Source: an uncultured Chloroflexia bacterium
Lineage (GTDB): Bacteria > Chloroflexota > Anaerolineae > JAAYZQ01
DNA length: 64,000 bases
Assembly: GCA_963700285.1 (NCBI GenBank)
Contig: CAVOXA010000010.1
Coordinates: forward strand, 1,920,001-1,984,000
Reading direction: 5' to 3'
Part shown: positions 1 through 64,000 of the stretch, piece by piece
Layout: each line of letters begins with the position of its first letter
How positions within the stretch are numbered: position 1 is the stretch's first letter
Notes under the pieces: model-generated
Told to the model about the DNA's origin: nothing
The model's input: the letters and a program-made list of their open reading frames with translations, nothing else
Database searches by the model: none
Program-made: the position numbers and the translations under genes

Positions 1-1134
1 TTCCGAACCGGTATTCTCAACGACAATGGGTGTGGTCGCCCTCTCGTGAGAGACGAGGAGTTCGTCGTAGCCAAAGTTGCCGGTCTCGATCTCGTGGCCA
101 TCGTAGCGACCAAGCCCCCGCCACACCAAGATGTTATAGACGCCCTTGTCCATACTGATGAAACGTTGGCCCGGCTTGACTACCAACCTTTTGCCGCTGA
201 ATTTGGTGGTGTTGTAATAGATCCAGTGCTCCTCGCCACCGTCCTGTACCGACCCTTGGACGGGCTGGGGTGACGTGTGACGATTCTCGTAGAAATAAGG
301 ATCCCCACAGATCTCCCAGTTGATTTGGCCCAGGATGGCCCGCTCACCGTACTTTTCGCGATCTTGCTTGCGCACATCTTTGAAGAGCAGATCTTTGGAA
401 ATGAGCTTGCCCGCGACCAAGGCCTGGAGCATGGCGAAAACGTCGGAATCCTCCTGCAGCTCGAAGGTAAGGGCAGTGCCCGGGGCGTGCAGAACGCCGG
501 AGGGCAGATGAAAGCCCTCGCCAGGCACCAGCAGATAGGCCCTGGAGTGCCTCAGGATGAGATCGTCCTTCCATTCCACCAGATAGGGCAGGAGGATGTC
601 GTACTCCTGCCGTTCAGCGATGTAGGGGTGCACGCCGAAAAAGGTCTCCGGGTGGGGCCCGACTGGCACATCCTCCGGAAAGTAATATGCTTCCTCTTTC
701 GAGTTGGCACCGACCAACGCCGCGTCCTTTTTCATCTGGTGCAGGTGGTACGGGATCCGGGCGCCAAAGTCATAGATCTTGGCCAAGCGTCCTAATCCAA
801 GGTGCGTTCGGGCATACTCTGCGCCCATGATGGCCGGGCCAGCAATCTCGACTGCTTCCTTGAGGGTCATACGCTGACCGTTGCCCAGGCTCACATAGGA
901 CAAGCCCTCGTCGGGAGGGCCGATACGATTGTCAGCCTTGGTGACAGAGCCAATCCAACGCTCACTGATCCAACCCCGCTCCCCGACCTCGTACTCCTCC
1001 TCCTTCAATCCCAGCCGGCGTCCGGGTGGTAAAAAGTCCCTGGCCACCCAGGCTGGTTCGAGCCTGAGGATCCCATTGTTCTTGCCCAGGTTTTCCACAA
1101 CGATCTCTTGCCGCTTAACCCCATCGCTTGCCAT
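1..1134 (-). CDS. Mannose-6-phosphate isomerase-like cupin protein (3' end runs off the window)
   Basis: Not in the ORF track. Hand translation from ATG at 1134: MASDGVKRQEIVVENLGKNNGILRLEPAWVARDF...KIYDFGARIPYHLHQ...SKEEAYYF...GFHLPSGVLHAPGTALTFELQEDSD. The HxH/Q...KEE...H(APG)...ELQEDSD pattern resembles type I PMI. SD GGGGAGGAG upstream. Confidence 0.65.
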   Translation of the reverse strand, partial: MASDGVKRQEIVVENLGKNNGILRLEPAWVARDFLPPGRRLGLKEEEYEVGERGWISERWIGSVTKADNRIGPPDEGLSYVSLGNGQRMTLKEAVEIAGPAIMGAEYARTHLGLGRLAKIYDFGARIPYHLHQMKKDAALVGANSKEEAYYFPEDVPVGPHPETFFGVHPYIAERQEYDILLPYLVEWKDDLILRHSRAYLLVPGEGFHLPSGVLHAPGTALTFELQEDSDVFAMLQALVAGKLISKDLLFKDVRKQDREKYGERAILGQINWEICGDPYFYENRHTSPQPVQGSVQDGGEEHWIYYNTTKFSGKRLVVKPGQRFISMDKGVYNILVWRGLGRYDGHEIETGNFGYDELLVSHERATTPIVVENTGSE

Positions 1135-1214
1135 GAACTCCTCCCCGCTGGATGATGCCAGTCGCGCTGAGAACTGCCATAGTCGCCATTTTACGAACCT
1201 GACATACGCTCCGC

Positions 1215-1243
1215 ATTGTAGCATGGAGCTGGGTGCTTGCCAA
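1215..1243 (-). promoter_or_regulatory. sigma70-type promoter for the cupin gene
   Basis: Minus strand TTGGCA-17bp-TACAAT with extended TGn. Confidence 0.5.
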
Positions 1244-1411
1244 GTCATTGCACCGGACGCGTGGCCACTACCCGCCGGCAGCGGCGATATTGGACTTGTA
1301 CAGTCAGGTCTGTTAAGATCCTGGCTGGGGCCACAGCGGCAGTTGAGCAGCTTGTGGCAATACCGGCATCACCTATGCCATGCAGGCGGGAATTGAGAAA
1401 AGGGTTTCCAC

Positions 1412-1862
1412 ATGGAACTAGCGATATCAGCGCAACACTTGTCACAGATTGCCCGGCACTGCCAAAATGCCTATCCCTACGAAGGCTGCGGCATTTTGCT
1501 CGGCCTGGCCGAGAACGGTTCCAAGACGGTGGTAGATGTGCTGCCTACAGGCAACGCCCGCGAAAAAGCCGACCAACATAACCGCTACCTGATACCGCCC
1601 GAGTCGCTTTTGGAGGGTGAGCTGCAGGCAGAGGAGCGAGGGCTGGAGGTCATTGGTTATTTTCACTCCCCACCCCGATCACCCGGCCCTCCCTTCAGCC
1701 TTCGACCTCGAGCAAGGATGGCCCTGGTACTCTTACCTGATCGTGTCAGTGTACAGCGGCAGGGCTGTCGCCAGCCGCTCATGGCAGTTGCGCGAGGATC
1801 GCAGCAGCTTTGACGAAGAGACTGTTGTCCAGACTGCCCGGGCACTAGCCGACGTGTCGTGA
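1412..1862 (+). CDS. JAMM/MPN+ (M67, Mec-like) metallopeptidase with a +1 frameshift near 1671
   Basis: YPYEGCGILLG...IGYFHS|HPDHPALPSAFD gives the HSHP...S..D JAMM motif once one C is removed from the C-run. Joins ORFs 1412..1813 and 1617..1862; span 451 = 150 codons + 1. Confidence 0.85.
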
Positions 1863-1942
1863 CTACTCTTTTCCTCTGATTCGCAGGCTTCTTGGCGCGC
1901 CAGCGCTCCCATTCGTTTGGGGCCGCCGGCGCGTTGTGCTCC

Positions 1943-1971
1943 TTGTTCTACTAACCGCTTCGTGCTATAAT
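1943..1971 (+). promoter_or_regulatory. sigma70-type promoter
   Basis: TTGTTC-17bp-TATAAT with extended TGn, about 35 bp upstream of the ATG at 2005. Confidence 0.6.
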
Positions 1972-2004
1972 CAGCAGCAGGCACACAAGCACAGGGGGGA
2001 GAGC

Positions 2005-4737
2005 ATGTCTAAGGGAATCACGCTGAAGGTCAATGGCCACAGCCATCATGTCGATGTCGAAGCGGACACACCGTTGATCTATGTCCTGCGCAATGATCTG
2101 AACCTTAAAGGGGCCAAGTTTGGCTGCGGACTGGAGCAATGCGGCGCTTGTATGGTCCTGATCGACGGAGAGGCTGTGCCCTCATGCCGGATACCGGTTC
2201 GGTCCCTTCAAGGCCGTGAGATCACGACGGTGGAGGGGCTGGGAACAAGTACTGATCCACATCCGCTTCAGATAGCATTCATCGAGGAACAGGCCGTGCA
2301 GTGTGGCTTTTGCACACCAGGTATGCTCATCGCCGCCAAGGCGCTGCTCGACCGGAATCCCCAGCCGACCGATGGCGAGATTCGGGCCGAGCTGGCGGCG
2401 AATCTGTGCCGCTGCGGGATCTATGATCGGATCTTCCGAGCGGTCAAACGCGCGACAGGACAGCCTGTGCCATCCCCTCAGTATGAAGTAGAGAGCAGTA
2501 CGGAGCCCGAAATCAAGACGCTGACCGAAACCGCACTGCTGCCCGGTTCTCTCGCGCAAACACCCGAGATTGACTCTTGGGTACGCATCAACACTGACGG
2601 TACCATTACCCTGTTCACCGGCAAAGTCGAGCTGGGCCAGGATATCAGGACTTCCATCGCCATGATCGGGGCCGAGGAGCTGGACGTGTCGCTGGAGCGG
2701 ATCCGCGTTGTCTCTGGGGATACGGCCCAAACCCCCAACGAGGGTTACACGGTCAGCAGCATGTCCCTGGAGACTTCGGGAAACGCCGTCCGCGCTGCGG
2801 CCGCCGAGGTCAGGCAGATCGCGCTCTCGGTGGCACACGAAGAACTGGAGGTACCTATCGAGCGCCTCAAGGTGGTCGACGGAACGATCACGGATCTGGA
2901 GACCGGACATCGCGTCACCTATTGGGATCTTTTCGGCGGAAAAAGGTTTGGCTCCAGAGTGGCTGGGGCAGGCCAACCAAAGAAACCAGAGGCGTACAGG
3001 ATTGTGGGGCATCCTGCAGAGCGCCTGGATCTGCTGGCAAAGGTGATGGGTAGCGCTTGTTTTGTGCAGGACTTGGCAATGCCAGGCATGGTCCACGGCC
3101 GCGTGGTCCGTCCTCCTACCTATGGCGCTAGGCTGTTCGCTGCGGATGAGGCGGCGGTAGGGCGAATGGCAGGCGTCATCCAGGTTGTGCGAGACGGTAG
3201 CTTTTTGGCCGTTGTCGCCGAGCGCGAGGAGCAGGTTGTCCAGGCGGCCGAGACCCTCGGCAGGACGGCCACCTGGGAGGGCGGACGCGTCCTACCGGCC
3301 CGAGAGGCCTTTGCCGATCACCTGTTGAGCCAGCCTGACCAAGCCTTTCTTGTCGTCGACGGCAGACCAGTTGACGGTCCAGTACCGCCCATTGAAACGC
3401 CGCCAGAAGCAACGCAAACCCTGGCCACCACCTACTACCGGCCCTTCCACATGCACGCCTCACTGGGCCCATCGGCAGCTGTGGCCCAGTTGGTCGATGG
3501 ACGACTCACGGTCTGGACACACAGTCAGGGAGTCTATCCACTGCGGGCAGCGCTGGCCCAGGTTCTGGGGATGTCCGAGGACGAGATCCGTACCATCCAC
3601 GCGGATGGGCCGGGCTGTTTTGGCCACAATGGTGCGGATGATGCGGCCCTCGATGCGGCGCTGCTGGCCCGCGCGGTACCGGGACGGCCGGTATCGCTGA
3701 AATGGACGCGTTCCGACGAGCATCAGTGGGAGCCCTATGGCGCGGCAACGGCGATCAGAATGCAAGCCAGCCTGAATGCTGGGGGAGAGGTCGTCGACTG
3801 GAACCACGACGTCTGGGGCTATACTCAGACAGGCCGCGCCGTACCGGCCGGAGATACATCTGGATTGCTGGCAGCCTGGCACCTGGCAGAACCGTTCGCC
3901 CGACCCCGGGCACAGCCCCGGATGCTGCCCGAGATGGGTATTCACCGCAACGCGGACCCGCTGTACACTTTTCCCCGGCGGCGCATCGTCAAACATTTCC
4001 TGCCGGACAGCCCACTGCGCGTGTCAGCTTTGAGAGGACTGGGGTCCTATGCCAACGTTTTTGCCATCGAATCCTTCATGGACGAGTTGGCACACGCTGC
4101 GGGGATTGACCCGGTTGAGTTTCGCCTGCGCTACCTGGCCGATGAACGGGCCCGGGCCGTCATCAAGGCCGCAGCCAAGGCAGCCGGACCGCTGGTCGGA
4201 GGGCTGGGACGCGGCCTTGGCTTTGCCCGCTACAAGAACCGCCAGAGCTATGTGGCAGTGACCGTAGATCTGAGCGTGAATCACGACAGCGGTCACATCC
4301 GTCTGGAGCATGCGGTCATTGCCGTCGATGCTGGGCAGATTGTCAACCCGGATGGTTTGAGCAACCAGATCGAGGGCGCTTTTACCCAGTCTGCAAGCTG
4401 GACGCTGAAGGAGCAGGTCACCTTTGACCAAGACGGCATCACCAGCGTTGACTGGCGCAGTTATCCGATCTTGCGTTTCCGTGAAGCACCCGAGATCGAG
4501 ACTGTGCTGGTCAATCGCCCCGGCCAGCCCTATCTGGGGGTTGGCGAGGGCGCGCAGGGGCCTGTCCCCGCAGCCATTGCCAACGCGGTTTTTGACGCTG
4601 CCGGTATCCGCCTGTGCCAAATTCCCTTCACACCGGAACGAGTCAAGGCGGCATTGAGGGAGAACAGCCGCGAAAACTCGCAAGATACAACGAGCCATCC
4701 TTTTGACCAAGACATCGCTCAATTTGACATCATCTGA
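2005..4737 (+). CDS. Xanthine-oxidase-family molybdoenzyme with a 2Fe-2S subunit fused to the molybdopterin subunit (nicotinate dehydrogenase / isoquinoline oxidoreductase-like)
   Basis: GCGLEQCGAC, QCGFC and NLCRC Fe-S motifs; GKVELGQ, GCFGHNGADD, LRGLG and GVGEGAQGP in the Mo domain. Confidence 0.88.
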   Translation: MSKGITLKVNGHSHHVDVEADTPLIYVLRNDLNLKGAKFGCGLEQCGACMVLIDGEAVPSCRIPVRSLQGREITTVEGLGTSTDPHPLQIAFIEEQAVQCGFCTPGMLIAAKALLDRNPQPTDGEIRAELAANLCRCGIYDRIFRAVKRATGQPVPSPQYEVESSTEPEIKTLTETALLPGSLAQTPEIDSWVRINTDGTITLFTGKVELGQDIRTSIAMIGAEELDVSLERIRVVSGDTAQTPNEGYTVSSMSLETSGNAVRAAAAEVRQIALSVAHEELEVPIERLKVVDGTITDLETGHRVTYWDLFGGKRFGSRVAGAGQPKKPEAYRIVGHPAERLDLLAKVMGSACFVQDLAMPGMVHGRVVRPPTYGARLFAADEAAVGRMAGVIQVVRDGSFLAVVAEREEQVVQAAETLGRTATWEGGRVLPAREAFADHLLSQPDQAFLVVDGRPVDGPVPPIETPPEATQTLATTYYRPFHMHASLGPSAAVAQLVDGRLTVWTHSQGVYPLRAALAQVLGMSEDEIRTIHADGPGCFGHNGADDAALDAALLARAVPGRPVSLKWTRSDEHQWEPYGAATAIRMQASLNAGGEVVDWNHDVWGYTQTGRAVPAGDTSGLLAAWHLAEPFARPRAQPRMLPEMGIHRNADPLYTFPRRRIVKHFLPDSPLRVSALRGLGSYANVFAIESFMDELAHAAGIDPVEFRLRYLADERARAVIKAAAKAAGPLVGGLGRGLGFARYKNRQSYVAVTVDLSVNHDSGHIRLEHAVIAVDAGQIVNPDGLSNQIEGAFTQSASWTLKEQVTFDQDGITSVDWRSYPILRFREAPEIETVLVNRPGQPYLGVGEGAQGPVPAAIANAVFDAAGIRLCQIPFTPERVKAALRENSRENSQDTTSHPFDQDIAQFDII

Positions 4738-4752
4738 GAAGGGTGGTATAAT
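4724..4752 (+). promoter_or_regulatory. Consensus sigma70 promoter of csp
   Basis: TTGACA(4724-4729)-17bp-TATAAT(4747-4752) with TGn extension. Confidence 0.85.
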
Positions 4753-4885
4753 GTGGCCGTAGGATGAAGTAAGAATCTGGTTCGGCCACCGCAAGATGAG
4801 CACCCAGGCTTACACGTCTGGGTGCTTTTTCCTAGATGACGGCCAGCGGTACCTTCCTCCTAACAATATCGATGAAAGGTGAGAA

Positions 4886-5101
4886 ATGTCTGACAGAGAA
4901 ACTGGAACCGTCAAGTGGTTCAATGGAAGCAAGGGCTATGGATTCATTGAGCGCGAGGGAGGACCTGACGTGTTCGTCCACTTTTCCGCGATCCGGGGTG
5001 AGGGATTCCGGAACTTGGAAGAGGGGCAGAAGGTCGAGTTCAACGTCGAGCAGGGTCAGAAGGGGCCGCAAGCGACCGACGTGGTTGCGATAGGCTGGTA
5101 A
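4886..5101 (+). CDS. csp: Cold-shock protein
   Basis: GTVKWFN..KGYGFI...DVFVHFSAI (RNP1/RNP2 motifs). Confidence 0.97.
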
Positions 5102-5224
5102 CCAAGTGGCATGAGCCAAATTCTATGTCGGTAGCCTGAGTTCTGATACCACTGCCGACATGCTGCAAACTTTGTTTGCCTAGTATGGCGAGGCGGATAG
5201 CCTCACCCACAGTGTAGTGCTGTG

Positions 5225-5261
5225 AAGCGCGGACCAAAGAAGAACTGGTCCGCGCTTTTTT
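5225..5261 (+). terminator. Rho-independent terminator after csp
   Basis: 12-bp stem AAGCGCGGACCA / TGGTCCGCGCTT followed by a T-run. Confidence 0.85.
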
Positions 5262-5307
5262 CATGTAACAGCGTGCTACGCACGAGCCATTCGTGAAGGA
5301 GCCACAC

Positions 5308-6078
5308 ATGAACGACACCATTGAGGTAATTCTGAACCGCAGGTCGGTAAGAGCCTACGAAGACAAGCCAATCGACAGCGAGACGGCCAACCTAATCGTG
5401 CACTCTGCGATGCGTGCTCCAACAGCGGGGGGCATGATGCTGTATTCTATCATTGAGATTGAGGATCAGAACCTGAAGGAGAAACTCGCGATATCCTGCG
5501 ACAACCAGCCCTTTATTGCCAAGGCGCCGCTGGTCCTGCTCTTTCTTGCGGATTACCAACGGTGGTTTGACTTTTTCATCGCATCGGATGTGGAGCCATA
5601 TTGCGAGGCCGAGGGCAAGAAGCTTCGCTTTCCAGGTGAAGGTGACCTTCTCCTGGCATGTTGCGATGCTTTGATTGCAGCTCAGACAGCCGTGATCGCT
5701 GCAGAATCGCTGGGCATTGGCTCCTGCTACATTGGCGATATCATGGAGAACTATGAATACCACCAGGAGCTATTAGACCTGCCGCAGTACGCTTTTCCGA
5801 TCGCACTTCTCTGCTTCGGCTACCCAAAAGCATCGGCCTTGGCAAGAAATTTGGTTCCAAGATACCCCCGGGAGTATATCTGTTTCAAGGATAAATACGA
5901 AAGACTGGACGAGGCAACACTGGCCCGGATGTTCAAGTCCGACGAGCTCCACCGGTACTCCGGCGCCAGCAACCTTGGGCAGCACGTCTATGCCCGGAAA
6001 TTCGCGTCAGATTTTGCTGTTGAGTTGACACGATCAGTCGGAGAAGCCATAAGGACTTGGAAGGGAAAGCAAAGCTAG
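5308..6078 (+). CDS. Nitroreductase family protein (NfsA/Frp-like)
   Basis: RRSVRAY, RAPTAG, AESLGIGSCYIG. Confidence 0.9.
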   Translation: MNDTIEVILNRRSVRAYEDKPIDSETANLIVHSAMRAPTAGGMMLYSIIEIEDQNLKEKLAISCDNQPFIAKAPLVLLFLADYQRWFDFFIASDVEPYCEAEGKKLRFPGEGDLLLACCDALIAAQTAVIAAESLGIGSCYIGDIMENYEYHQELLDLPQYAFPIALLCFGYPKASALARNLVPRYPREYICFKDKYERLDEATLARMFKSDELHRYSGASNLGQHVYARKFASDFAVELTRSVGEAIRTWKGKQS

Positions 6079-6089
6079 CAGCCCGGCAT

Positions 6090-7025
6090 TTATGCAAGGA
6101 ACTGAGACACCCTTGAGGCCCGGCCGCGGTAGCCATCGATGAATCCCACCCACGCCGGGTTGATGAGAGCCGGCTCACTATGCACAAGATCCCGGACTGC
6201 TGTCAAGGCCAACTTGACCAGCAGGTAGCCCAGGGTGAGAGCGCGTGAGAAGCCGTGGGGATGCGCTTGATAGAAGTGCGCCCGTCCCCAGAATTCCGCG
6301 TATCGGGTACCCGGCTTGGATTTGCGGGCGCTCAGTGACACCTTGTGCCACATCTTGGCTTGCGGCGCGCACCAGATCCCAAAGCCAGCCAGCCGCGCCC
6401 GGCGGCAGAAATCAGCGTCCTCGAAATAGAAAAAGTAGCGGGTATCGAGCAGCCCAATCGCCTCAAAGACATCTCGCCGGACCAACATCCCGCAGGCAGT
6501 CACATAGTCAGCAGAGAAGGGAGCGCCGGCTGCTTCAACAATCGCATGGTCTGGCAGCTTCAAGGGGACAGGCAGACCGCGAACCTCTCGGTCGCCAAAA
6601 CGCCAAACCTGTTCTGGCCGATCATGGTAGTAGATGATAGGCCCTACGATGCCAGCGTTGAGGGAATGGTCAGCTGCCAGAACTAGTTGCTCAATCATGT
6701 CTGGGTCAACGATGGTATCGTTGTTCAGAAGCAGAACCGACTGGGCTCTTTTGCTTATGGCCCTTTCAATGCCAACGTTGACCCCGCCTGCAAAGCCCAG
6801 ATTCTCCCCAGTGGCAAGGACCGTGACCTCACTGCCCAGGCGATCCTGGAACAGCGCTAGAGAATCATCTGTAGAGCCATTGTCCACAATGACGATCTCG
6901 ACGCCGTTGGGAGCGCCGGCCTGGACCGATTCAACGCAGTCTATCGTGTCCCAGGGCAGGTTCCAGTTAAGGATTACTACGTGCATTGGGTAGAGGGCCT
7001 GGGGATCGTGCTCGCGACGGTTCAT
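6090..7025 (-). CDS. Glycosyltransferase family 2
   Basis: VVILNWN, VDNGSTD, NLGFAGG.N, LLNND, YFEDADFC. Confidence 0.92.
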   Translation of the reverse strand: MNRREHDPQALYPMHVVILNWNLPWDTIDCVESVQAGAPNGVEIVIVDNGSTDDSLALFQDRLGSEVTVLATGENLGFAGGVNVGIERAISKRAQSVLLLNNDTIVDPDMIEQLVLAADHSLNAGIVGPIIYYHDRPEQVWRFGDREVRGLPVPLKLPDHAIVEAAGAPFSADYVTACGMLVRRDVFEAIGLLDTRYFFYFEDADFCRRARLAGFGIWCAPQAKMWHKVSLSARKSKPGTRYAEFWGRAHFYQAHPHGFSRALTLGYLLVKLALTAVRDLVHSEPALINPAWVGFIDGYRGRASRVSQFLA

Positions 7026-7447
7026 AGCACCCTCCTCCCCATACCCAGGCGCCGTTCAGATGCAAGAGTGTGCACGGAAGACTCTTTGTCAGCATGGGAT
7101 GCCTCTGAACTCATGGGACTGGCTCCTATCAATACTGATGAGAACTGTACCAAGCATAGCACAGTACCGTTGCTGGGTCAAACCCTCAGCGATCGCCTAG
7201 ACCACAGTCCCAGTATTATGACTCCAAGGGGGAGCATCTTGGCGTATTTGTGCCATTGTCCGCCGCTCAGTTTCTTGAAAAGGAGGGCCAAGAGTCATCA
7301 TTGGAGGATGACGATTGGTTCACCACCTACCAAGTGCAGCCGGCGGGCAGGTGACAAAGGGCATAAACAGCGCAGCGCCGAGCGCTCACTTGTGGTTAGA
7401 GAGAATGCCTGCCAAAACACAAATTGCTATTCTCTCCAGCATCCTTG

Positions 7448-7801
7448 TCATCTCGCAACCAGTCCCGAGTCGATGAGCCGGTAGAGCCCCATGGCCAATA
7501 GCCATACCGAATAACCCACAGCCAGTACCAGCCACAGCGACCATCCTTGCCGAAACCCGAACCAGCAGGCCACAACAAACAAGGCCGTCGGAATGAGGCC
7601 GAACAGCAGCATCCGGGCAAAGTCGGCGGTCACGTTGGTATCGCCACTGGCGCCCGTATGGATGAACCACATCGCCAGCGTCATACTCAAGGGCAGGACT
7701 GCCAGGACAGAGGCCAGGACGCGAGATCTGTCGCTGGCAATGGCTATGGCTGTGATAATGGCGAGCGAAATCAAGAGCTGATAAACGCGTTGTGTACTCA
7801 T
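7448..7801 (-). CDS. Small membrane protein (DUF3147-like)
   Basis: Four hydrophobic segments; LAVLPLS motif. Confidence 0.6.
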   Translation of the reverse strand: MSTQRVYQLLISLAIITAIAIASDRSRVLASVLAVLPLSMTLAMWFIHTGASGDTNVTADFARMLLFGLIPTALFVVACWFGFRQGWSLWLVLAVGYSVWLLAMGLYRLIDSGLVAR

Positions 7802-7909
7802 GCTCCAGGTAGAAAACTACAGCCCCACCAGGGGCTGTAGCATTGTGCGCCGAAGGTTCATGTTATATGGCAGGCAGCGACAGGTATCCCAGCTAGCCGC
7901 CAGTAGCGC

Positions 7910-9007
7910 TCACAAGATCTCCAGAATCGCGGGCCGGCTGTGGGTCCGTCCCTCCGCCTCAACTTCCAACATCGGCCAGCCCTCGATCTCTGTGATGACT
8001 CTATAGCCAGCCTCGCCGACCAGAATCGTATCCTCCGACTTTGTGCCCGTGATCGATGGATTCCAGGCATAGGCCTGCCCGGCAAACACAAGGTCGGTCG
8101 AGCCGGGTGTGGCCACATACTCACGCGGCTCGTAAGCGGCTGGACCGCCCTGGTGATGCAACTGCCATTCATCCGGGAAGCCGGCCGCGGCGTAGGCCAC
8201 CATCGCCTCCTGAAAGACCTCGCCCAGGCTCCGCCCTGGACGGGAGGCGGCAAGGAATACAGCATCTATTTGGGCCACGGCCTCTGCCTTGCGCCTTAGC
8301 TCATCGGGTAGAGGGCCAAAGTGTACCAGCCGCGTCACCGAGGCCACCAGCCCCCACTGCCGCGCGCAGAGCACCAGCATGGCATAGCGCTCTAACTCCT
8401 TACCGGTGGGCAAGGGGTGCCGGTAATTGTAGATACGCTGGTCGGTGGCGATGAGGTTCACTGTCACCTGCACTCCGTGCTTTTCGCCCTCGCAGGCCAG
8501 TAGGCTGGCGATCTCATATTCGGTCTGGCCGGGGCATATAACCCGCACCGCGCTGTCCATGGCCTCAGCGCAGAGCCGGCCCACTGTGCGAAAGCGATCG
8601 CCTTCCTCCGCGGTCAAGTTGGCTCGCAATCGGGCCAGTTCGTCCGAGAGATCCGTAGCACCAGCGTAGGGCCCATCAGCACCCAATCTGAGCCCCTGGG
8701 TCCGTTGGGCCACTGCCGCCTGCGGCTCGTACCAGGGCCCGACACATAGCTCCCATCCCTGGGCTGCCAGGCCCTCTTCTTGCTCCAACCGCGGCGCCTC
8801 GATGTTGTTGGTGATCACATACCTGCCGGCAGGCGTGATAAGCAGCGATGCCTCGCCGGTGCTCGAAGCCGTGTGCACGTAGGATGCCCGGCCACAGGTG
8901 GCCCAGGCGAAGCTGCTTACCCGCTGCAAGAGCAGGGCATCAAGGCCGCGCTCTGCCAGCAAGGCCTGGATGCGTTCTTGTTTTCCCTCGAATTCAGTCA
9001 TGGGCAT
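7910..9007 (-). CDS. M24 / creatinase-like pita-bread-fold hydrolase
   Basis: PGQTEYEIA, YRHPLP, HHQGG, WNPSITGTKSEDT. Confidence 0.8.
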   Translation of the reverse strand: MPMTEFEGKQERIQALLAERGLDALLLQRVSSFAWATCGRASYVHTASSTGEASLLITPAGRYVITNNIEAPRLEQEEGLAAQGWELCVGPWYEPQAAVAQRTQGLRLGADGPYAGATDLSDELARLRANLTAEEGDRFRTVGRLCAEAMDSAVRVICPGQTEYEIASLLACEGEKHGVQVTVNLIATDQRIYNYRHPLPTGKELERYAMLVLCARQWGLVASVTRLVHFGPLPDELRRKAEAVAQIDAVFLAASRPGRSLGEVFQEAMVAYAAAGFPDEWQLHHQGGPAAYEPREYVATPGSTDLVFAGQAYAWNPSITGTKSEDTILVGEAGYRVITEIEGWPMLEVEAEGRTHSRPAILEIL

Positions 9008-9031
9008 ACTCCTTGCGCCGGGCCCACACGC

Positions 9032-10447
9032 TCAGCATGTAGGCGCGTGATAGTAGACATCCCAGCCCATGTATTTGGCCAGCGCCTCATTCACGGCAGC
9101 CGCCACCTGCGAGCGGTTCATGGCTACGTGGTGCTCGTAGCCGTTTTCACAGATGTGCTTCAGCAACCCCTGGAATTCGGGTATCTCGATGACGCCAAAG
9201 CCGCCAAACGTATCCAGCGGGTCGTCGGTGATCCGTCCCTCACCCAGGTAGACACGGATGGCACCCCGAGCGTCGTCCGTCGACACGCGGCAGTAGCTGA
9301 ATGGCCCGCTCTTCACCCGCCCTACCACCGTGCCGTAGGTGTTCTCCTTGCCCACTGACCCGGCGATGATGTCCTGGTAGGACATCTCGGTTTCCTCAAA
9401 AAAGTCCTTGGGTAAGTTGCTACAGTGAAACATCACGCCCTTGTTGGGATCGTCGCCATAGTTATTGTTCCAGTCCAGCAGAGCGCTGGGCCTGTCCGAG
9501 GCGAGGGCCATGGCGTACATGCCTATCGCGCCGGTGATGTCGGTCTCGCAGGCGCTGGGCCTCAGTGTGTTGCTCAGCATGCTCATCACCGTGCAGGGCA
9601 CGATACCAAAATACTCCTCGATGGCAGTCCAGCACTGGAACGCCGTGGCTACCAGTTCATTTTCGTCCATCCATCGCTCCACCACCAGAGCGAATTTGGC
9701 CATTTTCATCAACGCCCCGGCCGGTATGCTCTGCGTCGGGACGTAGTCCTTGATCGCTTTGAGCTTTTCCTGTACCTCGGGATCATCGTCGGCCAGCTTG
9801 CCGACCCGGCCAAAGGCATCCGACAGGTCCAGGGAATCGACACTGATGCCGGCCCGCTCCAGGAGTTTCTCGCTAAAGCGCACGGTGATGAACGCCGCCG
9901 GGCGGGCGCCGAGCATACCAAACTTGGCTCCCCGCAGGCCCCGCACAACCCGGCAGGTACCGGCAAACTGGCGTAGATCCTGACGAAAACTCTCCGAGTC
10001 CGGCGCAACGGTGTGCAGGCTTGTCAGGGTGTAGGGGATGTCGTACTGCCACAGGCTGTTGCACAGTGACATCTTGCCGCAGAAACTGTCCCGCCGGTTG
10101 GCCAGCGTCATTTTGCCCACCTCGTCGGGAAAGGCCTGGACCAACACCGGCACGTCCAATCCCGACAAACGGACAGCATTGGCCGCGCCCCTTTCATCAC
10201 CAAAGTTGGGCAGGGTGATCAGGATGCCATCAATCTTTTGGCCATGCTCCTTGAACAGTGCAGCGCACTTTTTCGCATCTTCCAGTGTCTCCACCGAACC
10301 AAAGGGCGTGTCCTCAATACCCAGAAACACTGCCCCGATGCCTTCTTTTTCCAGCACGCGCAGGACCTCCGCGCGCCCAGTCTCACAAAGGTGGTCGGGG
10401 AAGAAACCCCGGTTGGCGACGATGACACCCAATGTTGTCTTGCTCAT
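9032..10447 (-). CDS. L-fucose/L-arabinose isomerase family protein
   Basis: PNFGDE, RRDSFCG, QCW, SACETD, FHCSN, GYEHH. Confidence 0.88.
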   Translation of the reverse strand: MSKTTLGVIVANRGFFPDHLCETGRAEVLRVLEKEGIGAVFLGIEDTPFGSVETLEDAKKCAALFKEHGQKIDGILITLPNFGDERGAANAVRLSGLDVPVLVQAFPDEVGKMTLANRRDSFCGKMSLCNSLWQYDIPYTLTSLHTVAPDSESFRQDLRQFAGTCRVVRGLRGAKFGMLGARPAAFITVRFSEKLLERAGISVDSLDLSDAFGRVGKLADDDPEVQEKLKAIKDYVPTQSIPAGALMKMAKFALVVERWMDENELVATAFQCWTAIEEYFGIVPCTVMSMLSNTLRPSACETDITGAIGMYAMALASDRPSALLDWNNNYGDDPNKGVMFHCSNLPKDFFEETEMSYQDIIAGSVGKENTYGTVVGRVKSGPFSYCRVSTDDARGAIRVYLGEGRITDDPLDTFGGFGVIEIPEFQGLLKHICENGYEHHVAMNRSQVAAAVNEALAKYMGWDVYYHAPTC

Positions 10448-10533
10448 ATCTTGCCTACCTCCTTGCGTTTCTCATGGGATGATAGACTGCCATTGTGTTC
10501 TCTGTGCGAACGATGGCAATCTGGTCCGATAGT

Positions 10534-11844
10534 CTACAGCCTCTCGGCCTCTTCGCGGGCGATTTGCACCCACCGGACCACCCGTCTGGGATCCTTGCCA
10601 ATGGTGTGATTGTCCTTCATGATCACTTCTACCCGGCAGTCACGGGTAGGGCGCAGCGCATCGCGCAACTGTTTCCGGACCTCCTTCTCATCAAAGTAAC
10701 TCACAGCCAGCGGCGTGGGGCTGGGCTTGATGGACATGATGAAGCGATCCTCCATCATGGCGGCCAGGTCGGGGATGTTGGCCCAGGGCGAGACAGAAAC
10801 ACGCCGCAGGCGAGGAATATCCTTGATGTACTCCCAGCGCTTGTCCACCGGCTCGCAGCAACCATAGCAATTCAGGCCAAAGCGTTCCAGGATAGGGATC
10901 TGGTAGGGCAGAATAGACTCGGCAAACATCTTGGGTGAGACGCCAATGGTCTCCTGGCTCTCGCCAAAACCCCACATGTCGATGGTGCGTACTCTGCCGT
11001 CAAAATCCGACTGGGGAAGCTCGTCGCTCCAGCCGAAACCACCCGAGCCCACATAAGTGCCATCGTTGTTGAGGCTCAGCAGTCCATTCTCCTCCAGATA
11101 GTCCAGCTTGGCCAGGTGGCCGTCACGCAGAATCGTCAACAGTTGGTGCACCTGGTCAGGACTGTCCATCAGGTCATACATAAAGTTGGTCAGGCCGCGT
11201 AAATTAATGAGCGTCCAGGTCATGCCCAGCGTCCACCACCAGGCGGTCTGAAGGCGTACCTCCAGCAAATCGCCCAGGGTCTCCTCCGCCAGCTCGACCA
11301 CCCGGGCTGTAGCTTCCCCGTCTACCTCGATAACCGGTGCGTGCAGTTTCTCCAGATCGTCAAAGCTCTTCAGGGGCGCCTCCCAGATATAAGAGCCACC
11401 ATCGTGCCCGCCGATCTTGTTCTCGTGCATGCCCCAGTCGCTCTCGGTGTACACGTGGGGTACAATAAAGCGGGGCAACACCACCCGATCGTCACACATT
11501 TCCGCACCCCAGAAGATCTCCTTGCGCAGGGTCATCTCCCAGCGCAGGGCCAGATCCCCCTCACACTCTAACTGGTCAAGGGTTATGATCTCGTTCCAGC
11601 CGTTCTCCGGGTCACAGAAAATGACCGGACGCGTGGGCTCCAGGGCATTAAGCTTGTACCATAGCTTGCGTTTCTCCTGCTCCACGGGACGCGCGGCCAG
11701 CTCGGCTACTTGAGCCGCCAGCCGGCGCAGTACTTGCCGGTCAGTGGGGCTGATCCTCAAGTCAGTGGCTACCTCGCCCATTGTGCTCAGCGTAGCCGCT
11801 GTTTGATCAAGCAACCTCTTTTTGACATCCGTATCAGCCATCAT
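10534..11844 (-). CDS. Uroporphyrinogen-decarboxylase/MtaA-like TIM-barrel protein of unknown function
   Basis: LRGLTNFMYDL.D.PD.VH, ESQET.GVSP.MF, YGCCEP, SVSPW, MKDNHT. Confidence 0.6.
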   Translation of the reverse strand: MMADTDVKKRLLDQTAATLSTMGEVATDLRISPTDRQVLRRLAAQVAELAARPVEQEKRKLWYKLNALEPTRPVIFCDPENGWNEIITLDQLECEGDLALRWEMTLRKEIFWGAEMCDDRVVLPRFIVPHVYTESDWGMHENKIGGHDGGSYIWEAPLKSFDDLEKLHAPVIEVDGEATARVVELAEETLGDLLEVRLQTAWWWTLGMTWTLINLRGLTNFMYDLMDSPDQVHQLLTILRDGHLAKLDYLEENGLLSLNNDGTYVGSGGFGWSDELPQSDFDGRVRTIDMWGFGESQETIGVSPKMFAESILPYQIPILERFGLNCYGCCEPVDKRWEYIKDIPRLRRVSVSPWANIPDLAAMMEDRFIMSIKPSPTPLAVSYFDEKEVRKQLRDALRPTRDCRVEVIMKDNHTIGKDPRRVVRWVQIAREEAERL

Positions 11845-11865
11845 AACTTCTCTCTCTCGTTCAGC

Positions 11866-13518
11866 CTATTTTATTACTGCGCCTCGGTCGGCCGGGCCAA
11901 CGAGACGAGAATAAGTCGCCAAGAATCCAGTGGTGACGGCAGGCTCGCGCCGCTTCCAGCTGACCAGCCGGTCTCGGATTTCCTCATCAGAAAGCCGGAC
12001 GTCCAGGCGACGGTTGGGGATGTCAATTTCGATCAGGTCCCCCTCTTGTACAGCAGCCAGCGGCCCCCCGGCGTAAGCCTCTGGGGTTACGTGTCCAATG
12101 CAGGGGCCGCGGGTGGCGCCAGAATAGCGACCGTCGGTGACCATGGCCACCGAATCGCCAAGCCCCATGCCGACCAGCATCGCCGCCGGGATCGACAGCT
12201 CGCGCATGCCCGGGCCGCCTGCTGGCCCCTCGTTGCGGATCACCAGCACGTCGCCGGGTCGGACGCTGCGCGACATGAGCGAGTCACGCACCTCGTCCTC
12301 GCTTTCGAACACCCGGGCGGGTCCCACGTGACGGAGCATCTCGGGGTGTACCGCACTCTGCTTCACCACGGCTCCGCGCGGCGCCAAGTTGCCCTTGAGC
12401 ACTGCAATGCCGCCCTCCAGGGCCAGGGGTTTGTCGAGCGAACGTACCACATCACCATCTGGATCCGGGGCATCTTCCGCAATCTGCCCGATAGTACGGC
12501 CGCCGACGGTGGGTGTGCCGCCATCCAGCAGAGGCGCCAGAACCTTGAGTACAGTGGGAATACCCCCGACCCGATCCAGGTCCACCACAGTATGCTGGGT
12601 CGCGGGTTTGAATTTGGCGATCAGGGGCGTGGTCCGGCTCAGCCGGTCGAAATCGTCGGGGGTCAACTCCAAGCCCGCACAGTCAGCCACTGCCGGCAGG
12701 TGCAAGGTGGCATTGGTTGAGCCTCCCAAAGCCAGACAGACCCGCACCGCATTTTCCAGGGATGGCCGGGTCAACATCTCCTTTGCAGTCCGCCCTTCTC
12801 TCACCAGCGCTACAGCCTGACGGCCACTGGCGCGGCACAACTCAGCCCGGCGGGAGTCAGTGGCTGGCAGCGTGGCGCAGCCCGGCAGTGTGAGGCCCAG
12901 CGCCTCGGCGACACTGGCCATTGTATTGGCCGTACCCATGAAGGCACAGGCCCCTGGGCCGCCACAGGCCAGACACTCGATCTCGTAGAAGGTTTCTTCA
13001 GAGATATGGCCGGCCTTGTAGCGCCCCATGGCCTCCTTGACGTCGCTCAGGACGATGGTCTTGCCCTCGTATTGGGCTGGGGCCATGGGACCCCCTGTGA
13101 CGATCACTGCCGGCAGGTCAATGCGCGCCGCCGCCATAAGCAGGCCGGGGATGATTTTGTCACAAGTACCCAGCATCACCATACCCTCAAAGCGATTGGC
13201 CCCCGCCATCAGTTCCACGCTGGCGGCGATGGCGTCGCGCATGGGCAGGATGTAGTGCATGCCCCGCCCCTGGGCGATGCCGTCACAGGGGGCGACCGTG
13301 TTAAACTCCACGGGCATGCCTCCAGCCTCGTGGACCCCCTCCTTGACCCACTCGGCCAACTGGCGCAAGTGATAGTGTCCCGGATTAACCTCGCTCCAGG
13401 AATTGGCAATACCAATCAATGGTCGCTCAAAATCGGCGTCGCCAAAGCCCATTGCCCGGTACAGCGACCGCGGGTAGGCACCGGCGATTCCCTCAAATAC
13501 ACCCCGTCCTTTTGACAT
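11866..13518 (-). CDS. ilvD: IlvD/Edd-family dehydratase (dihydroxy-acid or sugar-acid)
   Basis: PCDGIAQG, CDKIIPG, GACAFMGTANT, GGSTN, GPGMRE, TDGRYSG; start placed at MSKGRG. Confidence 0.9.
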   Translation of the reverse strand: MSKGRGVFEGIAGAYPRSLYRAMGFGDADFERPLIGIANSWSEVNPGHYHLRQLAEWVKEGVHEAGGMPVEFNTVAPCDGIAQGRGMHYILPMRDAIAASVELMAGANRFEGMVMLGTCDKIIPGLLMAAARIDLPAVIVTGGPMAPAQYEGKTIVLSDVKEAMGRYKAGHISEETFYEIECLACGGPGACAFMGTANTMASVAEALGLTLPGCATLPATDSRRAELCRASGRQAVALVREGRTAKEMLTRPSLENAVRVCLALGGSTNATLHLPAVADCAGLELTPDDFDRLSRTTPLIAKFKPATQHTVVDLDRVGGIPTVLKVLAPLLDGGTPTVGGRTIGQIAEDAPDPDGDVVRSLDKPLALEGGIAVLKGNLAPRGAVVKQSAVHPEMLRHVGPARVFESEDEVRDSLMSRSVRPGDVLVIRNEGPAGGPGMRELSIPAAMLVGMGLGDSVAMVTDGRYSGATRGPCIGHVTPEAYAGGPLAAVQEGDLIEIDIPNRRLDVRLSDEEIRDRLVSWKRREPAVTTGFLATYSRLVGPADRGAVIK

Positions 13519-13619
13519 TGCTGAGCAAAGAGCCTCCAGCCAGAATCTGGCAAGACCCACGACCCCTGCAAAGAACCAAACAAGGCACAGCCTTGCCGCC
13601 TTAGCAAGGGGACGTCTTC

Positions 13620-14009
13620 TTAGTTGAAATAATCTACGTTCATGAGCAGCCCGACGATGACCAGGAACCACAGAAAGGCCACCGCCAGCGCTACAACCGG
13701 TGCGCTGACGATCAACAGGAACCACCGGGCCGCACCCATGGCGGCAAAGACGAGGCCCAGGCCAAAACCGACGATGCTGCCCTTCAAAATGCGCCGGCCA
13801 GCATAGAAAGCTCCAATGGCCACGATCAGGTCGAACAGGCCATAGGCCACCAGACCGACCGTATGGGTCACGATCCAAAACTGATCAAAGCCTTCCGGCC
13901 TAATGACGGCAGCCAGAGCGGAGATCAGCGCAAAGGCGGCCAACACGAACAGCATGATGGCGGCGTAGGTCACCATTCCGGGGCGTTTTCTCTCGAGCCT
14001 GTGGGACAT
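13620..14009 (-). CDS. Hypothetical 4-TM membrane protein
   Basis: Hydrophobic ORF with SD AGGAGGAGG. Confidence 0.65.
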   Translation of the reverse strand: MSHRLERKRPGMVTYAAIMLFVLAAFALISALAAVIRPEGFDQFWIVTHTVGLVAYGLFDLIVAIGAFYAGRRILKGSIVGFGLGLVFAAMGAARWFLLIVSAPVVALAVAFLWFLVIVGLLMNVDYFN

Positions 14010-14055
14010 TTGCGTTCCTCCTCCTTGGATTCAGGGTTTCTGCAGTCAATAGGGA

Positions 14056-14688
14056 TCAGGTCCTCATCCGCTCCTGGAAGGCATGTTGGAGCTGCGGATC
14101 CTCGATAGAGTTGACGTCGATCAGTTCCTTGATGCCAGGGAATTCAACCGCTGGCTTGATGACCCCATCCGGAAGCATAGCAATGATATCGGTAAAAGGC
14201 CTGTGGGTCAAGTCTGATACCCCCTCCAGGGTCTCTCGTGACGCGCGCTGGGACGCTTGTCGGTGAGCCGGATACCCACAACCGCTTTCCACACTGAAGA
14301 GCCTGTCAAAAATGAACTGAAGGTTTACGTCGGCCGCCCAACCGTAGCCCTGGTTCAGCATCAGGGATATGCAGTTCCCACCGTTAATCTGTGTAAAGAG
14401 CCAAGCATCCAGTGAAGTCAGGATGTGGCCACAGAACACGCCCGGATACTGCATCACCGCATTGAGGTAGCCCTGCCCGGTACCACAGCCGCCGATGACA
14501 AAGTCAACGCGTTTCAGGTTCAGCAGGATCGCCGAGATCAACCCGGTGTGAATATAGGTGATTTCCGGCGTGGCACCATTCTTGGTCATTCCGGCATTGA
14601 TCACCTCGTGGCCACGACCCTCAAAAGCCGCCAGGATATCGGCGTTGCGGTCAGCAGCGCTGGTTTCATTGACAACTGCTATCTTCAT
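14056..14688 (-). CDS. RpiB/LacA/LacB-family sugar isomerase (long, DhuI-like form)
   Basis: MKIAVVNE, GCGTGQG, YPGVFCG, QINGGN, GYGWAA; SD GAAGGAG. Confidence 0.85.
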   Translation of the reverse strand: MKIAVVNETSAADRNADILAAFEGRGHEVINAGMTKNGATPEITYIHTGLISAILLNLKRVDFVIGGCGTGQGYLNAVMQYPGVFCGHILTSLDAWLFTQINGGNCISLMLNQGYGWAADVNLQFIFDRLFSVESGCGYPAHRQASQRASRETLEGVSDLTHRPFTDIIAMLPDGVIKPAVEFPGIKELIDVNSIEDPQLQHAFQERMRT

Positions 14689-14716
14689 ATTCGATCTCCT
14701 TCGGTAAATCCCAAGT

Positions 14717-14740
14717 CCTTCGACTTTGCTCAAGACAAGG
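14717..14740. repeat. Short REP-like intergenic element
   Basis: CCTTCGACTTTGCTCAAGACAAGG, with complementary CCTT/AAGG ends. Confidence 0.5.
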
Positions 14741-14750
14741 CCAGAACAGG

Positions 14751-15701
14751 TTACTTGCGCTCTAGCACGTGTTCGGCTGCGGCGACGACATCGTCCACCG
14801 CCAGACCAAAAGCATCCATCAAAGTCTCCGGGTCACGGGCGGTAAGAGCAAAAGTATCGGCCACCCCCACTCGGACCAGTGGCGTCGGACAGCGCTCGCC
14901 GAGCGCCTCTGCCACTGCTCCTCCGAGCCCACCAATGATCGAATGCTCCTCGGCCGTGACGATGGCTCCGGTTTCCGCGGCTGCTTGACAGATGAGATCC
15001 ACGTCGAGCGGCTTGATGGTATGGATCTCCAACACCCGGGCATTGATCCCCTTCTGGGCCAGTTTTCCGGCAGCCAGCAAGCTTCGGCCGACCATGGCCC
15101 CCGTGGCAACGATGGTCACGTCACCACCGTCCCTCAGGCCGATGCCCTTGCCGATCTCTACCTCAAGCCCCTCATCGTGCACAGGGATCGTCGTTGCGCG
15201 GCTGAGGCGCAGGTAGACCGGCCCATCATATTCGGCGATCACCGGTACCCATTTTCCTGCTTCTACCGTATCAGCCGGCACAATCACCGTCATGTCGGGC
15301 ATCGCCCGCAGGATGGCAATATCTGTGATGGCGTTGTGGGTAGGACCATCCTTAAAGTCCGACAGCCCCGCATAGCCAGCAGCCAGCTTGACATTTGTCC
15401 GGGCGTAGGCCACGCAAGTACGGATCTGTTCTGCGGCCCGCAGGGATAGCAGGGCGGCAAAGGCGTTGGCAAAGGGAATTTTGCCCCCCAGAGCCAGCCC
15501 AACTGCCACGTCCACGAGGCAGGGCTCCGCGATGCCGATATTGTAGAACCGTTCGGGGTAGCGCTGGGCAAAAAAGTGGGCCAGGGTTGAGCTAGAGGTA
15601 TCCGCGTCCAGGACAACGACGTCCGGGTTCACCTCGCCGTATGCCATCAGCGCGCGCCCGTAGCCTTCTCGCATGGGCATGGTCTGAGTAATGGCTGTCA
15701 T
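14751..15701 (-). CDS. Transketolase, C-terminal subunit
   Basis: GIAEPC, DGPTH, GPVYLRL, IKPLD, AEEHSIIGGLG. Confidence 0.93.
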   Translation of the reverse strand: MTAITQTMPMREGYGRALMAYGEVNPDVVVLDADTSSSTLAHFFAQRYPERFYNIGIAEPCLVDVAVGLALGGKIPFANAFAALLSLRAAEQIRTCVAYARTNVKLAAGYAGLSDFKDGPTHNAITDIAILRAMPDMTVIVPADTVEAGKWVPVIAEYDGPVYLRLSRATTIPVHDEGLEVEIGKGIGLRDGGDVTIVATGAMVGRSLLAAGKLAQKGINARVLEIHTIKPLDVDLICQAAAETGAIVTAEEHSIIGGLGGAVAEALGERCPTPLVRVGVADTFALTARDPETLMDAFGLAVDDVVAAAEHVLERK

Positions 15702-16540
15702 TGTGCCACCTCCTCTCCCAACTCAGCCAAGGCCTGGGCATATTCATCATCGCTGGGTGGGATCCCGTGCCACTTGGCTTTGTCCTCCATAAAAGAGACC
15801 CCTTTGCCCTTGGTCGTGCGGGCGATGATGACCGTCGGCCGGTTGTGGATCTCGGCTGCCATATCCAGCGCCTCCAGCACCTCGCGCAGGTTATGGCCAT
15901 TGATCTGCAGCACGGCCCAGTTGCAGGCGCGCCACTTGTCGGCCAGGGGCTCCATGGGCATGATCTCGTGCACGGCCCCGTCAAGCTGCACGTTGTTATA
16001 GTCCACGATGGCCGTGAGTCGGGACAGCCGGTACTTGGCTGCCGTCATCGCTCCCTCCCAGACCACGCCGGCCTGGCATTCCCCATCCCCAAGCAGGGTG
16101 TAGACCCGAGAGCTTTGGCCGTCCATCCTCGCGGCCAAGGCGAGCCCCGCTCCAATGGCCACACCATGGCCCAGCAAGCCCGAGGTCATCTCCACCCCGG
16201 GCGTCTTGAGGCGGTCGGGATGGCCTTGGAGATGGCAGTCGAGATCTCCCCATGCTTCCAAGTCCTCCATGGGGAAGAACCCGCGCCGGGCGAGGGCCGA
16301 ATACAGTATGGCGGAAGCATGCCCCTTGCTGAGGATAAACCGATCGCGCTCGGACCAGTCCGGCTGCTGAGGATCAAGGCGCATCTTTTGGAAAAAGAGG
16401 GCAGCCATGATCTCGGCGGATGACAGCGACCCGCCCGGGTGGCCGGCCCCCCTGCGATAGATCATCTTGATACTGTCCAACCGCAGCTCACGGGCTCTTT
16501 CCTGCAGTTCAAGGATCAAGGACTCGGGATAGTGAACCAT
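15698..16540 (-). CDS. Transketolase, N-terminal subunit
   Basis: GHPGGSLS, DRFILSKGH, LQGHP, GDGECQAG...N TPP motif. Confidence 0.93.
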   Translation of the reverse strand: MVHYPESLILELQERARELRLDSIKMIYRRGAGHPGGSLSSAEIMAALFFQKMRLDPQQPDWSERDRFILSKGHASAILYSALARRGFFPMEDLEAWGDLDCHLQGHPDRLKTPGVEMTSGLLGHGVAIGAGLALAARMDGQSSRVYTLLGDGECQAGVVWEGAMTAAKYRLSRLTAIVDYNNVQLDGAVHEIMPMEPLADKWRACNWAVLQINGHNLREVLEALDMAAEIHNRPTVIIARTTKGKGVSFMEDKAKWHGIPPSDDEYAQALAELGEEVAQ

Positions 16541-16723
16541 GGATATTCCTCCTCTTTGGTCAGAGTCAGGCAACCGGTAGTCTGGATCCAGTATCGACAA
16601 CCGCTTACGGATGAGATGGGTGACCGGGAGGCATTGGGCTTGACGCGGTTACATCTGCCCCAAGGCAGCCCAAACAAGCAGGGATTCTGAGCGCTGTCAT
16701 AGCCTGTACTCTCTCGTATTGAC

Positions 16724-17875
16724 TCACAGAGCCTGCCGGTACAGGTCGACGACTTGCTCATAGGTTGGCTTGCGAGGATTGACCACCTGCGCGTTGCCGC
16801 TCTCAAAGGCATCCCGAGCCATCTGTGGGATAAACTCCTCGGTCACGCCGACGTCGCTCAAGCGCGAAGGGATTCCTACTTGTGTGTTGAGCTGGTGTAC
16901 GGCTTGGACAGCAGCTTGCCCACTCGCTGCCGTGCCCATGGCCACCCCCACCCGCGCCAATTTGGCTTCACAGGCCGGCAGGTTGAAGGCCAACACAGCG
17001 GGGAGGAGGATGGCGTTTGCCAGACCGTGAGGCACGTCATAATAGGCGCTCAAAGGGTGGGCCATACCATGAACCAGTGCGGTCCGGGCATAGCTAAAGG
17101 CCATTCCCGCCATCGTACTGGCGTACAGAAGGTTCGCCCGGGGATCCAGTTCCGGCACGCGCACAGCAGCCGGCAGATTGGCAGCGATGAGGCGGATGGC
17201 TTCCAATGCCAGCCCGTCCGTGAAAGGCCCGGCAAAGAGCGAGATGACGCTTTCGATGGCATGCGTCAGCGCATCGATCCCGGTCGATGCTGTAAGGCTG
17301 GCTGGCAGCGAAAGAACCAATTCAGGATCCAAGACCGCGATATGGGGTGCCAGCAGTGGGGATCCCAGCACAACCTTTTTGCGCTGGGCCAGGTCGGTGA
17401 TGACGGCCCAGGTGGTTACCTCACTACCGGTGCCGACGGTGGTCGGCACGGCCAGGAGCGGCGCCAGGGGCTGGACGATCTTGCCCACGCCGACATAGTC
17501 CGCCAGTTCACCGCGATTCGTGGCCAGGGTGGCGACGGCTTTGGCCGCATCTATGGGGCTGCCCCCACCAACTGCTACGACGCCCTCGCAGACTGCGTCC
17601 CGGTAGAGGGCCAAGGCTTTTTCAACCGTCTCTATGCTGGGGTTGGGCTCGACGCCGTCGAAAATGGCGACGTCGATGCCTGCTCCGTCCAAGGCGGCTG
17701 TGACTCGGGTAGTGATTCCTGCCCGAGAAACTCCTTCGTCGGTTACAACCAACAGCCTGGCAACAGTGAGGCGTTGAGCCAGTTCGCCTATCCTGGCAAC
17801 CGCCCCTGGTCCATAGATGACCTCAGTGGCGGCCTGAAAGTTGGCAAGGGGGCCAGCATTTTTCGTCGTTGTCAT
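16724..17875 (-). CDS. Iron-containing alcohol dehydrogenase
   Basis: GGGSPIDAAK, PTTVGTGSE, DALTHAIE, HGMAH, HGLAN. Confidence 0.93.
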   Translation of the reverse strand: MTTTKNAGPLANFQAATEVIYGPGAVARIGELAQRLTVARLLVVTDEGVSRAGITTRVTAALDGAGIDVAIFDGVEPNPSIETVEKALALYRDAVCEGVVAVGGGSPIDAAKAVATLATNRGELADYVGVGKIVQPLAPLLAVPTTVGTGSEVTTWAVITDLAQRKKVVLGSPLLAPHIAVLDPELVLSLPASLTASTGIDALTHAIESVISLFAGPFTDGLALEAIRLIAANLPAAVRVPELDPRANLLYASTMAGMAFSYARTALVHGMAHPLSAYYDVPHGLANAILLPAVLAFNLPACEAKLARVGVAMGTAASGQAAVQAVHQLNTQVGIPSRLSDVGVTEEFIPQMARDAFESGNAQVVNPRKPTYEQVVDLYRQAL

Positions 17876-17892
17876 CTGGATGAGCCCCTCGC

Positions 17893-18909
17893 TTACACTC
17901 GGCGCCGGCGCCGGACATAGTCAAAGGTGATGGCTACCAGCAAAACCATATAGATCACGATCCTGTGCCAGTAGGGGTTGATGTTGAGGATGATCATCTC
18001 GTTCTGCAGTACACCGATGAGCATGGAACCGACGATGACGCCCGGAACGCTGCCTTCACCGCCCATCAAGCTCAGCCCGCCCAGGATACAGGCCGCGATA
18101 GCCAGTAGCTCATAGCCTTCGCCGGTACCGGGGTGACCGAGGCTCATGCGGCCAGCCTGGATCATGCCCACGGTCACAGCACAAACCACCGAGACGATGT
18201 AGCAAAGGATGATCCGGGCATCGACGTTGACCCCCGAAAAACGGGCCGCTTCCTTGTTCCCACCGGCGGCATAGATCTGGCGGCCGATGAAGGTATAGCG
18301 CAGCAAATAGTGGGCAAGGACGGCGACAAAAACACAGATGATCACCGGCACGGGAATGATGTCAAAGAGGTAGCCCTGCCCCATGGCGCTAAAGGCGCGC
18401 GGGAGTCCGGTGATGGGGAAAGCGTTGGTCACCACCAAGATGAATCCGCGGGCCACGCCCATGGTCACCAGGGTGATTAGAAAACCATGCATGTTGAGCT
18501 TGGTCACAAAAAGGCCATGGATCATGCCCACGCCCAAACCCAGTGCCAGCGTCATGAGGATAGCGAGCCAGATGGGCAAGCCCATGTTCATCATGAAATA
18601 GGCAGACATGACGCCGCCAAAGCCCACCATAGAACCAACCGACAGGTCGATACCGGCTGTAATAATGGTAAAGCCCACACCGATGGCTGCGATGGCCAGA
18701 ATGCCAACGTCACGAGTCATGATCTTTAGATTGGCCCCTGACATGAGCCGGGGGTTGATGATCGTCCCCACGACCAACAGCAAGATCACGATCAAAAAGA
18801 TTACAAACTCGGTGACACTAAACAGGCCCTTGATGGATTCCCAGATGCCTGGTCGGGCTGCCCTGCTTCGGGGTCCGTTCCCCTTGACGTCCGTCGTTGC
18901 ACTTTCCAT
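17893..18909 (-). CDS. Sugar ABC transporter permease (RbsC-like)
   Basis: GIDLSVG, GGNKEAARFSGVNV, YELLAIAACILGG. Confidence 0.93.
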   Translation of the reverse strand: MESATTDVKGNGPRSRAARPGIWESIKGLFSVTEFVIFLIVILLLVVGTIINPRLMSGANLKIMTRDVGILAIAAIGVGFTIITAGIDLSVGSMVGFGGVMSAYFMMNMGLPIWLAILMTLALGLGVGMIHGLFVTKLNMHGFLITLVTMGVARGFILVVTNAFPITGLPRAFSAMGQGYLFDIIPVPVIICVFVAVLAHYLLRYTFIGRQIYAAGGNKEAARFSGVNVDARIILCYIVSVVCAVTVGMIQAGRMSLGHPGTGEGYELLAIAACILGGLSLMGGEGSVPGVIVGSMLIGVLQNEMIILNINPYWHRIVIYMVLLVAITFDYVRRRRRV

Positions 18910-18926
18910 TGTGAACTGCCTCCAGA

Positions 18927-20471
18927 CTATCCGTGGTGATTTTCGGTCCCGATTTCGGACAATGCTTCCAGTTTTAGGAACTTGGTGGCGGCGGTCATGA
19001 TCTCTTCTTGCGTCGTCCCCTTGGCATCAAACTCGCCTGTGACCCTGCCCTGGCACATGACCACCACTCTATCGCTCATACCCAGGATCTCGGGCATTTC
19101 GGACGAGATCATCAGAATGCCCATACCTTGCTGGGCCAGGCGGCTCATCAGGGCGTGGACCTCGGCCTTGGCGCCCACATCAATGCCCCGAGTGGGCTCG
19201 TCCATGATCAGGATCTTGGGCTCGGTACTCAGCCACTTGGCCAGGACCACTTTTTGTTGGTTGCCGCCGCTCAGATTGCTCACCGTCTGCGACAGGCTGG
19301 GGGTGGCAATCGAAAGAGCCTCCACATAGCGAGCCGCGATATCTGACTCTTTCTTTGTGCTGATGGCTCCCAATAGGTTTGAGATCCGTTGCAGAATTGC
19401 CATGGTAGTGTTCTGCTTGACGTCCATGCTCAAGATCAAGCCGTGCTGTTTGCGATCCTCAGGCACCCAACCGATGCCAAGCTTGACAGCATCGCCGGGA
19501 TGGCCTATGTCGACTTTTTTGCCTTCCACCAATATCTCGCCGCCGGTTAGCCGATCCACGCCGTTGATGAGGCGAGCAACGTCTGTTCGACCAGCGCCCA
19601 CAAGGCCAGCCAGTCCAACAATTTCGCCAGCATGCACCGTAAAGCTCACGTCCCGGACACCCCTGTCACCCGAGAGATTGCGGACCTCGAGAACCGGCTC
19701 CCGGATCTCGGCCTCCTCCTTGGGGAACAACTTGACCTGCCGTCCCACCATGTGGCGGATGATCTTTTCCTCGGTAGCATCAGCCGAGTCCAAGTCGCCC
19801 ACTCGACGGCCATCGCGCATAACCACGATGCGGTCGACTACCTCGAGAACCTCATCCAGGCGGTGGCTTACAAAGACGACCGGCACCCCCTTCTCTTTCA
19901 GGCGCCGCATCAGAGCGAAAAGCGCATCCACCTCTTTGCTGGACAGAGCTGAGGTGGGTTCATCCATCTGGATCAGGCTGGCATTCTGTGCGACAGCCTT
20001 GGCAATCTCTACCATTTGCTGGGCAGCGACAGGCAGCTCTCTGACCGTCGTTTTCCCAGAGATATCGGCGCCCAGGTCGTGCAGAATCGCTTCTGATTCC
20101 CGGTTCATGCGCCGGAAATCCACCATGCCCAGGGCGGGCACGCGAAGAGGTTCCTGGTTGAGGAACACATTCTCAGCAACGGTCAAGTGCGGCACCAGCG
20201 CCAATTCCTGGTAGATGGTACTGATACCCAGCTCCTGAGCCTCGTGGGGCGTTCGCGGTTCAACTTGCTTCCCGTTCAACCAGATCGCGCCATCATCCAA
20301 CTCGTACACGCCCGACACGATCTTGATGAGCGTTGACTTGCCGGCCCCATTCTCGCCGACTAGACCCAGGATCTCCCCCGGATAGACCTCAAAGTCCACG
20401 TCATCCAGAGCCTGGACACCCGGGAAGGCCTTGTAAATCCCTTCCATACGAAGCAAAGGGTCAGTTTCCAT
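18927..20471 (-). CDS. Sugar ABC transporter ATP-binding protein (RbsA-like)
   Basis: GENGAGKS, DEPT, LSGGNQQK; two NBD halves. Confidence 0.95.
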   Translation of the reverse strand: METDPLLRMEGIYKAFPGVQALDDVDFEVYPGEILGLVGENGAGKSTLIKIVSGVYELDDGAIWLNGKQVEPRTPHEAQELGISTIYQELALVPHLTVAENVFLNQEPLRVPALGMVDFRRMNRESEAILHDLGADISGKTTVRELPVAAQQMVEIAKAVAQNASLIQMDEPTSALSSKEVDALFALMRRLKEKGVPVVFVSHRLDEVLEVVDRIVVMRDGRRVGDLDSADATEEKIIRHMVGRQVKLFPKEEAEIREPVLEVRNLSGDRGVRDVSFTVHAGEIVGLAGLVGAGRTDVARLINGVDRLTGGEILVEGKKVDIGHPGDAVKLGIGWVPEDRKQHGLILSMDVKQNTTMAILQRISNLLGAISTKKESDIAARYVEALSIATPSLSQTVSNLSGGNQQKVVLAKWLSTEPKILIMDEPTRGIDVGAKAEVHALMSRLAQQGMGILMISSEMPEILGMSDRVVVMCQGRVTGEFDAKGTTQEEIMTAATKFLKLEALSEIGTENHHG

Positions 20472-20508
20472 GTGGTAGTCCCTTCTTCTCGACTATTGAC
20501 AGCGAGTG

Positions 20509-20539
20509 GGGTGCTCTCCCCTGCAAGGGGAGAGCACCC
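20509..20539 (-). other. Stable intercistronic hairpin between the binding-protein and ATPase genes
   Basis: GGGTGCTCTCCCCT / AGGGGAGAGCACCC 14-bp perfect stem. Confidence 0.7.
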
Positions 20540-20580
20540 GCCTCAAACCTACTCAAGTAGGTCGTCTACTACCTTGGACG

Positions 20581-21807
20581 CTACTGTGACGGGATACCGA
20601 TGGAGTCCAGGTACTCCTGGTACAAGCCAAAGGTGTCGGCCAGGATCACATCGACGCCGGTGTTCAGGCGAATCTTGCCCTCGTCACCCAGCTCGTCCAG
20701 ATAGGGATCCAGGAGTGCCATCGTCTCTTCCACGCCAAGGATGGTCATGGCGTTCATGACGTAGCCGCTCAGGTAGCCGTAAAAGTACACGCGCTGCCCG
20801 ATCATGGCCTGGACTGCGCCGTCTTCCATGCAGCGCTGCGTTTCCGGCTCGGCGTCAAAGGCCACGATCTTGACCTCGCCTTCCTTGCCCGCCTGTTTGA
20901 CCGCCTGGCAGGCCGCCGGGCCATCGTAGGAGTAGAAGGTGATAAAGCCGGCCAGGTCCTCGTACTTTTGCATGGCCGTCTGGGCGTTGCTCAGGGCAAC
21001 CTCGGGCTTGATGTCGTCCAGGAGCACCTCGACCATCTCCAGGCCGGTGCCTTCCAGCACGTCATTGACTCCGGCGATGCGGTCCTGGGCGTTCTGGGCC
21101 GTGGCATAGCCAACCAGGCCAACCACCTTGCCCTCGCCGATGAGATCCAGAGCCGCCTGGCCCGCCGCACGACCCGCATCGTAGTCGGACATACCGATGT
21201 ACATGGATCGCTCGCTGCCGGTAGCATCCGAGTCGGTGTTGATGACGTGAATGCCCTTGGCCACCGCATCCGCGATGATGTCGTGCGGGGCTTCGCGGTC
21301 AATGGACGAGAAGGTGATGGCATTGTAACCATCGTTTACAAAGGTCTCCAGCATGGTAAGCTGCTGAGAGAGCTTCTCAGCGGCGGTTGGCGCCTGGAAC
21401 ATGATGGGAACATTGATCTCCAACGAGGCGCGCGACGCACCGGTCTGAGCCGCGGTCCAGAAGGGAGCCACGGCATTGGTCAGCAGCACGTACTTGGCCC
21501 CACCAGGAGGCGCCATGCCTTCGGTGGCTGCCTTCAAGACTTCTACTGCTTCGAACAGGTCGTCGGGCTTGTAGGGGTTAGGGGCGCCCGCCTCGGGCGC
21601 GGCCGGAACCTCGACCTCGACGGTCACGACCTTTTCGACCTCTTTCTCGACCTCGACGACCTCGGTCACGATCTTTTCAACCTCTTTTTCGACCTCGACC
21701 ACTACAGTCTCGACCACGACCTGAGGTTCCGGCGCAGCGCCGCAACCGGCCAGCACCAGCGCCAGAATGGCCAACAAACTGACAAGCAAAGCTACTTTGG
21801 TCTTCAC
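20581..21807 (-). CDS. Sugar ABC substrate-binding lipoprotein (RbsB-like) with a VEVEKEV low-complexity linker
   Basis: GTG start after SD AAAGGAGG; lipobox LAGC; PFW...GA, DSD, YIG, AFD, GQR. Confidence 0.9.
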   Translation of the reverse strand: MKTKVALLVSLLAILALVLAGCGAAPEPQVVVETVVVEVEKEVEKIVTEVVEVEKEVEKVVTVEVEVPAAPEAGAPNPYKPDDLFEAVEVLKAATEGMAPPGGAKYVLLTNAVAPFWTAAQTGASRASLEINVPIMFQAPTAAEKLSQQLTMLETFVNDGYNAITFSSIDREAPHDIIADAVAKGIHVINTDSDATGSERSMYIGMSDYDAGRAAGQAALDLIGEGKVVGLVGYATAQNAQDRIAGVNDVLEGTGLEMVEVLLDDIKPEVALSNAQTAMQKYEDLAGFITFYSYDGPAACQAVKQAGKEGEVKIVAFDAEPETQRCMEDGAVQAMIGQRVYFYGYLSGYVMNAMTILGVEETMALLDPYLDELGDEGKIRLNTGVDVILADTFGLYQEYLDSIGIPSQ

Positions 21808-22069
21808 GATCTTTTTCCTCCTTTGGTTGTGCATGTGGTTTGAACTACCTCTTGCCTCTCGACCTGCCCCTTGAATCTGGGCCACCGCATCGAGCGGCAT
21901 CTTCCTGATGACGGCTTGCTTTGTTTGGGTGTGCACCTCCTTTCGGTAGTGCGCCTATCCAGGGAGCCACCACAGCCAGCCCTGTGCGGCAGGGTCTTGG
22001 CGGCCACCATGGCAGCAATGTATTCCAGCCGCACGGCGACGAGCCCACTGAACAGGACAAGGCTCCAAC

Positions 22070-22852
22070 TCAGCATGAACAAACATAAAAGTCACCCGGA
22101 GCCATGACAACAGGCCGCGCCTTGCTGCCTTCGCTGGTGAGCGCCGCAACGAAATCGGCAGAGTCGGCCGTATTTTCGGCGACCAAACCCCAGTGCATGG
22201 GGATGACCACGGTTGGCTCGACCTCCCTGGTCAATTTGCCCGCTTCCTCCGGCGTCATGTTTCCGTATTGGCCATTGATGCAGACCAACATGATGTCTGG
22301 CTGAAAGGCGCTGGCTGCTTTGAGATCGGGATGGTAGAGCGTGTCGCCAGTATGGTAGACGATGATCCCCTCCAGGTCAAGAACAAAGCCTACTGCGTCC
22401 GGCTGGGGCGCGCCAGCCTCGGACTCGTGGTGGGCAAAGACAGCCGAGACGGGAACACCCGCGATCGTCTGACTCTCGCCCCGGTTGATCTCGACGATGC
22501 GCCCGGCCGGAATCCCCCAATCCCGCATGGCCTGGACGCACAGCGCCGGTCCGGCGATGATGGTATCACTGGCAGCCGCGATGTCGGGGATCGAGTGCGG
22601 ATCCAAATGGTCCTCGTGTGCATGCGTTGCCAGCACCAGGTCCGCCTCTACCTCGCTGGGCGGGAAAGGAATCGGCGAACCCGGCAGGCGCTGCCACGAA
22701 TAGAAATGATCGAGGGAGTCAGAGAGGTAGGGATCCACGTAGACGATCTTGCCCCCGCCCGTCTTGAAGGCAAAGCCCGCTCCCCCCAGCCAGAAAACGG
22801 CCAGGCTGCCGGATGGGACTGAAAGGTCTCGAATACTCTTGGCAAGGGTCAT
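22070..22852 (-). CDS. MBL-fold metallo-hydrolase (UlaG-like lactonase)
   Basis: WLGGAGF, DPYLS, THAHEDHLD, YHTGDT, CINGQYGNM, PMHW. Confidence 0.85.
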   Translation of the reverse strand: MTLAKSIRDLSVPSGSLAVFWLGGAGFAFKTGGGKIVYVDPYLSDSLDHFYSWQRLPGSPIPFPPSEVEADLVLATHAHEDHLDPHSIPDIAAASDTIIAGPALCVQAMRDWGIPAGRIVEINRGESQTIAGVPVSAVFAHHESEAGAPQPDAVGFVLDLEGIIVYHTGDTLYHPDLKAASAFQPDIMLVCINGQYGNMTPEEAGKLTREVEPTVVIPMHWGLVAENTADSADFVAALTSEGSKARPVVMAPGDFYVCSC

Positions 22853-22857
22853 CAGAA

Positions 22858-23928
22858 TTACAGTCCTCCCGGAGCCACCAGGATCTTGAGGTTCCCCGCT
22901 CGATCCCTGAGCAACTCCTCCAGTCCTTTCTCGACAATGTCATCCAGGGCAATACGGCCAGTGATGAGCGGTTCGGCATCGATCCGCCCATCGCCCAACA
23001 GTTTGACGGCCGAGGCAAAGTCCTCGTCGTAGACGTGGGAAAATGAGCCGATCAACTCGATCTCATCGCAGACCAATGGGAAAAAGTTGATCGGAACCGG
23101 TTCGTTGGTCAGGCTCAGAACGACGACGCGCCCCCGTTTGCAGGCGAGCTTGGGGGCCAGAGCGATCGTCTCGGCATTGCCGCCTGACTCCAGCACGACG
23201 TCAACCCCACGGCCACCGGTGAGATCCTTGATGGACTGAACGACGTCGACCTCCGCCGGATCGAATACCTGGGCGGCGCCCATCCGGGACGCAAGCTCGC
23301 GGCGGCTGGCCTCGATCTCGATGACGTATACCTCTGAGGCACCGGCCAGGAGAGCCGTCTGCAGGCAGAGCAAACCAATGGTCCCAGCGCCAACCACCGC
23401 CACCGTATCCCCAAACGTTGTTCGTGCCTGGCGATTGGCCCGGATGGCGACCGAAGCCGGTTCGCCCAGCACGGCAACCTCGGACGAAACGCCGGGTGGT
23501 AGGTGGAAGCACATGTAGGTGGGCGCGTTCACATACTCGGCAAAGCCGCCATGGGTCATCAAGCCCAGGATGGCCAGGTTCTCGCACTGGTGTACCAAAT
23601 GGCGCTTGCACCAGTGGCACTCCCCACAGTGGATCAACGTATCGGGCGTGACGACGTCTCCCACCTCAAAGCCGGTGACACCGGGTCCAATCTCGGCTAT
23701 CGTGCCGACGAATTCGTGACCCAGAATCATCGGCGCCTGGACCCCTGTGAGCGGGTTCGGCTCGTCCACCGGGATATAGAGCGGTCCGAAGAGATACTCC
23801 TCCAGGTCGGTGCCGCACAGGCCACACCACTCAACCTTGATCTTGATCTCGCCCTCGCCCGGCGCTGGCGGATCGGGAAACTCTATGACGCGGATGTCGC
23901 GTCGGCCGTACCAGACTGCTGCTTTCAT
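22858..23928 (-). CDS. Zinc-dependent medium-chain (polyol / 2,3-butanediol-type) dehydrogenase
   Basis: CGTD, GHE, CGECHWC...C, GAGTIG. Confidence 0.9.
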   Translation of the reverse strand: MKAAVWYGRRDIRVIEFPDPPAPGEGEIKIKVEWCGLCGTDLEEYLFGPLYIPVDEPNPLTGVQAPMILGHEFVGTIAEIGPGVTGFEVGDVVTPDTLIHCGECHWCKRHLVHQCENLAILGLMTHGGFAEYVNAPTYMCFHLPPGVSSEVAVLGEPASVAIRANRQARTTFGDTVAVVGAGTIGLLCLQTALLAGASEVYVIEIEASRRELASRMGAAQVFDPAEVDVVQSIKDLTGGRGVDVVLESGGNAETIALAPKLACKRGRVVVLSLTNEPVPINFFPLVCDEIELIGSFSHVYDEDFASAVKLLGDGRIDAEPLITGRIALDDIVEKGLEELLRDRAGNLKILVAPGGL

Positions 23929-24003
23929 CCTAGCCTCACCTATAGTACGCGGTCTCTAGCGCGCCTCAGTTCCTCCACTTTCTCACAAATCTACGCAGGC
24001 ATC

Positions 24004-25098
24004 TCACACAGGACTCAGAGCCGCGGACAGCCCAAGCTCCGAGCCGCAGGGCACACGGTCCGGGAGCGCAGCAACTGGCCTGCAAGAGTCACGTTCTACC
24101 AGCATAGTGCCAAGACTGTAGGTGCGCGGCTTGTCAGGGGGATGTCCCTCCCTGATCCAGCGCAACAACAGATCCACGGCCAACATTCCCATCTCCTCCA
24201 CAGCGATATCGACCGTGGTGACAGGCGGTTGCCAGAAACTGAGCCATTCGGAATCGTCAAAGGCAACAACGGACATCTCATCGGGAACACGAACACCACG
24301 CCTGGCCAGGGCCGTCATTGTCCCCACCAAAAGGCGGTTGCTGGTGGCAAAGATGGCGGAAGGCCGGGGGGAAAGCGCAAGCAGTTGTTCGGTAGCCTCA
24401 AGGCCATGATCCTTGCTAAAGTCCCCAACCTTGAGCAGTTGGGGATCGATGGCCAGGCCGGCATCCATCATGGCGTGCTTGAAGCCCTGGATCCGATCCG
24501 CACCTGTCGTGGTCTCTGGTGAGCCAACAACCAGGGCAATGCGCTCGTGGCCCAAACCGATGAGGTGCTGGGTTCCCCGATAGGCGCCCCTCAGGTTGTC
24601 AGCCAGTACACAATCTAGCAGATCCGCCTCGCGCTGCCTGTTGATTTCTACAAAGGGAATGCCCTGGCGGACAAAGCGGCGGGTGTGGTCGGAATAGTCA
24701 CCATCGGCTGGCGGCACATAGATGATGCCATCGACTTTCCGTTCCCAGAGAAACTGCAAATAGTCGATATACCGCTCAGTAGATTCCCTCGTAATGCCCA
24801 AGAGCATGATGTAGCCACGCTGCGCGAGATGATGCTCTATCGCCTGAGACACTCCGGTATAGTAGACGTTCAAGATATCAGGAATAATGAGCGCCACCAG
24901 CTTGGATGGCATCCCCCGCAGGCCTCGGGCGCGTGCATCGGGGCGGTAGTCTAATTCCACAATCGCCCCTTCGACGCGCTGGCGGGTCTTTTCCCCGACG
25001 TAGCCGCTGTCATTCAGGACACGGGAAACGGTCGCGGGCGACACCTCAGCGAATCTGGCGATGTCCTTGATAGTCACATGAGACTTGGCTTCTGTCAC
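24004..25098 (-). CDS. LacI-family transcriptional regulator
   Basis: TIKDIARFAEVSPATVSRVLN HTH; GVRVPDEMSVVAFDD. Confidence 0.95.
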   Translation of the reverse strand: MTEAKSHVTIKDIARFAEVSPATVSRVLNDSGYVGEKTRQRVEGAIVELDYRPDARARGLRGMPSKLVALIIPDILNVYYTGVSQAIEHHLAQRGYIMLLGITRESTERYIDYLQFLWERKVDGIIYVPPADGDYSDHTRRFVRQGIPFVEINRQREADLLDCVLADNLRGAYRGTQHLIGLGHERIALVVGSPETTTGADRIQGFKHAMMDAGLAIDPQLLKVGDFSKDHGLEATEQLLALSPRPSAIFATSNRLLVGTMTALARRGVRVPDEMSVVAFDDSEWLSFWQPPVTTVDIAVEEMGMLAVDLLLRWIREGHPPDKPRTYSLGTMLVERDSCRPVAALPDRVPCGSELGLSAALSPV

Positions 25099-25167
25099 AC
25101 CATCCCCACACACCCTGGTATAGGCAATAAACAGCAAATAGATCTGGCTCGTCAATGAAACCGGGGC

Positions 25168-25213
25168 TGAAAACGATTTCATATATTCTACCATATTTGG
25201 CCAGGGATGTCAA
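25168..25213 (-). promoter_or_regulatory. lacI promoter with an overlapping LacI-type operator
   Basis: Minus strand TTGACA-17bp-TAGAAT, followed by the near-palindrome TGAAATCGTTTTCA (25168-25181) with a central CG. Confidence 0.75.
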
Positions 25214-25255
25214 GTGTCCCTTTTGCACCGCGACGCTGCCCAACAGATCGATTGC

Positions 25256-26488
25256 TTACTGGAGCAAGGGCTCGCGCAGGATGTCGTCCAGAACCAGCGC
25301 TACCGCGCCCAGGACACAGGCATCTGCTCCATGGGCAGCCGTGACCACCTGGACCCCCTGGCGAGCCAGCGCCAGGGCGTGCCGCCGCATCGCCGCATCG
25401 ATGGCTGGTAGCAGAAAAACGCTGGCCAGGCTCAGCGCCCCGCCCAGAACGACCATTTCCGGATTGAAGGCATTGACCAGATTGGCGATGCCTATTCCCA
25501 ACTGGACGCCGACCGCTTGCAGCGCCGCCTTGGCCACAGGATCCCCGTCCTCGGCAGCCTGTACGACGATGCTCACATCCATCGAGCCCAGATCACCGTC
25601 GACAAGGGACCTCATCCGGCTCGGGGTACCGCTCTCAGCGATTAGTCTCTCAACACGCCTCACAATCGCCTGGGGCCCCACCACGGTCTCCCAGCAGCCT
25701 CGCTTGCCACAGCCGCAGGGTTCACCGTCAGGATCGACCGTCATGTGCCCGATCTCGCCCGCATAGCCGCCGCTGCCCCGGAAGAGCTTGCCGTTGAGGA
25801 TGATGCCTCCACCGAGGCCGACACCGGCGCTCAAATAGATGAGACTCCCCACGTCACGGGCCACGCCGAAATAGTACTCACCCAGAGCCGCGGCATTGGC
25901 CTCATTCTCGACAAAGACGGGCAGATTGAACCGTTCAGTGAATATTCCACGCAAGGGCACGTCGTACCACCCCAGGTTCGGGGCGAAGGCGAGGCTACCC
26001 TGACGGGTGTCTACCAGGCCTGGCACGCCCAAGCCAATGCCCAAAGGCCGCAGATCTTTCGCCTGGCCGGCGCCCAGTGCTGCCTGGATAAGAGACGCAG
26101 TACGCTCGACAATGACAGCCTGCAGATCCTGTGGATGCGAAGGTACCCGCTGCAGCCACAGGGTCTGGGCCAGAAAATCCGTAGCGGCCACGCAGATATA
26201 GTCGACGCCGATCTCGACGCCAACGGCAAAGCCGCCGTCGGGGCTGAGCTCCAGCAACATGCCAGGGCGCCCGCGCTCAGAGGGCGCCAAGCCGATCTCG
26301 CGGACGTATTGTTCCTGTAACAGGTCGTTGATGACACTGGAGACGGTACTGCGGTTCAGACCGGTAGCGGCCGAGAGACCCGCGCGCGACAGGGGTCCGC
26401 GCATGCGCAGGCACTCCAGGATATGTGAGGTGTTTAGTTTGCGAACCAGGACCTGATCGGCGGTCCCTGACTGCTCGGCCACGAGCAT
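25256..26488 (-). CDS. ROK-family (XylR-like) transcriptional repressor
   Basis: SRAGLSAATGLNRSTVS HTH; GRPG; ENEANAAALGE; GEIGH; CGCGKRGCWE. Confidence 0.93.
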   Translation of the reverse strand: MLVAEQSGTADQVLVRKLNTSHILECLRMRGPLSRAGLSAATGLNRSTVSSVINDLLQEQYVREIGLAPSERGRPGMLLELSPDGGFAVGVEIGVDYICVAATDFLAQTLWLQRVPSHPQDLQAVIVERTASLIQAALGAGQAKDLRPLGIGLGVPGLVDTRQGSLAFAPNLGWYDVPLRGIFTERFNLPVFVENEANAAALGEYYFGVARDVGSLIYLSAGVGLGGGIILNGKLFRGSGGYAGEIGHMTVDPDGEPCGCGKRGCWETVVGPQAIVRRVERLIAESGTPSRMRSLVDGDLGSMDVSIVVQAAEDGDPVAKAALQAVGVQLGIGIANLVNAFNPEMVVLGGALSLASVFLLPAIDAAMRRHALALARQGVQVVTAAHGADACVLGAVALVLDDILREPLLQ

Positions 26489-26553
26489 TTCTCCGGGTTG
26501 CACCGGCTCTTCAGGCCGGTTCTGGTGTCTGGCGGCGGACTGTGGCCCACCGT

Positions 26554-26609
26554 CTTTTGTTTGTTGCAGCGACAAACAAAAGTATAGCATGAATTGCTGA
26601 GCATGTCAA
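26554..26609 (-). promoter_or_regulatory. ROK gene promoter with a XylR-type palindromic operator
   Basis: Minus strand TTGACA-17bp-TATACT (TGn extended); perfect 11-7-11 palindrome CTTTTGTTTGT-N7-ACAAACAAAAG at 26554-26582 over the predicted start site. Confidence 0.8.
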
Positions 26610-26774
26610 GTCCTGGCTTCTCTGCCTTGTGGATCGTTTTCGGCGAGAACCATCTGTCGTGTGCGCAGGCTGGAACGCACGTCTTTCTGACTGATTCGAG
26701 TGGGAACACCTTGGTCCGCGTGATAGCCCTGGGCGATGGCGATTTCAGACCAGGAACAGCAAGGCCCCCTCATG

Positions 26775-26806
26775 GACCCCGGAGGTTTTCTGCAACCTCC
26801 GAGGTC
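26775..26806. repeat. Palindromic REP-like element
   Basis: GACCCCGGAGGTT-N6-AACCTCCGAGGTC; similar in style to 34171-34202. Confidence 0.65.
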
Positions 26807-26975
26807 TGAGTAAGATGGTCGCCGGGCTCGGGATCGGGTAGAGGCTCGTCGACGTCGGGGTCGATGCGGACGGTTCTGGTGAACAGACGCGCGGGGATGG
26901 CGATGGTGGGGTGGGTTGGGATGTCTGAGACTCGGATTAGTTGCATGGTTGCTGGTTTCGTGTTCCTAGTTTCTA

Positions 26976-27050
26976 GACCCTTAGGGTCCAAGGCAGACCC
27001 TAAGGGTCAAGATGAGATCCTTCACTCCGTTCAGGATAGCCTTCGGCTAT
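26976..27050. repeat. Stacked palindromic REP-like elements
   Basis: GACCCTTAGGGTC-N7-GACCCTAAGGGTC, then GAGATCCTTCACTCCGTTCAGGATAGCCTTCGGCTAT. Confidence 0.6.
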
Positions 27051-28268
27051 TCCTCTCCTGCCGCGTAGGTGAAGCTGAGGCCGGTCAGGCGGACGTCGGC
27101 GGTGGCGCTGGTGTCGGATAGCTCGATCTTGAGCTTGAGGCGGTAGAAGCTGACGGATAGGTCGGAGGCGGTGACGCGGGAATCGGCGCCGGTGTTGGTG
27201 GCGGCCTGGGTGTAGGCGCCGCTGTCGTCGGCCTGGTACTTGATGGTGACGGTGGTGTTGGCCGGTGGCGTTCTTGACGGTGGCGGTGATGTTGAGCAGG
27301 CGCTTCTCGACGCCGGGGCGGTCGCCGTCGTGCCAGGAGGTCTCGAGAGCGCCGTCCTGCAGGGCGGAGCCGCCGTCCTGCAGGGCGGAGCCGCCGTCCT
27401 GCAGGGCGGAGCCGCCGGCGTGGCAGATGCCCTCGTCGCTGCCGGACTTGCCGGTAAGGATGATCTCACCGCCGCAGCTGGCGGCAATAGGCGTCATGCC
27501 GCTGGCGCCGAAGGTGGGAGTGAGGAAGTCGGTGAAGTGGTTGCCGACCAGGAGCTTGAAAGCGGCGGAGCTGGTGGTCAGCTCGTAGTAGAGCAGCTCG
27601 CCGCGCCAGGTCAGGAGGCCGATGCTGGAGGGGCTGGCGGCGGAGTCGGGGATGCGGGCGACGCGCTCGACACGGTAGCCGGTGTAGGCCAGGAGGTCGC
27701 GGGTGACGGTGCCGTCGGGGTTGGGGTGGGCGCCGGAGAGGAGCCAGAGGTCGTTGTCGTGGACGCAGAAGGGGCAGCCAGCGGAGGGATAGGCGCCGGT
27801 GTCGGCGGGCAGGACGGCCATGTCCTCGAGCTTGCGGACGGAGGTCTTGGCGTAGGCAACGGTGCGCATGACGCGGAGCTCGCCGTTGAGAATCGAGCAG
27901 ACGATGAGCAGGTCGTCCTTGAGGCCGGTGGCGAAGATGGGGACCAGGTCGTCGGCGGGGTTGTAGTGGCCCTCGAGGAGCGAGCCGTCGGTCATCATGC
28001 GGTAGATGCGGCAGTCGGGCTGGACGAGATAGACCCGGCCGCCGACGTAGGAGCGGGCGTTGGGGGCGTCATAGAAGATGCCCTCGACGGCGGTCAGGCC
28101 GGAATGGGTCAGGTGGGATGAGAGGGCCGGGGCGCGGCGCAGCTCCTGGCGGTCGAGGGTGGGCAGGAGGCCGGTCAGGGTGTATAAGTCGCCGGGCTTG
28201 CGGTGGATGTGCTGGCCGGCATTGGTCCAGAGGTTCTGGTGGATGCGGTGGAGGCGGATCTTGGGCAT
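27047..28268 (-). CDS. Phage virion protein (putative head-stabilization/tail-nozzle-like), +1 frameshift near 27261
   Basis: Joins ORFs 27000..28268 and 27047..27487; span 1222 = 407 codons + 1; C-terminal LETSWHDGDRPGVEKRLLNIT...FYRLKLKIEL...VRLTGLSFTY beta domain. Confidence 0.5.
27351..27417. repeat. 21-bp in-frame tandem repeat x3 (GGSALQD)
   Basis: GCCGTCCTGCAGGGCGGAGCC exact at 27351, 27372 and 27393. Confidence 0.95.
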
Positions 28269-28280
28269 GGGTTAGGGCCT

Positions 28281-28307
28281 AGCCACGAATTGCACGAATT
28301 ACACGAA
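28281..28307. repeat. CACGAATT-type short repeat element
   Basis: AGCCACGAATTGCACGAATT, identical over 20 bp to 31383-31402. Confidence 0.8.
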
Positions 28308-28343
28308 GGGGGAGGATGGGATCTCTTCGGAACCCGGAGGAGC

Positions 28344-28601
28344 TCATGGTAGGGGGCTCGTGGGTAGAGGTTCTACCCTGACGTTTTCTAGGACCCAGGC
28401 GCTTAGTTCTACGTCCCATTCTAGGTCGCCGGCGACTATCTTGCCGTTGATTAGGGGCGCGGGCGGGGGTTCGGTGAGGCCGTGGCACTCGACGAGGATG
28501 ATGGGCTGGGCGGTGTCGTGGTCGGGGATGATTTGCATGACGGTGTAGCTGTCGGGCGGGCAGGTCTTGGACCATTGTAGGTAGTCGGTGGGTTGGGTCA
28601 T
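28344..28601 (-). CDS. Hypothetical 85-aa protein
   Basis: ATG with SD GGGAGG, and its own promoter upstream. Confidence 0.7.
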   Translation of the reverse strand: MTQPTDYLQWSKTCPPDSYTVMQIIPDHDTAQPIILVECHGLTEPPPAPLINGKIVAGDLEWDVELSAWVLENVRVEPLPTSPLP

Positions 28602-28662
28602 TAACTGGCCTCCCGTGTACGAGTGTCAAGCTCAGTGTAGGCAGATGTGCTGTCTGTTGAAC

Positions 28663-28714
28663 ATTATACGACGAAACGGGAATGGCGTCAAGTCTAGACC
28701 GAACAAGTGTTCGG
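28663..28714 (-). promoter_or_regulatory. Promoter with an adjacent LexA (SOS) box
   Basis: Minus strand TTGACG-17bp-TATAAT; CCGAAC-AAGT-GTTCGG at 28699-28714 matches GAAC-N4-GTTC. Confidence 0.75.
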
Positions 28715-28807
28715 AACGGGAAGGGGATAGGACACGGGTAGGGTTGCGGAGGGCTGCTTGCGGTTCAGGTCGATCCATGGTATACTTTGAGCAGCTCCGA
28801 GCATCTA

Positions 28808-29869
28808 ATGTCCCAAGGGAGAGAGAGAATGCGGGGTCGGCTTCGCGCTACGACGGTTGCTGTTGCAGTGTTGCTTGTGGCGATGGGGATCCTTGCCGTC
28901 GTGGTGGCTGGCTCCACCCTGGATGGCGCGTTGTATGAGGGTTCGGACTCTCAAGCGTTCCTACCAGTGGTAATGCAACCTCTGCCGACGCCATCCACTC
29001 CACCCATTTCTGTCCAGCGTTATCGAATGGAGTATGCCATTCAGACTGCGGAGCAATATGTGTGGATGCCTGCTCCGCGCTATTGGGATGGCAATGGGGT
29101 ACGCCAACTCTCGATTCTTCAGGTTTCCCCTGCCCCAAAAGATCGCTTCCGAGAGAAGAATGGAACGGAGATAGTCTACTGGGAGAACCCCGCCCAGATA
29201 ACCCAGACGTTCAAGGTTGTTTTTGATACGGAGATTGGCTTGCTGGAGTACGGCATTGACGAAAACAGACAGTGGGTGCCCTATGATGCCCTCTCAGATC
29301 TGTATCAGAAGAACACCGCGGCGACCATACACACACAAGTAGACCATCCGGAGATTCAAAGTCAGGCGAAACTGATCATTGGCGACGAGGCAAATCCATA
29401 CCACAAAGCGAAGCTGATCCATCGGTGGGTAGCGCAGAACATCGGAGAGGGCGACGGACCTGAAGATGCACTCTCAACTCTGCGGCGCGGGACTGCTGCC
29501 TGTGGAGGCCATGCCAACCTCTTTACAGCTCTGTGCCGGGCTAGCGGGGTGCCGGCTCGCAACGTATCGGGAATGCATAATCCTCGCGGGACGCTCTTCC
29601 AAAGCGGAAGCTTGCTTGACGGAACCCTGGGCTTTCATGTTTGGTCTGAGTTCTACCTACCTGACTACGGTTGGGTGCAGGTTGAGCCATCCGTGGACGC
29701 CATGTTCACACAGATTGACAGAGCCCGGCTACCAACCTCTAAGGGCAATGACATACATCTGGGGAACGGTCATGCTTGGGATGAGCTGTTCTGGTTTCAT
29801 GTTCCGTGGCATCGGACTAGTCAGCTAGAGCATAGTCCCGTGTGGTTGACGGTTACGAGGCTGCCCTAG
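28808..29869 (+). CDS. Secreted transglutaminase-like (Cys-His) domain protein
   Basis: N-terminal hydrophobic signal; AACGGHANLFTALCRASGVPAR and FHVWSEFYLPDYGWVQVEP; TTGCGG-17bp-TATACT promoter at 28758-28786. Confidence 0.85.
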   Translation: MSQGRERMRGRLRATTVAVAVLLVAMGILAVVVAGSTLDGALYEGSDSQAFLPVVMQPLPTPSTPPISVQRYRMEYAIQTAEQYVWMPAPRYWDGNGVRQLSILQVSPAPKDRFREKNGTEIVYWENPAQITQTFKVVFDTEIGLLEYGIDENRQWVPYDALSDLYQKNTAATIHTQVDHPEIQSQAKLIIGDEANPYHKAKLIHRWVAQNIGEGDGPEDALSTLRRGTAACGGHANLFTALCRASGVPARNVSGMHNPRGTLFQSGSLLDGTLGFHVWSEFYLPDYGWVQVEPSVDAMFTQIDRARLPTSKGNDIHLGNGHAWDELFWFHVPWHRTSQLEHSPVWLTVTRLP

Positions 29870-29965
29870 CCAGACTGCTACCCAGCCTATTTGTTTGCGG
29901 GCCGCGCTGAGCTGCACTCGGGGCGGTCCGCTGCTGATCTAGGGCTTTGAAGACAAGCGATTGGG

Positions 29966-31319
29966 CTACCAGCCGTCCTGCCGGTCCCAACGGTCTAGGG
30001 GAGGCAGGTGGCCGAGGCCGGCGGCGGTGGCGGCCTGGCGGCGGGCGTAGGCTTTGAGGCCGCGGTCGAAGTCTCTGAGGCGGGCGCTGGCCCACTCGCG
30101 GAACTTGCGGGGGACGCGGTAGCCGGGGGTTTCCATGATGCGCTCCTCGGCGACGTAGCCGACGGCGCCCTGGATGATGAGGAGGAGAGTTCCCTCCTGC
30201 GTCGGGACATGCTCGGCGTCGTCGGGGATGGTGGTGGCAGAGGCGCCGTCCAGGCCGTTGAGGGTGCAGAGGCGCTGGTACCAGACGCGGACGACGTCGC
30301 CGGACTGGGGCTCGGTGGATGAGTCAATGAAGAGGGTGTCGCCCCAGACCTCGTAGCTGATCCACTCGGGCGGGAACTTGGGCGAGCCGGCCGTGTAGGG
30401 CCACCAGACGCGGGTGACGCGGAGCAGGTCGGTGATGGTGGACAGGTCAATCTCGCGGCCGTTGGCGGAGAGGGTCAGAGTGGTGATGGTCTCCTGGGGG
30501 GCGATCTCGTTGAAGCGGCCGACGGCCCAGCGGATGGCCTCGTCGATGTCGGCCTGGTCGAAGGCGTAGGCGTAGCGCCACCAGGCGGGCTGGTCGTGGC
30601 GGATGCCGTAGCGTCCGCCGCAGCATCCGCCGATGCGGAAGGCTTTGCCGTGCTGGCTGGCCCAGTCGAGCAAGCGCTTGACGACGTCGGAGTCGACGGT
30701 CAGGGACTCGGATAGCTCGACGGCCCGCTGGTGGGCGGCGTAGTGGCAGGCGCCGTTGATGAGGTAGGTGATGTCATCGGCGGGGATGGTGGTCGACGTC
30801 GCGCCGTTGAGGCCGTTGAGGAGAGCGGGCGTGGAGTACCAGATTCTGACCTTTTCGCCGGTAGCGGGTTCGGTGCGGCTGTCGACGTAGAGGATGGCGC
30901 CGGGCCAGATGTCGAACTGGGCCCAGGCGGGCGGGTAGCCGGGGTCGGCGCTGTCGTAGGGCCACCAGACCTTGTGGACACGGAGGATGTCCGAAAGACT
31001 GGAGATGTCGATCTCGCGGCCATCAGCGGAGAGGGTCAGGGTGGTGACGGCCAGGCGGGGGCTGTGGCGGTTGTATTCCTCGATGGCCTTCTCGATGGCT
31101 TCGTCGACGACGTCGGCGTCCCATTTCTCGTTGCCGCTGTCCTGCAGGTGGAGCTCGACGCGGTCGCGGAGGGTGGATCAGGGTCTCGGTGGAGGAGAGA
31201 ACGGGGACGGGGTCGGGGGCGCCGTGGGCGTGCTCGAGCTGGGTGCGGACGCGGTCGCGGATGGCGTTGAGGGTCAGGCTGCTGGCGGTGGTGGCCGGGG
31301 TGCCGGTGCCGGTGGACAT
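29966..31319 (-). CDS. Phage head-tail adaptor-like protein with two copies of the domain, +1 frameshift near 31176
   Basis: Hand translation shows the frame open from about 31175 to 29966. The two repeats share DEAI...TTLTLSA.GREID.S...D.LRV..VWWPY....P..PP.W....W...L..DS.TEP..G..VR.WY....LNGL.GA..TTIP. Span 1354 = 451 codons + 1. Confidence 0.6.
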
Positions 31320-31330
31320 GGCGTTAGCTC

Positions 31331-31565
31331 GTTGGAAGGTTGGAACGTTGGAACGTTCGTGGGTGGCCGTTGCTGTTGACCGAGCCACGAATTGCACGAA
31401 TTCTGCGAATTGGGTTCATGGTGTCTCCCAAGCTCACCGCAAAGACGCGAAGGGCGCCAAGGTTTTCGGAAGACGGCTGGACTGTGGTCCAGCCGGAGCA
31501 GTTGGAAAGCAAGCCCCTCGTTGGGTAGTTGGGGATTGCTTCGTCGCTTCGCTCCTCGCAATGAC
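31331..31565. repeat. Cluster of four different short repeat / REP-like elements
   Basis: (GTTGGAAC)n-like run; AGCCACGAATTGCACGAATT; CACCGCAAAGACGCGAAGGGCGCCAAG (similar to 61911-61937); GGATTGCTTCGTCGCTTCGCTCCTCGCAATGAC. Confidence 0.7.
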
Positions 31566-31569
31566 GTGA

Positions 31570-31950
31570 TCACGAGACTGTCTCCTGGTCGGGGTTGGTG
31601 AAGTCCCAGCCGGCTTTTTGGCGCCAGACGTAGATGGTGCCGGCGTCGAGGTAGAAGGTGACCTGGCCGTTGGCGTTGGTGCGGCCGGAGGCGATGGTTG
31701 TGGTGCCGCCAGCGTCGCTGGTGACCCAGACGCGGGCGTCGGGAATGGGGCTGGCGTCGGCGTCGGAGGTCAGGGTGTAGGTGAAGGTGGTGGCACCGGT
31801 GCCCGCGCCGATGGCGGCGAGCTGGGGCTTGGTGTAGATAAAGACGGGCTCGATGCTGACGTTGGAGGTGCTGGAGCTGGCGGTCAGGAGGACCAGGTCG
31901 GCGCTGCTCTCGGCCTGGGTGAGCGTGAAGAGGTAGACGCCGGGGGAGAG
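31570..31950 (-). pseudogene. 5'-truncated phage virion-like protein fragment
   Basis: Open frame without a start: PGVYLFTLTQAESSADLVLL...TFTYTLTSDADASPIPDARVWVTSD...GRTNANGQVTFYLDAGTIYVWRQKAGWDFTNPDQETVS*. Confidence 0.6.
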
Positions 31951-31966
31951 CAGTGATCGATTGAGG

Positions 31967-32288
31967 TCAGAGCTCTTCGGCCAGTCTCAAAACCTCGGCA
32001 ACCACGACGTCGCTCAACCTAATCCCACCCTGGCGCAGTTGGTCGACCAGAGGCGAAACCGCTTCGACCAGACCAAGCTGCTTTGCTTTCAGCAGGACGC
32101 CCAAGGTTCCGGTCAGGGATAGGCCCAGCCTCTTTGCATGGCTCCTTGCCAGGCGCTCATCGATGATGACCAAGCCGGCTTCCATCTCCTGTGCCAGGGC
32201 AATCACTTCAGCCTCGCCCCGATCCAGGTCCGAGAGGAGATCGGCTCGGCGTGGCATTCACCACTACCAGTTGAGGACGATCAGGCAC
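31967..32288 (-). pseudogene. DUF3368 / PIN-domain protein with an internal deletion
   Basis: N-terminal MPDRPQLVVVNATP joins out of frame to LDRGEAEVIALA...IIDERLAR...GTLGVLLKAK; the middle of the domain is missing. Confidence 0.8.
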
Positions 32289-32536
32289 TGGCCAGATCCT
32301 CAGCCAGTTCCTTGGGCTTCTGCCCTACAGGTGACAGACCGAAACGGGTCAATTCGAACATGAAAGCCACCCGGCTCATCCCTGCCAGTTCAGCAGCCAC
32401 GCCGGTAGACACGCGGTCCTGTTCGTAGAGCTTTACTGCCAGCAGAAGCCGTGCTTCGTCCGCGAATTCCTGAGGGCTCTTTCAAAGAGAGCAACAAGTC
32501 ATCCGGATACGGTATAGCCAGTATATTCGTTGCCAT
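32281..32536 (-). CDS. UPF0175-family antitoxin-like protein, +1 frameshift near 32481
   Basis: MATNILAIPYPDDLLLSLK|SPQEFADEARLLLAVKLYEQDRVSTGVAAELAGMSRVAFMFEL; span 256 = 85 codons + 1. Confidence 0.8.
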
Positions 32537-32627
32537 CACCGGTCACCTCCCTCTGACATTTTAGCCCTCGTCTTTGCAGCTGTCAACGTCCTTCGAGTAG
32601 TCTGACAGTCCTGATGGGATTGCAGCC

Positions 32628-34142
32628 CTAGCCAAACATCGGCGCTAGCCGCCGGTAGAGCTCTAGATACTGGCTGTAGCCCTCCTGGTAGACGCTGGCC
32701 TGGCCCGGATCCGGCTCGATGGTCTCCCCCAGGCGCACCATGTTGGCCACGCCCTCTTCCAGGCTGCTGAAGGCGCCGGTCGCCGTCGCCGCCATCAGCG
32801 CCGCTCCCAAGCAGGCCGCGTCCTCAACCGCCACCGGCGTCAGTGGCTTTTGCAGCACGCTGGCCTTGATCTGCAGCCACAGCGCGCTCCGCGCCCCGCC
32901 GCCCAGGCTGCGTACTTTCTGCACGGGGACGCCCAACTGCTCGACGATGTCCAGGTTCGCCTTCAGCATGTAGGCCACCGACTCGATGATGGCCCGGATG
33001 AAATGGGCCCTGGTATGCCGCAGTGTAGCCCCATAAAAGACGGCCCGTGCCGCTGGATTGAACTCGGGACAGGCCGCTCCCTCCAGGTGGGGCAGGACGA
33101 TCAAGCCCTCGGATCCGGCGGGAACCTGGGCGGCCGCGGCCATCATGAGGTCGTAGGCATCGAGGCCAGCCTCGCGAGCCACCCGAGTCTCCAGGTCAAA
33201 GAATTGGTCGCGGAACCAGCGCAAGGCCATGCCCGCCGTCTGGCCCCAGGGCAGCAGGCAGTAGGAGTCCTGCCTCGCGTGATAGTGGCACGGCACACGC
33301 CGCCGGGGGTCGCAGCGGGGCCGCTCCAGTGTGGCCAGGACGGCCAGCGCCCCTCCCGTCGTCTCGGTCACGATACCAGGGGCGATGTTTCCCGCACCCA
33401 CCGCACCAGCGGCCTGGTCCATGGCCCCGGTGACGGCCAGTGTCCTGGTGCTGAGCCCCGAGCGCCTCAGCACCCTCCCTGCTGAGCGGGCCTACCAACT
33501 GCCCCCGGCTCCATCAGCCGGCCCATGTTTTCGGGGGACAGCCCAATGGCGTCCAACATCGGCTGCCACCAGGCTTTGCGCCGGATGTCCAGCATCAGGG
33601 ACAAAGTCTGCAGGGCCAATTCCGTGACGAACTGGTTCGTCAGCCGGTAGAGCAAATAGTCCTCAAGCAGCAGGAACCTGGCCGTCTGCTCAAAAGCCTG
33701 CGGCTCGTTGCGCTTTCAGCCACAGGATCTTGCAGGCGGGCCAGCCGGGCGCTACCTCAGGCTGGCCGGTGATGCGGTAGGTCTCTTCGATGTCGAACTG
33801 TTTTCCAAGCCACTCAGCTTCCTGCACCGCTCGGTTGTCCAGCCAGACGATGGCCCGGCGCGTAGGCCGGCCCTCACGGTCCACGGGAATCAGGGTCTCG
33901 CCCTGACTGGAGATGGCCAGGGCTTGGACCGAGTCCGCACCCAGGCCGCTGTGGCGCAGGGCATTTCGTACAGCGTTGCAAAGGGCCAGCCAGTACACCT
34001 CCGCATTCAGCTCAACCCAGGCAGGCGCCGGAGTCAGGAGCTGGTATTCTTGCCGGTCAAGCGCCAGCAGCCGGCCCTCCAGATCAAAGAGAGCGGCTTT
34101 GAGGGCGGTCGTCCCCGCGTCGATGCCCAGAAAAAGATCCAT
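32628..34142 (-). CDS. FGGY-family carbohydrate kinase (xylulokinase-like) with three single-base frameshifts (~33715, ~33497, ~33457)
   Basis: LGIDAGTT, WLDNRA, GAMDQAAGAVG, LPHLEG, GGGARS; spread over four track ORFs. Confidence 0.88.
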
Positions 34143-34170
34143 GGTTGAAATGGCCTTGTAGGAGCTACGA

Positions 34171-34202
34171 GACTTCCAAAGTCTCGGAAGACTTCGGAAG
34201 TC
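34171..34202. repeat. Palindromic REP-like element
   Basis: GACTTCCAAAGTCT-CGGA-AGACTTCGGAAGTC. Confidence 0.7.
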
Positions 34203-34213
34203 GAGGTTGGCAT

Positions 34214-35587
34214 CTATACCACTTTGATGCCCAGAAGCTGGCACAGGTCTGCCAGTTTCTGGCGATGGTCCCCGTAAGCGATGATATAGTGCTGGCCGTA
34301 GACCTTTTGCGCAAATTCGTCGACCGTGCAGTCGGGGATGAACTCGATGCTGGGCAACTGGGGCGCCGGCGGCAGCCAACCAGCCTCCTCCCAGGACCGC
34401 GGGGACACAGCCTCGCCGTGTACGATGTGCATCGTATAGCGGTCGCCCCGGCTGGCCAGGCGGCAGATGGTCGCTTCACCGGTCTTGACCTGGGAGATGT
34501 TCAGGATCCCGTCCTTTAGACCCCCGAAGCCCGGCCAGGGCAATACGCGTACCGGTCCGTCAACGACTTCTGAGGGCACATAGTCGGGCACGCCCATCAA
34601 CAAGCGGTCGGTAAAGAACTCGTAAAACTCCAGGTAGGCGCCCACCTGCCCCGTCAGATAGCGGACGATGAGCTGCGTTACGGCGCCCAGCCCGTCGTTC
34701 TCGGGGATGGAGGCCACGCCGCCCTTGTCGGCCAGAAGGAGCAGGGGCAGGGCCGGCGGAAAGTGCAGCAGTTTCTTTACGCCGTCGACGTCCACCAGCG
34801 AGATTGCCTCGTAGCCCCGCTCGGCCACCTTTTCCATGACCGCCAGGTACATGCGCACGCCGGTCTCCAGCGCAGAGTCGGGGACCGGCTGCTCAAAGGT
34901 CCATTCGCTCTCGAGTTCGGCCACCACCTCGCTGACCCTGGCTCGGTCCAGGGAATCCATCGTTTGCACGACTTCCAGCATCTGAAAGACCTCGATGTCC
35001 GGTCCTACTACCCGGCGCAGCGAGACGCCGTCTACCAGCGTGCCATACAGGGTCATGTCACGGTAGCCCATGAACCCGATCTTGGCCTGCTTCAGCAGGG
35101 AGGTAGCCCGAGCTACTTCACCAAAAGCCTTGACCTTGTCGGCGGCGGCATATGGTGCGTCGACCGTGTCATAGACGTACTTGAAGTTGAACCCCAGTGC
35201 CTCCATCGGATCTCGGAGCGCCGTGGTACCGGCCTGGCCTGCGGTCGTCACCAACCGGCCGTTTTCCCTATGTCCGGTGAGACCCCACAGTACCATCGGC
35301 TTGTGGGCAAAATGACTGATGACGTCGATGACGGTGTGGGACGGGATCCAGCCCGCGACACAGACGACCAGCAGGTCAAAGTCCTGGCGCGACAGCTCCT
35401 CGATGGCCCGCAGCTCGTCCACCCGCTCCGGGTCGTCGCTGACCGGCGCCGTGGCCACCAGCTCCATGTCCCGCGCTTCCAGCGCCTGCCTGGCCTCCAG
35501 GCATTTCTGCTCGATCATCTCTCTCGGGCTATAGACCTCACCAAAGCCTACAAAGCCGGCCCTTATCTTTCGTGTGTTCATGGCCAT
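34214..35587 (-). CDS. L-fucose/L-arabinose isomerase-family protein (second, divergent copy)
   Basis: PENDGLGA, GEATICRL, GQHYIIAYGD C-terminal isomerase motifs. Confidence 0.72.
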   Translation of the reverse strand: MAMNTRKIRAGFVGFGEVYSPREMIEQKCLEARQALEARDMELVATAPVSDDPERVDELRAIEELSRQDFDLLVVCVAGWIPSHTVIDVISHFAHKPMVLWGLTGHRENGRLVTTAGQAGTTALRDPMEALGFNFKYVYDTVDAPYAAADKVKAFGEVARATSLLKQAKIGFMGYRDMTLYGTLVDGVSLRRVVGPDIEVFQMLEVVQTMDSLDRARVSEVVAELESEWTFEQPVPDSALETGVRMYLAVMEKVAERGYEAISLVDVDGVKKLLHFPPALPLLLLADKGGVASIPENDGLGAVTQLIVRYLTGQVGAYLEFYEFFTDRLLMGVPDYVPSEVVDGPVRVLPWPGFGGLKDGILNISQVKTGEATICRLASRGDRYTMHIVHGEAVSPRSWEEAGWLPPAPQLPSIEFIPDCTVDEFAQKVYGQHYIIAYGDHRQKLADLCQLLGIKVV

Positions 35588-35790
35588 TCCTCCTCATTGA
35601 TAGCCGTCATCTGATGACCTTCAAAACGATGCTACTCGGGGCGAGAGACTGGCCGGGACATTTCTCCCAAAGTGGCTCAGGGCTGGGTGGCCGAACAGAT
35701 ACCAGATGGAGTGAAGGCAGTAAAGGTATGCAGTTCGCACTGGCTACCGGGCTCGTGCCGGAAGGTAGCGATCAGGGCCTCGTCCCTGGT

Positions 35791-37476
35791 CTAGTCCGCT
35801 ACCTCCAGATTCATGTCAGCCATCGGATGGGCGGCTCCGTCGGTCACGACATCCACTACGGCCGGTTTCTCCTGGTCAAGGGCTTGTTGGATGGCGTCCC
35901 GGATGTCCTCAGGCTGTTCCACCCGGATGCCGAAACATCCCATTTCCTCGGCGATTCTGGCAAAGTTGGTTTCCCGATACCGATAGGCAGCGTCAAGGTT
36001 GTGCCCGGGATGATCCTTGCCCGCGTTCTGGGCAAAGGGCGCAATCTGGCCAAGCATGCTGTTGTTGTTTACGATGGTGATGACCTGTATTCCCCACCGG
36101 CTGGCCGTCTCCAGCTCAGACAGGTGGTACCAGAGGGCGCCATCCCCGCAGAAGCAAAACACGGGCCTCTCGGGGGCGGCGCATTTTGCGCCGATTGCGG
36201 CCGGCAGGCTCCAGCCAAGCGAGCCGGCCGAACGGAGATATACCTGCTCCGGATGAGAGAAGTCGATCATGGTGCCCGACCAGATGGCCGAATAGCCCGT
36301 GTCCGCGACGAGGACGGCGTTCTCTGGCAGGATGTCCGCGATCTCTTTGCACAATCTCTCGGGCCGCACGGGTGCGGCATCCGAATCCCTTAGCGGCGCG
36401 ACGGCATCCCGCCATCTCTGGACAACCGCTTGGGCGTAGCGCACCCAGTCGCCCGGTTCACGCTGCGTGTCCAGACTGTTTAGGAGCGCCTGCAAGGTCT
36501 GCCTTGCGTCACCGACGAGGCCCATCGCTCCCGGATAGTTGCGGCCTATCTCTGCGGGATCGATGTCAAGCTGCAGGATACGCGTGCCTGTCGTGGGCAG
36601 CGTCCAGTTGCTGGTCACTTGATCCCCTGTCCCGCAACCGACGTAGAAGACCAGGTCGGCTTGAGAGACGATGTGGTTGGCGCAGGGTCGCCCGTACCCG
36701 CCAACAGGCCCGACAAACAGGGGGTGGCGGTCGGCCATCACGGCTTTGCCGTCAGGCGAGGCCGCGACAGGAATGGCCAAGCGCTCGGCCAACCGGACCA
36801 CCTGCTGGGCTGCCCCGGAGATGATGGCCCCTCGACCCACGACCATGACCGGTCTCTCTGCCTCCAGCAAGGCCTGGGTCGCTTGCCTCAGATCCCGCTC
36901 ATCGGGAACCGGCCTCCAGGCGGGATAGTACCTGTGCGCAGGCTCGACGACAACTTCTATCTCCCCCTCTGCTCCCTCCAGGAACTCACCAAAGAGACCC
37001 AGGACGTCGATGTGTACGGGCCCGGGAGCGGCTGTTGTCGCCTCGCGGAAGGCCTGGGGCAGGATGATGGGAAGTTGCTCCACAACGTCTACCTGAACAT
37101 TGTATTTGGTGAGGGTATCGTAGAGTGGATTGTGTAGGATCTCCTGGTAGGCATTGCGGTGTTGGTAGAGCAGTGGCTTGCTGCCGGTAACCGCGATGAC
37201 AGGCGAGTGGGCCAGATAGGCATCCTGCAAACCCGCGGCCAGGTTTGCAGCACCCACCGATTGGGCCATGCAGACGCCGGGCTTGCGGCTCATGCGTGCG
37301 TAGCCATCCGCCATGTAGGCAGCGGCTTTTTCCCCGTGCGTCACGATTCTCCGAATGCCCAGTCTCTCCATCTCGATCAGGCTCTTGGGGAGTATGATCT
37401 CCATATAGAAGACGTGCGTCACCCCATAGCCCTTCAACGTCTCGGCAATATGGCGTGCCCCTGTGATTCTAGACAC
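35791..37476 (-). CDS. Thiamine-pyrophosphate-dependent enzyme (acetolactate synthase-like family)
   Basis: HGEKAAAYMADGYAR, PGPVHID, GSLGWSLPAAIGA, GDGA...NN; SD AAGGAGG. Confidence 0.9.
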   Translation of the reverse strand: MSRITGARHIAETLKGYGVTHVFYMEIILPKSLIEMERLGIRRIVTHGEKAAAYMADGYARMSRKPGVCMAQSVGAANLAAGLQDAYLAHSPVIAVTGSKPLLYQHRNAYQEILHNPLYDTLTKYNVQVDVVEQLPIILPQAFREATTAAPGPVHIDVLGLFGEFLEGAEGEIEVVVEPAHRYYPAWRPVPDERDLRQATQALLEAERPVMVVGRGAIISGAAQQVVRLAERLAIPVAASPDGKAVMADRHPLFVGPVGGYGRPCANHIVSQADLVFYVGCGTGDQVTSNWTLPTTGTRILQLDIDPAEIGRNYPGAMGLVGDARQTLQALLNSLDTQREPGDWVRYAQAVVQRWRDAVAPLRDSDAAPVRPERLCKEIADILPENAVLVADTGYSAIWSGTMIDFSHPEQVYLRSAGSLGWSLPAAIGAKCAAPERPVFCFCGDGALWYHLSELETASRWGIQVITIVNNNSMLGQIAPFAQNAGKDHPGHNLDAAYRYRETNFARIAEEMGCFGIRVEQPEDIRDAIQQALDQEKPAVVDVVTDGAAHPMADMNLEVAD

Positions 37477-37493
37477 AGCTCCTCCTTTTTTGC

Positions 37494-37616
37494 TTATCCG
37501 CATTCCTCTGGCCGGTAGTATGCCTCTGAAATATTCCCCACAAACTGCGGCAGCTCTGGATGGCCCAGCATCTGCCGGATGGCGTGGGCTTCACCTGTGT
37601 GGAACCAGTAGTGGTA
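37494..37616 (-). pseudogene. 3' remnant of a DinB paralog
   Basis: YHYWFHTGEAHAIRQMLGHPELPQFVGN versus the adjacent gene's DHYWYHLGEAHAIRQLLGHRDLPQFVGD. Confidence 0.8.
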
Positions 37617-37680
37617 TTGGTGCGCGCAGTTTGGGTATAGCATTCGCCCTGACCACGCGAATCGTACTGGCGGGGCTAGG

Positions 37681-38193
37681 CTAGACCGACTCGGGCTGGT
37701 ACGGGGCCTGTGACATGTCACCCACAAACTGCGGCAGGTCGCGGTGTCCCAGTAGCTGCCGGATGGCGTGCGCCTCTCCGAGATGGTACCAGTAGTGATC
37801 CACATTCCGCAGCAACATGGTACCGATGCTCTCTCGCCACGGCTCTCCCTTCCATTCCAGATGGGTCTGCAGCTTCTCTGTCGTCAGCGTGTCCAGGAAC
37901 TCATCGGCAGCTGACGTGACGGTCCGCCACGTTGCCCACATCTCGTCCAGAGGTGGGGTACTGGCAGGCCGTCCAGAGCCGACCAGATCGTTCAACTCGG
38001 GAGCCAGGTTCCGTCCCTGGGCTACTCTGACCCAGTAACCATGTTCCTGGTTGGCCAGGTGGCCGATGATCCAGCTAATACAGTTCATCGGTTCAAACCG
38101 GTGACGGGCCTCCTCATCTGTGACACCGTCCAGGCCACGTAGGAACTCGCTGCGGGTGAAACGCAATTGGGTGATCAAAGGATGGGTAGACAT
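37681..38193 (-). CDS. DinB-family protein
   Basis: NCISWIIGHLA...HYWYHLGE His pattern; SD GAGGAGGAG. Confidence 0.85.
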   Translation of the reverse strand: MSTHPLITQLRFTRSEFLRGLDGVTDEEARHRFEPMNCISWIIGHLANQEHGYWVRVAQGRNLAPELNDLVGSGRPASTPPLDEMWATWRTVTSAADEFLDTLTTEKLQTHLEWKGEPWRESIGTMLLRNVDHYWYHLGEAHAIRQLLGHRDLPQFVGDMSQAPYQPESV

Positions 38194-38433
38194 GGCATTC
38201 TCCTCCTCTTGTCTTCCAGAACACTGGACCAGCGTGGAACCTTGGATCAAGGAGTTCCATTATAGCTATCTTCGGGCCAGGAAGCAAGCCCGGGTAGTCT
38301 ATTTGGAGTACACCACCCGCGTAGGAATCTTGCTTAGGGGTGGTGCTCATGCTGTCGGTTCAGCCCACTTCGAGTGCTATCTGGCATGTATCGTGCAGCG
38401 CACATCACAGTGCAGCGTCACGCCAGAACTCAG

Positions 38434-38472
38434 AAGGCATGGTTTGGACTTTCATGGTCCAAACCATGCCTT
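38434..38472. terminator. 16-bp perfect hairpin, probable terminator
   Basis: AAGGCATGGTTTGGAC-N7-GTCCAAACCATGCCTT. Confidence 0.6.
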
Positions 38473-39654
38473 TGTTCTGCGTACCTTGGATGCAGTTGGG
38501 GTATAGGTGCCGATCGCGTGCACCCGCACCACTGCAATGGCGACGGGTACCTGCTCCTCTTGAGGTGGAGTGATGCTCCAGAGTTGATTCGCGCCACCAT
38601 GACAGTCCCACTGGATGATACGCGCTCCACTGCTTCCAGAAGCGCTGTGAACATCCAGACACTTGCCACTGTGGCTGGCAATGGACTTGTGGTAGCTGAC
38701 CACGGTCTCGAGACGCCACTGCTGGTTAGCGCCACCATGGCAGTCCGATTGGATTACAGGTGCTCCGTTGTCCCTAGAGGTACTGTGTACGTCCAGGCAT
38801 CTGCCGCTGTGCATGGCCACGATCCGGTAGTAGCTGCCCATTGGTTCCAGACGCTACTGCTGGTTGGCATTCCCGTGGCAATCCCACTGGATAACTGGCG
38901 CTCCGTTGCTCCCAGGTGCGCCATGCACATCGAGACATTTGCTGCTACGTCTGGCCGTGAGCCGATAGATCCTGGTACCGCCACCAGACCCACGGGTTAC
39001 CTGGATGGACGACGCCCGGTCGTGGCCGATAGCATCATTGCCCAGGTCGGCGTCGCTTCCGGTGAATGTTGAGCTGACTCCTTGGTAGTCATCGTGTTCG
39101 TAGAGGCTGGCCGTCCACTGCCCGACTATGCGGATGGAGGAAGCTGTATCGTTGCCGATGTGCCAGCCCCGAGGGTTGGATGAGTCCTCCGTGAACTTCT
39201 GGCAACGCCCCTGATAGTTGCTGTGCTCGTACAGGTAGACCCCCTCACCTCCGTCGCAATTGCTTGGCTCAGGCGCCCTCTCCCAGCGGAACTGGGCCAC
39301 AGCGTCACCGCCCCTCTCGAAATACTCCACTTTAATCGTATACTCCCCGCCGCTGACACTGCGCCGAACCGGGTGCTCAGTCGCGCCCTGATCCCACCAG
39401 GTGTTGATTATCAGGTAGTTGTCGAGCCACACCCTCATGCCGTCGTCCGTCCGGGCAATAAAGGTGTAGGTGCCTTGGGGGATGAGCGCCCGGCCTGTCC
39501 AGCGTACGGAAAAGTTGTCATTCGGCGCGCCCTGACCGGGACCCTAACCGCGCCAATCGTGGCTGACTGGCCAGCCCTCGCACCGAACCAACTGTGGAGC
39601 GCCTTGCAGAGAGTTGCTGGCAAAGTACTCGGCTCGGTACTGCCCAGAGCAATA
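38452..39654 (-). pseudogene. 5'-truncated PA14 + beta/gamma-crystallin + ricin-B lectin protein with two in-frame TAG stops
   Basis: AEYF...DNFSVRWTG...TDDGMRVWLD (PA14); LYEHSNYQG and NDTASSIR (crystallin); three KCLDV...QWDCHG.ANQ.W-type repeats; TAG at 39544-39546 and 38854-38856. Confidence 0.85.
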
Positions 39655-39656
39655 GG

Positions 39657-40013
39657 TCGCAGTCGAAGCCAACGACACCAGCCCGATCTGGTCCCCGGAC
39701 GGCACTCAGGTGACCTTTGTCCGCCGCCAGCACGACCACTGGGAGATCGATGTGGTCAATGCCGATGGCAGCGGCCTCACCCGGCTGACAGATACACCGG
39801 CACTACCCGATGGGACAGTGGGCAACAGCGTCTCCCTGGCCTGGTTGCCGGACGGAAACTCTCGCCTTTCTCACCGACCAGAGCGGTGAGTGGGAGATCT
39901 GGGTCATAGGTCCCGATGGCGGCGATCCTGGGCCCTTGTTTGATAGCGAGTTGGATGGTTTGACGCTGGACTATGCCTTTGTCAGTGAGAGGGCCATCTC
40001 CTGGACTGACTGA
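39657..40013 (+). pseudogene. C-terminal fragment of a TolB-like (PD40) beta-propeller protein
   Basis: PIWSPDGTQVTF...VVNADGSGLTRLT...WLPDG, then a frameshift, then LAFLTDQSGEWEIWVIGPDGG; no start. Confidence 0.75.
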
Positions 40014-40153
40014 AGCCACCTGCCTCTCTCCATTTCCAACACGCGACAGATCCTAGGGTTTCGGAAGAACCCAAGGCCTTGATACCAGGGCCAAGAGCCA
40101 CGTCCATGGAGAAAACTGGCTCAGGCGGTACCCATCGCAATGGAGATGACTGC

Positions 40154-40182
40154 TTGACTAAATGGCTTCTCCCGTGTAGACT
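40154..40182 (+). promoter_or_regulatory. sigma70-type promoter
   Basis: TTGACT-17bp-TAGACT upstream of 40242. Confidence 0.55.
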
Positions 40183-40241
40183 GGGTCAACTATGGCAAAG
40201 AACGACTGAGCAGACGCTGTTGGTGTGTACAGGAGAAGCCA

Positions 40242-43010
40242 GTGTCCATCTCATTTACTCTGAACAAGATGCTGGTCACGGTCAAAGCCGGGCCAGTCAT
40301 GCCGCTGCTGGACGTACTACGGGACGAACTGGGTTTGACCGGAACGAAGCAGGGATGCGACCACGAGGGCGAGTGCGGCGCCTGCACTGTGCTATTGGAT
40401 GGTTGGCCGATACGCTCCTGCCTGACACCAGTAGGCAAGGTTTCCGGCCGGCGAGTGGATACGGTCGAGGGCCTGGGTACCCCCGAGCACCTACATCCCC
40501 TGCAGGCGGCGTTCATCGACGTGGGTGCGGTGCAGTGCGGCTACTGCACACCCGGGATGCTGATGGCGGCCAAGGGGCTGCTCGACCGCTACCCAGACCC
40601 AAGCCCCGAACAGGTCCGAGATGCGCTGGAGGGCAACCTCTGTCGCTGCACCGGCTACAAGCGCATCGTGATGGCCGTCGAGATTGCCGCTGCGCGGCTG
40701 CGCGGCGAGGAAGTTGACTTTTCTCCAGTACAGGGGCCGGCGATGGGCGGCGATCACCGGCGCAGGGACGCTGTCGACAAGGTGACCGGCCAGAGACCTG
40801 AGCCCCTGGAACCCGGCTACGTTGAGGACATGGTGATGCCCGGAATGTTGTACGCCAGGGTTGTGCGCAGTCCGCACCCCCATGCCCGTCTTGTTTCCCT
40901 CGATGCTGAGCAAGCCCTCCGGTCCCCGGGTGTGATACGGGTCCTCACCGCAAAAGACATCCCAGGCGAAAACGGACTGGGTTCCTACAGCTCCAACGAA
41001 CCGATCCTGACGCCTGTGGGTATGACGGCCAAGATGGCCGGCGCGCCCGTCGCCCTGGTCATAGCCTCCACCCCGGAGCAGGCTGAAGCAGGATCGGAAG
41101 CGGTGGAGATAGCGTATCAGATCCTGCCTCACACCTTTGAGGCAGAGGATGCCCTCGCCGACGATGCGTTCCGGATCTACCCCAAAGGCAATGTATTGAC
41201 GTCTTTTGAGGTAAAGCACGGTGACCTGGACCGTGCCTTCTCGGAATCGGACACGATCCTGGAGACGCGGTACCGGACCGCGTACCTGGAGCACAGTGCA
41301 CTGGAGCGTGAGGCAACGCTGGGCTACATCGACGAGCGGGGGCGGGTCACTGTTGTCGGTGCTACCCACGAGCCGCATTGGCACCAGGGCTACATCGCGT
41401 CGACGCTGGCGCTCGATCCCGAGGAGGTACGGTTTGTTACGCCGCCCATCGGCGGCTCTTTTGGGGGGAAGCAAGACCCCTGGCCCGCCGTAGCCGTGGG
41501 GCTGGCGGTCTATCACCTGCGCCAGCCGGTGCGCCTGGCCTACTCGCGACAGGAATCATTTGAAGCCTCACCCAAGCGGCACCCCTACCGGGTGGATTAT
41601 CGTATCGGCGCCCAGCAGGACGGGCACTTGACCGGCATCCAGGTCCGTATCGAGGCCAACACCGGTGGCTACGATGCCCATGGCCAGTATATCCCCGATT
41701 ACGCCGTCACGGCCAGCGGCGGTCCCTATCGCTGGCAAGCCGTCGATGCCCGCGCGCAAAGCGTATACACCAATGGCCCCAAGAGCGGCCAATTCCGCGG
41801 ATTCGGCAATTCGCAATCGGCTTTCGCCCTGGAATGTACCCTGGACGAACTGGCCCAGCGATTGGGGCTCGACCCCCTGGAGTTCCGGCTGAGGAACGCC
41901 CTCGAGGATGGCTCGATCTCCTTCCTTGGCTACCCCGTCGCAGAGTCGATGGGTTATGCCGAGGTATTGGCGACTATCCGGCCGCACTATCTGACATTGC
42001 TAGAAGGGGCAGCCAAGTTCAACGGTGATGGCGTGCTGCGCAAGGGTGTGGGCTTTGCCGGGATGTGGTACCGGTTCGGCAAGTCTGGCTCGCTGCGCGT
42101 CGAGGCCCACGCCGAGCTGGCGCCTGACGGGCACTTTGTGATTTATGCCTCTGCGCCCGACTATGGGCAGGGTACCAATACCATGTTGAGCCAGCTTGCG
42201 GCCGAGATGCTCAAGACATCCCGGGACCAAATCGAGCTGATCAACGCCGACACGGCCCTGACGCCCGACAGCGGCATCCAGGGTGCTTCCCGTTCGACCT
42301 ATTTTGTCGGCGGCGCAGTCCGCCAGGTTGCCTACAATCTCAGACTGGCCATTGACCACACCGCCGCAGAGATTTTGGACTGTCCCCCCACAGATATCGC
42401 TGTTGAAGGCGAAAACGTGGTCTGCACCAGTGCCCCTTCCAGGGTTGTCTCGCTGGCATCGGTGGCCGCCGAATTCGACCGCATGGGTATGTCCCGAAGG
42501 ATCCAGGGTTTCTTTGACCTCAGCCCCCAATTCCCCGACGAGACCAGACCCGAATATGTCCCTCTATTCTGTACCGCCGCTCAGGCGGCCGAGGTCATCG
42601 TCGACCTCCGCACGGGCTCCGTGGAAGTCACCCGCGTAATAGTAGTTCAAGACGCCGGACGAGTCGTCAATCCGGTGGATGCCAGGGGGCAACTGGAGGG
42701 TGCGGTGCTGATGGGGCTGGGCGCTGCCCTGATGGAGGAATTCATCCCCGGGGTCACCAGCGGCTTTGGCGATTATTATCTGCCCACCATCAAGTCGATG
42801 CCCGAAATTGAGACGATATTTGTCGAGGTACCCAGCCGCCACGGCCCCCTGGGTGTAAAGGGGTTGGCCGAAGCGGCCATGCTTCCCTCAACACCGGCCA
42901 TCATCAACGCTGTGTCACGGGCCATCGGCGTGCGCCTGCGGCAGGTGCCTGCAACACCTGAAAGGGTACTGAAAGCGATCCAGCTCAAGCAGAGGGGGCA
43001 TGGGGAATAA
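40242..43010 (+). CDS. Xanthine dehydrogenase / aldehyde oxidoreductase family, fused 2Fe-2S + molybdopterin subunit
   Basis: GCDHEGECGAC, QCGYC, NLCRCTGY, GGSFGGK, FRGFG, KGLAEAA. Confidence 0.92.
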   Translation: MSISFTLNKMLVTVKAGPVMPLLDVLRDELGLTGTKQGCDHEGECGACTVLLDGWPIRSCLTPVGKVSGRRVDTVEGLGTPEHLHPLQAAFIDVGAVQCGYCTPGMLMAAKGLLDRYPDPSPEQVRDALEGNLCRCTGYKRIVMAVEIAAARLRGEEVDFSPVQGPAMGGDHRRRDAVDKVTGQRPEPLEPGYVEDMVMPGMLYARVVRSPHPHARLVSLDAEQALRSPGVIRVLTAKDIPGENGLGSYSSNEPILTPVGMTAKMAGAPVALVIASTPEQAEAGSEAVEIAYQILPHTFEAEDALADDAFRIYPKGNVLTSFEVKHGDLDRAFSESDTILETRYRTAYLEHSALEREATLGYIDERGRVTVVGATHEPHWHQGYIASTLALDPEEVRFVTPPIGGSFGGKQDPWPAVAVGLAVYHLRQPVRLAYSRQESFEASPKRHPYRVDYRIGAQQDGHLTGIQVRIEANTGGYDAHGQYIPDYAVTASGGPYRWQAVDARAQSVYTNGPKSGQFRGFGNSQSAFALECTLDELAQRLGLDPLEFRLRNALEDGSISFLGYPVAESMGYAEVLATIRPHYLTLLEGAAKFNGDGVLRKGVGFAGMWYRFGKSGSLRVEAHAELAPDGHFVIYASAPDYGQGTNTMLSQLAAEMLKTSRDQIELINADTALTPDSGIQGASRSTYFVGGAVRQVAYNLRLAIDHTAAEILDCPPTDIAVEGENVVCTSAPSRVVSLASVAAEFDRMGMSRRIQGFFDLSPQFPDETRPEYVPLFCTAAQAAEVIVDLRTGSVEVTRVIVVQDAGRVVNPVDARGQLEGAVLMGLGAALMEEFIPGVTSGFGDYYLPTIKSMPEIETIFVEVPSRHGPLGVKGLAEAAMLPSTPAIINAVSRAIGVRLRQVPATPERVLKAIQLKQRGHGE

Positions 43011-43012
43011 TC

Positions 43013-43936
43013 ATGCGACAGGCTGAAATGGACACAGCCGGGCCACAGGCCGTCGAGTATGTGTTTCCTGCCTCCATTGAGGAGACAACCCAGATCCTGG
43101 AACGCCACGCCGGAGGTGCCCGCATCATCGCCGGCGGCACCGACGTGCTACCCGAGATCCGTGAGGGAAAACTGCAAGGCAAGCTCTGTCCCCGCTGCCT
43201 GGTAGATATCACGCGCATCCCTGAACTGGACCAGATCCGGATCACCCAGGATTTCGTAGAGGTCGGGGCCGCAGTAACCTTTGGCAATATCAGAGATTCC
43301 AGCTTTGTCAACAAATGGATCCACGCCCTGGCCGATGCCGCGCGGTGTGTAGGCGCCGAGGCCATCCAGAACGCGGCAACCTGGGTAGGCAATCTGGTAC
43401 AAGCCATGCCGGCCGCCGACGGGGCCATCATCGCTCTCGTGCTGGATGCCGAAGCGCGGATCGTGGATCGTAACGGGGAGGTGTGGCGGCCTGTCACGTC
43501 GCTGTTCCGCGGACCTGGGGCCTCTGTCGTGGATCCGACACGCCAGTTTGTGACGCACATACGTTTTCCTCGTCCCAACAGCCGCTGGGGGACGGCCTGG
43601 GGTCGTATTGGGCGCCGGCCGTCGCTGGTACTGCCGGTTCTGAACTGTGCCGTGAGACTGTGCCTGGACACCAAAGGGCAGCAGGTCGAGACGGTGAGGA
43701 TTGCACTAGGGCCAGTGGCTCCCTGCCCCTATCGGGCACGCGGGGCGGAGGCCTATCTCGAGGGGCAGCCACCTGTCGCAGCGAGCTTTGCCCAGGCAGC
43801 ACACCTGGTTCAGCAGGAGGCCAATCCACGGGACAGCATCACACGCGCGTCCCGCGACTACCGGCTGGCCGTCATCCCGCCTATGATTGAGGCTGCTCTG
43901 GAGACCGCGGCCCGGCGGGCTTTGGAATCCTGCTAA
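43013..43936 (+). CDS. FAD-binding subunit of a xanthine-dehydrogenase-family enzyme
   Basis: IAGGTD, IQNAATWVGN, PAADG, ASRDYR. Confidence 0.9.
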   Translation: MRQAEMDTAGPQAVEYVFPASIEETTQILERHAGGARIIAGGTDVLPEIREGKLQGKLCPRCLVDITRIPELDQIRITQDFVEVGAAVTFGNIRDSSFVNKWIHALADAARCVGAEAIQNAATWVGNLVQAMPAADGAIIALVLDAEARIVDRNGEVWRPVTSLFRGPGASVVDPTRQFVTHIRFPRPNSRWGTAWGRIGRRPSLVLPVLNCAVRLCLDTKGQQVETVRIALGPVAPCPYRARGAEAYLEGQPPVAASFAQAAHLVQQEANPRDSITRASRDYRLAVIPPMIEAALETAARRALESC

Positions 43937-43999
43937 TCTTGCTAGAGTCCCGTGCTTTTCCCCGGTCAGGACTGATCCGCGACCGAGTCCACTCAGTGA

Positions 44000-46279
44000 T
44001 CAGTCGCTTTCCGCAGTGTTGGGTGCTTGGGCGAGCACAGGAGGGACTCGTCCGACCACGAAGGCCAGCCGTGTGTGCCAGGGAATGGTCTGGTTGGCCA
44101 GTTGGCCTTCAAAGACAGCCCGCACCAGGGCGAGCTCATCGCCCGTGATCCCATCACACCCAATAGGATGCAGCAGGTGTTGGGCGTAGGAAGGGCGCTC
44201 GCTCTGTGGTTCCGTCGCAAACCAGCGCTCCAAGGTGGCTTTGCTGACAATCATTTCTGCCTCTTGGACCTGTTCCTCAACGAGCACTTTTTCGAAACCA
44301 GCCGCCACCAACGCGCGCTGCAAATCTGTCACGTCCCAGCTCACAAGTGGGTCATCAAGGCTGGCATAGATCTGCTCCTCGGCCTCAATCACTCGCCGCT
44401 GGAGATCGTCGCCCAAGGGGGCAAGATCAACCAGATCGTATAGCCGCTGGGCATGTCTTACCACCGTCTCAGCTAGGCTGAGGCGTCCGCCTGGACGGAA
44501 CACTGGGACCAATAGACACAGCGCCGCGCACTTGTCCGGGATGTGGGCCAGGGTGTTGCGGCCCACGATGGCATCAAAGCGCAGTTCGGTCTCACCGCGC
44601 AGCGCCAACAGCTCGGGAAGCTCGTCGGGCGCACCTACGATGACCACGGGGCGCTCCAATTCCGGCAGCTGTTCAACCTGCTGGCGCAGGCCCTCACCAG
44701 CCTTCCGGTCCTGGGCAAGAACCCAGGTTCCACCCTCGGGCGTGCGCCGCAAGATCTCCCAGGTCAGCAGTCCAGAACCGGCATTGAGATCCAGCACGAC
44801 GTGGTGGCGCTGCACCTGAGCAGCATCCAAGATCCGGTCGCGCACCTGTCCCAATCGCTCCCCGGCGTTGCCGATGGTACGCTGCAGCCATCTATCGTGG
44901 GCTCGGTCCCCGACGGTATAGGTCAATACCTCGAGCTGGCTTTCCCCCTCGACCATAGCTGCCAGTTGGGCCTCGCGACGGCGGGCCACCTGGTCGCGGA
45001 TGCGCCGCTCGTAGCCCTGATCGCTCGGCTGATAAAAAGTCCGCCCCTGGAGGGCGTCGGGCAGGTACTGCTGGGCGATCCAGTGCTCGCGGAAAGCGTG
45101 GGGATAGAGGTAGCCTTGGCCATGACCAAAACCCTCCTTGTCGCGGCTGCCATCCTTGAGGTGGGTGGGCACCTCGCCCTCTCGCTCCTGCTCCACGAGG
45201 GTCAGGGCATCAAAGAAGGCCAGGGTAGAGTTGGACTTGGGGGCCGTGGCCAGGTAAAGGACCGCTTCGGCCAAGTGAAAGCGGCCTTCGGGCAGGCCTA
45301 CCCGATCAAAGGCATCGGCGCAGGCCATGACCACGTGGAGAGCGTTGGCGTCGGCCAAGCCTACGTCTTCGCCGGCAAAGATCAGCATCCGGCGAAAGAT
45401 AAAACGGGGATCCTCTCCAGCATAGACCATCTTGGCCAGCCAGTACAGTGCCGCATCGGGGTCGGAGCCGCGCAGCGACTTGATAAAAGCGCTGATGGTG
45501 TCATAGTGATAGTCGCCGTCCTTGTCATAGAGCACTGCCCGGCGCTGGATACTCTCCTCAGCCACGGCCATGTCCACAACAATGACACCACCCTCGTTGG
45601 GTGGGGTAGTTTCCAGGGCCAGTTCCAGGGCATTGAGCACACCTCGGGCATCGCCGTTGGCCACATCCACCAGGTGGCTCAGGGCCTCATCGTGGATATC
45701 CACTTCTAACTGCCCATAGCCCCGCTCGGGATCGGCCAGGGCGTTTCGGGCAATCGCGCGCAGGTCTCTGTCAGTCAGGGAACGGAACTGGAAGATGCGG
45801 CTGCGACTGACCAGGGGACGGTTGACGCTAAAATAGGGGTTCTCCGTCGTGGCCCCGATCAGGATAACCGTTCCGTTTTCCACCCAAGGCAGGAGAGCAT
45901 CCTGCTGAGCCTTGTTCCAGCGGTGTACCTCATCGACAAAGAGGATGGTGCGCTGGTTGTGCAGGGCGCGTCGTTCTTGAGCCTCTCTAGTCACCCGGCG
46001 GATGTCGGCCACGCCGGCCAGCACGGCGTTGAGGGTTTCAAAGTGACTGGCAGTGGTGTTTGCGATGACCGCAGCCAGGGTCGTCTTGCCAGTGCCAGGC
46101 GGCCCGTAAAAGATGACGGAGGAGAGCTGGTCGGCCTGGATAGCGCGGCGCAGGAGCCGCCCTGGACCGACGATGTGCTCCTGGCCAGCGAATTCGTCCA
46201 GGCTGCGGGGTCGCATCCTGGCAGCCAGTGGTGCCTCGCGCTCGATCTGTTCCCTGCGGGCGTGGTCAAATAGGTCCAT
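44000..46279 (-). CDS. rarA: RarA/MgsA AAA+ ATPase fused to a C-terminal SAM-methyltransferase-like domain
   Basis: APLAARMRP, GPPGTGKTT, DEVHRWNKAQQD, ATTENP, SAFIKSLRGSDPD, YLYPH; then VLDLNAGSG...FDAIVGRN...PGGRL. Confidence 0.9.
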   Translation of the reverse strand: MDLFDHARREQIEREAPLAARMRPRSLDEFAGQEHIVGPGRLLRRAIQADQLSSVIFYGPPGTGKTTLAAVIANTTASHFETLNAVLAGVADIRRVTREAQERRALHNQRTILFVDEVHRWNKAQQDALLPWVENGTVILIGATTENPYFSVNRPLVSRSRIFQFRSLTDRDLRAIARNALADPERGYGQLEVDIHDEALSHLVDVANGDARGVLNALELALETTPPNEGGVIVVDMAVAEESIQRRAVLYDKDGDYHYDTISAFIKSLRGSDPDAALYWLAKMVYAGEDPRFIFRRMLIFAGEDVGLADANALHVVMACADAFDRVGLPEGRFHLAEAVLYLATAPKSNSTLAFFDALTLVEQEREGEVPTHLKDGSRDKEGFGHGQGYLYPHAFREHWIAQQYLPDALQGRTFYQPSDQGYERRIRDQVARRREAQLAAMVEGESQLEVLTYTVGDRAHDRWLQRTIGNAGERLGQVRDRILDAAQVQRHHVVLDLNAGSGLLTWEILRRTPEGGTWVLAQDRKAGEGLRQQVEQLPELERPVVIVGAPDELPELLALRGETELRFDAIVGRNTLAHIPDKCAALCLLVPVFRPGGRLSLAETVVRHAQRLYDLVDLAPLGDDLQRRVIEAEEQIYASLDDPLVSWDVTDLQRALVAAGFEKVLVEEQVQEAEMIVSKATLERWFATEPQSERPSYAQHLLHPIGCDGITGDELALVRAVFEGQLANQTIPWHTRLAFVVGRVPPVLAQAPNTAESD

Positions 46280-46906
46280 AGTTTCTCTCCACCCGCATTG
46301 TACCAGAGAGTGCGAGACTGGGCCAGTCCAACGGCACACTGAGCGAAGCTACCTTGGTATCATCACACGGACATCGTCAACTCTGTCATTCTGGGCAAAC
46401 CCACTGCACCTGGGCGCAACCTATCTGGCAATCGTGTGCCAGAGCAGTTGTGATTTCACTTCATCCCTTTCTCAAAAAAGAGCCGAGCTTCCAGGTCAGA
46501 TGGCGATGCGAAGCCATCGGTCTCTATTGGGAAACACGTGCAATCAGATTCTGTCACACCCTGGGGTAAGGGAAAGCAATCTCTGGTTGTCTAGAACAGA
46601 TGAAGGTAGCAGCTTTTCCGCCGAGGCTGGGGGTGAGTAGCCAGCCAAAGTGCGCCCTCTTACGGACAGTCAAGGCTGGATCTTGTATGATGGGTCTGCC
46701 ATGCCGCCTTGCGCGTTCCCCACGCCTGGACGTGGTGGACAGCACAGGTGGCAACACAGGTTTGATCGAATTTGCCGTCTTTGGTACGCCTTTCGAGAAC
46801 TAGCCACGTCTGCAAGCAGCGGGCAGAGTGCAGAGTGCAAGATCCTTTCGTGGCGCGACTCTTTTCCGCACAGCCGCTGGTATGAATGAGGGAAAGAAGG
46901 AGACCT

Positions 46907-47596
46907 ATGAACCACTACCAAGTTCTATCCTGGGCAGCAGTAGCCAGTTTATTGCTGCTGGCCACTGCCTGTAGTCCGGCGTCTACTCCGGCGGACATCG
47001 GTGAGGTCGCTTCGATCGCTGCACCAACGGCTGGACCGCCTGCCACGGCGGCGGACACACCTACGAACCTTCCTCCCACCCTGCCGGCTGCCACGATGAC
47101 GGCCACTGCCACCAGCCAGCTACCAACCCAACCGCCTGCCGCCGTGGCGCCCACTGCCACCAGCCCGCCGCCGACCGAGATCCCGTCCACGCCAACCAAT
47201 GCGCCCTCGCCTTCACCATCGGCCGTGGGCCAAGCCAACGCTGACGTCTTGCACGTCAGGGCGTTGCAAGCTCGTGATGGCTCCTGGACGTTTTACGTGA
47301 CGGTCGAGCATCCCGACACTGGCTGGGAGGATTACGCTGATGGCTGGGATGTCGTCACCCCGGACGGGACGGTGCTCAAGCCTGACCCAGACAGCCCCTT
47401 CACCCGGCTCCTGCTCCACCCCCATGAGGCCGAGCAACCCTTTACCCGCAGCCAGAGTGGCATCGTCATTCCGGAGGGTGTCACCCAGGTACAGGTCCGC
47501 GCCCACGACCTCGCAGACGGCTTTGGTGGGCGCGAGGTGCTGGTGGATCTGACGGTCGTAGTGGGAGATGGCTTCGAGGTCGAGCGTAGTCCGTGA
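46907..47596 (+). CDS. Lipoprotein with a Pro/Thr linker and a conserved C-terminal domain of unknown function
   Basis: Lipobox ATAC; HPDTGWEDYADGW...LLHPHEAEQPFTRS...RAHD. Confidence 0.75.
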   Translation: MNHYQVLSWAAVASLLLLATACSPASTPADIGEVASIAAPTAGPPATAADTPTNLPPTLPAATMTATATSQLPTQPPAAVAPTATSPPPTEIPSTPTNAPSPSPSAVGQANADVLHVRALQARDGSWTFYVTVEHPDTGWEDYADGWDVVTPDGTVLKPDPDSPFTRLLLHPHEAEQPFTRSQSGIVIPEGVTQVQVRAHDLADGFGGREVLVDLTVVVGDGFEVERSP

Positions 47597-47682
47597 TCCA
47601 AGATGAGACGTATTGCGTGGTACGTGTTTCGTGATGCGCGGTACACGATGCAGCACTTTACGAATCGCGCACCACGAAACAC

Positions 47683-48189
47683 CTACTCTGCGTGCCGGAC
47701 CAGCTCAGACAGGGACTTGCGTTCCTTGGCCCTGAGGCTGTCCGCCGGATAGCCCAGTGGCGTAAAGATGACCGGTTCAACGCCCTCCGATAGCTGCAGC
47801 ACCTCGCGCGCAGCCGCCGGGTCAAAGGCTGCGATCCAGCAGGTACCCAGGCCCAGATCCGTGGCGGCCAGGATCAAGTGATCCATGGCGATGGCAACAT
47901 CTACGTCCACGTAGGGCTTGCCATCCATACGCCTCCAGCCTCGATCCGGGATCCCACAGGCGCAGATGACCAGTGGCGCCTGGGTGAACCACCCCTGCGG
48001 GTAGATGCGCCCTAGCTCGGCCTCGCGACCTGCCGTAGGGATGACGATCAGTTGGAATGGCTGCCGGTTCGCGGCAGTAGGCGCCAGACGCGCCGCTTCA
48101 AGCGCCTGCTGTACTTTCTCCTCCTCCACCGGGTCGGGCTTGTAGGCCCGGACACTGTAGCGCTTTCGAATCAGTTCTGAAAACTCCAT
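47683..48189 (-). CDS. Nitroreductase family protein
   Basis: RYSVRAY, APTAANRQP, GLGTCWI. Confidence 0.92.
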   Translation of the reverse strand: MEFSELIRKRYSVRAYKPDPVEEEKVQQALEAARLAPTAANRQPFQLIVIPTAGREAELGRIYPQGWFTQAPLVICACGIPDRGWRRMDGKPYVDVDVAIAMDHLILAATDLGLGTCWIAAFDPAAAREVLQLSEGVEPVIFTPLGYPADSLRAKERKSLSELVRHAE

Positions 48190-48286
48190 CGCTTGCCTCC
48201 TTGGATTGGCTTTAGGCTACCAACCAGCTTTGCTTCTCATCCAGCCCCGGCTCAACCTACGGCCAAGGGATGTTGCCTGTTTTCCG

Positions 48287-49453
48287 CTACTCTCCGACTC
48301 CCTGGCGCAAGAGGCGGAGCGCCGATTCGGCCAGAACGGCCGCCCCGACGGGCAGGCAGCGCTCGTCGATATCAAAGTACGGGCTGTGGGCTTTGCGCTC
48401 GTCTCCCTCCATGAGACAACCCAGCCGGAACATCGCGCCAGGTACCATAGCAACAAAGACGGCAAAGTCCTCAGCTCCCATCCCCGGTTCCCGGGGCTTG
48501 ACGTGTTCGGCACCCAGCAGGTCGACGCCAACCTCCCGGATCAGGTTGGCGATGCCAGCGTCGTTGATCACCGGTGGCGGGCCGTTCCGGAATCCAAGCT
48601 CAAAATCGCCGCCCAGCGTTCGTGCGATTTCCAGCGCCCGCTCGATTTCAGCGTGGAGCTGGCTCTGGACCTCTGGGTCCTGGTAGCGGATGGTACCCTT
48701 GATCTCGACGTCCTGCGGGATCACGTTGCCCGCCGTCCCTCCGTGGATGGCTCCCACGGTGATCACCGCCGGGTCGAAGGGGTTTATGCGGCGAGAGACG
48801 ATGCCGTGTAGAGCCAAGACCACGTGCGCGGCGATATGGATAGGATCCAGTCCCTTGTGGGGATAGGCGCCGTGGGCGCCCCGGCCGGTGATCGTGGCCC
48901 AGAATCCATCCACCCCGGCGGTAGCTGGTCCGGGGTCCACGGTGATTTCCCCCACTGGCGAACCTCCATGTACGTGGAGGGCTATCACCGCATCCACGCC
49001 CTCCATCGCGCCATCCTCCACCATCCGTGGCGCACCACTAAAGCCCTCTTCGTCCGACATCTCTTCCGAGGGTTGGAAGAGAAAGCGGATAGTGCCCGGG
49101 AATGTCTCTTGGGCCAGCAGCGTGGCCGCACCCAGAGCAACGGCCGTGTGGGCGTCGTGACCGCAGGCGTGCATCAGACCGGAAAGTTGCGAGGCGTAGG
49201 GGACGTCATTGGCCTCCTGGACCGGCAGGGCGTCCATGTCGGCGCGGATGGCAACGATGGGCTGACCCTGTCCCAGCTCACCCATCACGCCGGTCCGTCC
49301 CACACCGGTACGGACCTCATAGCCGAGTGATTCCAGGTTTTCCGCCACCAGCGCGGCGGTACGGGTCTCCCGGAAACCCAATTCGGGATGCATGTGGATC
49401 TCCCGGCGCCAGCCCGTCAACTGAGCCTGGATCTCCTGAGCGCGATCGAGCAT
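48287..49453 (-). CDS. M20D amidohydrolase
   Basis: HMHPELGF, RADMDAL, MHACGHDAH, FQPSEE, AEDF. Confidence 0.93.
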   Translation of the reverse strand: MLDRAQEIQAQLTGWRREIHMHPELGFRETRTAALVAENLESLGYEVRTGVGRTGVMGELGQGQPIVAIRADMDALPVQEANDVPYASQLSGLMHACGHDAHTAVALGAATLLAQETFPGTIRFLFQPSEEMSDEEGFSGAPRMVEDGAMEGVDAVIALHVHGGSPVGEITVDPGPATAGVDGFWATITGRGAHGAYPHKGLDPIHIAAHVVLALHGIVSRRINPFDPAVITVGAIHGGTAGNVIPQDVEIKGTIRYQDPEVQSQLHAEIERALEIARTLGGDFELGFRNGPPPVINDAGIANLIREVGVDLLGAEHVKPREPGMGAEDFAVFVAMVPGAMFRLGCLMEGDERKAHSPYFDIDERCLPVGAAVLAESALRLLRQGVGE

Positions 49454-49463
49454 TCTGTACCTC

Positions 49464-50258
49464 CTAATTTTGGGGTCCGGGCGAGCAGGCAAACCGCCTC
49501 ACCAGCGACTGAACCTCCTCATGGTTCCAGGGGAGGAATCCTCCGCTCCACTCTCGGAGCGCGTGGAAGGCAAGGACAGCCAGGGCACAGCCCGGTACCT
49601 CTGGTGGGAGCAATTCCTGCTCCTCGTGTAAACGTACAAAACGGGCATAGATCTCGTCCGGCATGCTCTCGGCGCCTTCGCGGCGGATGGTGGCCTGCAT
49701 GGCCGTATCTATTACCCCGGGGCGAAAGGCGATGGCCGTGATCTCGGGTTCTTCCGCAGCCAGGATGCGGGTGAAATGATTCAGGCCAGCCTTGGCGCTG
49801 CAATAGGGAGCCCAGCCAGGATATACATTGACTGCTGCCCCAGCGGAAACGTTGATGACGCGCCCCCTGCTCCGGCGCAGGTAGGGAAGCGCTGCCTGGG
49901 TGAGCATGAACGGGCCCAGCAGGTTCACCGCCCAACTCTCCTTCCACTGCTGGGGGTCCCCATCGGCGATGGGTGCGATGGGCGTTAGCACACCGGCATT
50001 GTTCACGACGGCGTCAATCTGGCCAAAAGCTTGGATGGTCTCAGCCACGAAGCGCTGGCAATTGGCCGCCTGGCTCACGTCGCCGGCCACGGCCAGGGCG
50101 CTCCCGCCTGCTGATTCGATCCCCCGAGCCACGGCCACCAGATCCTCCTCCGAACGCGCTGTCAGGACGACGTTGGATTCCATCTGGGCCGCGATGCGCG
50201 CCGTGGCCGCACCCAACCCGCGCGACGCTCCTGTGATCAATATTGTTTGCCTGGCCAT
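49464..50258 (-). CDS. SDR-family oxidoreductase
   Basis: TGASRGLG, NNAG, YCSAK. Confidence 0.93.
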   Translation of the reverse strand: MARQTILITGASRGLGAATARIAAQMESNVVLTARSEEDLVAVARGIESAGGSALAVAGDVSQAANCQRFVAETIQAFGQIDAVVNNAGVLTPIAPIADGDPQQWKESWAVNLLGPFMLTQAALPYLRRSRGRVINVSAGAAVNVYPGWAPYCSAKAGLNHFTRILAAEEPEITAIAFRPGVIDTAMQATIRREGAESMPDEIYARFVRLHEEQELLPPEVPGCALAVLAFHALREWSGGFLPWNHEEVQSLVRRFACSPGPQN

Positions 50259-50273
50259 AACACACCTCCACGA

Positions 50274-52046
50274 TCAGTCTCTGCCCGTCGCCTCCAGTGG
50301 GATCTCTGCCTCACCGGCCTCATCCTCGGACTTGACCCAGGCGAACTTTCGCCGCAGCGCCTTGGGATAGTATCGCTCCAGGACGTCGTATTCAACCTGT
50401 TCTCCCCACTGGAAGTAAACACGGGGATCGATGTATGACTTGAGGCTGGTACCCAGGTTCCACGTACGCTTTTTGGACGCGATGGATGACTGGGACTTGA
50501 CCTTATCCCGGGCCAGCCGGGCTTTCTCCAACTGCGCCTGGGTCCTTTCCACGCGGCGCTCGGCCACCTCGATCCTTTTTTCGTAACGCGCCTTCACTTT
50601 GTCGCGCTGCGCGGGTGTGGCAGCCTGTCTTTTCTCGCGGGCCTCCTTGCGTAGCTCGGTCAGGGCTTCCCGATAATCCCTGACCCGCTCGCGGTAGGTA
50701 CTCACGCGGACATCTGCTTTTTCCTGACGCTCTTTATACCGTTGGCGGCTGCGGGACCAGCTAGCGGGCGCCTGCTTGGTGTGATTGCACAATACGGCCG
50801 CTTCCAAGTTTGCCAGATTGGCGGCCTCCCACTTGATATACTCTGGATCACTGGCCTGGGTGTGCGAATCCACCAGGCTATCGCGGACGGCGATGGTCGC
50901 ATGGTGGGTACGGAACACCTTGGCCGTCAGCCCCGGCAGGATGCCGGACAGATAGACATTGACGTTGCGACTGCTGATGTCGGGAAAGATCTGGGGCATG
51001 TCCCGTGTAGGGTGGCCCCGGTCGCCGTACCCACTCGTGTTGGAGGGGCGCGCATCGCGGATCAACTCCTCCAGGTTCCCCTGGACCACCTCGGGCAGAT
51101 CGAGTGTCTTGTGCCACAGCACCGAGTCCTTGCCCAGGAACCGGAATTCCGCGCTGCCGTCGGGATGTAGGGTCACGTGCTCCGGGCGCAGGGTGGTAGC
51201 GCCGATCGTATCCGCTTCGTCCGGGTCTTTTTCGTCGCCGACACGCAGGCAGAGGGTGTCGATCAAGTAGCAGGCTGTGGCGATCATCCTGGATTTGGGT
51301 TCAGTATCGGCAAGGTCGCGCGAGATCTGCTCCCGAACCATGTCCAACCGGGCGTGCAACACGTGCGCCCGATCAAACTTGCGCGCTTCCCGTTCTTGCT
51401 TGATCGACGCGGTGTCGCTCAGCCACACGTATTTGAGTTTGGCCGACAGTTTGTCCTTCCATCGGGCCACCCACAATGACTCGGGCTGCCAGACGATCTG
51501 CTCCCACTCGCCGGGCAGCTGGGCTGCGTCGGGGCTGAGATTGAGCGTGATATCCTCACGGCGAGCGCCCTCTTTCCAGCGCCCGCGCAGCGGATGCTTG
51601 CCTCGACCCATAAAGATGCCGCTGGGCTCGACCACATAGTTGGCCAATTCGGTCCGCTCGCCATTCACAATGGCGTGCCCGTACTGCTCGCGCAGCGCCT
51701 CCCGCACGACCTTGCGCTCGGCAGCCAGGGCCTTGCGCTCCTCCTTGGTCAACCGCTCCTTGGCCTCCCGTTCCGCTTCTACGACCTGGATGGCGGGGCC
51801 GAAATCTATATCGTCTAGCTTGAGAGCGGGCTCATAACCCAACTCCTGGCTAAAGTCGGCCACAAAGTTCCTGGCAAAAACCTGGTCCTCTACATAGGGA
51901 GTGCCCTGTTTCCTGGCCCAGGCCATGGCCATTTCTTCTTGTTTGGGCGTCATCACCACCGGCAACCCTTGGATCGTGAGCACCAGGCCCAGGTGGGGTG
52001 GTGGATCGGGTACGATGACCCCGTTGTGGACAAGTTTCTCCAACAT
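50274..52046 (-). CDS. DNA topoisomerase IB, large eukaryote/archaea-like type
   Basis: LVHNGV; EPSGIFMGRGKHP; catalytic pentad in LRVGDEK, FLGKDS, AKVFRT, LCNH and GTSLKSYIDPR; long coiled-coil linker. Confidence 0.93.
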   Translation of the reverse strand: MLEKLVHNGVIVPDPPPHLGLVLTIQGLPVVMTPKQEEMAMAWARKQGTPYVEDQVFARNFVADFSQELGYEPALKLDDIDFGPAIQVVEAEREAKERLTKEERKALAAERKVVREALREQYGHAIVNGERTELANYVVEPSGIFMGRGKHPLRGRWKEGARREDITLNLSPDAAQLPGEWEQIVWQPESLWVARWKDKLSAKLKYVWLSDTASIKQEREARKFDRAHVLHARLDMVREQISRDLADTEPKSRMIATACYLIDTLCLRVGDEKDPDEADTIGATTLRPEHVTLHPDGSAEFRFLGKDSVLWHKTLDLPEVVQGNLEELIRDARPSNTSGYGDRGHPTRDMPQIFPDISSRNVNVYLSGILPGLTAKVFRTHHATIAVRDSLVDSHTQASDPEYIKWEAANLANLEAAVLCNHTKQAPASWSRSRQRYKERQEKADVRVSTYRERVRDYREALTELRKEAREKRQAATPAQRDKVKARYEKRIEVAERRVERTQAQLEKARLARDKVKSQSSIASKKRTWNLGTSLKSYIDPRVYFQWGEQVEYDVLERYYPKALRRKFAWVKSEDEAGEAEIPLEATGRD

Positions 52047-52209
52047 CTAGCTAGAGTTTTCCTTTCGCGACGCTATCTCACCAGAGCTCTCGATGGGCGA
52101 ATGTCTGTCTTTTGACCCGGACCCGCAGCCGAGCCAATTCTCACCTGATCAGAGACCTGCAGCGAATGAAGAGAGGCGCTGAAGCGCCCACTACGAACCT
52201 GGGCCTGCC

Positions 52210-53613
52210 CTACCAAGCGGAACGCTTGGCCAGGTCCCGCAGGCTGTAGAACGCCTGGCTGTATAGTATCGGGCTGTTGCCCGGATCCTTCGGATTCGCC
52301 CGGTGGGTGATGGAATACCAGCGCACCGGGTCGCACCACGCATACCAATAGGTGGTACCGAAATCAAGGTTAAAGAGGAACATCGGTCCCATCCAGGGCC
52401 AGTTGGCGTCGGCATAAGCATAGGCCCCGGCCAGGTATGCAGCTTGCTGAGATTCGCTGACCTCCATCCACTCGTGCTCCCCCAGCCCGCAGTCAGTATC
52501 GAGCACCCAGCCGAATTCGGTGACCCACATGGGCGACGTATCACCATAGTCAAGCATGACCTGGCGCTGTTCTTCAGCGCGCCGGAAATAGATGGGGCCC
52601 TTTGCCGCGTTGGGTGCTGTGCCCGGCGCGTCCGGCCCGCCGTAGGGGTGGCTGCCTAGAGCATCAAAGTAACCCTTGGCGCCGTGCTCGTACATGCCAC
52701 GCAGGAAAGTCAGATCCGGTATGACCTGGGGGGCGGCATAGAACGCTCGCGCCCAGGCGATGTTGGCCAGTGAGCCTCCGGTGGGTGCCAGGCCCGCGCT
52801 GACGACGATAGCCCGTGGATCGCCGGCCTTGATACCCTGGTAACCCGCCCGGAGCAACGCCGTGTACTGAGCCACATTGGGCCGCCCGCCCCACTCATAG
52901 TCAAGGTTGGGTTCGTTCCAGATCTCATAGGCCACCGTCTCCAGCCCCTGACCGCGCCAGGTGTCCGCGATGTGTGTCGCCAGTGCCTGGGCAAATTTCT
53001 GGAACGCGGCCCGGTCGGCCGCCGAGGCCGGTGGGCTCCCGATGCCAGATGGAGGCGGCCCGCCCAGACGCAACAGGATGTGGCGCACGTGCGGCACGAA
53101 CTCGCGCATCTGGTTGTCGACGGCCACCCAGTCGTAGCCAGGCCCGGTCCCAGCATTTTCCCAGGAGACATAGCCTTTGGCCCAATCAAAGCCCATCTCT
53201 GTCAGGATGGTAACGTGGTCCGCCGAAGCGATATTGGCCCCATAGCCCAAGTGAGCTGCCTGCACCGGTCTAAACCTCTGGGCAATCAACGGCAAAAAGA
53301 CCTTTTTGCCCTTTGAGTCCTGGTCGAATGACAGGACGAAAGAGCCAATCGCCGCAGCGGCCGGCGGCGGCGCCATACTCACTACCAGCAGAACCCCCGC
53401 CACCAACAGGAGAGCGATCACCAACACCAGGGACCGGGGCGCGCTCCCCCGTGGACCTGTTGTCCGTCTGGGGGAGCGGGAAGAACTAGCCTGCTTTCCG
53501 ATGGACAAAGATTTCCAACCAAACCTGTCCTGGCCCGGGTCTGCTTGCGCGACGGAGTACTTTCTGGGGTTACAATGCAAGGCTGCCACCCGGGTACCGG
53601 TGGGAAGGATCAC
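52210..53613 (-). CDS. Secreted clan GH-A glycoside hydrolase (GH5/GH39-like); true start probably downstream
   Basis: YEIWNEPN (acid/base), DALGSHPY, WVTEFGW (nucleophile); signal peptide followed by KVFLPLIA. Confidence 0.8.
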   Translation of the reverse strand: MILPTGTRVAALHCNPRKYSVAQADPGQDRFGWKSLSIGKQASSSRSPRRTTGPRGSAPRSLVLVIALLLVAGVLLVVSMAPPPAAAAIGSFVLSFDQDSKGKKVFLPLIAQRFRPVQAAHLGYGANIASADHVTILTEMGFDWAKGYVSWENAGTGPGYDWVAVDNQMREFVPHVRHILLRLGGPPPSGIGSPPASAADRAAFQKFAQALATHIADTWRGQGLETVAYEIWNEPNLDYEWGGRPNVAQYTALLRAGYQGIKAGDPRAIVVSAGLAPTGGSLANIAWARAFYAAPQVIPDLTFLRGMYEHGAKGYFDALGSHPYGGPDAPGTAPNAAKGPIYFRRAEEQRQVMLDYGDTSPMWVTEFGWVLDTDCGLGEHEWMEVSESQQAAYLAGAYAYADANWPWMGPMFLFNLDFGTTYWYAWCDPVRWYSITHRANPKDPGNSPILYSQAFYSLRDLAKRSAW

Positions 53614-53990
53614 TCGCCGCCAAAGAATTCTCTCAGCGTCTTGGCAACCTGGAAGACAAGGAATCCCGCCAGGATCATGCCAGCGATGGAGACCTTGGCG
53701 ACATCCGTGGTCTCTTCAAAATAGACGCGCTCGGGCGTGACGACGATGGCACCCAGGGGCCTGGCAGCAGAGGCAGCGCCACCACCCCCGCCTTCACCCT
53801 CGGCCACGGGGCCGCCTTCCTCGTCCGCTTCACCTGTGCCACTGCCAAAGCCCAGGCCAAAACCATAGCGGACTTGGGCCACGGGGATGATCGTCCTGTC
53901 TTCGACCACTTGCGGCTCACCAAAAGCGGTGCGCCAGTTGGCCGTGTCCCTCGCTTGCTCAACGATTTCGAATAGTCTGTTCAGAGACAT
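53610..53990 (-). CDS. GerW/YtfJ-family protein
   Basis: FGEP...TIIPVA.V.YGFG.G.G...GGGGG....PLGAIVV; C-terminal TM segment. Confidence 0.75.
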   Translation of the reverse strand: MSLNRLFEIVEQARDTANWRTAFGEPQVVEDRTIIPVAQVRYGFGLGFGSGTGEADEEGGPVAEGEGGGGGAASAARPLGAIVVTPERVYFEETTDVAKVSIAGMILAGFLVFQVAKTLREFFGGE

Positions 53991-54057
53991 CGTCTTCTCC
54001 TTGTCCAGGTATTGCTGGAGAACCTCTGAGGAGTGGCAGTCCTGGCGCGCCTCTCCC

Positions 54058-54414
54058 TCAGCGGTTGGCGCTCGCCGGTCGCCACCAACGCAGCCATTGG
54101 CGGAACGTGGCAAACACCAGCGCCATGGCTATCCCTGCCCCGAGGAGGAGCCGCATGGTCGTAGCGGTCGCGTCCGTGATGACGATGCGCTTTTCCCCTT
54201 CGGCCATCTGCTCCACTATGGCCAGGGGGCTGACCAGCACCAAGCCTGCCGCCCAGCCGCCAATGCTGCTAGACCCGATAGTGGCCCGGGCTCTACCATA
54301 GGAGACGAGCCGCGTCTCAGGAACCAAGGTCCGGCCCCCAACCTGATACGGCTTACCTCGTACCACCTCGACCCGGTACGGTCGCTGCCTGACACGTTTG
54401 CCCTCACCTGCCAT
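54058..54414 (-). CDS. Divergent YtfJ-like protein
   Basis: GKPYQVGGRTLVP...VSPLAIV; C-terminal TM segment. Confidence 0.55.
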   Translation of the reverse strand: MAGEGKRVRQRPYRVEVVRGKPYQVGGRTLVPETRLVSYGRARATIGSSSIGGWAAGLVLVSPLAIVEQMAEGEKRIVITDATATTMRLLLGAGIAMALVFATFRQWLRWWRPASANR

Positions 54415-54543
54415 TGCTTCCCCCTTGCCGGTCTGTAGCCCGCTCAGTATAGCATAGAACCAGGTCACGAACAATCTTTGCAGCCCGTCGCGCCAGGGGA
54501 GCGTGGAGGGGCGAGGGGATGCACCACCCCCTTTGCGTCCTCG

Positions 54544-54572
54544 TTGACACGATGGCCAGTGTGGGCTATAAT
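54544..54572 (+). promoter_or_regulatory. Consensus sigma70 promoter
   Basis: TTGACA-17bp-TATAAT. Confidence 0.8.
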
Positions 54573-54609
54573 AGACGCCGCTGGCCACGTCAAGCGCAAA
54601 GGGGAAGCG

Positions 54610-55044
54610 ATGCCGCCATTAGCCCGACACTTTATCAAAACCGCGTTTGTCTACTTTGTCGTCGCCTTTGTGCTTGGTGCGCTGATGATGCTGGACCGCT
54701 GGCTGAATTTCAGCCGCTGGCTCAAAATGGTATACCTGGGCCAGCTACACCTGTTGGTCGTCGGCTGGATCACCCAGCTAGCCATTGGCGTCGCCTATTG
54801 GATGTTCCCCCGCTTGCGGAAAGAACAGGATCCCCGTCCCCGTGGTTCTGACGCCCTGACCTGGTTCGTGCTCATCGCGCTGAACGCCGGCTTGTTATTG
54901 CGCTTCTTGCTGGAGCCCTTCTATTTGATGGGGCCCCAGCCCTGGTTGGCAGCCCTGATGGCCCTGTCCGGCATCCTGCAGGCAGCCGCAGCCTTAGCCT
55001 TTGGCCTGCTCGTCTGGTCCCGAATTCGTCCCATGGAAACGTAG
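54610..55044 (+). CDS. 4-TM membrane protein (NnrS / heme-copper-oxidase-like fragment family)
   Basis: HLLVVGWITQLAIGVAYWMFP; LNAGLLLR. Confidence 0.65.
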   Translation: MPPLARHFIKTAFVYFVVAFVLGALMMLDRWLNFSRWLKMVYLGQLHLLVVGWITQLAIGVAYWMFPRLRKEQDPRPRGSDALTWFVLIALNAGLLLRFLLEPFYLMGPQPWLAALMALSGILQAAAALAFGLLVWSRIRPMET

Positions 55045-55053
55045 GGAGACACT

Positions 55054-55524
55054 GTGCCAACCACTTCTCGTACCTTTGTCAAAGCCTCTATCATCTATCT
55101 TTGCCTGGGCGCGATCTTGGGCGCACTCATGTACATCAACCGCTCCATCCCCCTGGGACCGTGGGTCGGCTATGTGCGCGTAACACATATCCAGATGCTC
55201 GTCGTCGGCTGGTTGACCCAGCTCATCCTGGGCGTGGCCTGGTGGCTCTTTCCCCCCTTGAAGATCGGCCTGCGAACGGATGCGCCCCTGCCCGTCCGGC
55301 GCGGGCAGACGCAGCGTGGCAGCGAGCCCCTGTTCTGGGCGACCTTTGTCTTCCTCAATGCTGGCATCCTGCTGCGAGCCATCGGCGAACCCATCTACAC
55401 CTGGACCAAGATCGACCTTTTCCGCTTTCTGGTGGCCATCTCCGGTCTCTTTTTGCTGCTGGCAGCAATGATGTTTGTGGCCAACATATGGAGCCGGGTC
55501 CGAGAGCTAGGGCGAGGGAAATAG
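55054..55524 (+). CDS. Paralog of the preceding membrane protein
   Basis: HIQMLVVGWLTQLILGVAWWLFP; LNAGILLR. Confidence 0.65.
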   Translation: MPTTSRTFVKASIIYLCLGAILGALMYINRSIPLGPWVGYVRVTHIQMLVVGWLTQLILGVAWWLFPPLKIGLRTDAPLPVRRGQTQRGSEPLFWATFVFLNAGILLRAIGEPIYTWTKIDLFRFLVAISGLFLLLAAMMFVANIWSRVRELGRGK

Positions 55525-55573
55525 AGTCCAAGTGCTGGGGGATTGGAGGCTAGCAATTAGCCGAGGGAGCTGA

Positions 55574-55616
55574 AAACGAAAAGCGGCCAGCTCCCATGCT
55601 CTGAAAGCTGACCGCT
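55574..55616 (-). terminator. Probable terminator of the 55636..56526 gene
   Basis: AGCGGCCAGCT / AGCTGACCGCT stem followed by TTTTCGTTTT on the minus strand. Confidence 0.55.
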
Positions 55617-55635
55617 GTCTGCTAGTTGCTAAAAG

Positions 55636-56526
55636 CTATACGAACCCGTTGTCGATCTTGTAACGCGCAATCTCTGATTGGATCTGGGCCCGCTGCTGCA
55701 GCGCTTCCTGGGTGGGGGCCACAAGTTTGTTTTCCCAGGTATCAGCCAGCCCGGCCAGGTCTTCCAGATGGGCCTCCAGCGGGTCCAGGATCCGTTCCAC
55801 GATCGGATCCACAAAGAACGAGCCCATGCCCTCGCCATCCTCGGCGGAAAACCAATTCGCGCGCATGGGTTCTAGCAGTTCGCTATTGATCCCCTCAACC
55901 AGTTCGTCCACGCTGGTCATCAACTGGACCATTCCATCGAGGACACCGCGGATCTTGTCGCCCAGGCCAAAGGGCAGGTTATCGAGGAGCATGCCCGAGA
56001 AATCCTTGAGCGCCACGGCAACCGGGTTGTCCGTCGCCTTTTCCAGGGCCTTGGCCACGGCCTTCTCCACCGCCTCGATGCCGTTGGCCACAGCCGAAAC
56101 CTGATCCTCCAACCAGAGGAGGGATTCTCGCGCCGTGGGCAGCGCGCCTTCAAGGGATAGCAGCACGCCTTCAACCGCTTCCAGCCCTGACTTGAGGATG
56201 CTGGCCCCCTGCTCCAGTGCCTGCAGGGGCAGCGCCGCAGCCGCCATCCCGGCCCGCAGGATCGCGTCCAGCCCAACTTTTTCCAGACCTTCGTAGAGAT
56301 CCAGCAAGCCCTGCAACCGGGCGATCTCAGCCTCGGCGCTCTCAAGAGAAGCCTGTGTTTCGGCGTCCACCGTCTTCCAGACGGCAGCCCCTGTTCCGGC
56401 CGCCACGGCCAAGCCCGCCGCCCCGCCGACCACGGCGCCAGTCAGGAACTGGCGCCGGCTCACCGGCTCAGGTTCGGGCTTTGTATCCCCAGAAAAGAAC
56501 TCTTCTAACGTCTGTTCTTCCGCCAT
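55636..56526 (-). CDS. Hypothetical helical protein with a twin-arginine (Tat) motif
   Basis: SRRQFL plus a hydrophobic stretch; heptad-rich body. Confidence 0.65.
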   Translation of the reverse strand: MAEEQTLEEFFSGDTKPEPEPVSRRQFLTGAVVGGAAGLAVAAGTGAAVWKTVDAETQASLESAEAEIARLQGLLDLYEGLEKVGLDAILRAGMAAAALPLQALEQGASILKSGLEAVEGVLLSLEGALPTARESLLWLEDQVSAVANGIEAVEKAVAKALEKATDNPVAVALKDFSGMLLDNLPFGLGDKIRGVLDGMVQLMTSVDELVEGINSELLEPMRANWFSAEDGEGMGSFFVDPIVERILDPLEAHLEDLAGLADTWENKLVAPTQEALQQRAQIQSEIARYKIDNGFV

Positions 56527-56658
56527 CGTCTCTCCTCATCTCCAAACAATGATTCTCCCGTTCCCAACAGTACAACGGCCGCATACACGGTTCCTCTACG
56601 CCATCCTGCCATGCTCTATACGGCAAAGCCCCAACAAAGTTGCGGTACCGGCAAGTCT

Positions 56659-57525
56659 CTACCGTTTCTTTTTCTTTTTACCTTTCTTTCTCTGTTTCCT
56701 ACGCGCTTGCTTCTGGCTCTTGCGCACTTGCTTGCGCGCTTTGCGCCTGTCAGAGCTGTCCCCCTGACAAGAGGGTCTCACTGGCTGGACCCTCTTTGTC
56801 GACCTGGCTTCCGAACGCTTCCAGTGTTCCTGCATGAGTTGGTGTGAGGAAAGTAGATCTCGGGGCTCCGGCATCACCCCATAGAGGGGATCGGTGGACT
56901 GGTACAGCCTTTCGTAATCCTCCCGATCAATGACCCACAGATCGATCCAGTCGCCGTCAAAGAGCTGCCCGATCAACTCGTAGGCCTGCGGATCGCGCAG
57001 GTCGGCCAAATTCGAAACGGCCGAGGGCCAGATTTCGGGGTTCTCTACCGCCGATGCTTCGTCCCAAGTATGGGCTGGGTTGGGCAAAAGGCTCCGCAGG
57101 ATCGCCGTGATGCGCCCGTAGGTTTCCGGGTAGCGGGCGGCAATGCGGGCCAGCGCACTGGCTGCGAGCCCGCGCGGGTACCAGTCCGCCGCTTTCTCAT
57201 TGACCATCATCTCCAGGGTATCGATGGCCACCGGACCATACTTGTCCAGGCCATTGGTGTCCACCCATTCGTTCAGACCGGGATCTTCTAGCAACGTCTG
57301 ACTGATGGCCGGCAGAGCTTTCTCGGCCCGCATCTCGATCAGCATCAACAGTGCGTGGACTTGGGGCCAATCGTCGTCGGATTCTACCACCTGGATGAGC
57401 CGGTCCACAACCGCCTCACCCTGGGCCATGATCGCAGCCATCAAGTCGAGGTCAATATAGCGATCGGACTCGTACAGTTGGTCGATCAACTTGTCGAGTG
57501 CAACGCTTCTGTTCTCGCTTGTCAT
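56659..57525 (-). CDS. HEAT-like / DUF1186-like protein with a highly basic C-tail
   Basis: HALLML.EMRAEKALP, LADLR...I..LFD; tail RRKARKQVRKSQKQARRKQRKKGKKKKKR. Confidence 0.6.
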   Translation of the reverse strand: MTSENRSVALDKLIDQLYESDRYIDLDLMAAIMAQGEAVVDRLIQVVESDDDWPQVHALLMLIEMRAEKALPAISQTLLEDPGLNEWVDTNGLDKYGPVAIDTLEMMVNEKAADWYPRGLAASALARIAARYPETYGRITAILRSLLPNPAHTWDEASAVENPEIWPSAVSNLADLRDPQAYELIGQLFDGDWIDLWVIDREDYERLYQSTDPLYGVMPEPRDLLSSHQLMQEHWKRSEARSTKRVQPVRPSCQGDSSDRRKARKQVRKSQKQARRKQRKKGKKKKKR

Positions 57526-57564
57526 GGGTCCTCCCGTGCCAGGGCTTTTGCGCGCCGTAGCCAG

Positions 57565-60393
57565 TCATGCAGCCCGCGCCAATTGCTCCTTTTCGCTCAT
57601 CCTGCGTAGCACCCACTTGTTGACCTCGGCGGCCACCGATGGGAACAGGATCAAGGGCAGCATGGCCAGCCAGTCGCGGGCGGTGAGGGAGACGGTGCCA
57701 AAGATCGGCTGCAGGAAGGGTAGGTAGATGATGGCCAGCAGGATGACTGTCGAAGACAGCACCGCATACTGCATCCACTTGTTGCCCAAGATGCCGATGG
57801 CCCACAGAGAATAGCGCTCCGAGCGGGAAGTATAGGCCCGCAACAGCTCGGAGAACGAGAGCGTGGCAAAGGCCATCGACCGGGCAATGATCTCATTCTG
57901 CTGCATCCCGATCTGGAAGGCGGCCAACACAGCCAGGGAGATGGCCACGGTCTGCACAGCGATGCCGATGACCATGTCGCGGTTGATGATCGGCTCGTTC
58001 ACCGGCCGGGGCGGCTGGTCCATGATGTCCGGATCGCCTTTTTCGACTCCCAGCGCCAGCGCTGGGGCGCCGTCGGTGATCAGGTTCAGCACCAGCAGTT
58101 GGATGGGGATCAAGGGCAGCGGCCAACCCGCCAGCATGGCCACCAGCAGGATCGTAATCTCGGCCATGTTGCAGGAGAGCAAATAGTACACAAACTTGCG
58201 GATGTTGGCATAGATGACACGCCCCTGCTCGATGGCCGAGACGATGCTGGCATAGTTGTCGTCGGTCAGCACCATGTCGGCCGTCTCTTTGGAGACGTCG
58301 GTACCGGTGATGCCCATGGCCACGCCGATGTTGGAACGTTTCAGCGCCGGGGCGTCGTTCACGCCGTCGCCGGTCATGGCCACCACGTGCCCCTTAGCCT
58401 TGAGCCCATCCACAATTTGGACCTTGTGCTGGGGGGAGACGCGGGCATAGACGGCTACGTCTTCGACGACCGCCTCAAACTCGGGCGCCTGCATGCGGTC
58501 CAACTCAGCGCCGGTCAGCGATCGATCGCCTTCACGCAGCAGGCCGATCTCCTTGCCAATGGCCACAGCGGTATTCAAATAGTCACCCGTGATCATCACC
58601 GTCTCGATCCCGGCGTGGCGGGCCGTCTCGATGGCCCGGGCGACCTCCGGGCGGGCGGGGTCGATCATTCCCAGCAGTCCGATAAAGGTAAAATCATGCT
58701 CACTGTCCGCGGGCTGAGGATTGTCAGGCACCTCTTTCAGCGGCCGGAAGGCCACGCCCAGCACCCGCAAGGCGTTGGCAGCCAGGCTCTCGTTCTCATC
58801 CAGGATATTGCGGCTGCGCTCAGCGGTCAGAGGACGCATCACACCGTCTTCCAGGACCCGGTTGCACAGGCCCAGGACGATGTCGGGTGCGCCCTTCATG
58901 TAGGCCACGTAACCGCCGTAGCGAGGGTCGGCGTGAAAAGTGGTCATCCGCTTCCGCTCCGAATCGAAGGGGATCTCGGCCAGGCGCGCGTACTCTTGGC
59001 CCAGCTCCTCCCTTCCATAGCCTGCTTTGGCCGCGGCGACCACAAAAGCCCCTTCGGTGGGGTCGCCAGCGATGCGCCAGGAAGTAGAGTCGTTGTCGTC
59101 CAACTGCTCCAGCCGCGAGTCGTTGCACAGCAGGCCGGCCCGCAGGAGCAACCTCATGCCGGGATAGCCCTCCAGGCCAACGACCTCCCCGCTGTCGCGG
59201 AATTCGCCCTCAGGTTTGTAGCCCTCGCCGGTGATGGTCAGTAAGCTGCGATCCACGTACATCTGCACGGCTGTCATCTCGTTCTGGGTCAGGGTACCGG
59301 TCTTGTCGGAGCAGATGGCCGTGGCCGAGCCCAGCGTCTCGACGGCCGGCAGCTTGCGGATCAGGGCATTGCGTTTGACCATCTCCTGCATGCCCAGGGC
59401 CAGCGAGATGGTGACCACGGCGGGCAGCCCTTCGGGTACGGCGGCGATGGCCAGGCTGACGGCTACCATAAACATGTTGATCAGCGTCGGGACCGTTCCC
59501 GGATAGGCGAGATAGGCCCGCAGTCCCTCGCTGACGAGGATGCCCAACTCTGTGTCGCGCACGACCCCGATCAAGCCCACTGCGGCACAGATGATGAGGG
59601 TGATTACACCCAACGTCCGTCCCAACTGGTCCAGCTTGACCTGCAGCGGCGTCGGCTCTTCCTCGTAGGACTGGATCATCTCGGCAATGTGGCCAATCTC
59701 GGTCTGCATGCCTGTATTCACGACCAGGCCCCGGCCGCGCCCGTAGGTCACCACGGTACTCATGTAGGCCATGTTGTGCCGGTCGCCCACCGTCGCCTCA
59801 GCGTCAAAGGTATCCGCGGCATCTTTGCCCACCGGGACCGATTCTCCCGTAAGCGCCGCCTCCTCGATGCGCAGGTTCACGCTCTCGACCAGGCGCACGT
59901 CAGCCGGTACATAGTTGCCAGTCTCCAGGACCACCACATCGCCGGGCACCAACTCGGGAGCCGGCACCGTGATCAGGTGGCCGCCGCGAAACACCTGGGC
60001 GTTGGGTGCGGCCAGCTTTTTCAGGGCGGCCAGCGACTCCTCGGCGCGGCCCTCCTGTACCACGCCCAGGATGGCGTTGAGGATGACGATGGTCATGATG
60101 GCGATGGCATCGATGAATTCGGTTGTCTCGCCCGAGTGGGTATATTGCTGCCAGCCAATGAGGGCCGAGACGACGGCGGCGACGATGAGGATCAGAACCA
60201 GGAACTGGTTGAACTGATCCAGCAACATCCGCCAGAAACTGCGCGGTGGCGCTTCATCGAGTTCATTTCGCCCGAACCGGGCCCGCTGCTGGCGAACCTG
60301 GTCCTCGGTCAGGCCCCGCTGAAGGTCACTCTGCAGGACAGCCGCGGCCTCGGCCGCACTCATCGTATGCCAAATCAGGTTGTCTGGTGCCAT
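57565..60393 (-). CDS. P-type IIA cation (Ca2+)-transporting ATPase
   Basis: TGES, PEGL, DKTGT, KGAP, TGD, GDGVND. Confidence 0.96.
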
Positions 60394-60606
60394 CTCTATG
60401 CAAGGCTCCCAACAGAATAGTCCGCGTCCCAATCCACAGACGCGGACTATTATAACAGTTTTTGTAGGGAGGGCCAATCCTGGCGATACCTCGTGTTTAG
60501 TCCATGCGCGGCCGCTGCCAGATCAGAGAAGAGACCACCACCATCACGACCAGCGCGAGACATGTTTCGTGGTGCGTGTTTCGCTGTTCATCCCTCGTCC
60601 GTCGTC

Positions 60607-61761
60607 CTACAGCGGCTTTTCGTAGACGCGATACGTCTTGTAGATCTCGCCCCCCAGGCGATCGATGATGCGGTTCATCATGTCGTTGGATTCCAGAATC
60701 CACGACATCTCGCAGCGCAGGTAGCCCTTGCGGAAGGCGGACCGCGCCGTCTCGACGTACAGCAGGGCGTCGATGCCCATGCCGCGGTACTCGGGCACCA
60801 CGCCCAGGATCAGCGTCCGCAGCGAATCCACCTTGCGCCGGTACCACAGGAACTTGGCCAATGTCCAGGGCAGGCTCCAATTGTTGGGTTGCGGTCGGGC
60901 CTTGACCATGGCCTGGTACACGTTAGGGATAGTGATGCCCACACCCGCCGGCTTGCCGTCCACCAGGGCAAAGACGACCAGGTCAGGATCGAGGATCATT
61001 TTGAGCTCCTTGGCCAGGTGCTCGATCTCGTGGTCGGTGAAGGGCACAAAGCCCCAGTTCACCTCCCATGCCTCGTTGTAGACGGCCTTGGCCAGCAGCA
61101 CATCAGCATCAAACTGCTTCATATTCAGGGGCCGGACCTCCAGGTCCTCCCGCTGCTTGGCCTGCTCGGCCACGCGGATGAACTTGCGCGGCAGCTTTTG
61201 CACGTCGAGGTCAAAGATGTTGGTCAGAAGATCCCAGGCGTACAAGTCCTGGGCCTTTTGGAAACCGGAACCTTCGACCAGGCCCTGGTAGTACCTGGGG
61301 TTGTACATCATCATCACCACGCGCGGCTCGTCAAAACCGTCGACCAGCAGGCCGACCTCTTCGTTCTGCGAGGGGTTTTCGGGCCCGCGGATGGCGTCCA
61401 TGCCCTGCTCCCGCAGCCAGCCCGAGGCTGCATCAAACAGCGCATCGGCTACAGCCTGGTCATCGATGGTCTCAAAGAAGCCAAAAAAGCCGACTTTGTC
61501 CCCGTGGATCTGGTTGTGGCGGTGGTTGACGTGGGCGCTGATGGTACCCACAAGCTCCTCACCGCACTTGGCCAGGAAGAGCTGCTGATCGGCATGCTCC
61601 CAGAAGGGATGTTTGCCCGGGGTGAGCAGGGCCAGGTGGTCCATAAAGATGGGCGGTACCCAGAGGGGATCGTCCTTGTAGATGCGCCAGGGGAACTTGG
61701 CGAATTCCTTGCGCTGGTCCTCGCTGGTGACGGGGATGATGCGAACATCGGATGCTGTCAT
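60607..61761 (-). CDS. GNAT-fold protein (YghO-like)
   Basis: IYKDDPLWVPP, GFFGFFE, GLLVDGF, YNPRYY, NWGFVP, EMSWILESN. Confidence 0.8.
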   Translation of the reverse strand: MTASDVRIIPVTSEDQRKEFAKFPWRIYKDDPLWVPPIFMDHLALLTPGKHPFWEHADQQLFLAKCGEELVGTISAHVNHRHNQIHGDKVGFFGFFETIDDQAVADALFDAASGWLREQGMDAIRGPENPSQNEEVGLLVDGFDEPRVVMMMYNPRYYQGLVEGSGFQKAQDLYAWDLLTNIFDLDVQKLPRKFIRVAEQAKQREDLEVRPLNMKQFDADVLLAKAVYNEAWEVNWGFVPFTDHEIEHLAKELKMILDPDLVVFALVDGKPAGVGITIPNVYQAMVKARPQPNNWSLPWTLAKFLWYRRKVDSLRTLILGVVPEYRGMGIDALLYVETARSAFRKGYLRCEMSWILESNDMMNRIIDRLGGEIYKTYRVYEKPL

Positions 61762-62178
61762 GGGTTGTCTCCTCTCCCTGGTCCTATCGTGGCAGGACTC
61801 AGTACCCTACGCCTGGCGCCGCTGCTGTGCTGGCTGTGCGTGCCAGTAGGGATTATACTCGAAAAGCGGGGGCAGGGCAAACGGGCACTGGCGGGCTATG
61901 GGGAAAGATTCACCGCGAAGGTGCAAAGAGCGCCAAGTACCCTTATACCATTGCTCGAGCCAGATCACGGATCTGGCGGTTCAAGACCGGTGGACGCTAC
62001 ACGCCTGATGTTCCCGCATGCTTTTGGCGGGAATCCATGCCACCGGCAACCGTCACCGCGAAGCCATCGAACGAGTTTCCGCCAAGGCCCCTCAGCCTGA
62101 GTTCGGCAGGACGTTCCATCAAAGACACCGATTTCTCGCTCTGGTCGATGTTGAACAAGCCAGGAGGAAGGTGCCTGT

Positions 62179-62207
62179 TTGACTTTTTGGCAGCCACAGG
62201 CTAGAAT
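62179..62207 (+). promoter_or_regulatory. sigma70-type promoter for the ncRNA / dtd
   Basis: TTGACT-17bp-TAGAAT. Confidence 0.7.
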
Positions 62208-62213
62208 GACAAC

Positions 62214-62375
62214 ACCAGTGTATGCTTGAGACTGATGGTTTGAATGCAAAGGTCGCACTGGCTCTTCCAGGCCAGCGCGAGACCAGAAACCGTTGGACTA
62301 TGGCGAGCACCGCCTGCTTCACGGCGGTACGGTTGAGTCACCATGCCAACGCTCAGCTTAGGATATGCACTAGGG
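62214..62375 (+). ncRNA. ssrS: Structured ncRNA, 6S RNA candidate
   Basis: 5' CCAGTGTATGCTTGAGACTGA pairs with 3' TCAGCTTAGGATATGCACTAGG; internal GGCGAGCACCGCCTGC...GCGGT resembles the GGCACCCACCTG...GCGGGT element of Firmicute 6S; starts right after a promoter. Confidence 0.55.
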
Positions 62376-62400
62376 CACCAAGGAGAGGAACAGAGGAGCC

Positions 62401-62856
62401 ATGCGAGCGGTCATCCAGCGCGTGCAGAAAGGACAGGTTGCCGTTGAGGGCAAGCCCATCGGCGCCATTGGTCCGGGTCTGGTCATTCTCCTGGGAGCCG
62501 GCCACGGCGATGGTCAGGCTGAGGCCAGCCGCCTGGCGGCCAAGATCGCCAACCTGCGCATCTTTTCTGACGGCGAGGGGAAAACCAACCTCTCCATCCT
62601 CGACGTGGGCGGTGAGGCCCTGGTAATTTCCCAGTTCACCTTGTACGCCGACTGCCGCAAAGGCCGGCGGCCCAGCTTTGTCCACGCCGCTCCGCCCGAC
62701 GTTGCCGCCCCCCTCGTGGACGATTTCGCCAGCCAGTTGCGGCAGGCCGGCATCGGCCGCGTTGCCACCGGCGAGTTTGGGGCCTCGATGCTCGTAGAGA
62801 TTCACAATGATGGTCCATTTACCATCATTTTGGACACGGACGATCTCAATCGCTAG
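62401..62856 (+). CDS. dtd: D-aminoacyl-tRNA deacylase
   Basis: [25 protein letters not shown]. Confidence 0.97.
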
Positions 62857-62894
62857 TGGGGCCGTGCTCCCAACCATGGAAAGGAGATGGGCAG

Positions 62895-63254
62895 ATGATC
62901 ACATTGACCGAGGCGGCGGCGAACCAGCTACAAAGCCTGCTCGCGCAGAAAGACCTGCCGGATCAGGGCCTGCGGGTCTTTGTTCAAGCTGGCGGCTGCG
63001 CTGGCTTCCAGTATGGGATGAGCTATGAAAATGCGGCCCGGGAAGACGATGCCGTCATTGAGAACGAGGGGGTCCGGCTCTTTGTCGATCCTTTCAGCGC
63101 TCAGTTGTTGGCTGGGGCTCGCATCGACTACCAGGATACCCTGATGGGCACCGGTTTTCAGGTGGACAATCCCAACGCTGTAGCCTCTTGCGCCTGCGGC
63201 ATTTCTTTCCGTACCGAAGGCAGCAGGAAAGTGGAAACGACCTGCAACCAGTGA
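62895..63254 (+). CDS. IscA/HesB-family Fe-S cluster assembly protein
   Basis: GGCAGFQYGM, NPNA..SCACG.SF. Confidence 0.93.
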   Translation: MITLTEAAANQLQSLLAQKDLPDQGLRVFVQAGGCAGFQYGMSYENAAREDDAVIENEGVRLFVDPFSAQLLAGARIDYQDTLMGTGFQVDNPNAVASCACGISFRTEGSRKVETTCNQ

Positions 63255-63289
63255 TCCTGAAAGGCAATGTGTAGACCACGGGGGGAAGG

Positions 63290-64000
63290 ATGGGATTTTA
63301 TCAGCAGTTGGAAGGGGCAGCCAAACGGAACCAGAGTCTGCTCTGCGTCGGGCTGGATCCAAGGCCAGAGCGCCTGTCGGCTGGGGATGACCTTTTCAGC
63401 TTCAACCAGCGGGTCATAGACGCCACGCGGGACCTGGTCTGTGCCTACAAACCAAACTTTGCCTTTTACGAGTCTGCGGGCCCGGAGGGGCTGGAGGCCC
63501 TGCGCCGGACCGTGGCCTATGTCCACAACACCGCCGGTGTGCCGGTCATTTTGGACGCCAAGCGGGGTGATATCGGTTCTACAGCGGAGGCGTACGCCCG
63601 CGCGGCCTTTGAGGTCTGGGGCGCTGATGCCCTCACAGTGAACCCCTACCTGGGGAGCGATTCAGTAGCCCCGTTTACCGCCTACGCGGAGCGGGGCGTT
63701 TTTCTGCTATGCCACACCTCGAACCCGGGAGCGACCGACCTGCAGACCCTCCCTTGCCCTGACCGGCCGCTGTACGAGATTGTGGCCGAAAAGGCTGCAG
63801 TCTGGGACACGGGACTTGTCGTAGGTGCGACCTATCCCCAAGCCCTGGCCCGTATCCGCGCCCTGGCTCCCGAGGCATGGATCCTTCTGCCCGGCGTCGG
63901 TGCTCAAGGCGGCGACCTGGAGGCGGCGTTGGGAGCTGGACTGCGTACAGATGGCTTGGGCGTGGTTGTGAATGCTTCGCGGGGAGTCATCTATGCCGGC
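63290..64000 (+). CDS. pyrF: Orotidine-5'-phosphate decarboxylase (runs off the window)
   Basis: Not in the ORF track. MGFYQQL...LCVGLDP...YKPNFAFYE...[11 protein letters not shown]...TVNPYLG...TSNPG...VGAT...PGVGAQGG. Confidence 0.95.

What the first reader, a model, noticed from the sequence alone, without database searches (positions are those of the whole stretch)
50274..52046. Eukaryote/archaea-type large topoisomerase IB in a bacterial chromosome
Seen: a 590-aa ORF with the N-terminal HNGV and EP.G.F.GRG.HP segments, all five catalytic positions (R in LRVGDEK, K in GKDS, R in KVFRT, H in LCNH, Y in KSYIDPR) and a roughly 100-aa coiled-coil linker. Known: typical bacterial TopIB enzymes are short and poxvirus-like, while this architecture matches eukaryotic Top1 and the Thaumarchaeota/Aigarchaeota enzymes. 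The residue before the catalytic Tyr is Ser, and human N722S confers camptothecin resistance. Inference: an archaea-to-bacterium transfer now embedded among ordinary bacterial genes (SDR, amidohydrolase) with no mobile-element marks, possibly naturally camptothecin-resistant.
Basis: partly seen in the sequence, partly recalled or inferred. Interest (0 to 1): 0.85.

Follow-up and report, generated by a model that had tools for sequence, protein, structure and literature searches.

The report
Asgard-type long topoisomerase IB in bacteria
A Chloroflexota (Anaerolineae) bacterium carries an intact, conserved gene for the long "eukaryote-type" DNA topoisomerase IB; it belongs to a large bacterial group whose closest relatives are Asgard archaeal enzymes and which likely entered bacteria long ago by gene transfer, although the papers searched place this long form only in archaea and eukaryotes.

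Summary
Observation confirmed: 50274-52046 (-) encodes a 590-aa long topoisomerase IB with all three Pfam domains, five catalytic residues and a 96-aa helical linker. It is no one-off and no chimera: 21 of 22 other genomes of its family, 80 of 401 class genomes and 31 of 121 KSB1 genomes match it or its CAP domain. Gene order is conserved, dN/dS is 0.11 and codon use is host-like. Trees join the Anaerolineae+KSB1 enzymes with Hermod/Thor/Heimdall Asgard enzymes (100/98-99), not with the Thaumarchaeota-like rows; a shared insertion and linker length point to Hermodarchaeia. Nesting inside Asgard is unresolved (AU p=0.62). A second Anaerolineae clade arose separately (p=3e-35). It adds to, not replaces, TopA and type IIA enzymes. 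The Ser before Tyr is ancestral, not an N722S-like adaptation. Activity is untested. Seven paper searches found no report of the long form in bacteria; this scan had found it before on other DNA.

The parts
50274..52046 (-). long topoisomerase IB gene, 590 aa, single copy in the genome
51420..52037 (-). CAP module (Pfam Topoisom_I_N, residues 4-209) with Lip1 segment 140-153, Leu153 as in CsTOP1 L154
51408..51434 (-). hinge segment, residues 205-213 with Tyr206, same letters as CsTOP1 in the HMMER alignment
50691..51410 (-). catalytic core (Pfam Topoisom_I, residues 213-452): R268 (51243-51245), K306 (51129-51131), R379 (50910-50912), H422 (50781-50783)
51000..51053 (-). loop insertion in the catalytic domain (residues 332-349, low pLDDT at 338-343) shared in sequence with Hermodarchaeia enzymes
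50472..50759 (-). predicted two-helix basic linker, residues 430-525
50322..50504 (-). C-terminal domain (Pfam Topo_C_assoc, 515-575) with Ser537 (50436-50438) and catalytic Tyr538 (50433-50435)
52060..52063 (-). possible ribosome-binding site, 13 nt before the ATG; no conserved operator found upstream
   Evidence: sequence
52210..53613 (-). upstream neighbour, no Pfam hit (glycoside-hydrolase-like by eye, recalled); context only, same place in 8 other genomes of the family
53610..53990 (-). YtfJ-like gene; context only, conserved upstream of the gene in many family members
49464..50258 (-). downstream SDR, 15 nt after the stop; context only, same order in G001, G002 and L112
48287..49459 (-). 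M20 amidohydrolase; context only

Best explanation
The gene encodes an intact long-form topoisomerase IB, predicted to clamp duplex DNA, nick one strand through Tyr538 and relax both positive and negative supercoils without ATP, and it likely came into bacteria in an ancient transfer from an Asgard archaeon close to Hermodarchaeia. Shown: domains, catalytic residues, purifying selection, host-like codon use, conserved position, wide presence in Anaerolineae families and in KSB1, and a bacterial clade joined to long-linker Asgard enzymes. Inferred from human TOP1 and CsTOP1: the chemistry (3'-phosphotyrosine, controlled rotation, no divalent metal). Inferred: direction archaeon to bacterium, then one bacterium-to-bacterium transfer between Anaerolineae and KSB1, then vertical inheritance. 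In the cell it most likely works as an accessory housekeeping swivel beside TopA and two type IIA enzymes; what it would add is ATP-free removal of positive supercoils ahead of transcription and replication, which TopA cannot do (established knowledge).
For: Domains and residues. The model matches closed human TOP1-DNA structures over its whole length (TM 0.74 to 1K4T; 0.25 to Deinococcus 2F4Q). dN/dS 0.11 against the same-genus genome, 0.11-0.17 against five others; CAI 78th and GC3 73rd percentile of 1542 long ORFs. 21 of 22 family genomes; 80 of 401 class genomes, 47 of 273 high-quality ones; 31 of 121 KSB1; 54 of 151 Asgard. Tree support (UFBoot/SH-aLRT): Anaerolineae A + KSB1 100/99; plus Hermod, Thor, Heimdall 100/99 (LG+G4), 99/98 and 100/98 (PMSF); next Bathy/Jord 96/95 to 100/100. 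Grouping with eukaryote-like rows rejected, p=6e-5. Characters left out of the tree favour Hermod: His-to-Tyr span 116 in the query, 119-120 Hermod, 164-165 Heimdall, 210 Thor, 59-60 in 7 of 12 Bathy and 2 of 2 Jord; the HP-bearing insertion in 7 of 7 Hermod-clade, 7 of 21 printed Anaerolineae, 7 of 15 KSB1, 0 of 18 Thor, 0 of 5 Heimdall; 52% identity end to end with Hermodarchaeum L089. TopA kept in 76 of 80 carriers; two GyrA/ParC and two GyrB/ParE matches in the genome. Anaerolineae are named as frequent gene-exchange partners of Asgard (PMC13247210, passage).
Against: No activity or expression shown. The order inside the Asgard+bacteria clade is model-dependent: Hermod(+P0124) sister at 98/94 under LG+G4, but Thor sister at 53-57/26-31 under PMSF. 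AU tests did not reject Asgard monophyly (p=0.615) nor bacteria+Bathy/Jord (p=0.129); both used a quick tree that was 4 log-units below the best found. So nesting and direction are not proven. Outgroup rows called eukaryotic or Thaumarchaeota-like are unnamed representatives judged by length and motif; CsTOP1 was not on the tree; the named sample is the best 80 of 590 matches ranked against a Heimdall query, which favours Asgard. P0124, inside the clade, has no known host. All hosts are uncultured assemblies as far as the record titles show.
Confidence: 0.82

Rival explanations
1. Same enzyme, reverse route: a Bathyarchaeia-like TopIB entered bacteria first, gained the long linker and loop there, and passed from bacteria into Hermod-, Thor- and Heimdallarchaeia.
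For: Asgard enzymes are split: Jordarchaeia and 6 further sampled Asgard genomes have the short-linker Bathy-type enzyme; 54 of 151 Asgard genomes match; AU tests leave both Asgard monophyly and bacteria+Bathy/Jord open.
Against: Bacteria form one clade (100/99) with no archaeal row inside it in any tree; three Asgard lineages each have their own fixed linker length, and Hermod and Thor loci have conserved neighbours, which needs up to three further transfers.
Confidence: 0.1
2. The enzyme is active but serves a special job (DNA repair, G-quadruplex or R-loop handling, segregation) rather than bulk supercoil control, as reported for the short Deinococcus TopIB.
For: TopA and type IIA enzymes are kept; Deinococcus TopIB has G4 and segregation roles (10.1101/2020.06.24.169326, search listing only); one family carries a C-terminal extension and two have longer linkers.
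Against: No LexA-type box or shared operator in 52 upstream regions, several with plain sigma-70-like hexamers; no conserved repair gene among recurrent neighbours. Not exclusive of the best explanation.
Confidence: 0.2
3. The long TopIB replaced TopA or a short bacterial TopIB in these lineages.
For: topA of this assembly is frameshifted in at least three places; none of 80 carriers has a second, short-type match, against 9 of 321 others (one of the 9, G357, is unpublished).
Against: TopA not found in 4 of 80 carriers against 11 of 321 others (Fisher p=0.51); the same-genus genome has an unbroken topA match; short/long exclusion p=0.21.
Confidence: 0.04
4. Archaeal contamination, chimeric assembly or a recent decaying import.
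For: The genome is a metagenome-type assembly with 6.5% contamination.
Against: 2.15-Mb contig; colinear at 90% over 4.7 kb with G001 and the same gene order in G002 and L112; contigs of an independent run cross both gene borders (X3 records 27 and 29); dN/dS 0.11.
Confidence: 0.01

Closest known systems
Asgard archaeal TopIB (Hermod-, Thor-, Heimdallarchaeia); listed among eukaryotic signature proteins in 10.1101/2021.04.02.438162 (passage); longer linker noted in PMC8748870 (passage)
   Same: One clade with the bacterial enzymes; 52% identity end to end with Hermodarchaeum L089; near-equal linker, shared loop insertion, Trp nine residues before and Ser one before the catalytic Tyr.
   Different: Bacterial host with TopA and two type IIA enzymes; no Topo VI-A and no archaeal-type histone match in this genome; no assay of an Asgard enzyme seen in the papers read.
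Caldiarchaeum subterraneum CsTOP1 (PDB 6Z01/6Z03; PMC4824112, PMC8748870)
   Same: Best solved relative (447 bits, 44% identity); CAP-hinge-CAT-linker-CTD layout, same hinge letters, same Lip1 Leu, no long N-terminal extension.
   Different: Much shorter linker, no catalytic-domain insertion, Asn before the Tyr; crystallised open, while the model here is closed (TM 0.43-0.44 vs 0.74 to human).
Human TOP1 (PDB 1K4T, 1A36; 1RRJ shows Ser before the Tyr position)
   Same: Fold over the whole length (TM 0.72-0.74), catalytic pentad, long helical linker.
   Different: About 28% identity; no N-terminal domain; Lip1 Lys replaced by Leu; grouping with eukaryote-like rows rejected.
Short bacterial/poxvirus TopIB (Deinococcus radiodurans, PDB 2F4Q/3M4A)
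   Same: Catalytic core fold; occurs in a few other Anaerolineae genomes.
   Different: No Topoisom_I_N domain, no linker, about 350-385 aa; 30 bits and TM 0.25 only.

Membership tests
Type IB topoisomerase | Catalytic core with R-K-R-H-Y pentad | tested here: met
   R268, K306, R379, H422, Y538
Type IB topoisomerase | Relaxes positive and negative supercoils without ATP or Mg via 3'-phosphotyrosine | not testable with these tools
   inferred from CsTOP1 (PMC4824112) and human TOP1
Long (eukaryote/archaea-type) TopIB | CAP module (PF02919) with Lip1 and hinge Tyr | tested here: met
   (163 bits, cut-off 25)
Long (eukaryote/archaea-type) TopIB | Helical linker and separate C-terminal domain (PF14370) carrying the Tyr | tested here: met
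Long-linker Asgard TopIB clade | Branches with Hermod/Thor/Heimdall enzymes | tested here: met
   100/99, 99/98, 100/98; AU alternative with Bathy/Jord not rejected, p=0.129
Long-linker Asgard TopIB clade | Nested inside Asgard rather than sister to it | tested here: inconclusive
   nested in all three best trees but AU p=0.615 for Asgard monophyly; indels favour Hermod
Thaumarchaeota/Aigarchaeota TopIB | Member of the Thaumarchaeota clade | tested here: not met
   separated from the Thaumarchaeota-like rows (unnamed, judged by motif) by a 100/100 branch; CsTOP1 not on the tree
Eukaryotic Top1 | Groups with eukaryotic sequences; Asn before the Tyr | tested here: not met
   AU p=6e-5; Ser537
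Short bacterial/poxviral TopIB | About 350 aa, no CAP domain of PF02919 type, no linker | tested here: not met
Camptothecin-resistant TopIB | No drug-stabilised cleavage complex | not testable with these tools
   Ser537 and Leu153 are suggestive only; in CsTOP1, putting human residues round the Tyr did not give sensitivity (PMC8748870 Table 1)

The most novel reading that the evidence does not exclude
Bacteria took up the eukaryote-type swivel at least twice, both times in Anaerolineae (once shared with KSB1, from an Asgard archaeon close to Hermodarchaeia), and fixed it as a core gene because it removes positive supercoils without ATP; these gyrase-bearing bacteria would then run a hybrid, partly relaxed chromosome topology, and long TopIB could no longer be used as an archaeal/eukaryotic signature protein.
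Probability: 0.35. Interest if true: 0.8.

Novelty: new variant of a known kind. Interest (0 to 1): 0.62.

Why it matters
Papers on TopIB state that among prokaryotes the long form is archaeal (PMC4824112 abstract; PMC8748870 passages; PMC12680538 supplement speaks only of a subset of archaea), and it is counted as an Asgard eukaryotic signature protein. A near family-wide, selected copy in two bacterial phyla breaks that rule, records an old archaeon-bacterium exchange of an informational enzyme, and poses a testable question: how a cell with gyrase and TopA tolerates an enzyme that would undo negative supercoiling for free. The clade also offers natural linker lengths (His-to-Tyr span 59 to 263 residues) for testing how the linker sets rotation and drug response.

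Tried and rejected
TopA replacement: rejected. Exclusion with short TopIB: not significant. Phage or mobile origin: one IMG/VR match only, 37%, outside the clade (one search repeated and added nothing); that scan finds close relatives only. Single bacterial origin for all Anaerolineae long TopIB: rejected, p=3e-35. N722S-like adaptation: rejected as a specific trait. SOS or other shared operator: none of five LexA-like patterns in 52 upstream regions of 57 loci tried. Partner genes: no TDP1-family match, but the control was silent too; no histone-fold match; no Topo VI-A match; genome 89% complete. Expression: the single RNA run (X20) gave only short pieces on the gene, the longer ones about 85% alike, so nothing is shown; all 24 runs held under a fifth of the words, so no habitat is claimed. 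NCBIfam gave no useful hit. A first AU test on the 100-row set, with unnamed P0124 forced among Asgard, did not finish and was dropped. Rows dropped: 19 of 177 fragments; trees used 100, 138, 51 and 53 chosen rows; several f39 proteins are cut by locus ends. No complex prediction was run.

Full report
Observation. The ORF at 50274-52046 (-) is a 590-aa protein with the three Pfam domains of eukaryotic topoisomerase I. R268, K306, R379, H422 and Y538 are in place, with S537 before the Tyr. The best solved relative is archaeal CsTOP1 (447 bits); human TOP1 scores 231-236 and the short Deinococcus enzyme 30. An AlphaFold2 model from a 47-row alignment (pLDDT 90) has a two-helix linker at 430-525 and matches closed human TOP1 (TM 0.74) better than open CsTOP1 (0.43-0.44) or short enzymes (0.25-0.30).

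Host and integrity. The gene is single-copy on a 2.15-Mb contig. The host is placed in Anaerolineae (Chloroflexota) from the names on homologues (3 of 120 listed are named 'Anaerolineae bacterium') and because the protein of same-family genome G011 is identical over the tree columns to that of a record titled Chloroflexota. G001 is colinear at 90% over 4.7 kb, and G002 and L112 keep upstream gene, TopIB, SDR and M20 in order. Contigs of run X3, about 91-95% alike, cross both gene borders. dN/dS is 0.11 against G001 and 0.11-0.17 against five more; CAI and GC3 lie at the 78th and 73rd percentile of 1542 long ORFs. The gene is therefore native, old and selected.

Distribution. 21 of 22 other genomes of the family match (two cut by contig ends, two split into pieces; the miss is 85% complete), and 3 of 18 genomes of other families. 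In an even class sample 80 of 401 have PF02919, with an all-or-none pattern in most families shown (f3 5/5, f19 4/4, f29 5/5, f18 3/3, f26 3/3; f4, f14, f22 0/15 each; f10 3/15). A phylum sample gave 4 of 401, two of them in one family of another class, whose proteins nest beside the query's family. KSB1 gave 31 of 121, Asgard 54 of 151. None of 14 control genomes matched PF02919. Single records labelled Calditrichaeota and Cytophagia fall inside the KSB1 group and may be mislabelled. G357, flagged unpublished, is one non-carrier in the 401-genome counts and one of the 9 short-type matches.

Origin. Anaerolineae clade A plus KSB1 is one clade (100/99). It joins Hermod-, Thor- and Heimdall-labelled enzymes at 100/99 (LG+G4, 100 rows), 99/98 (PMSF, 51 rows) and 100/98 (PMSF, 53 rows); Bathyarchaeia/Jordarchaeia come next. 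The sister inside is unstable: Hermod with unnamed P0124 (98/94) under LG+G4, Thor with no real support under PMSF. AU tests on the 51-row quick tree rejected grouping with eukaryote-like rows (p=6e-5) and one clade for all bacteria (p=3e-35), but not Asgard monophyly (p=0.615) nor bacteria+Bathy/Jord (p=0.129). Characters outside the tree columns favour Hermod: linker span, the spacing across the catalytic-domain loop (73 in the query and in 7 of 7 Hermod-clade rows; 62 Heimdall; 76-77 Thor; 56 in the 5 of 12 Bathy rows measured) and the HP-bearing insertion. I grouped four rows titled Promethearchaeota or Hodarchaeota with Hermod, and several titled 'archaeon' or Promethearchaeota with Thor, by tree position or identity. 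Outgroup rows are unnamed and called eukaryotic or Thaumarchaeota-like from length and motif. 15 of the 80 class carriers belong to families f39 and f60; the five placed on trees form a separate clade (100/100 with P0135) near the Thaumarchaeota-like rows, with Asn before the Tyr and longer linkers, and their named homologues are also Chloroflexi/Anaerolineae: a second acquisition.

How it likely works. By established TopIB chemistry (recalled, and shown for CsTOP1 in PMC4824112) the CAP and catalytic modules close round DNA, Tyr538 forms a 3'-linked nick, the free end rotates against the basic linker, and the nick is resealed; no ATP or metal is needed. It does not replace TopA: 76 of 80 carriers and 310 of 321 others have a PF01131 match (p=0.51; one carrier match is weak). 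This genome has two GyrA/ParC and two GyrB/ParE matches. No shared operator or partner gene was found. I commit to an accessory housekeeping role, ATP-free relief of positive supercoils; this step is inference.

Camptothecin. Ser before the Tyr is in 12 of 12 Bathy, 2 of 2 Jord, 18 of 18 Thor, 5 of 5 Heimdall, 6 of 7 Hermod, 14 of 15 KSB1 and 24 of 25 Anaerolineae rows (the two bacterial misses are truncated). CsTOP1 has Asn and is resistant; swapping in human residues round the Tyr did not sensitise it, while linker and Lip1 changes did (PMC8748870 passages). The query has the CsTOP1 Lip1 Leu, as do 117 of 120 homologues. Insensitivity is likely but inherited, not an adaptation.

Literature. 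Seven searches of open PMC and bioRxiv found no paper reporting long TopIB in Chloroflexota or KSB1. Seen: PMC4824112, abstract and passages, no 'Chlorofl' or 'Anaerol'; PMC8748870, abstract, passages and a term search of 3 supplements, one picture file unread; PMC12680538, passages, term search of 6 supplements with two unread, and part 3 of file 1; PMC9348778, 10.1101/2021.04.02.438162, PMC8185306 and PMC13247210, passages only; PMC2621148 and 10.1101/2020.06.24.169326, search listings only. Figures, bioRxiv supplements and subscription papers were not visible and could hold bacterial leaves. Database annotators already call many of these proteins 'DNA topoisomerase I'. This scan reported the same clade earlier on other genomes; my reading was fixed before that call, and those notes are not independent support.

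Verdict. Real, intact and old; a known enzyme type in a domain of life where the papers searched do not place it, with an Asgard link that is well supported as a clade and unproven as to direction. New variant of a known kind; interest 0.62.

Noticed in passing
G000:C9:177500-179300 (L057-L060): This assembly's only topA match is frameshifted in at least three places, while the same-genus genome has an unbroken match; probably assembly error, but decay beside the TopIB is not excluded.
   Followed up: partly
G000:C10:2137536-2138789 and C10:894431-894616; C1:154479-156270: Two type IIA sets: one adjacent B/A pair on C1, and on C10 a B and an A gene 1.24 Mb apart, the A match in an open frame of only 525 aa.
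   Followed up: no
L023-L037 (families f39, f60): A second, independent clade of long TopIB in Anaerolineae: about 620-650 aa in f60 and about 780-800 aa in f39, the latter with an insertion in the catalytic domain and a linker span of 263.
   Followed up: partly
L038, L053, P0122 (family f33): TopIB with a C-terminal extension of about 150-170 aa; no Pfam hit on it; GNAT-like by eye and in earlier scan notes.
   Followed up: partly
L022:4986-6521 (IMGVR_UViG_3300044799_000154, 121 kb): A viral-collection contig carries an archaeal-type long TopIB (511 aa, 37%) near a ribonucleotide reductase; possibly a large archaeal virus with its own TopIB.
   Followed up: partly
P0100 (972 aa): Clade A TopIB fused to a class V aminotransferase domain in one 3-member cluster; real fusion or lost stop not checked.
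   Followed up: no
L054, L056 (family f65, other Chloroflexota class): Their TopIB nests beside the query's family, suggesting a later transfer between classes.
   Followed up: partly
P0124 (669 aa, 80-kb contig, host unknown): Sits between the Asgard and bacterial enzymes, has the HP insertion and a 64-residue insert in the CAP domain; its host would bear on the donor.
   Followed up: partly
L074 and other KSB1 loci; L063-L064: KSB1 TopIB lies beside tsaE/tsaB/accD-type core genes; in two Heimdall loci it follows an NrdR-ATP-cone-NrdD fusion.
   Followed up: no
window 26000-33000: Strong positive GC skew; a 422-aa ORF without Pfam hit (27000-28268, -) with a perfect 21-nt tandem repeat (27350-27417) and a transglutaminase-like gene (28787-29869).
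   Followed up: no
window 54610-55524 (+): Two tandem small membrane proteins, each with a weak match to the N-terminal part of the COX1 family.
   Followed up: no
window 44000-46282 (-): RarA/MgsA AAA ATPase with a C-terminal extension of about 320 aa that looks methyltransferase-like by eye (no Pfam hit there).
   Followed up: no
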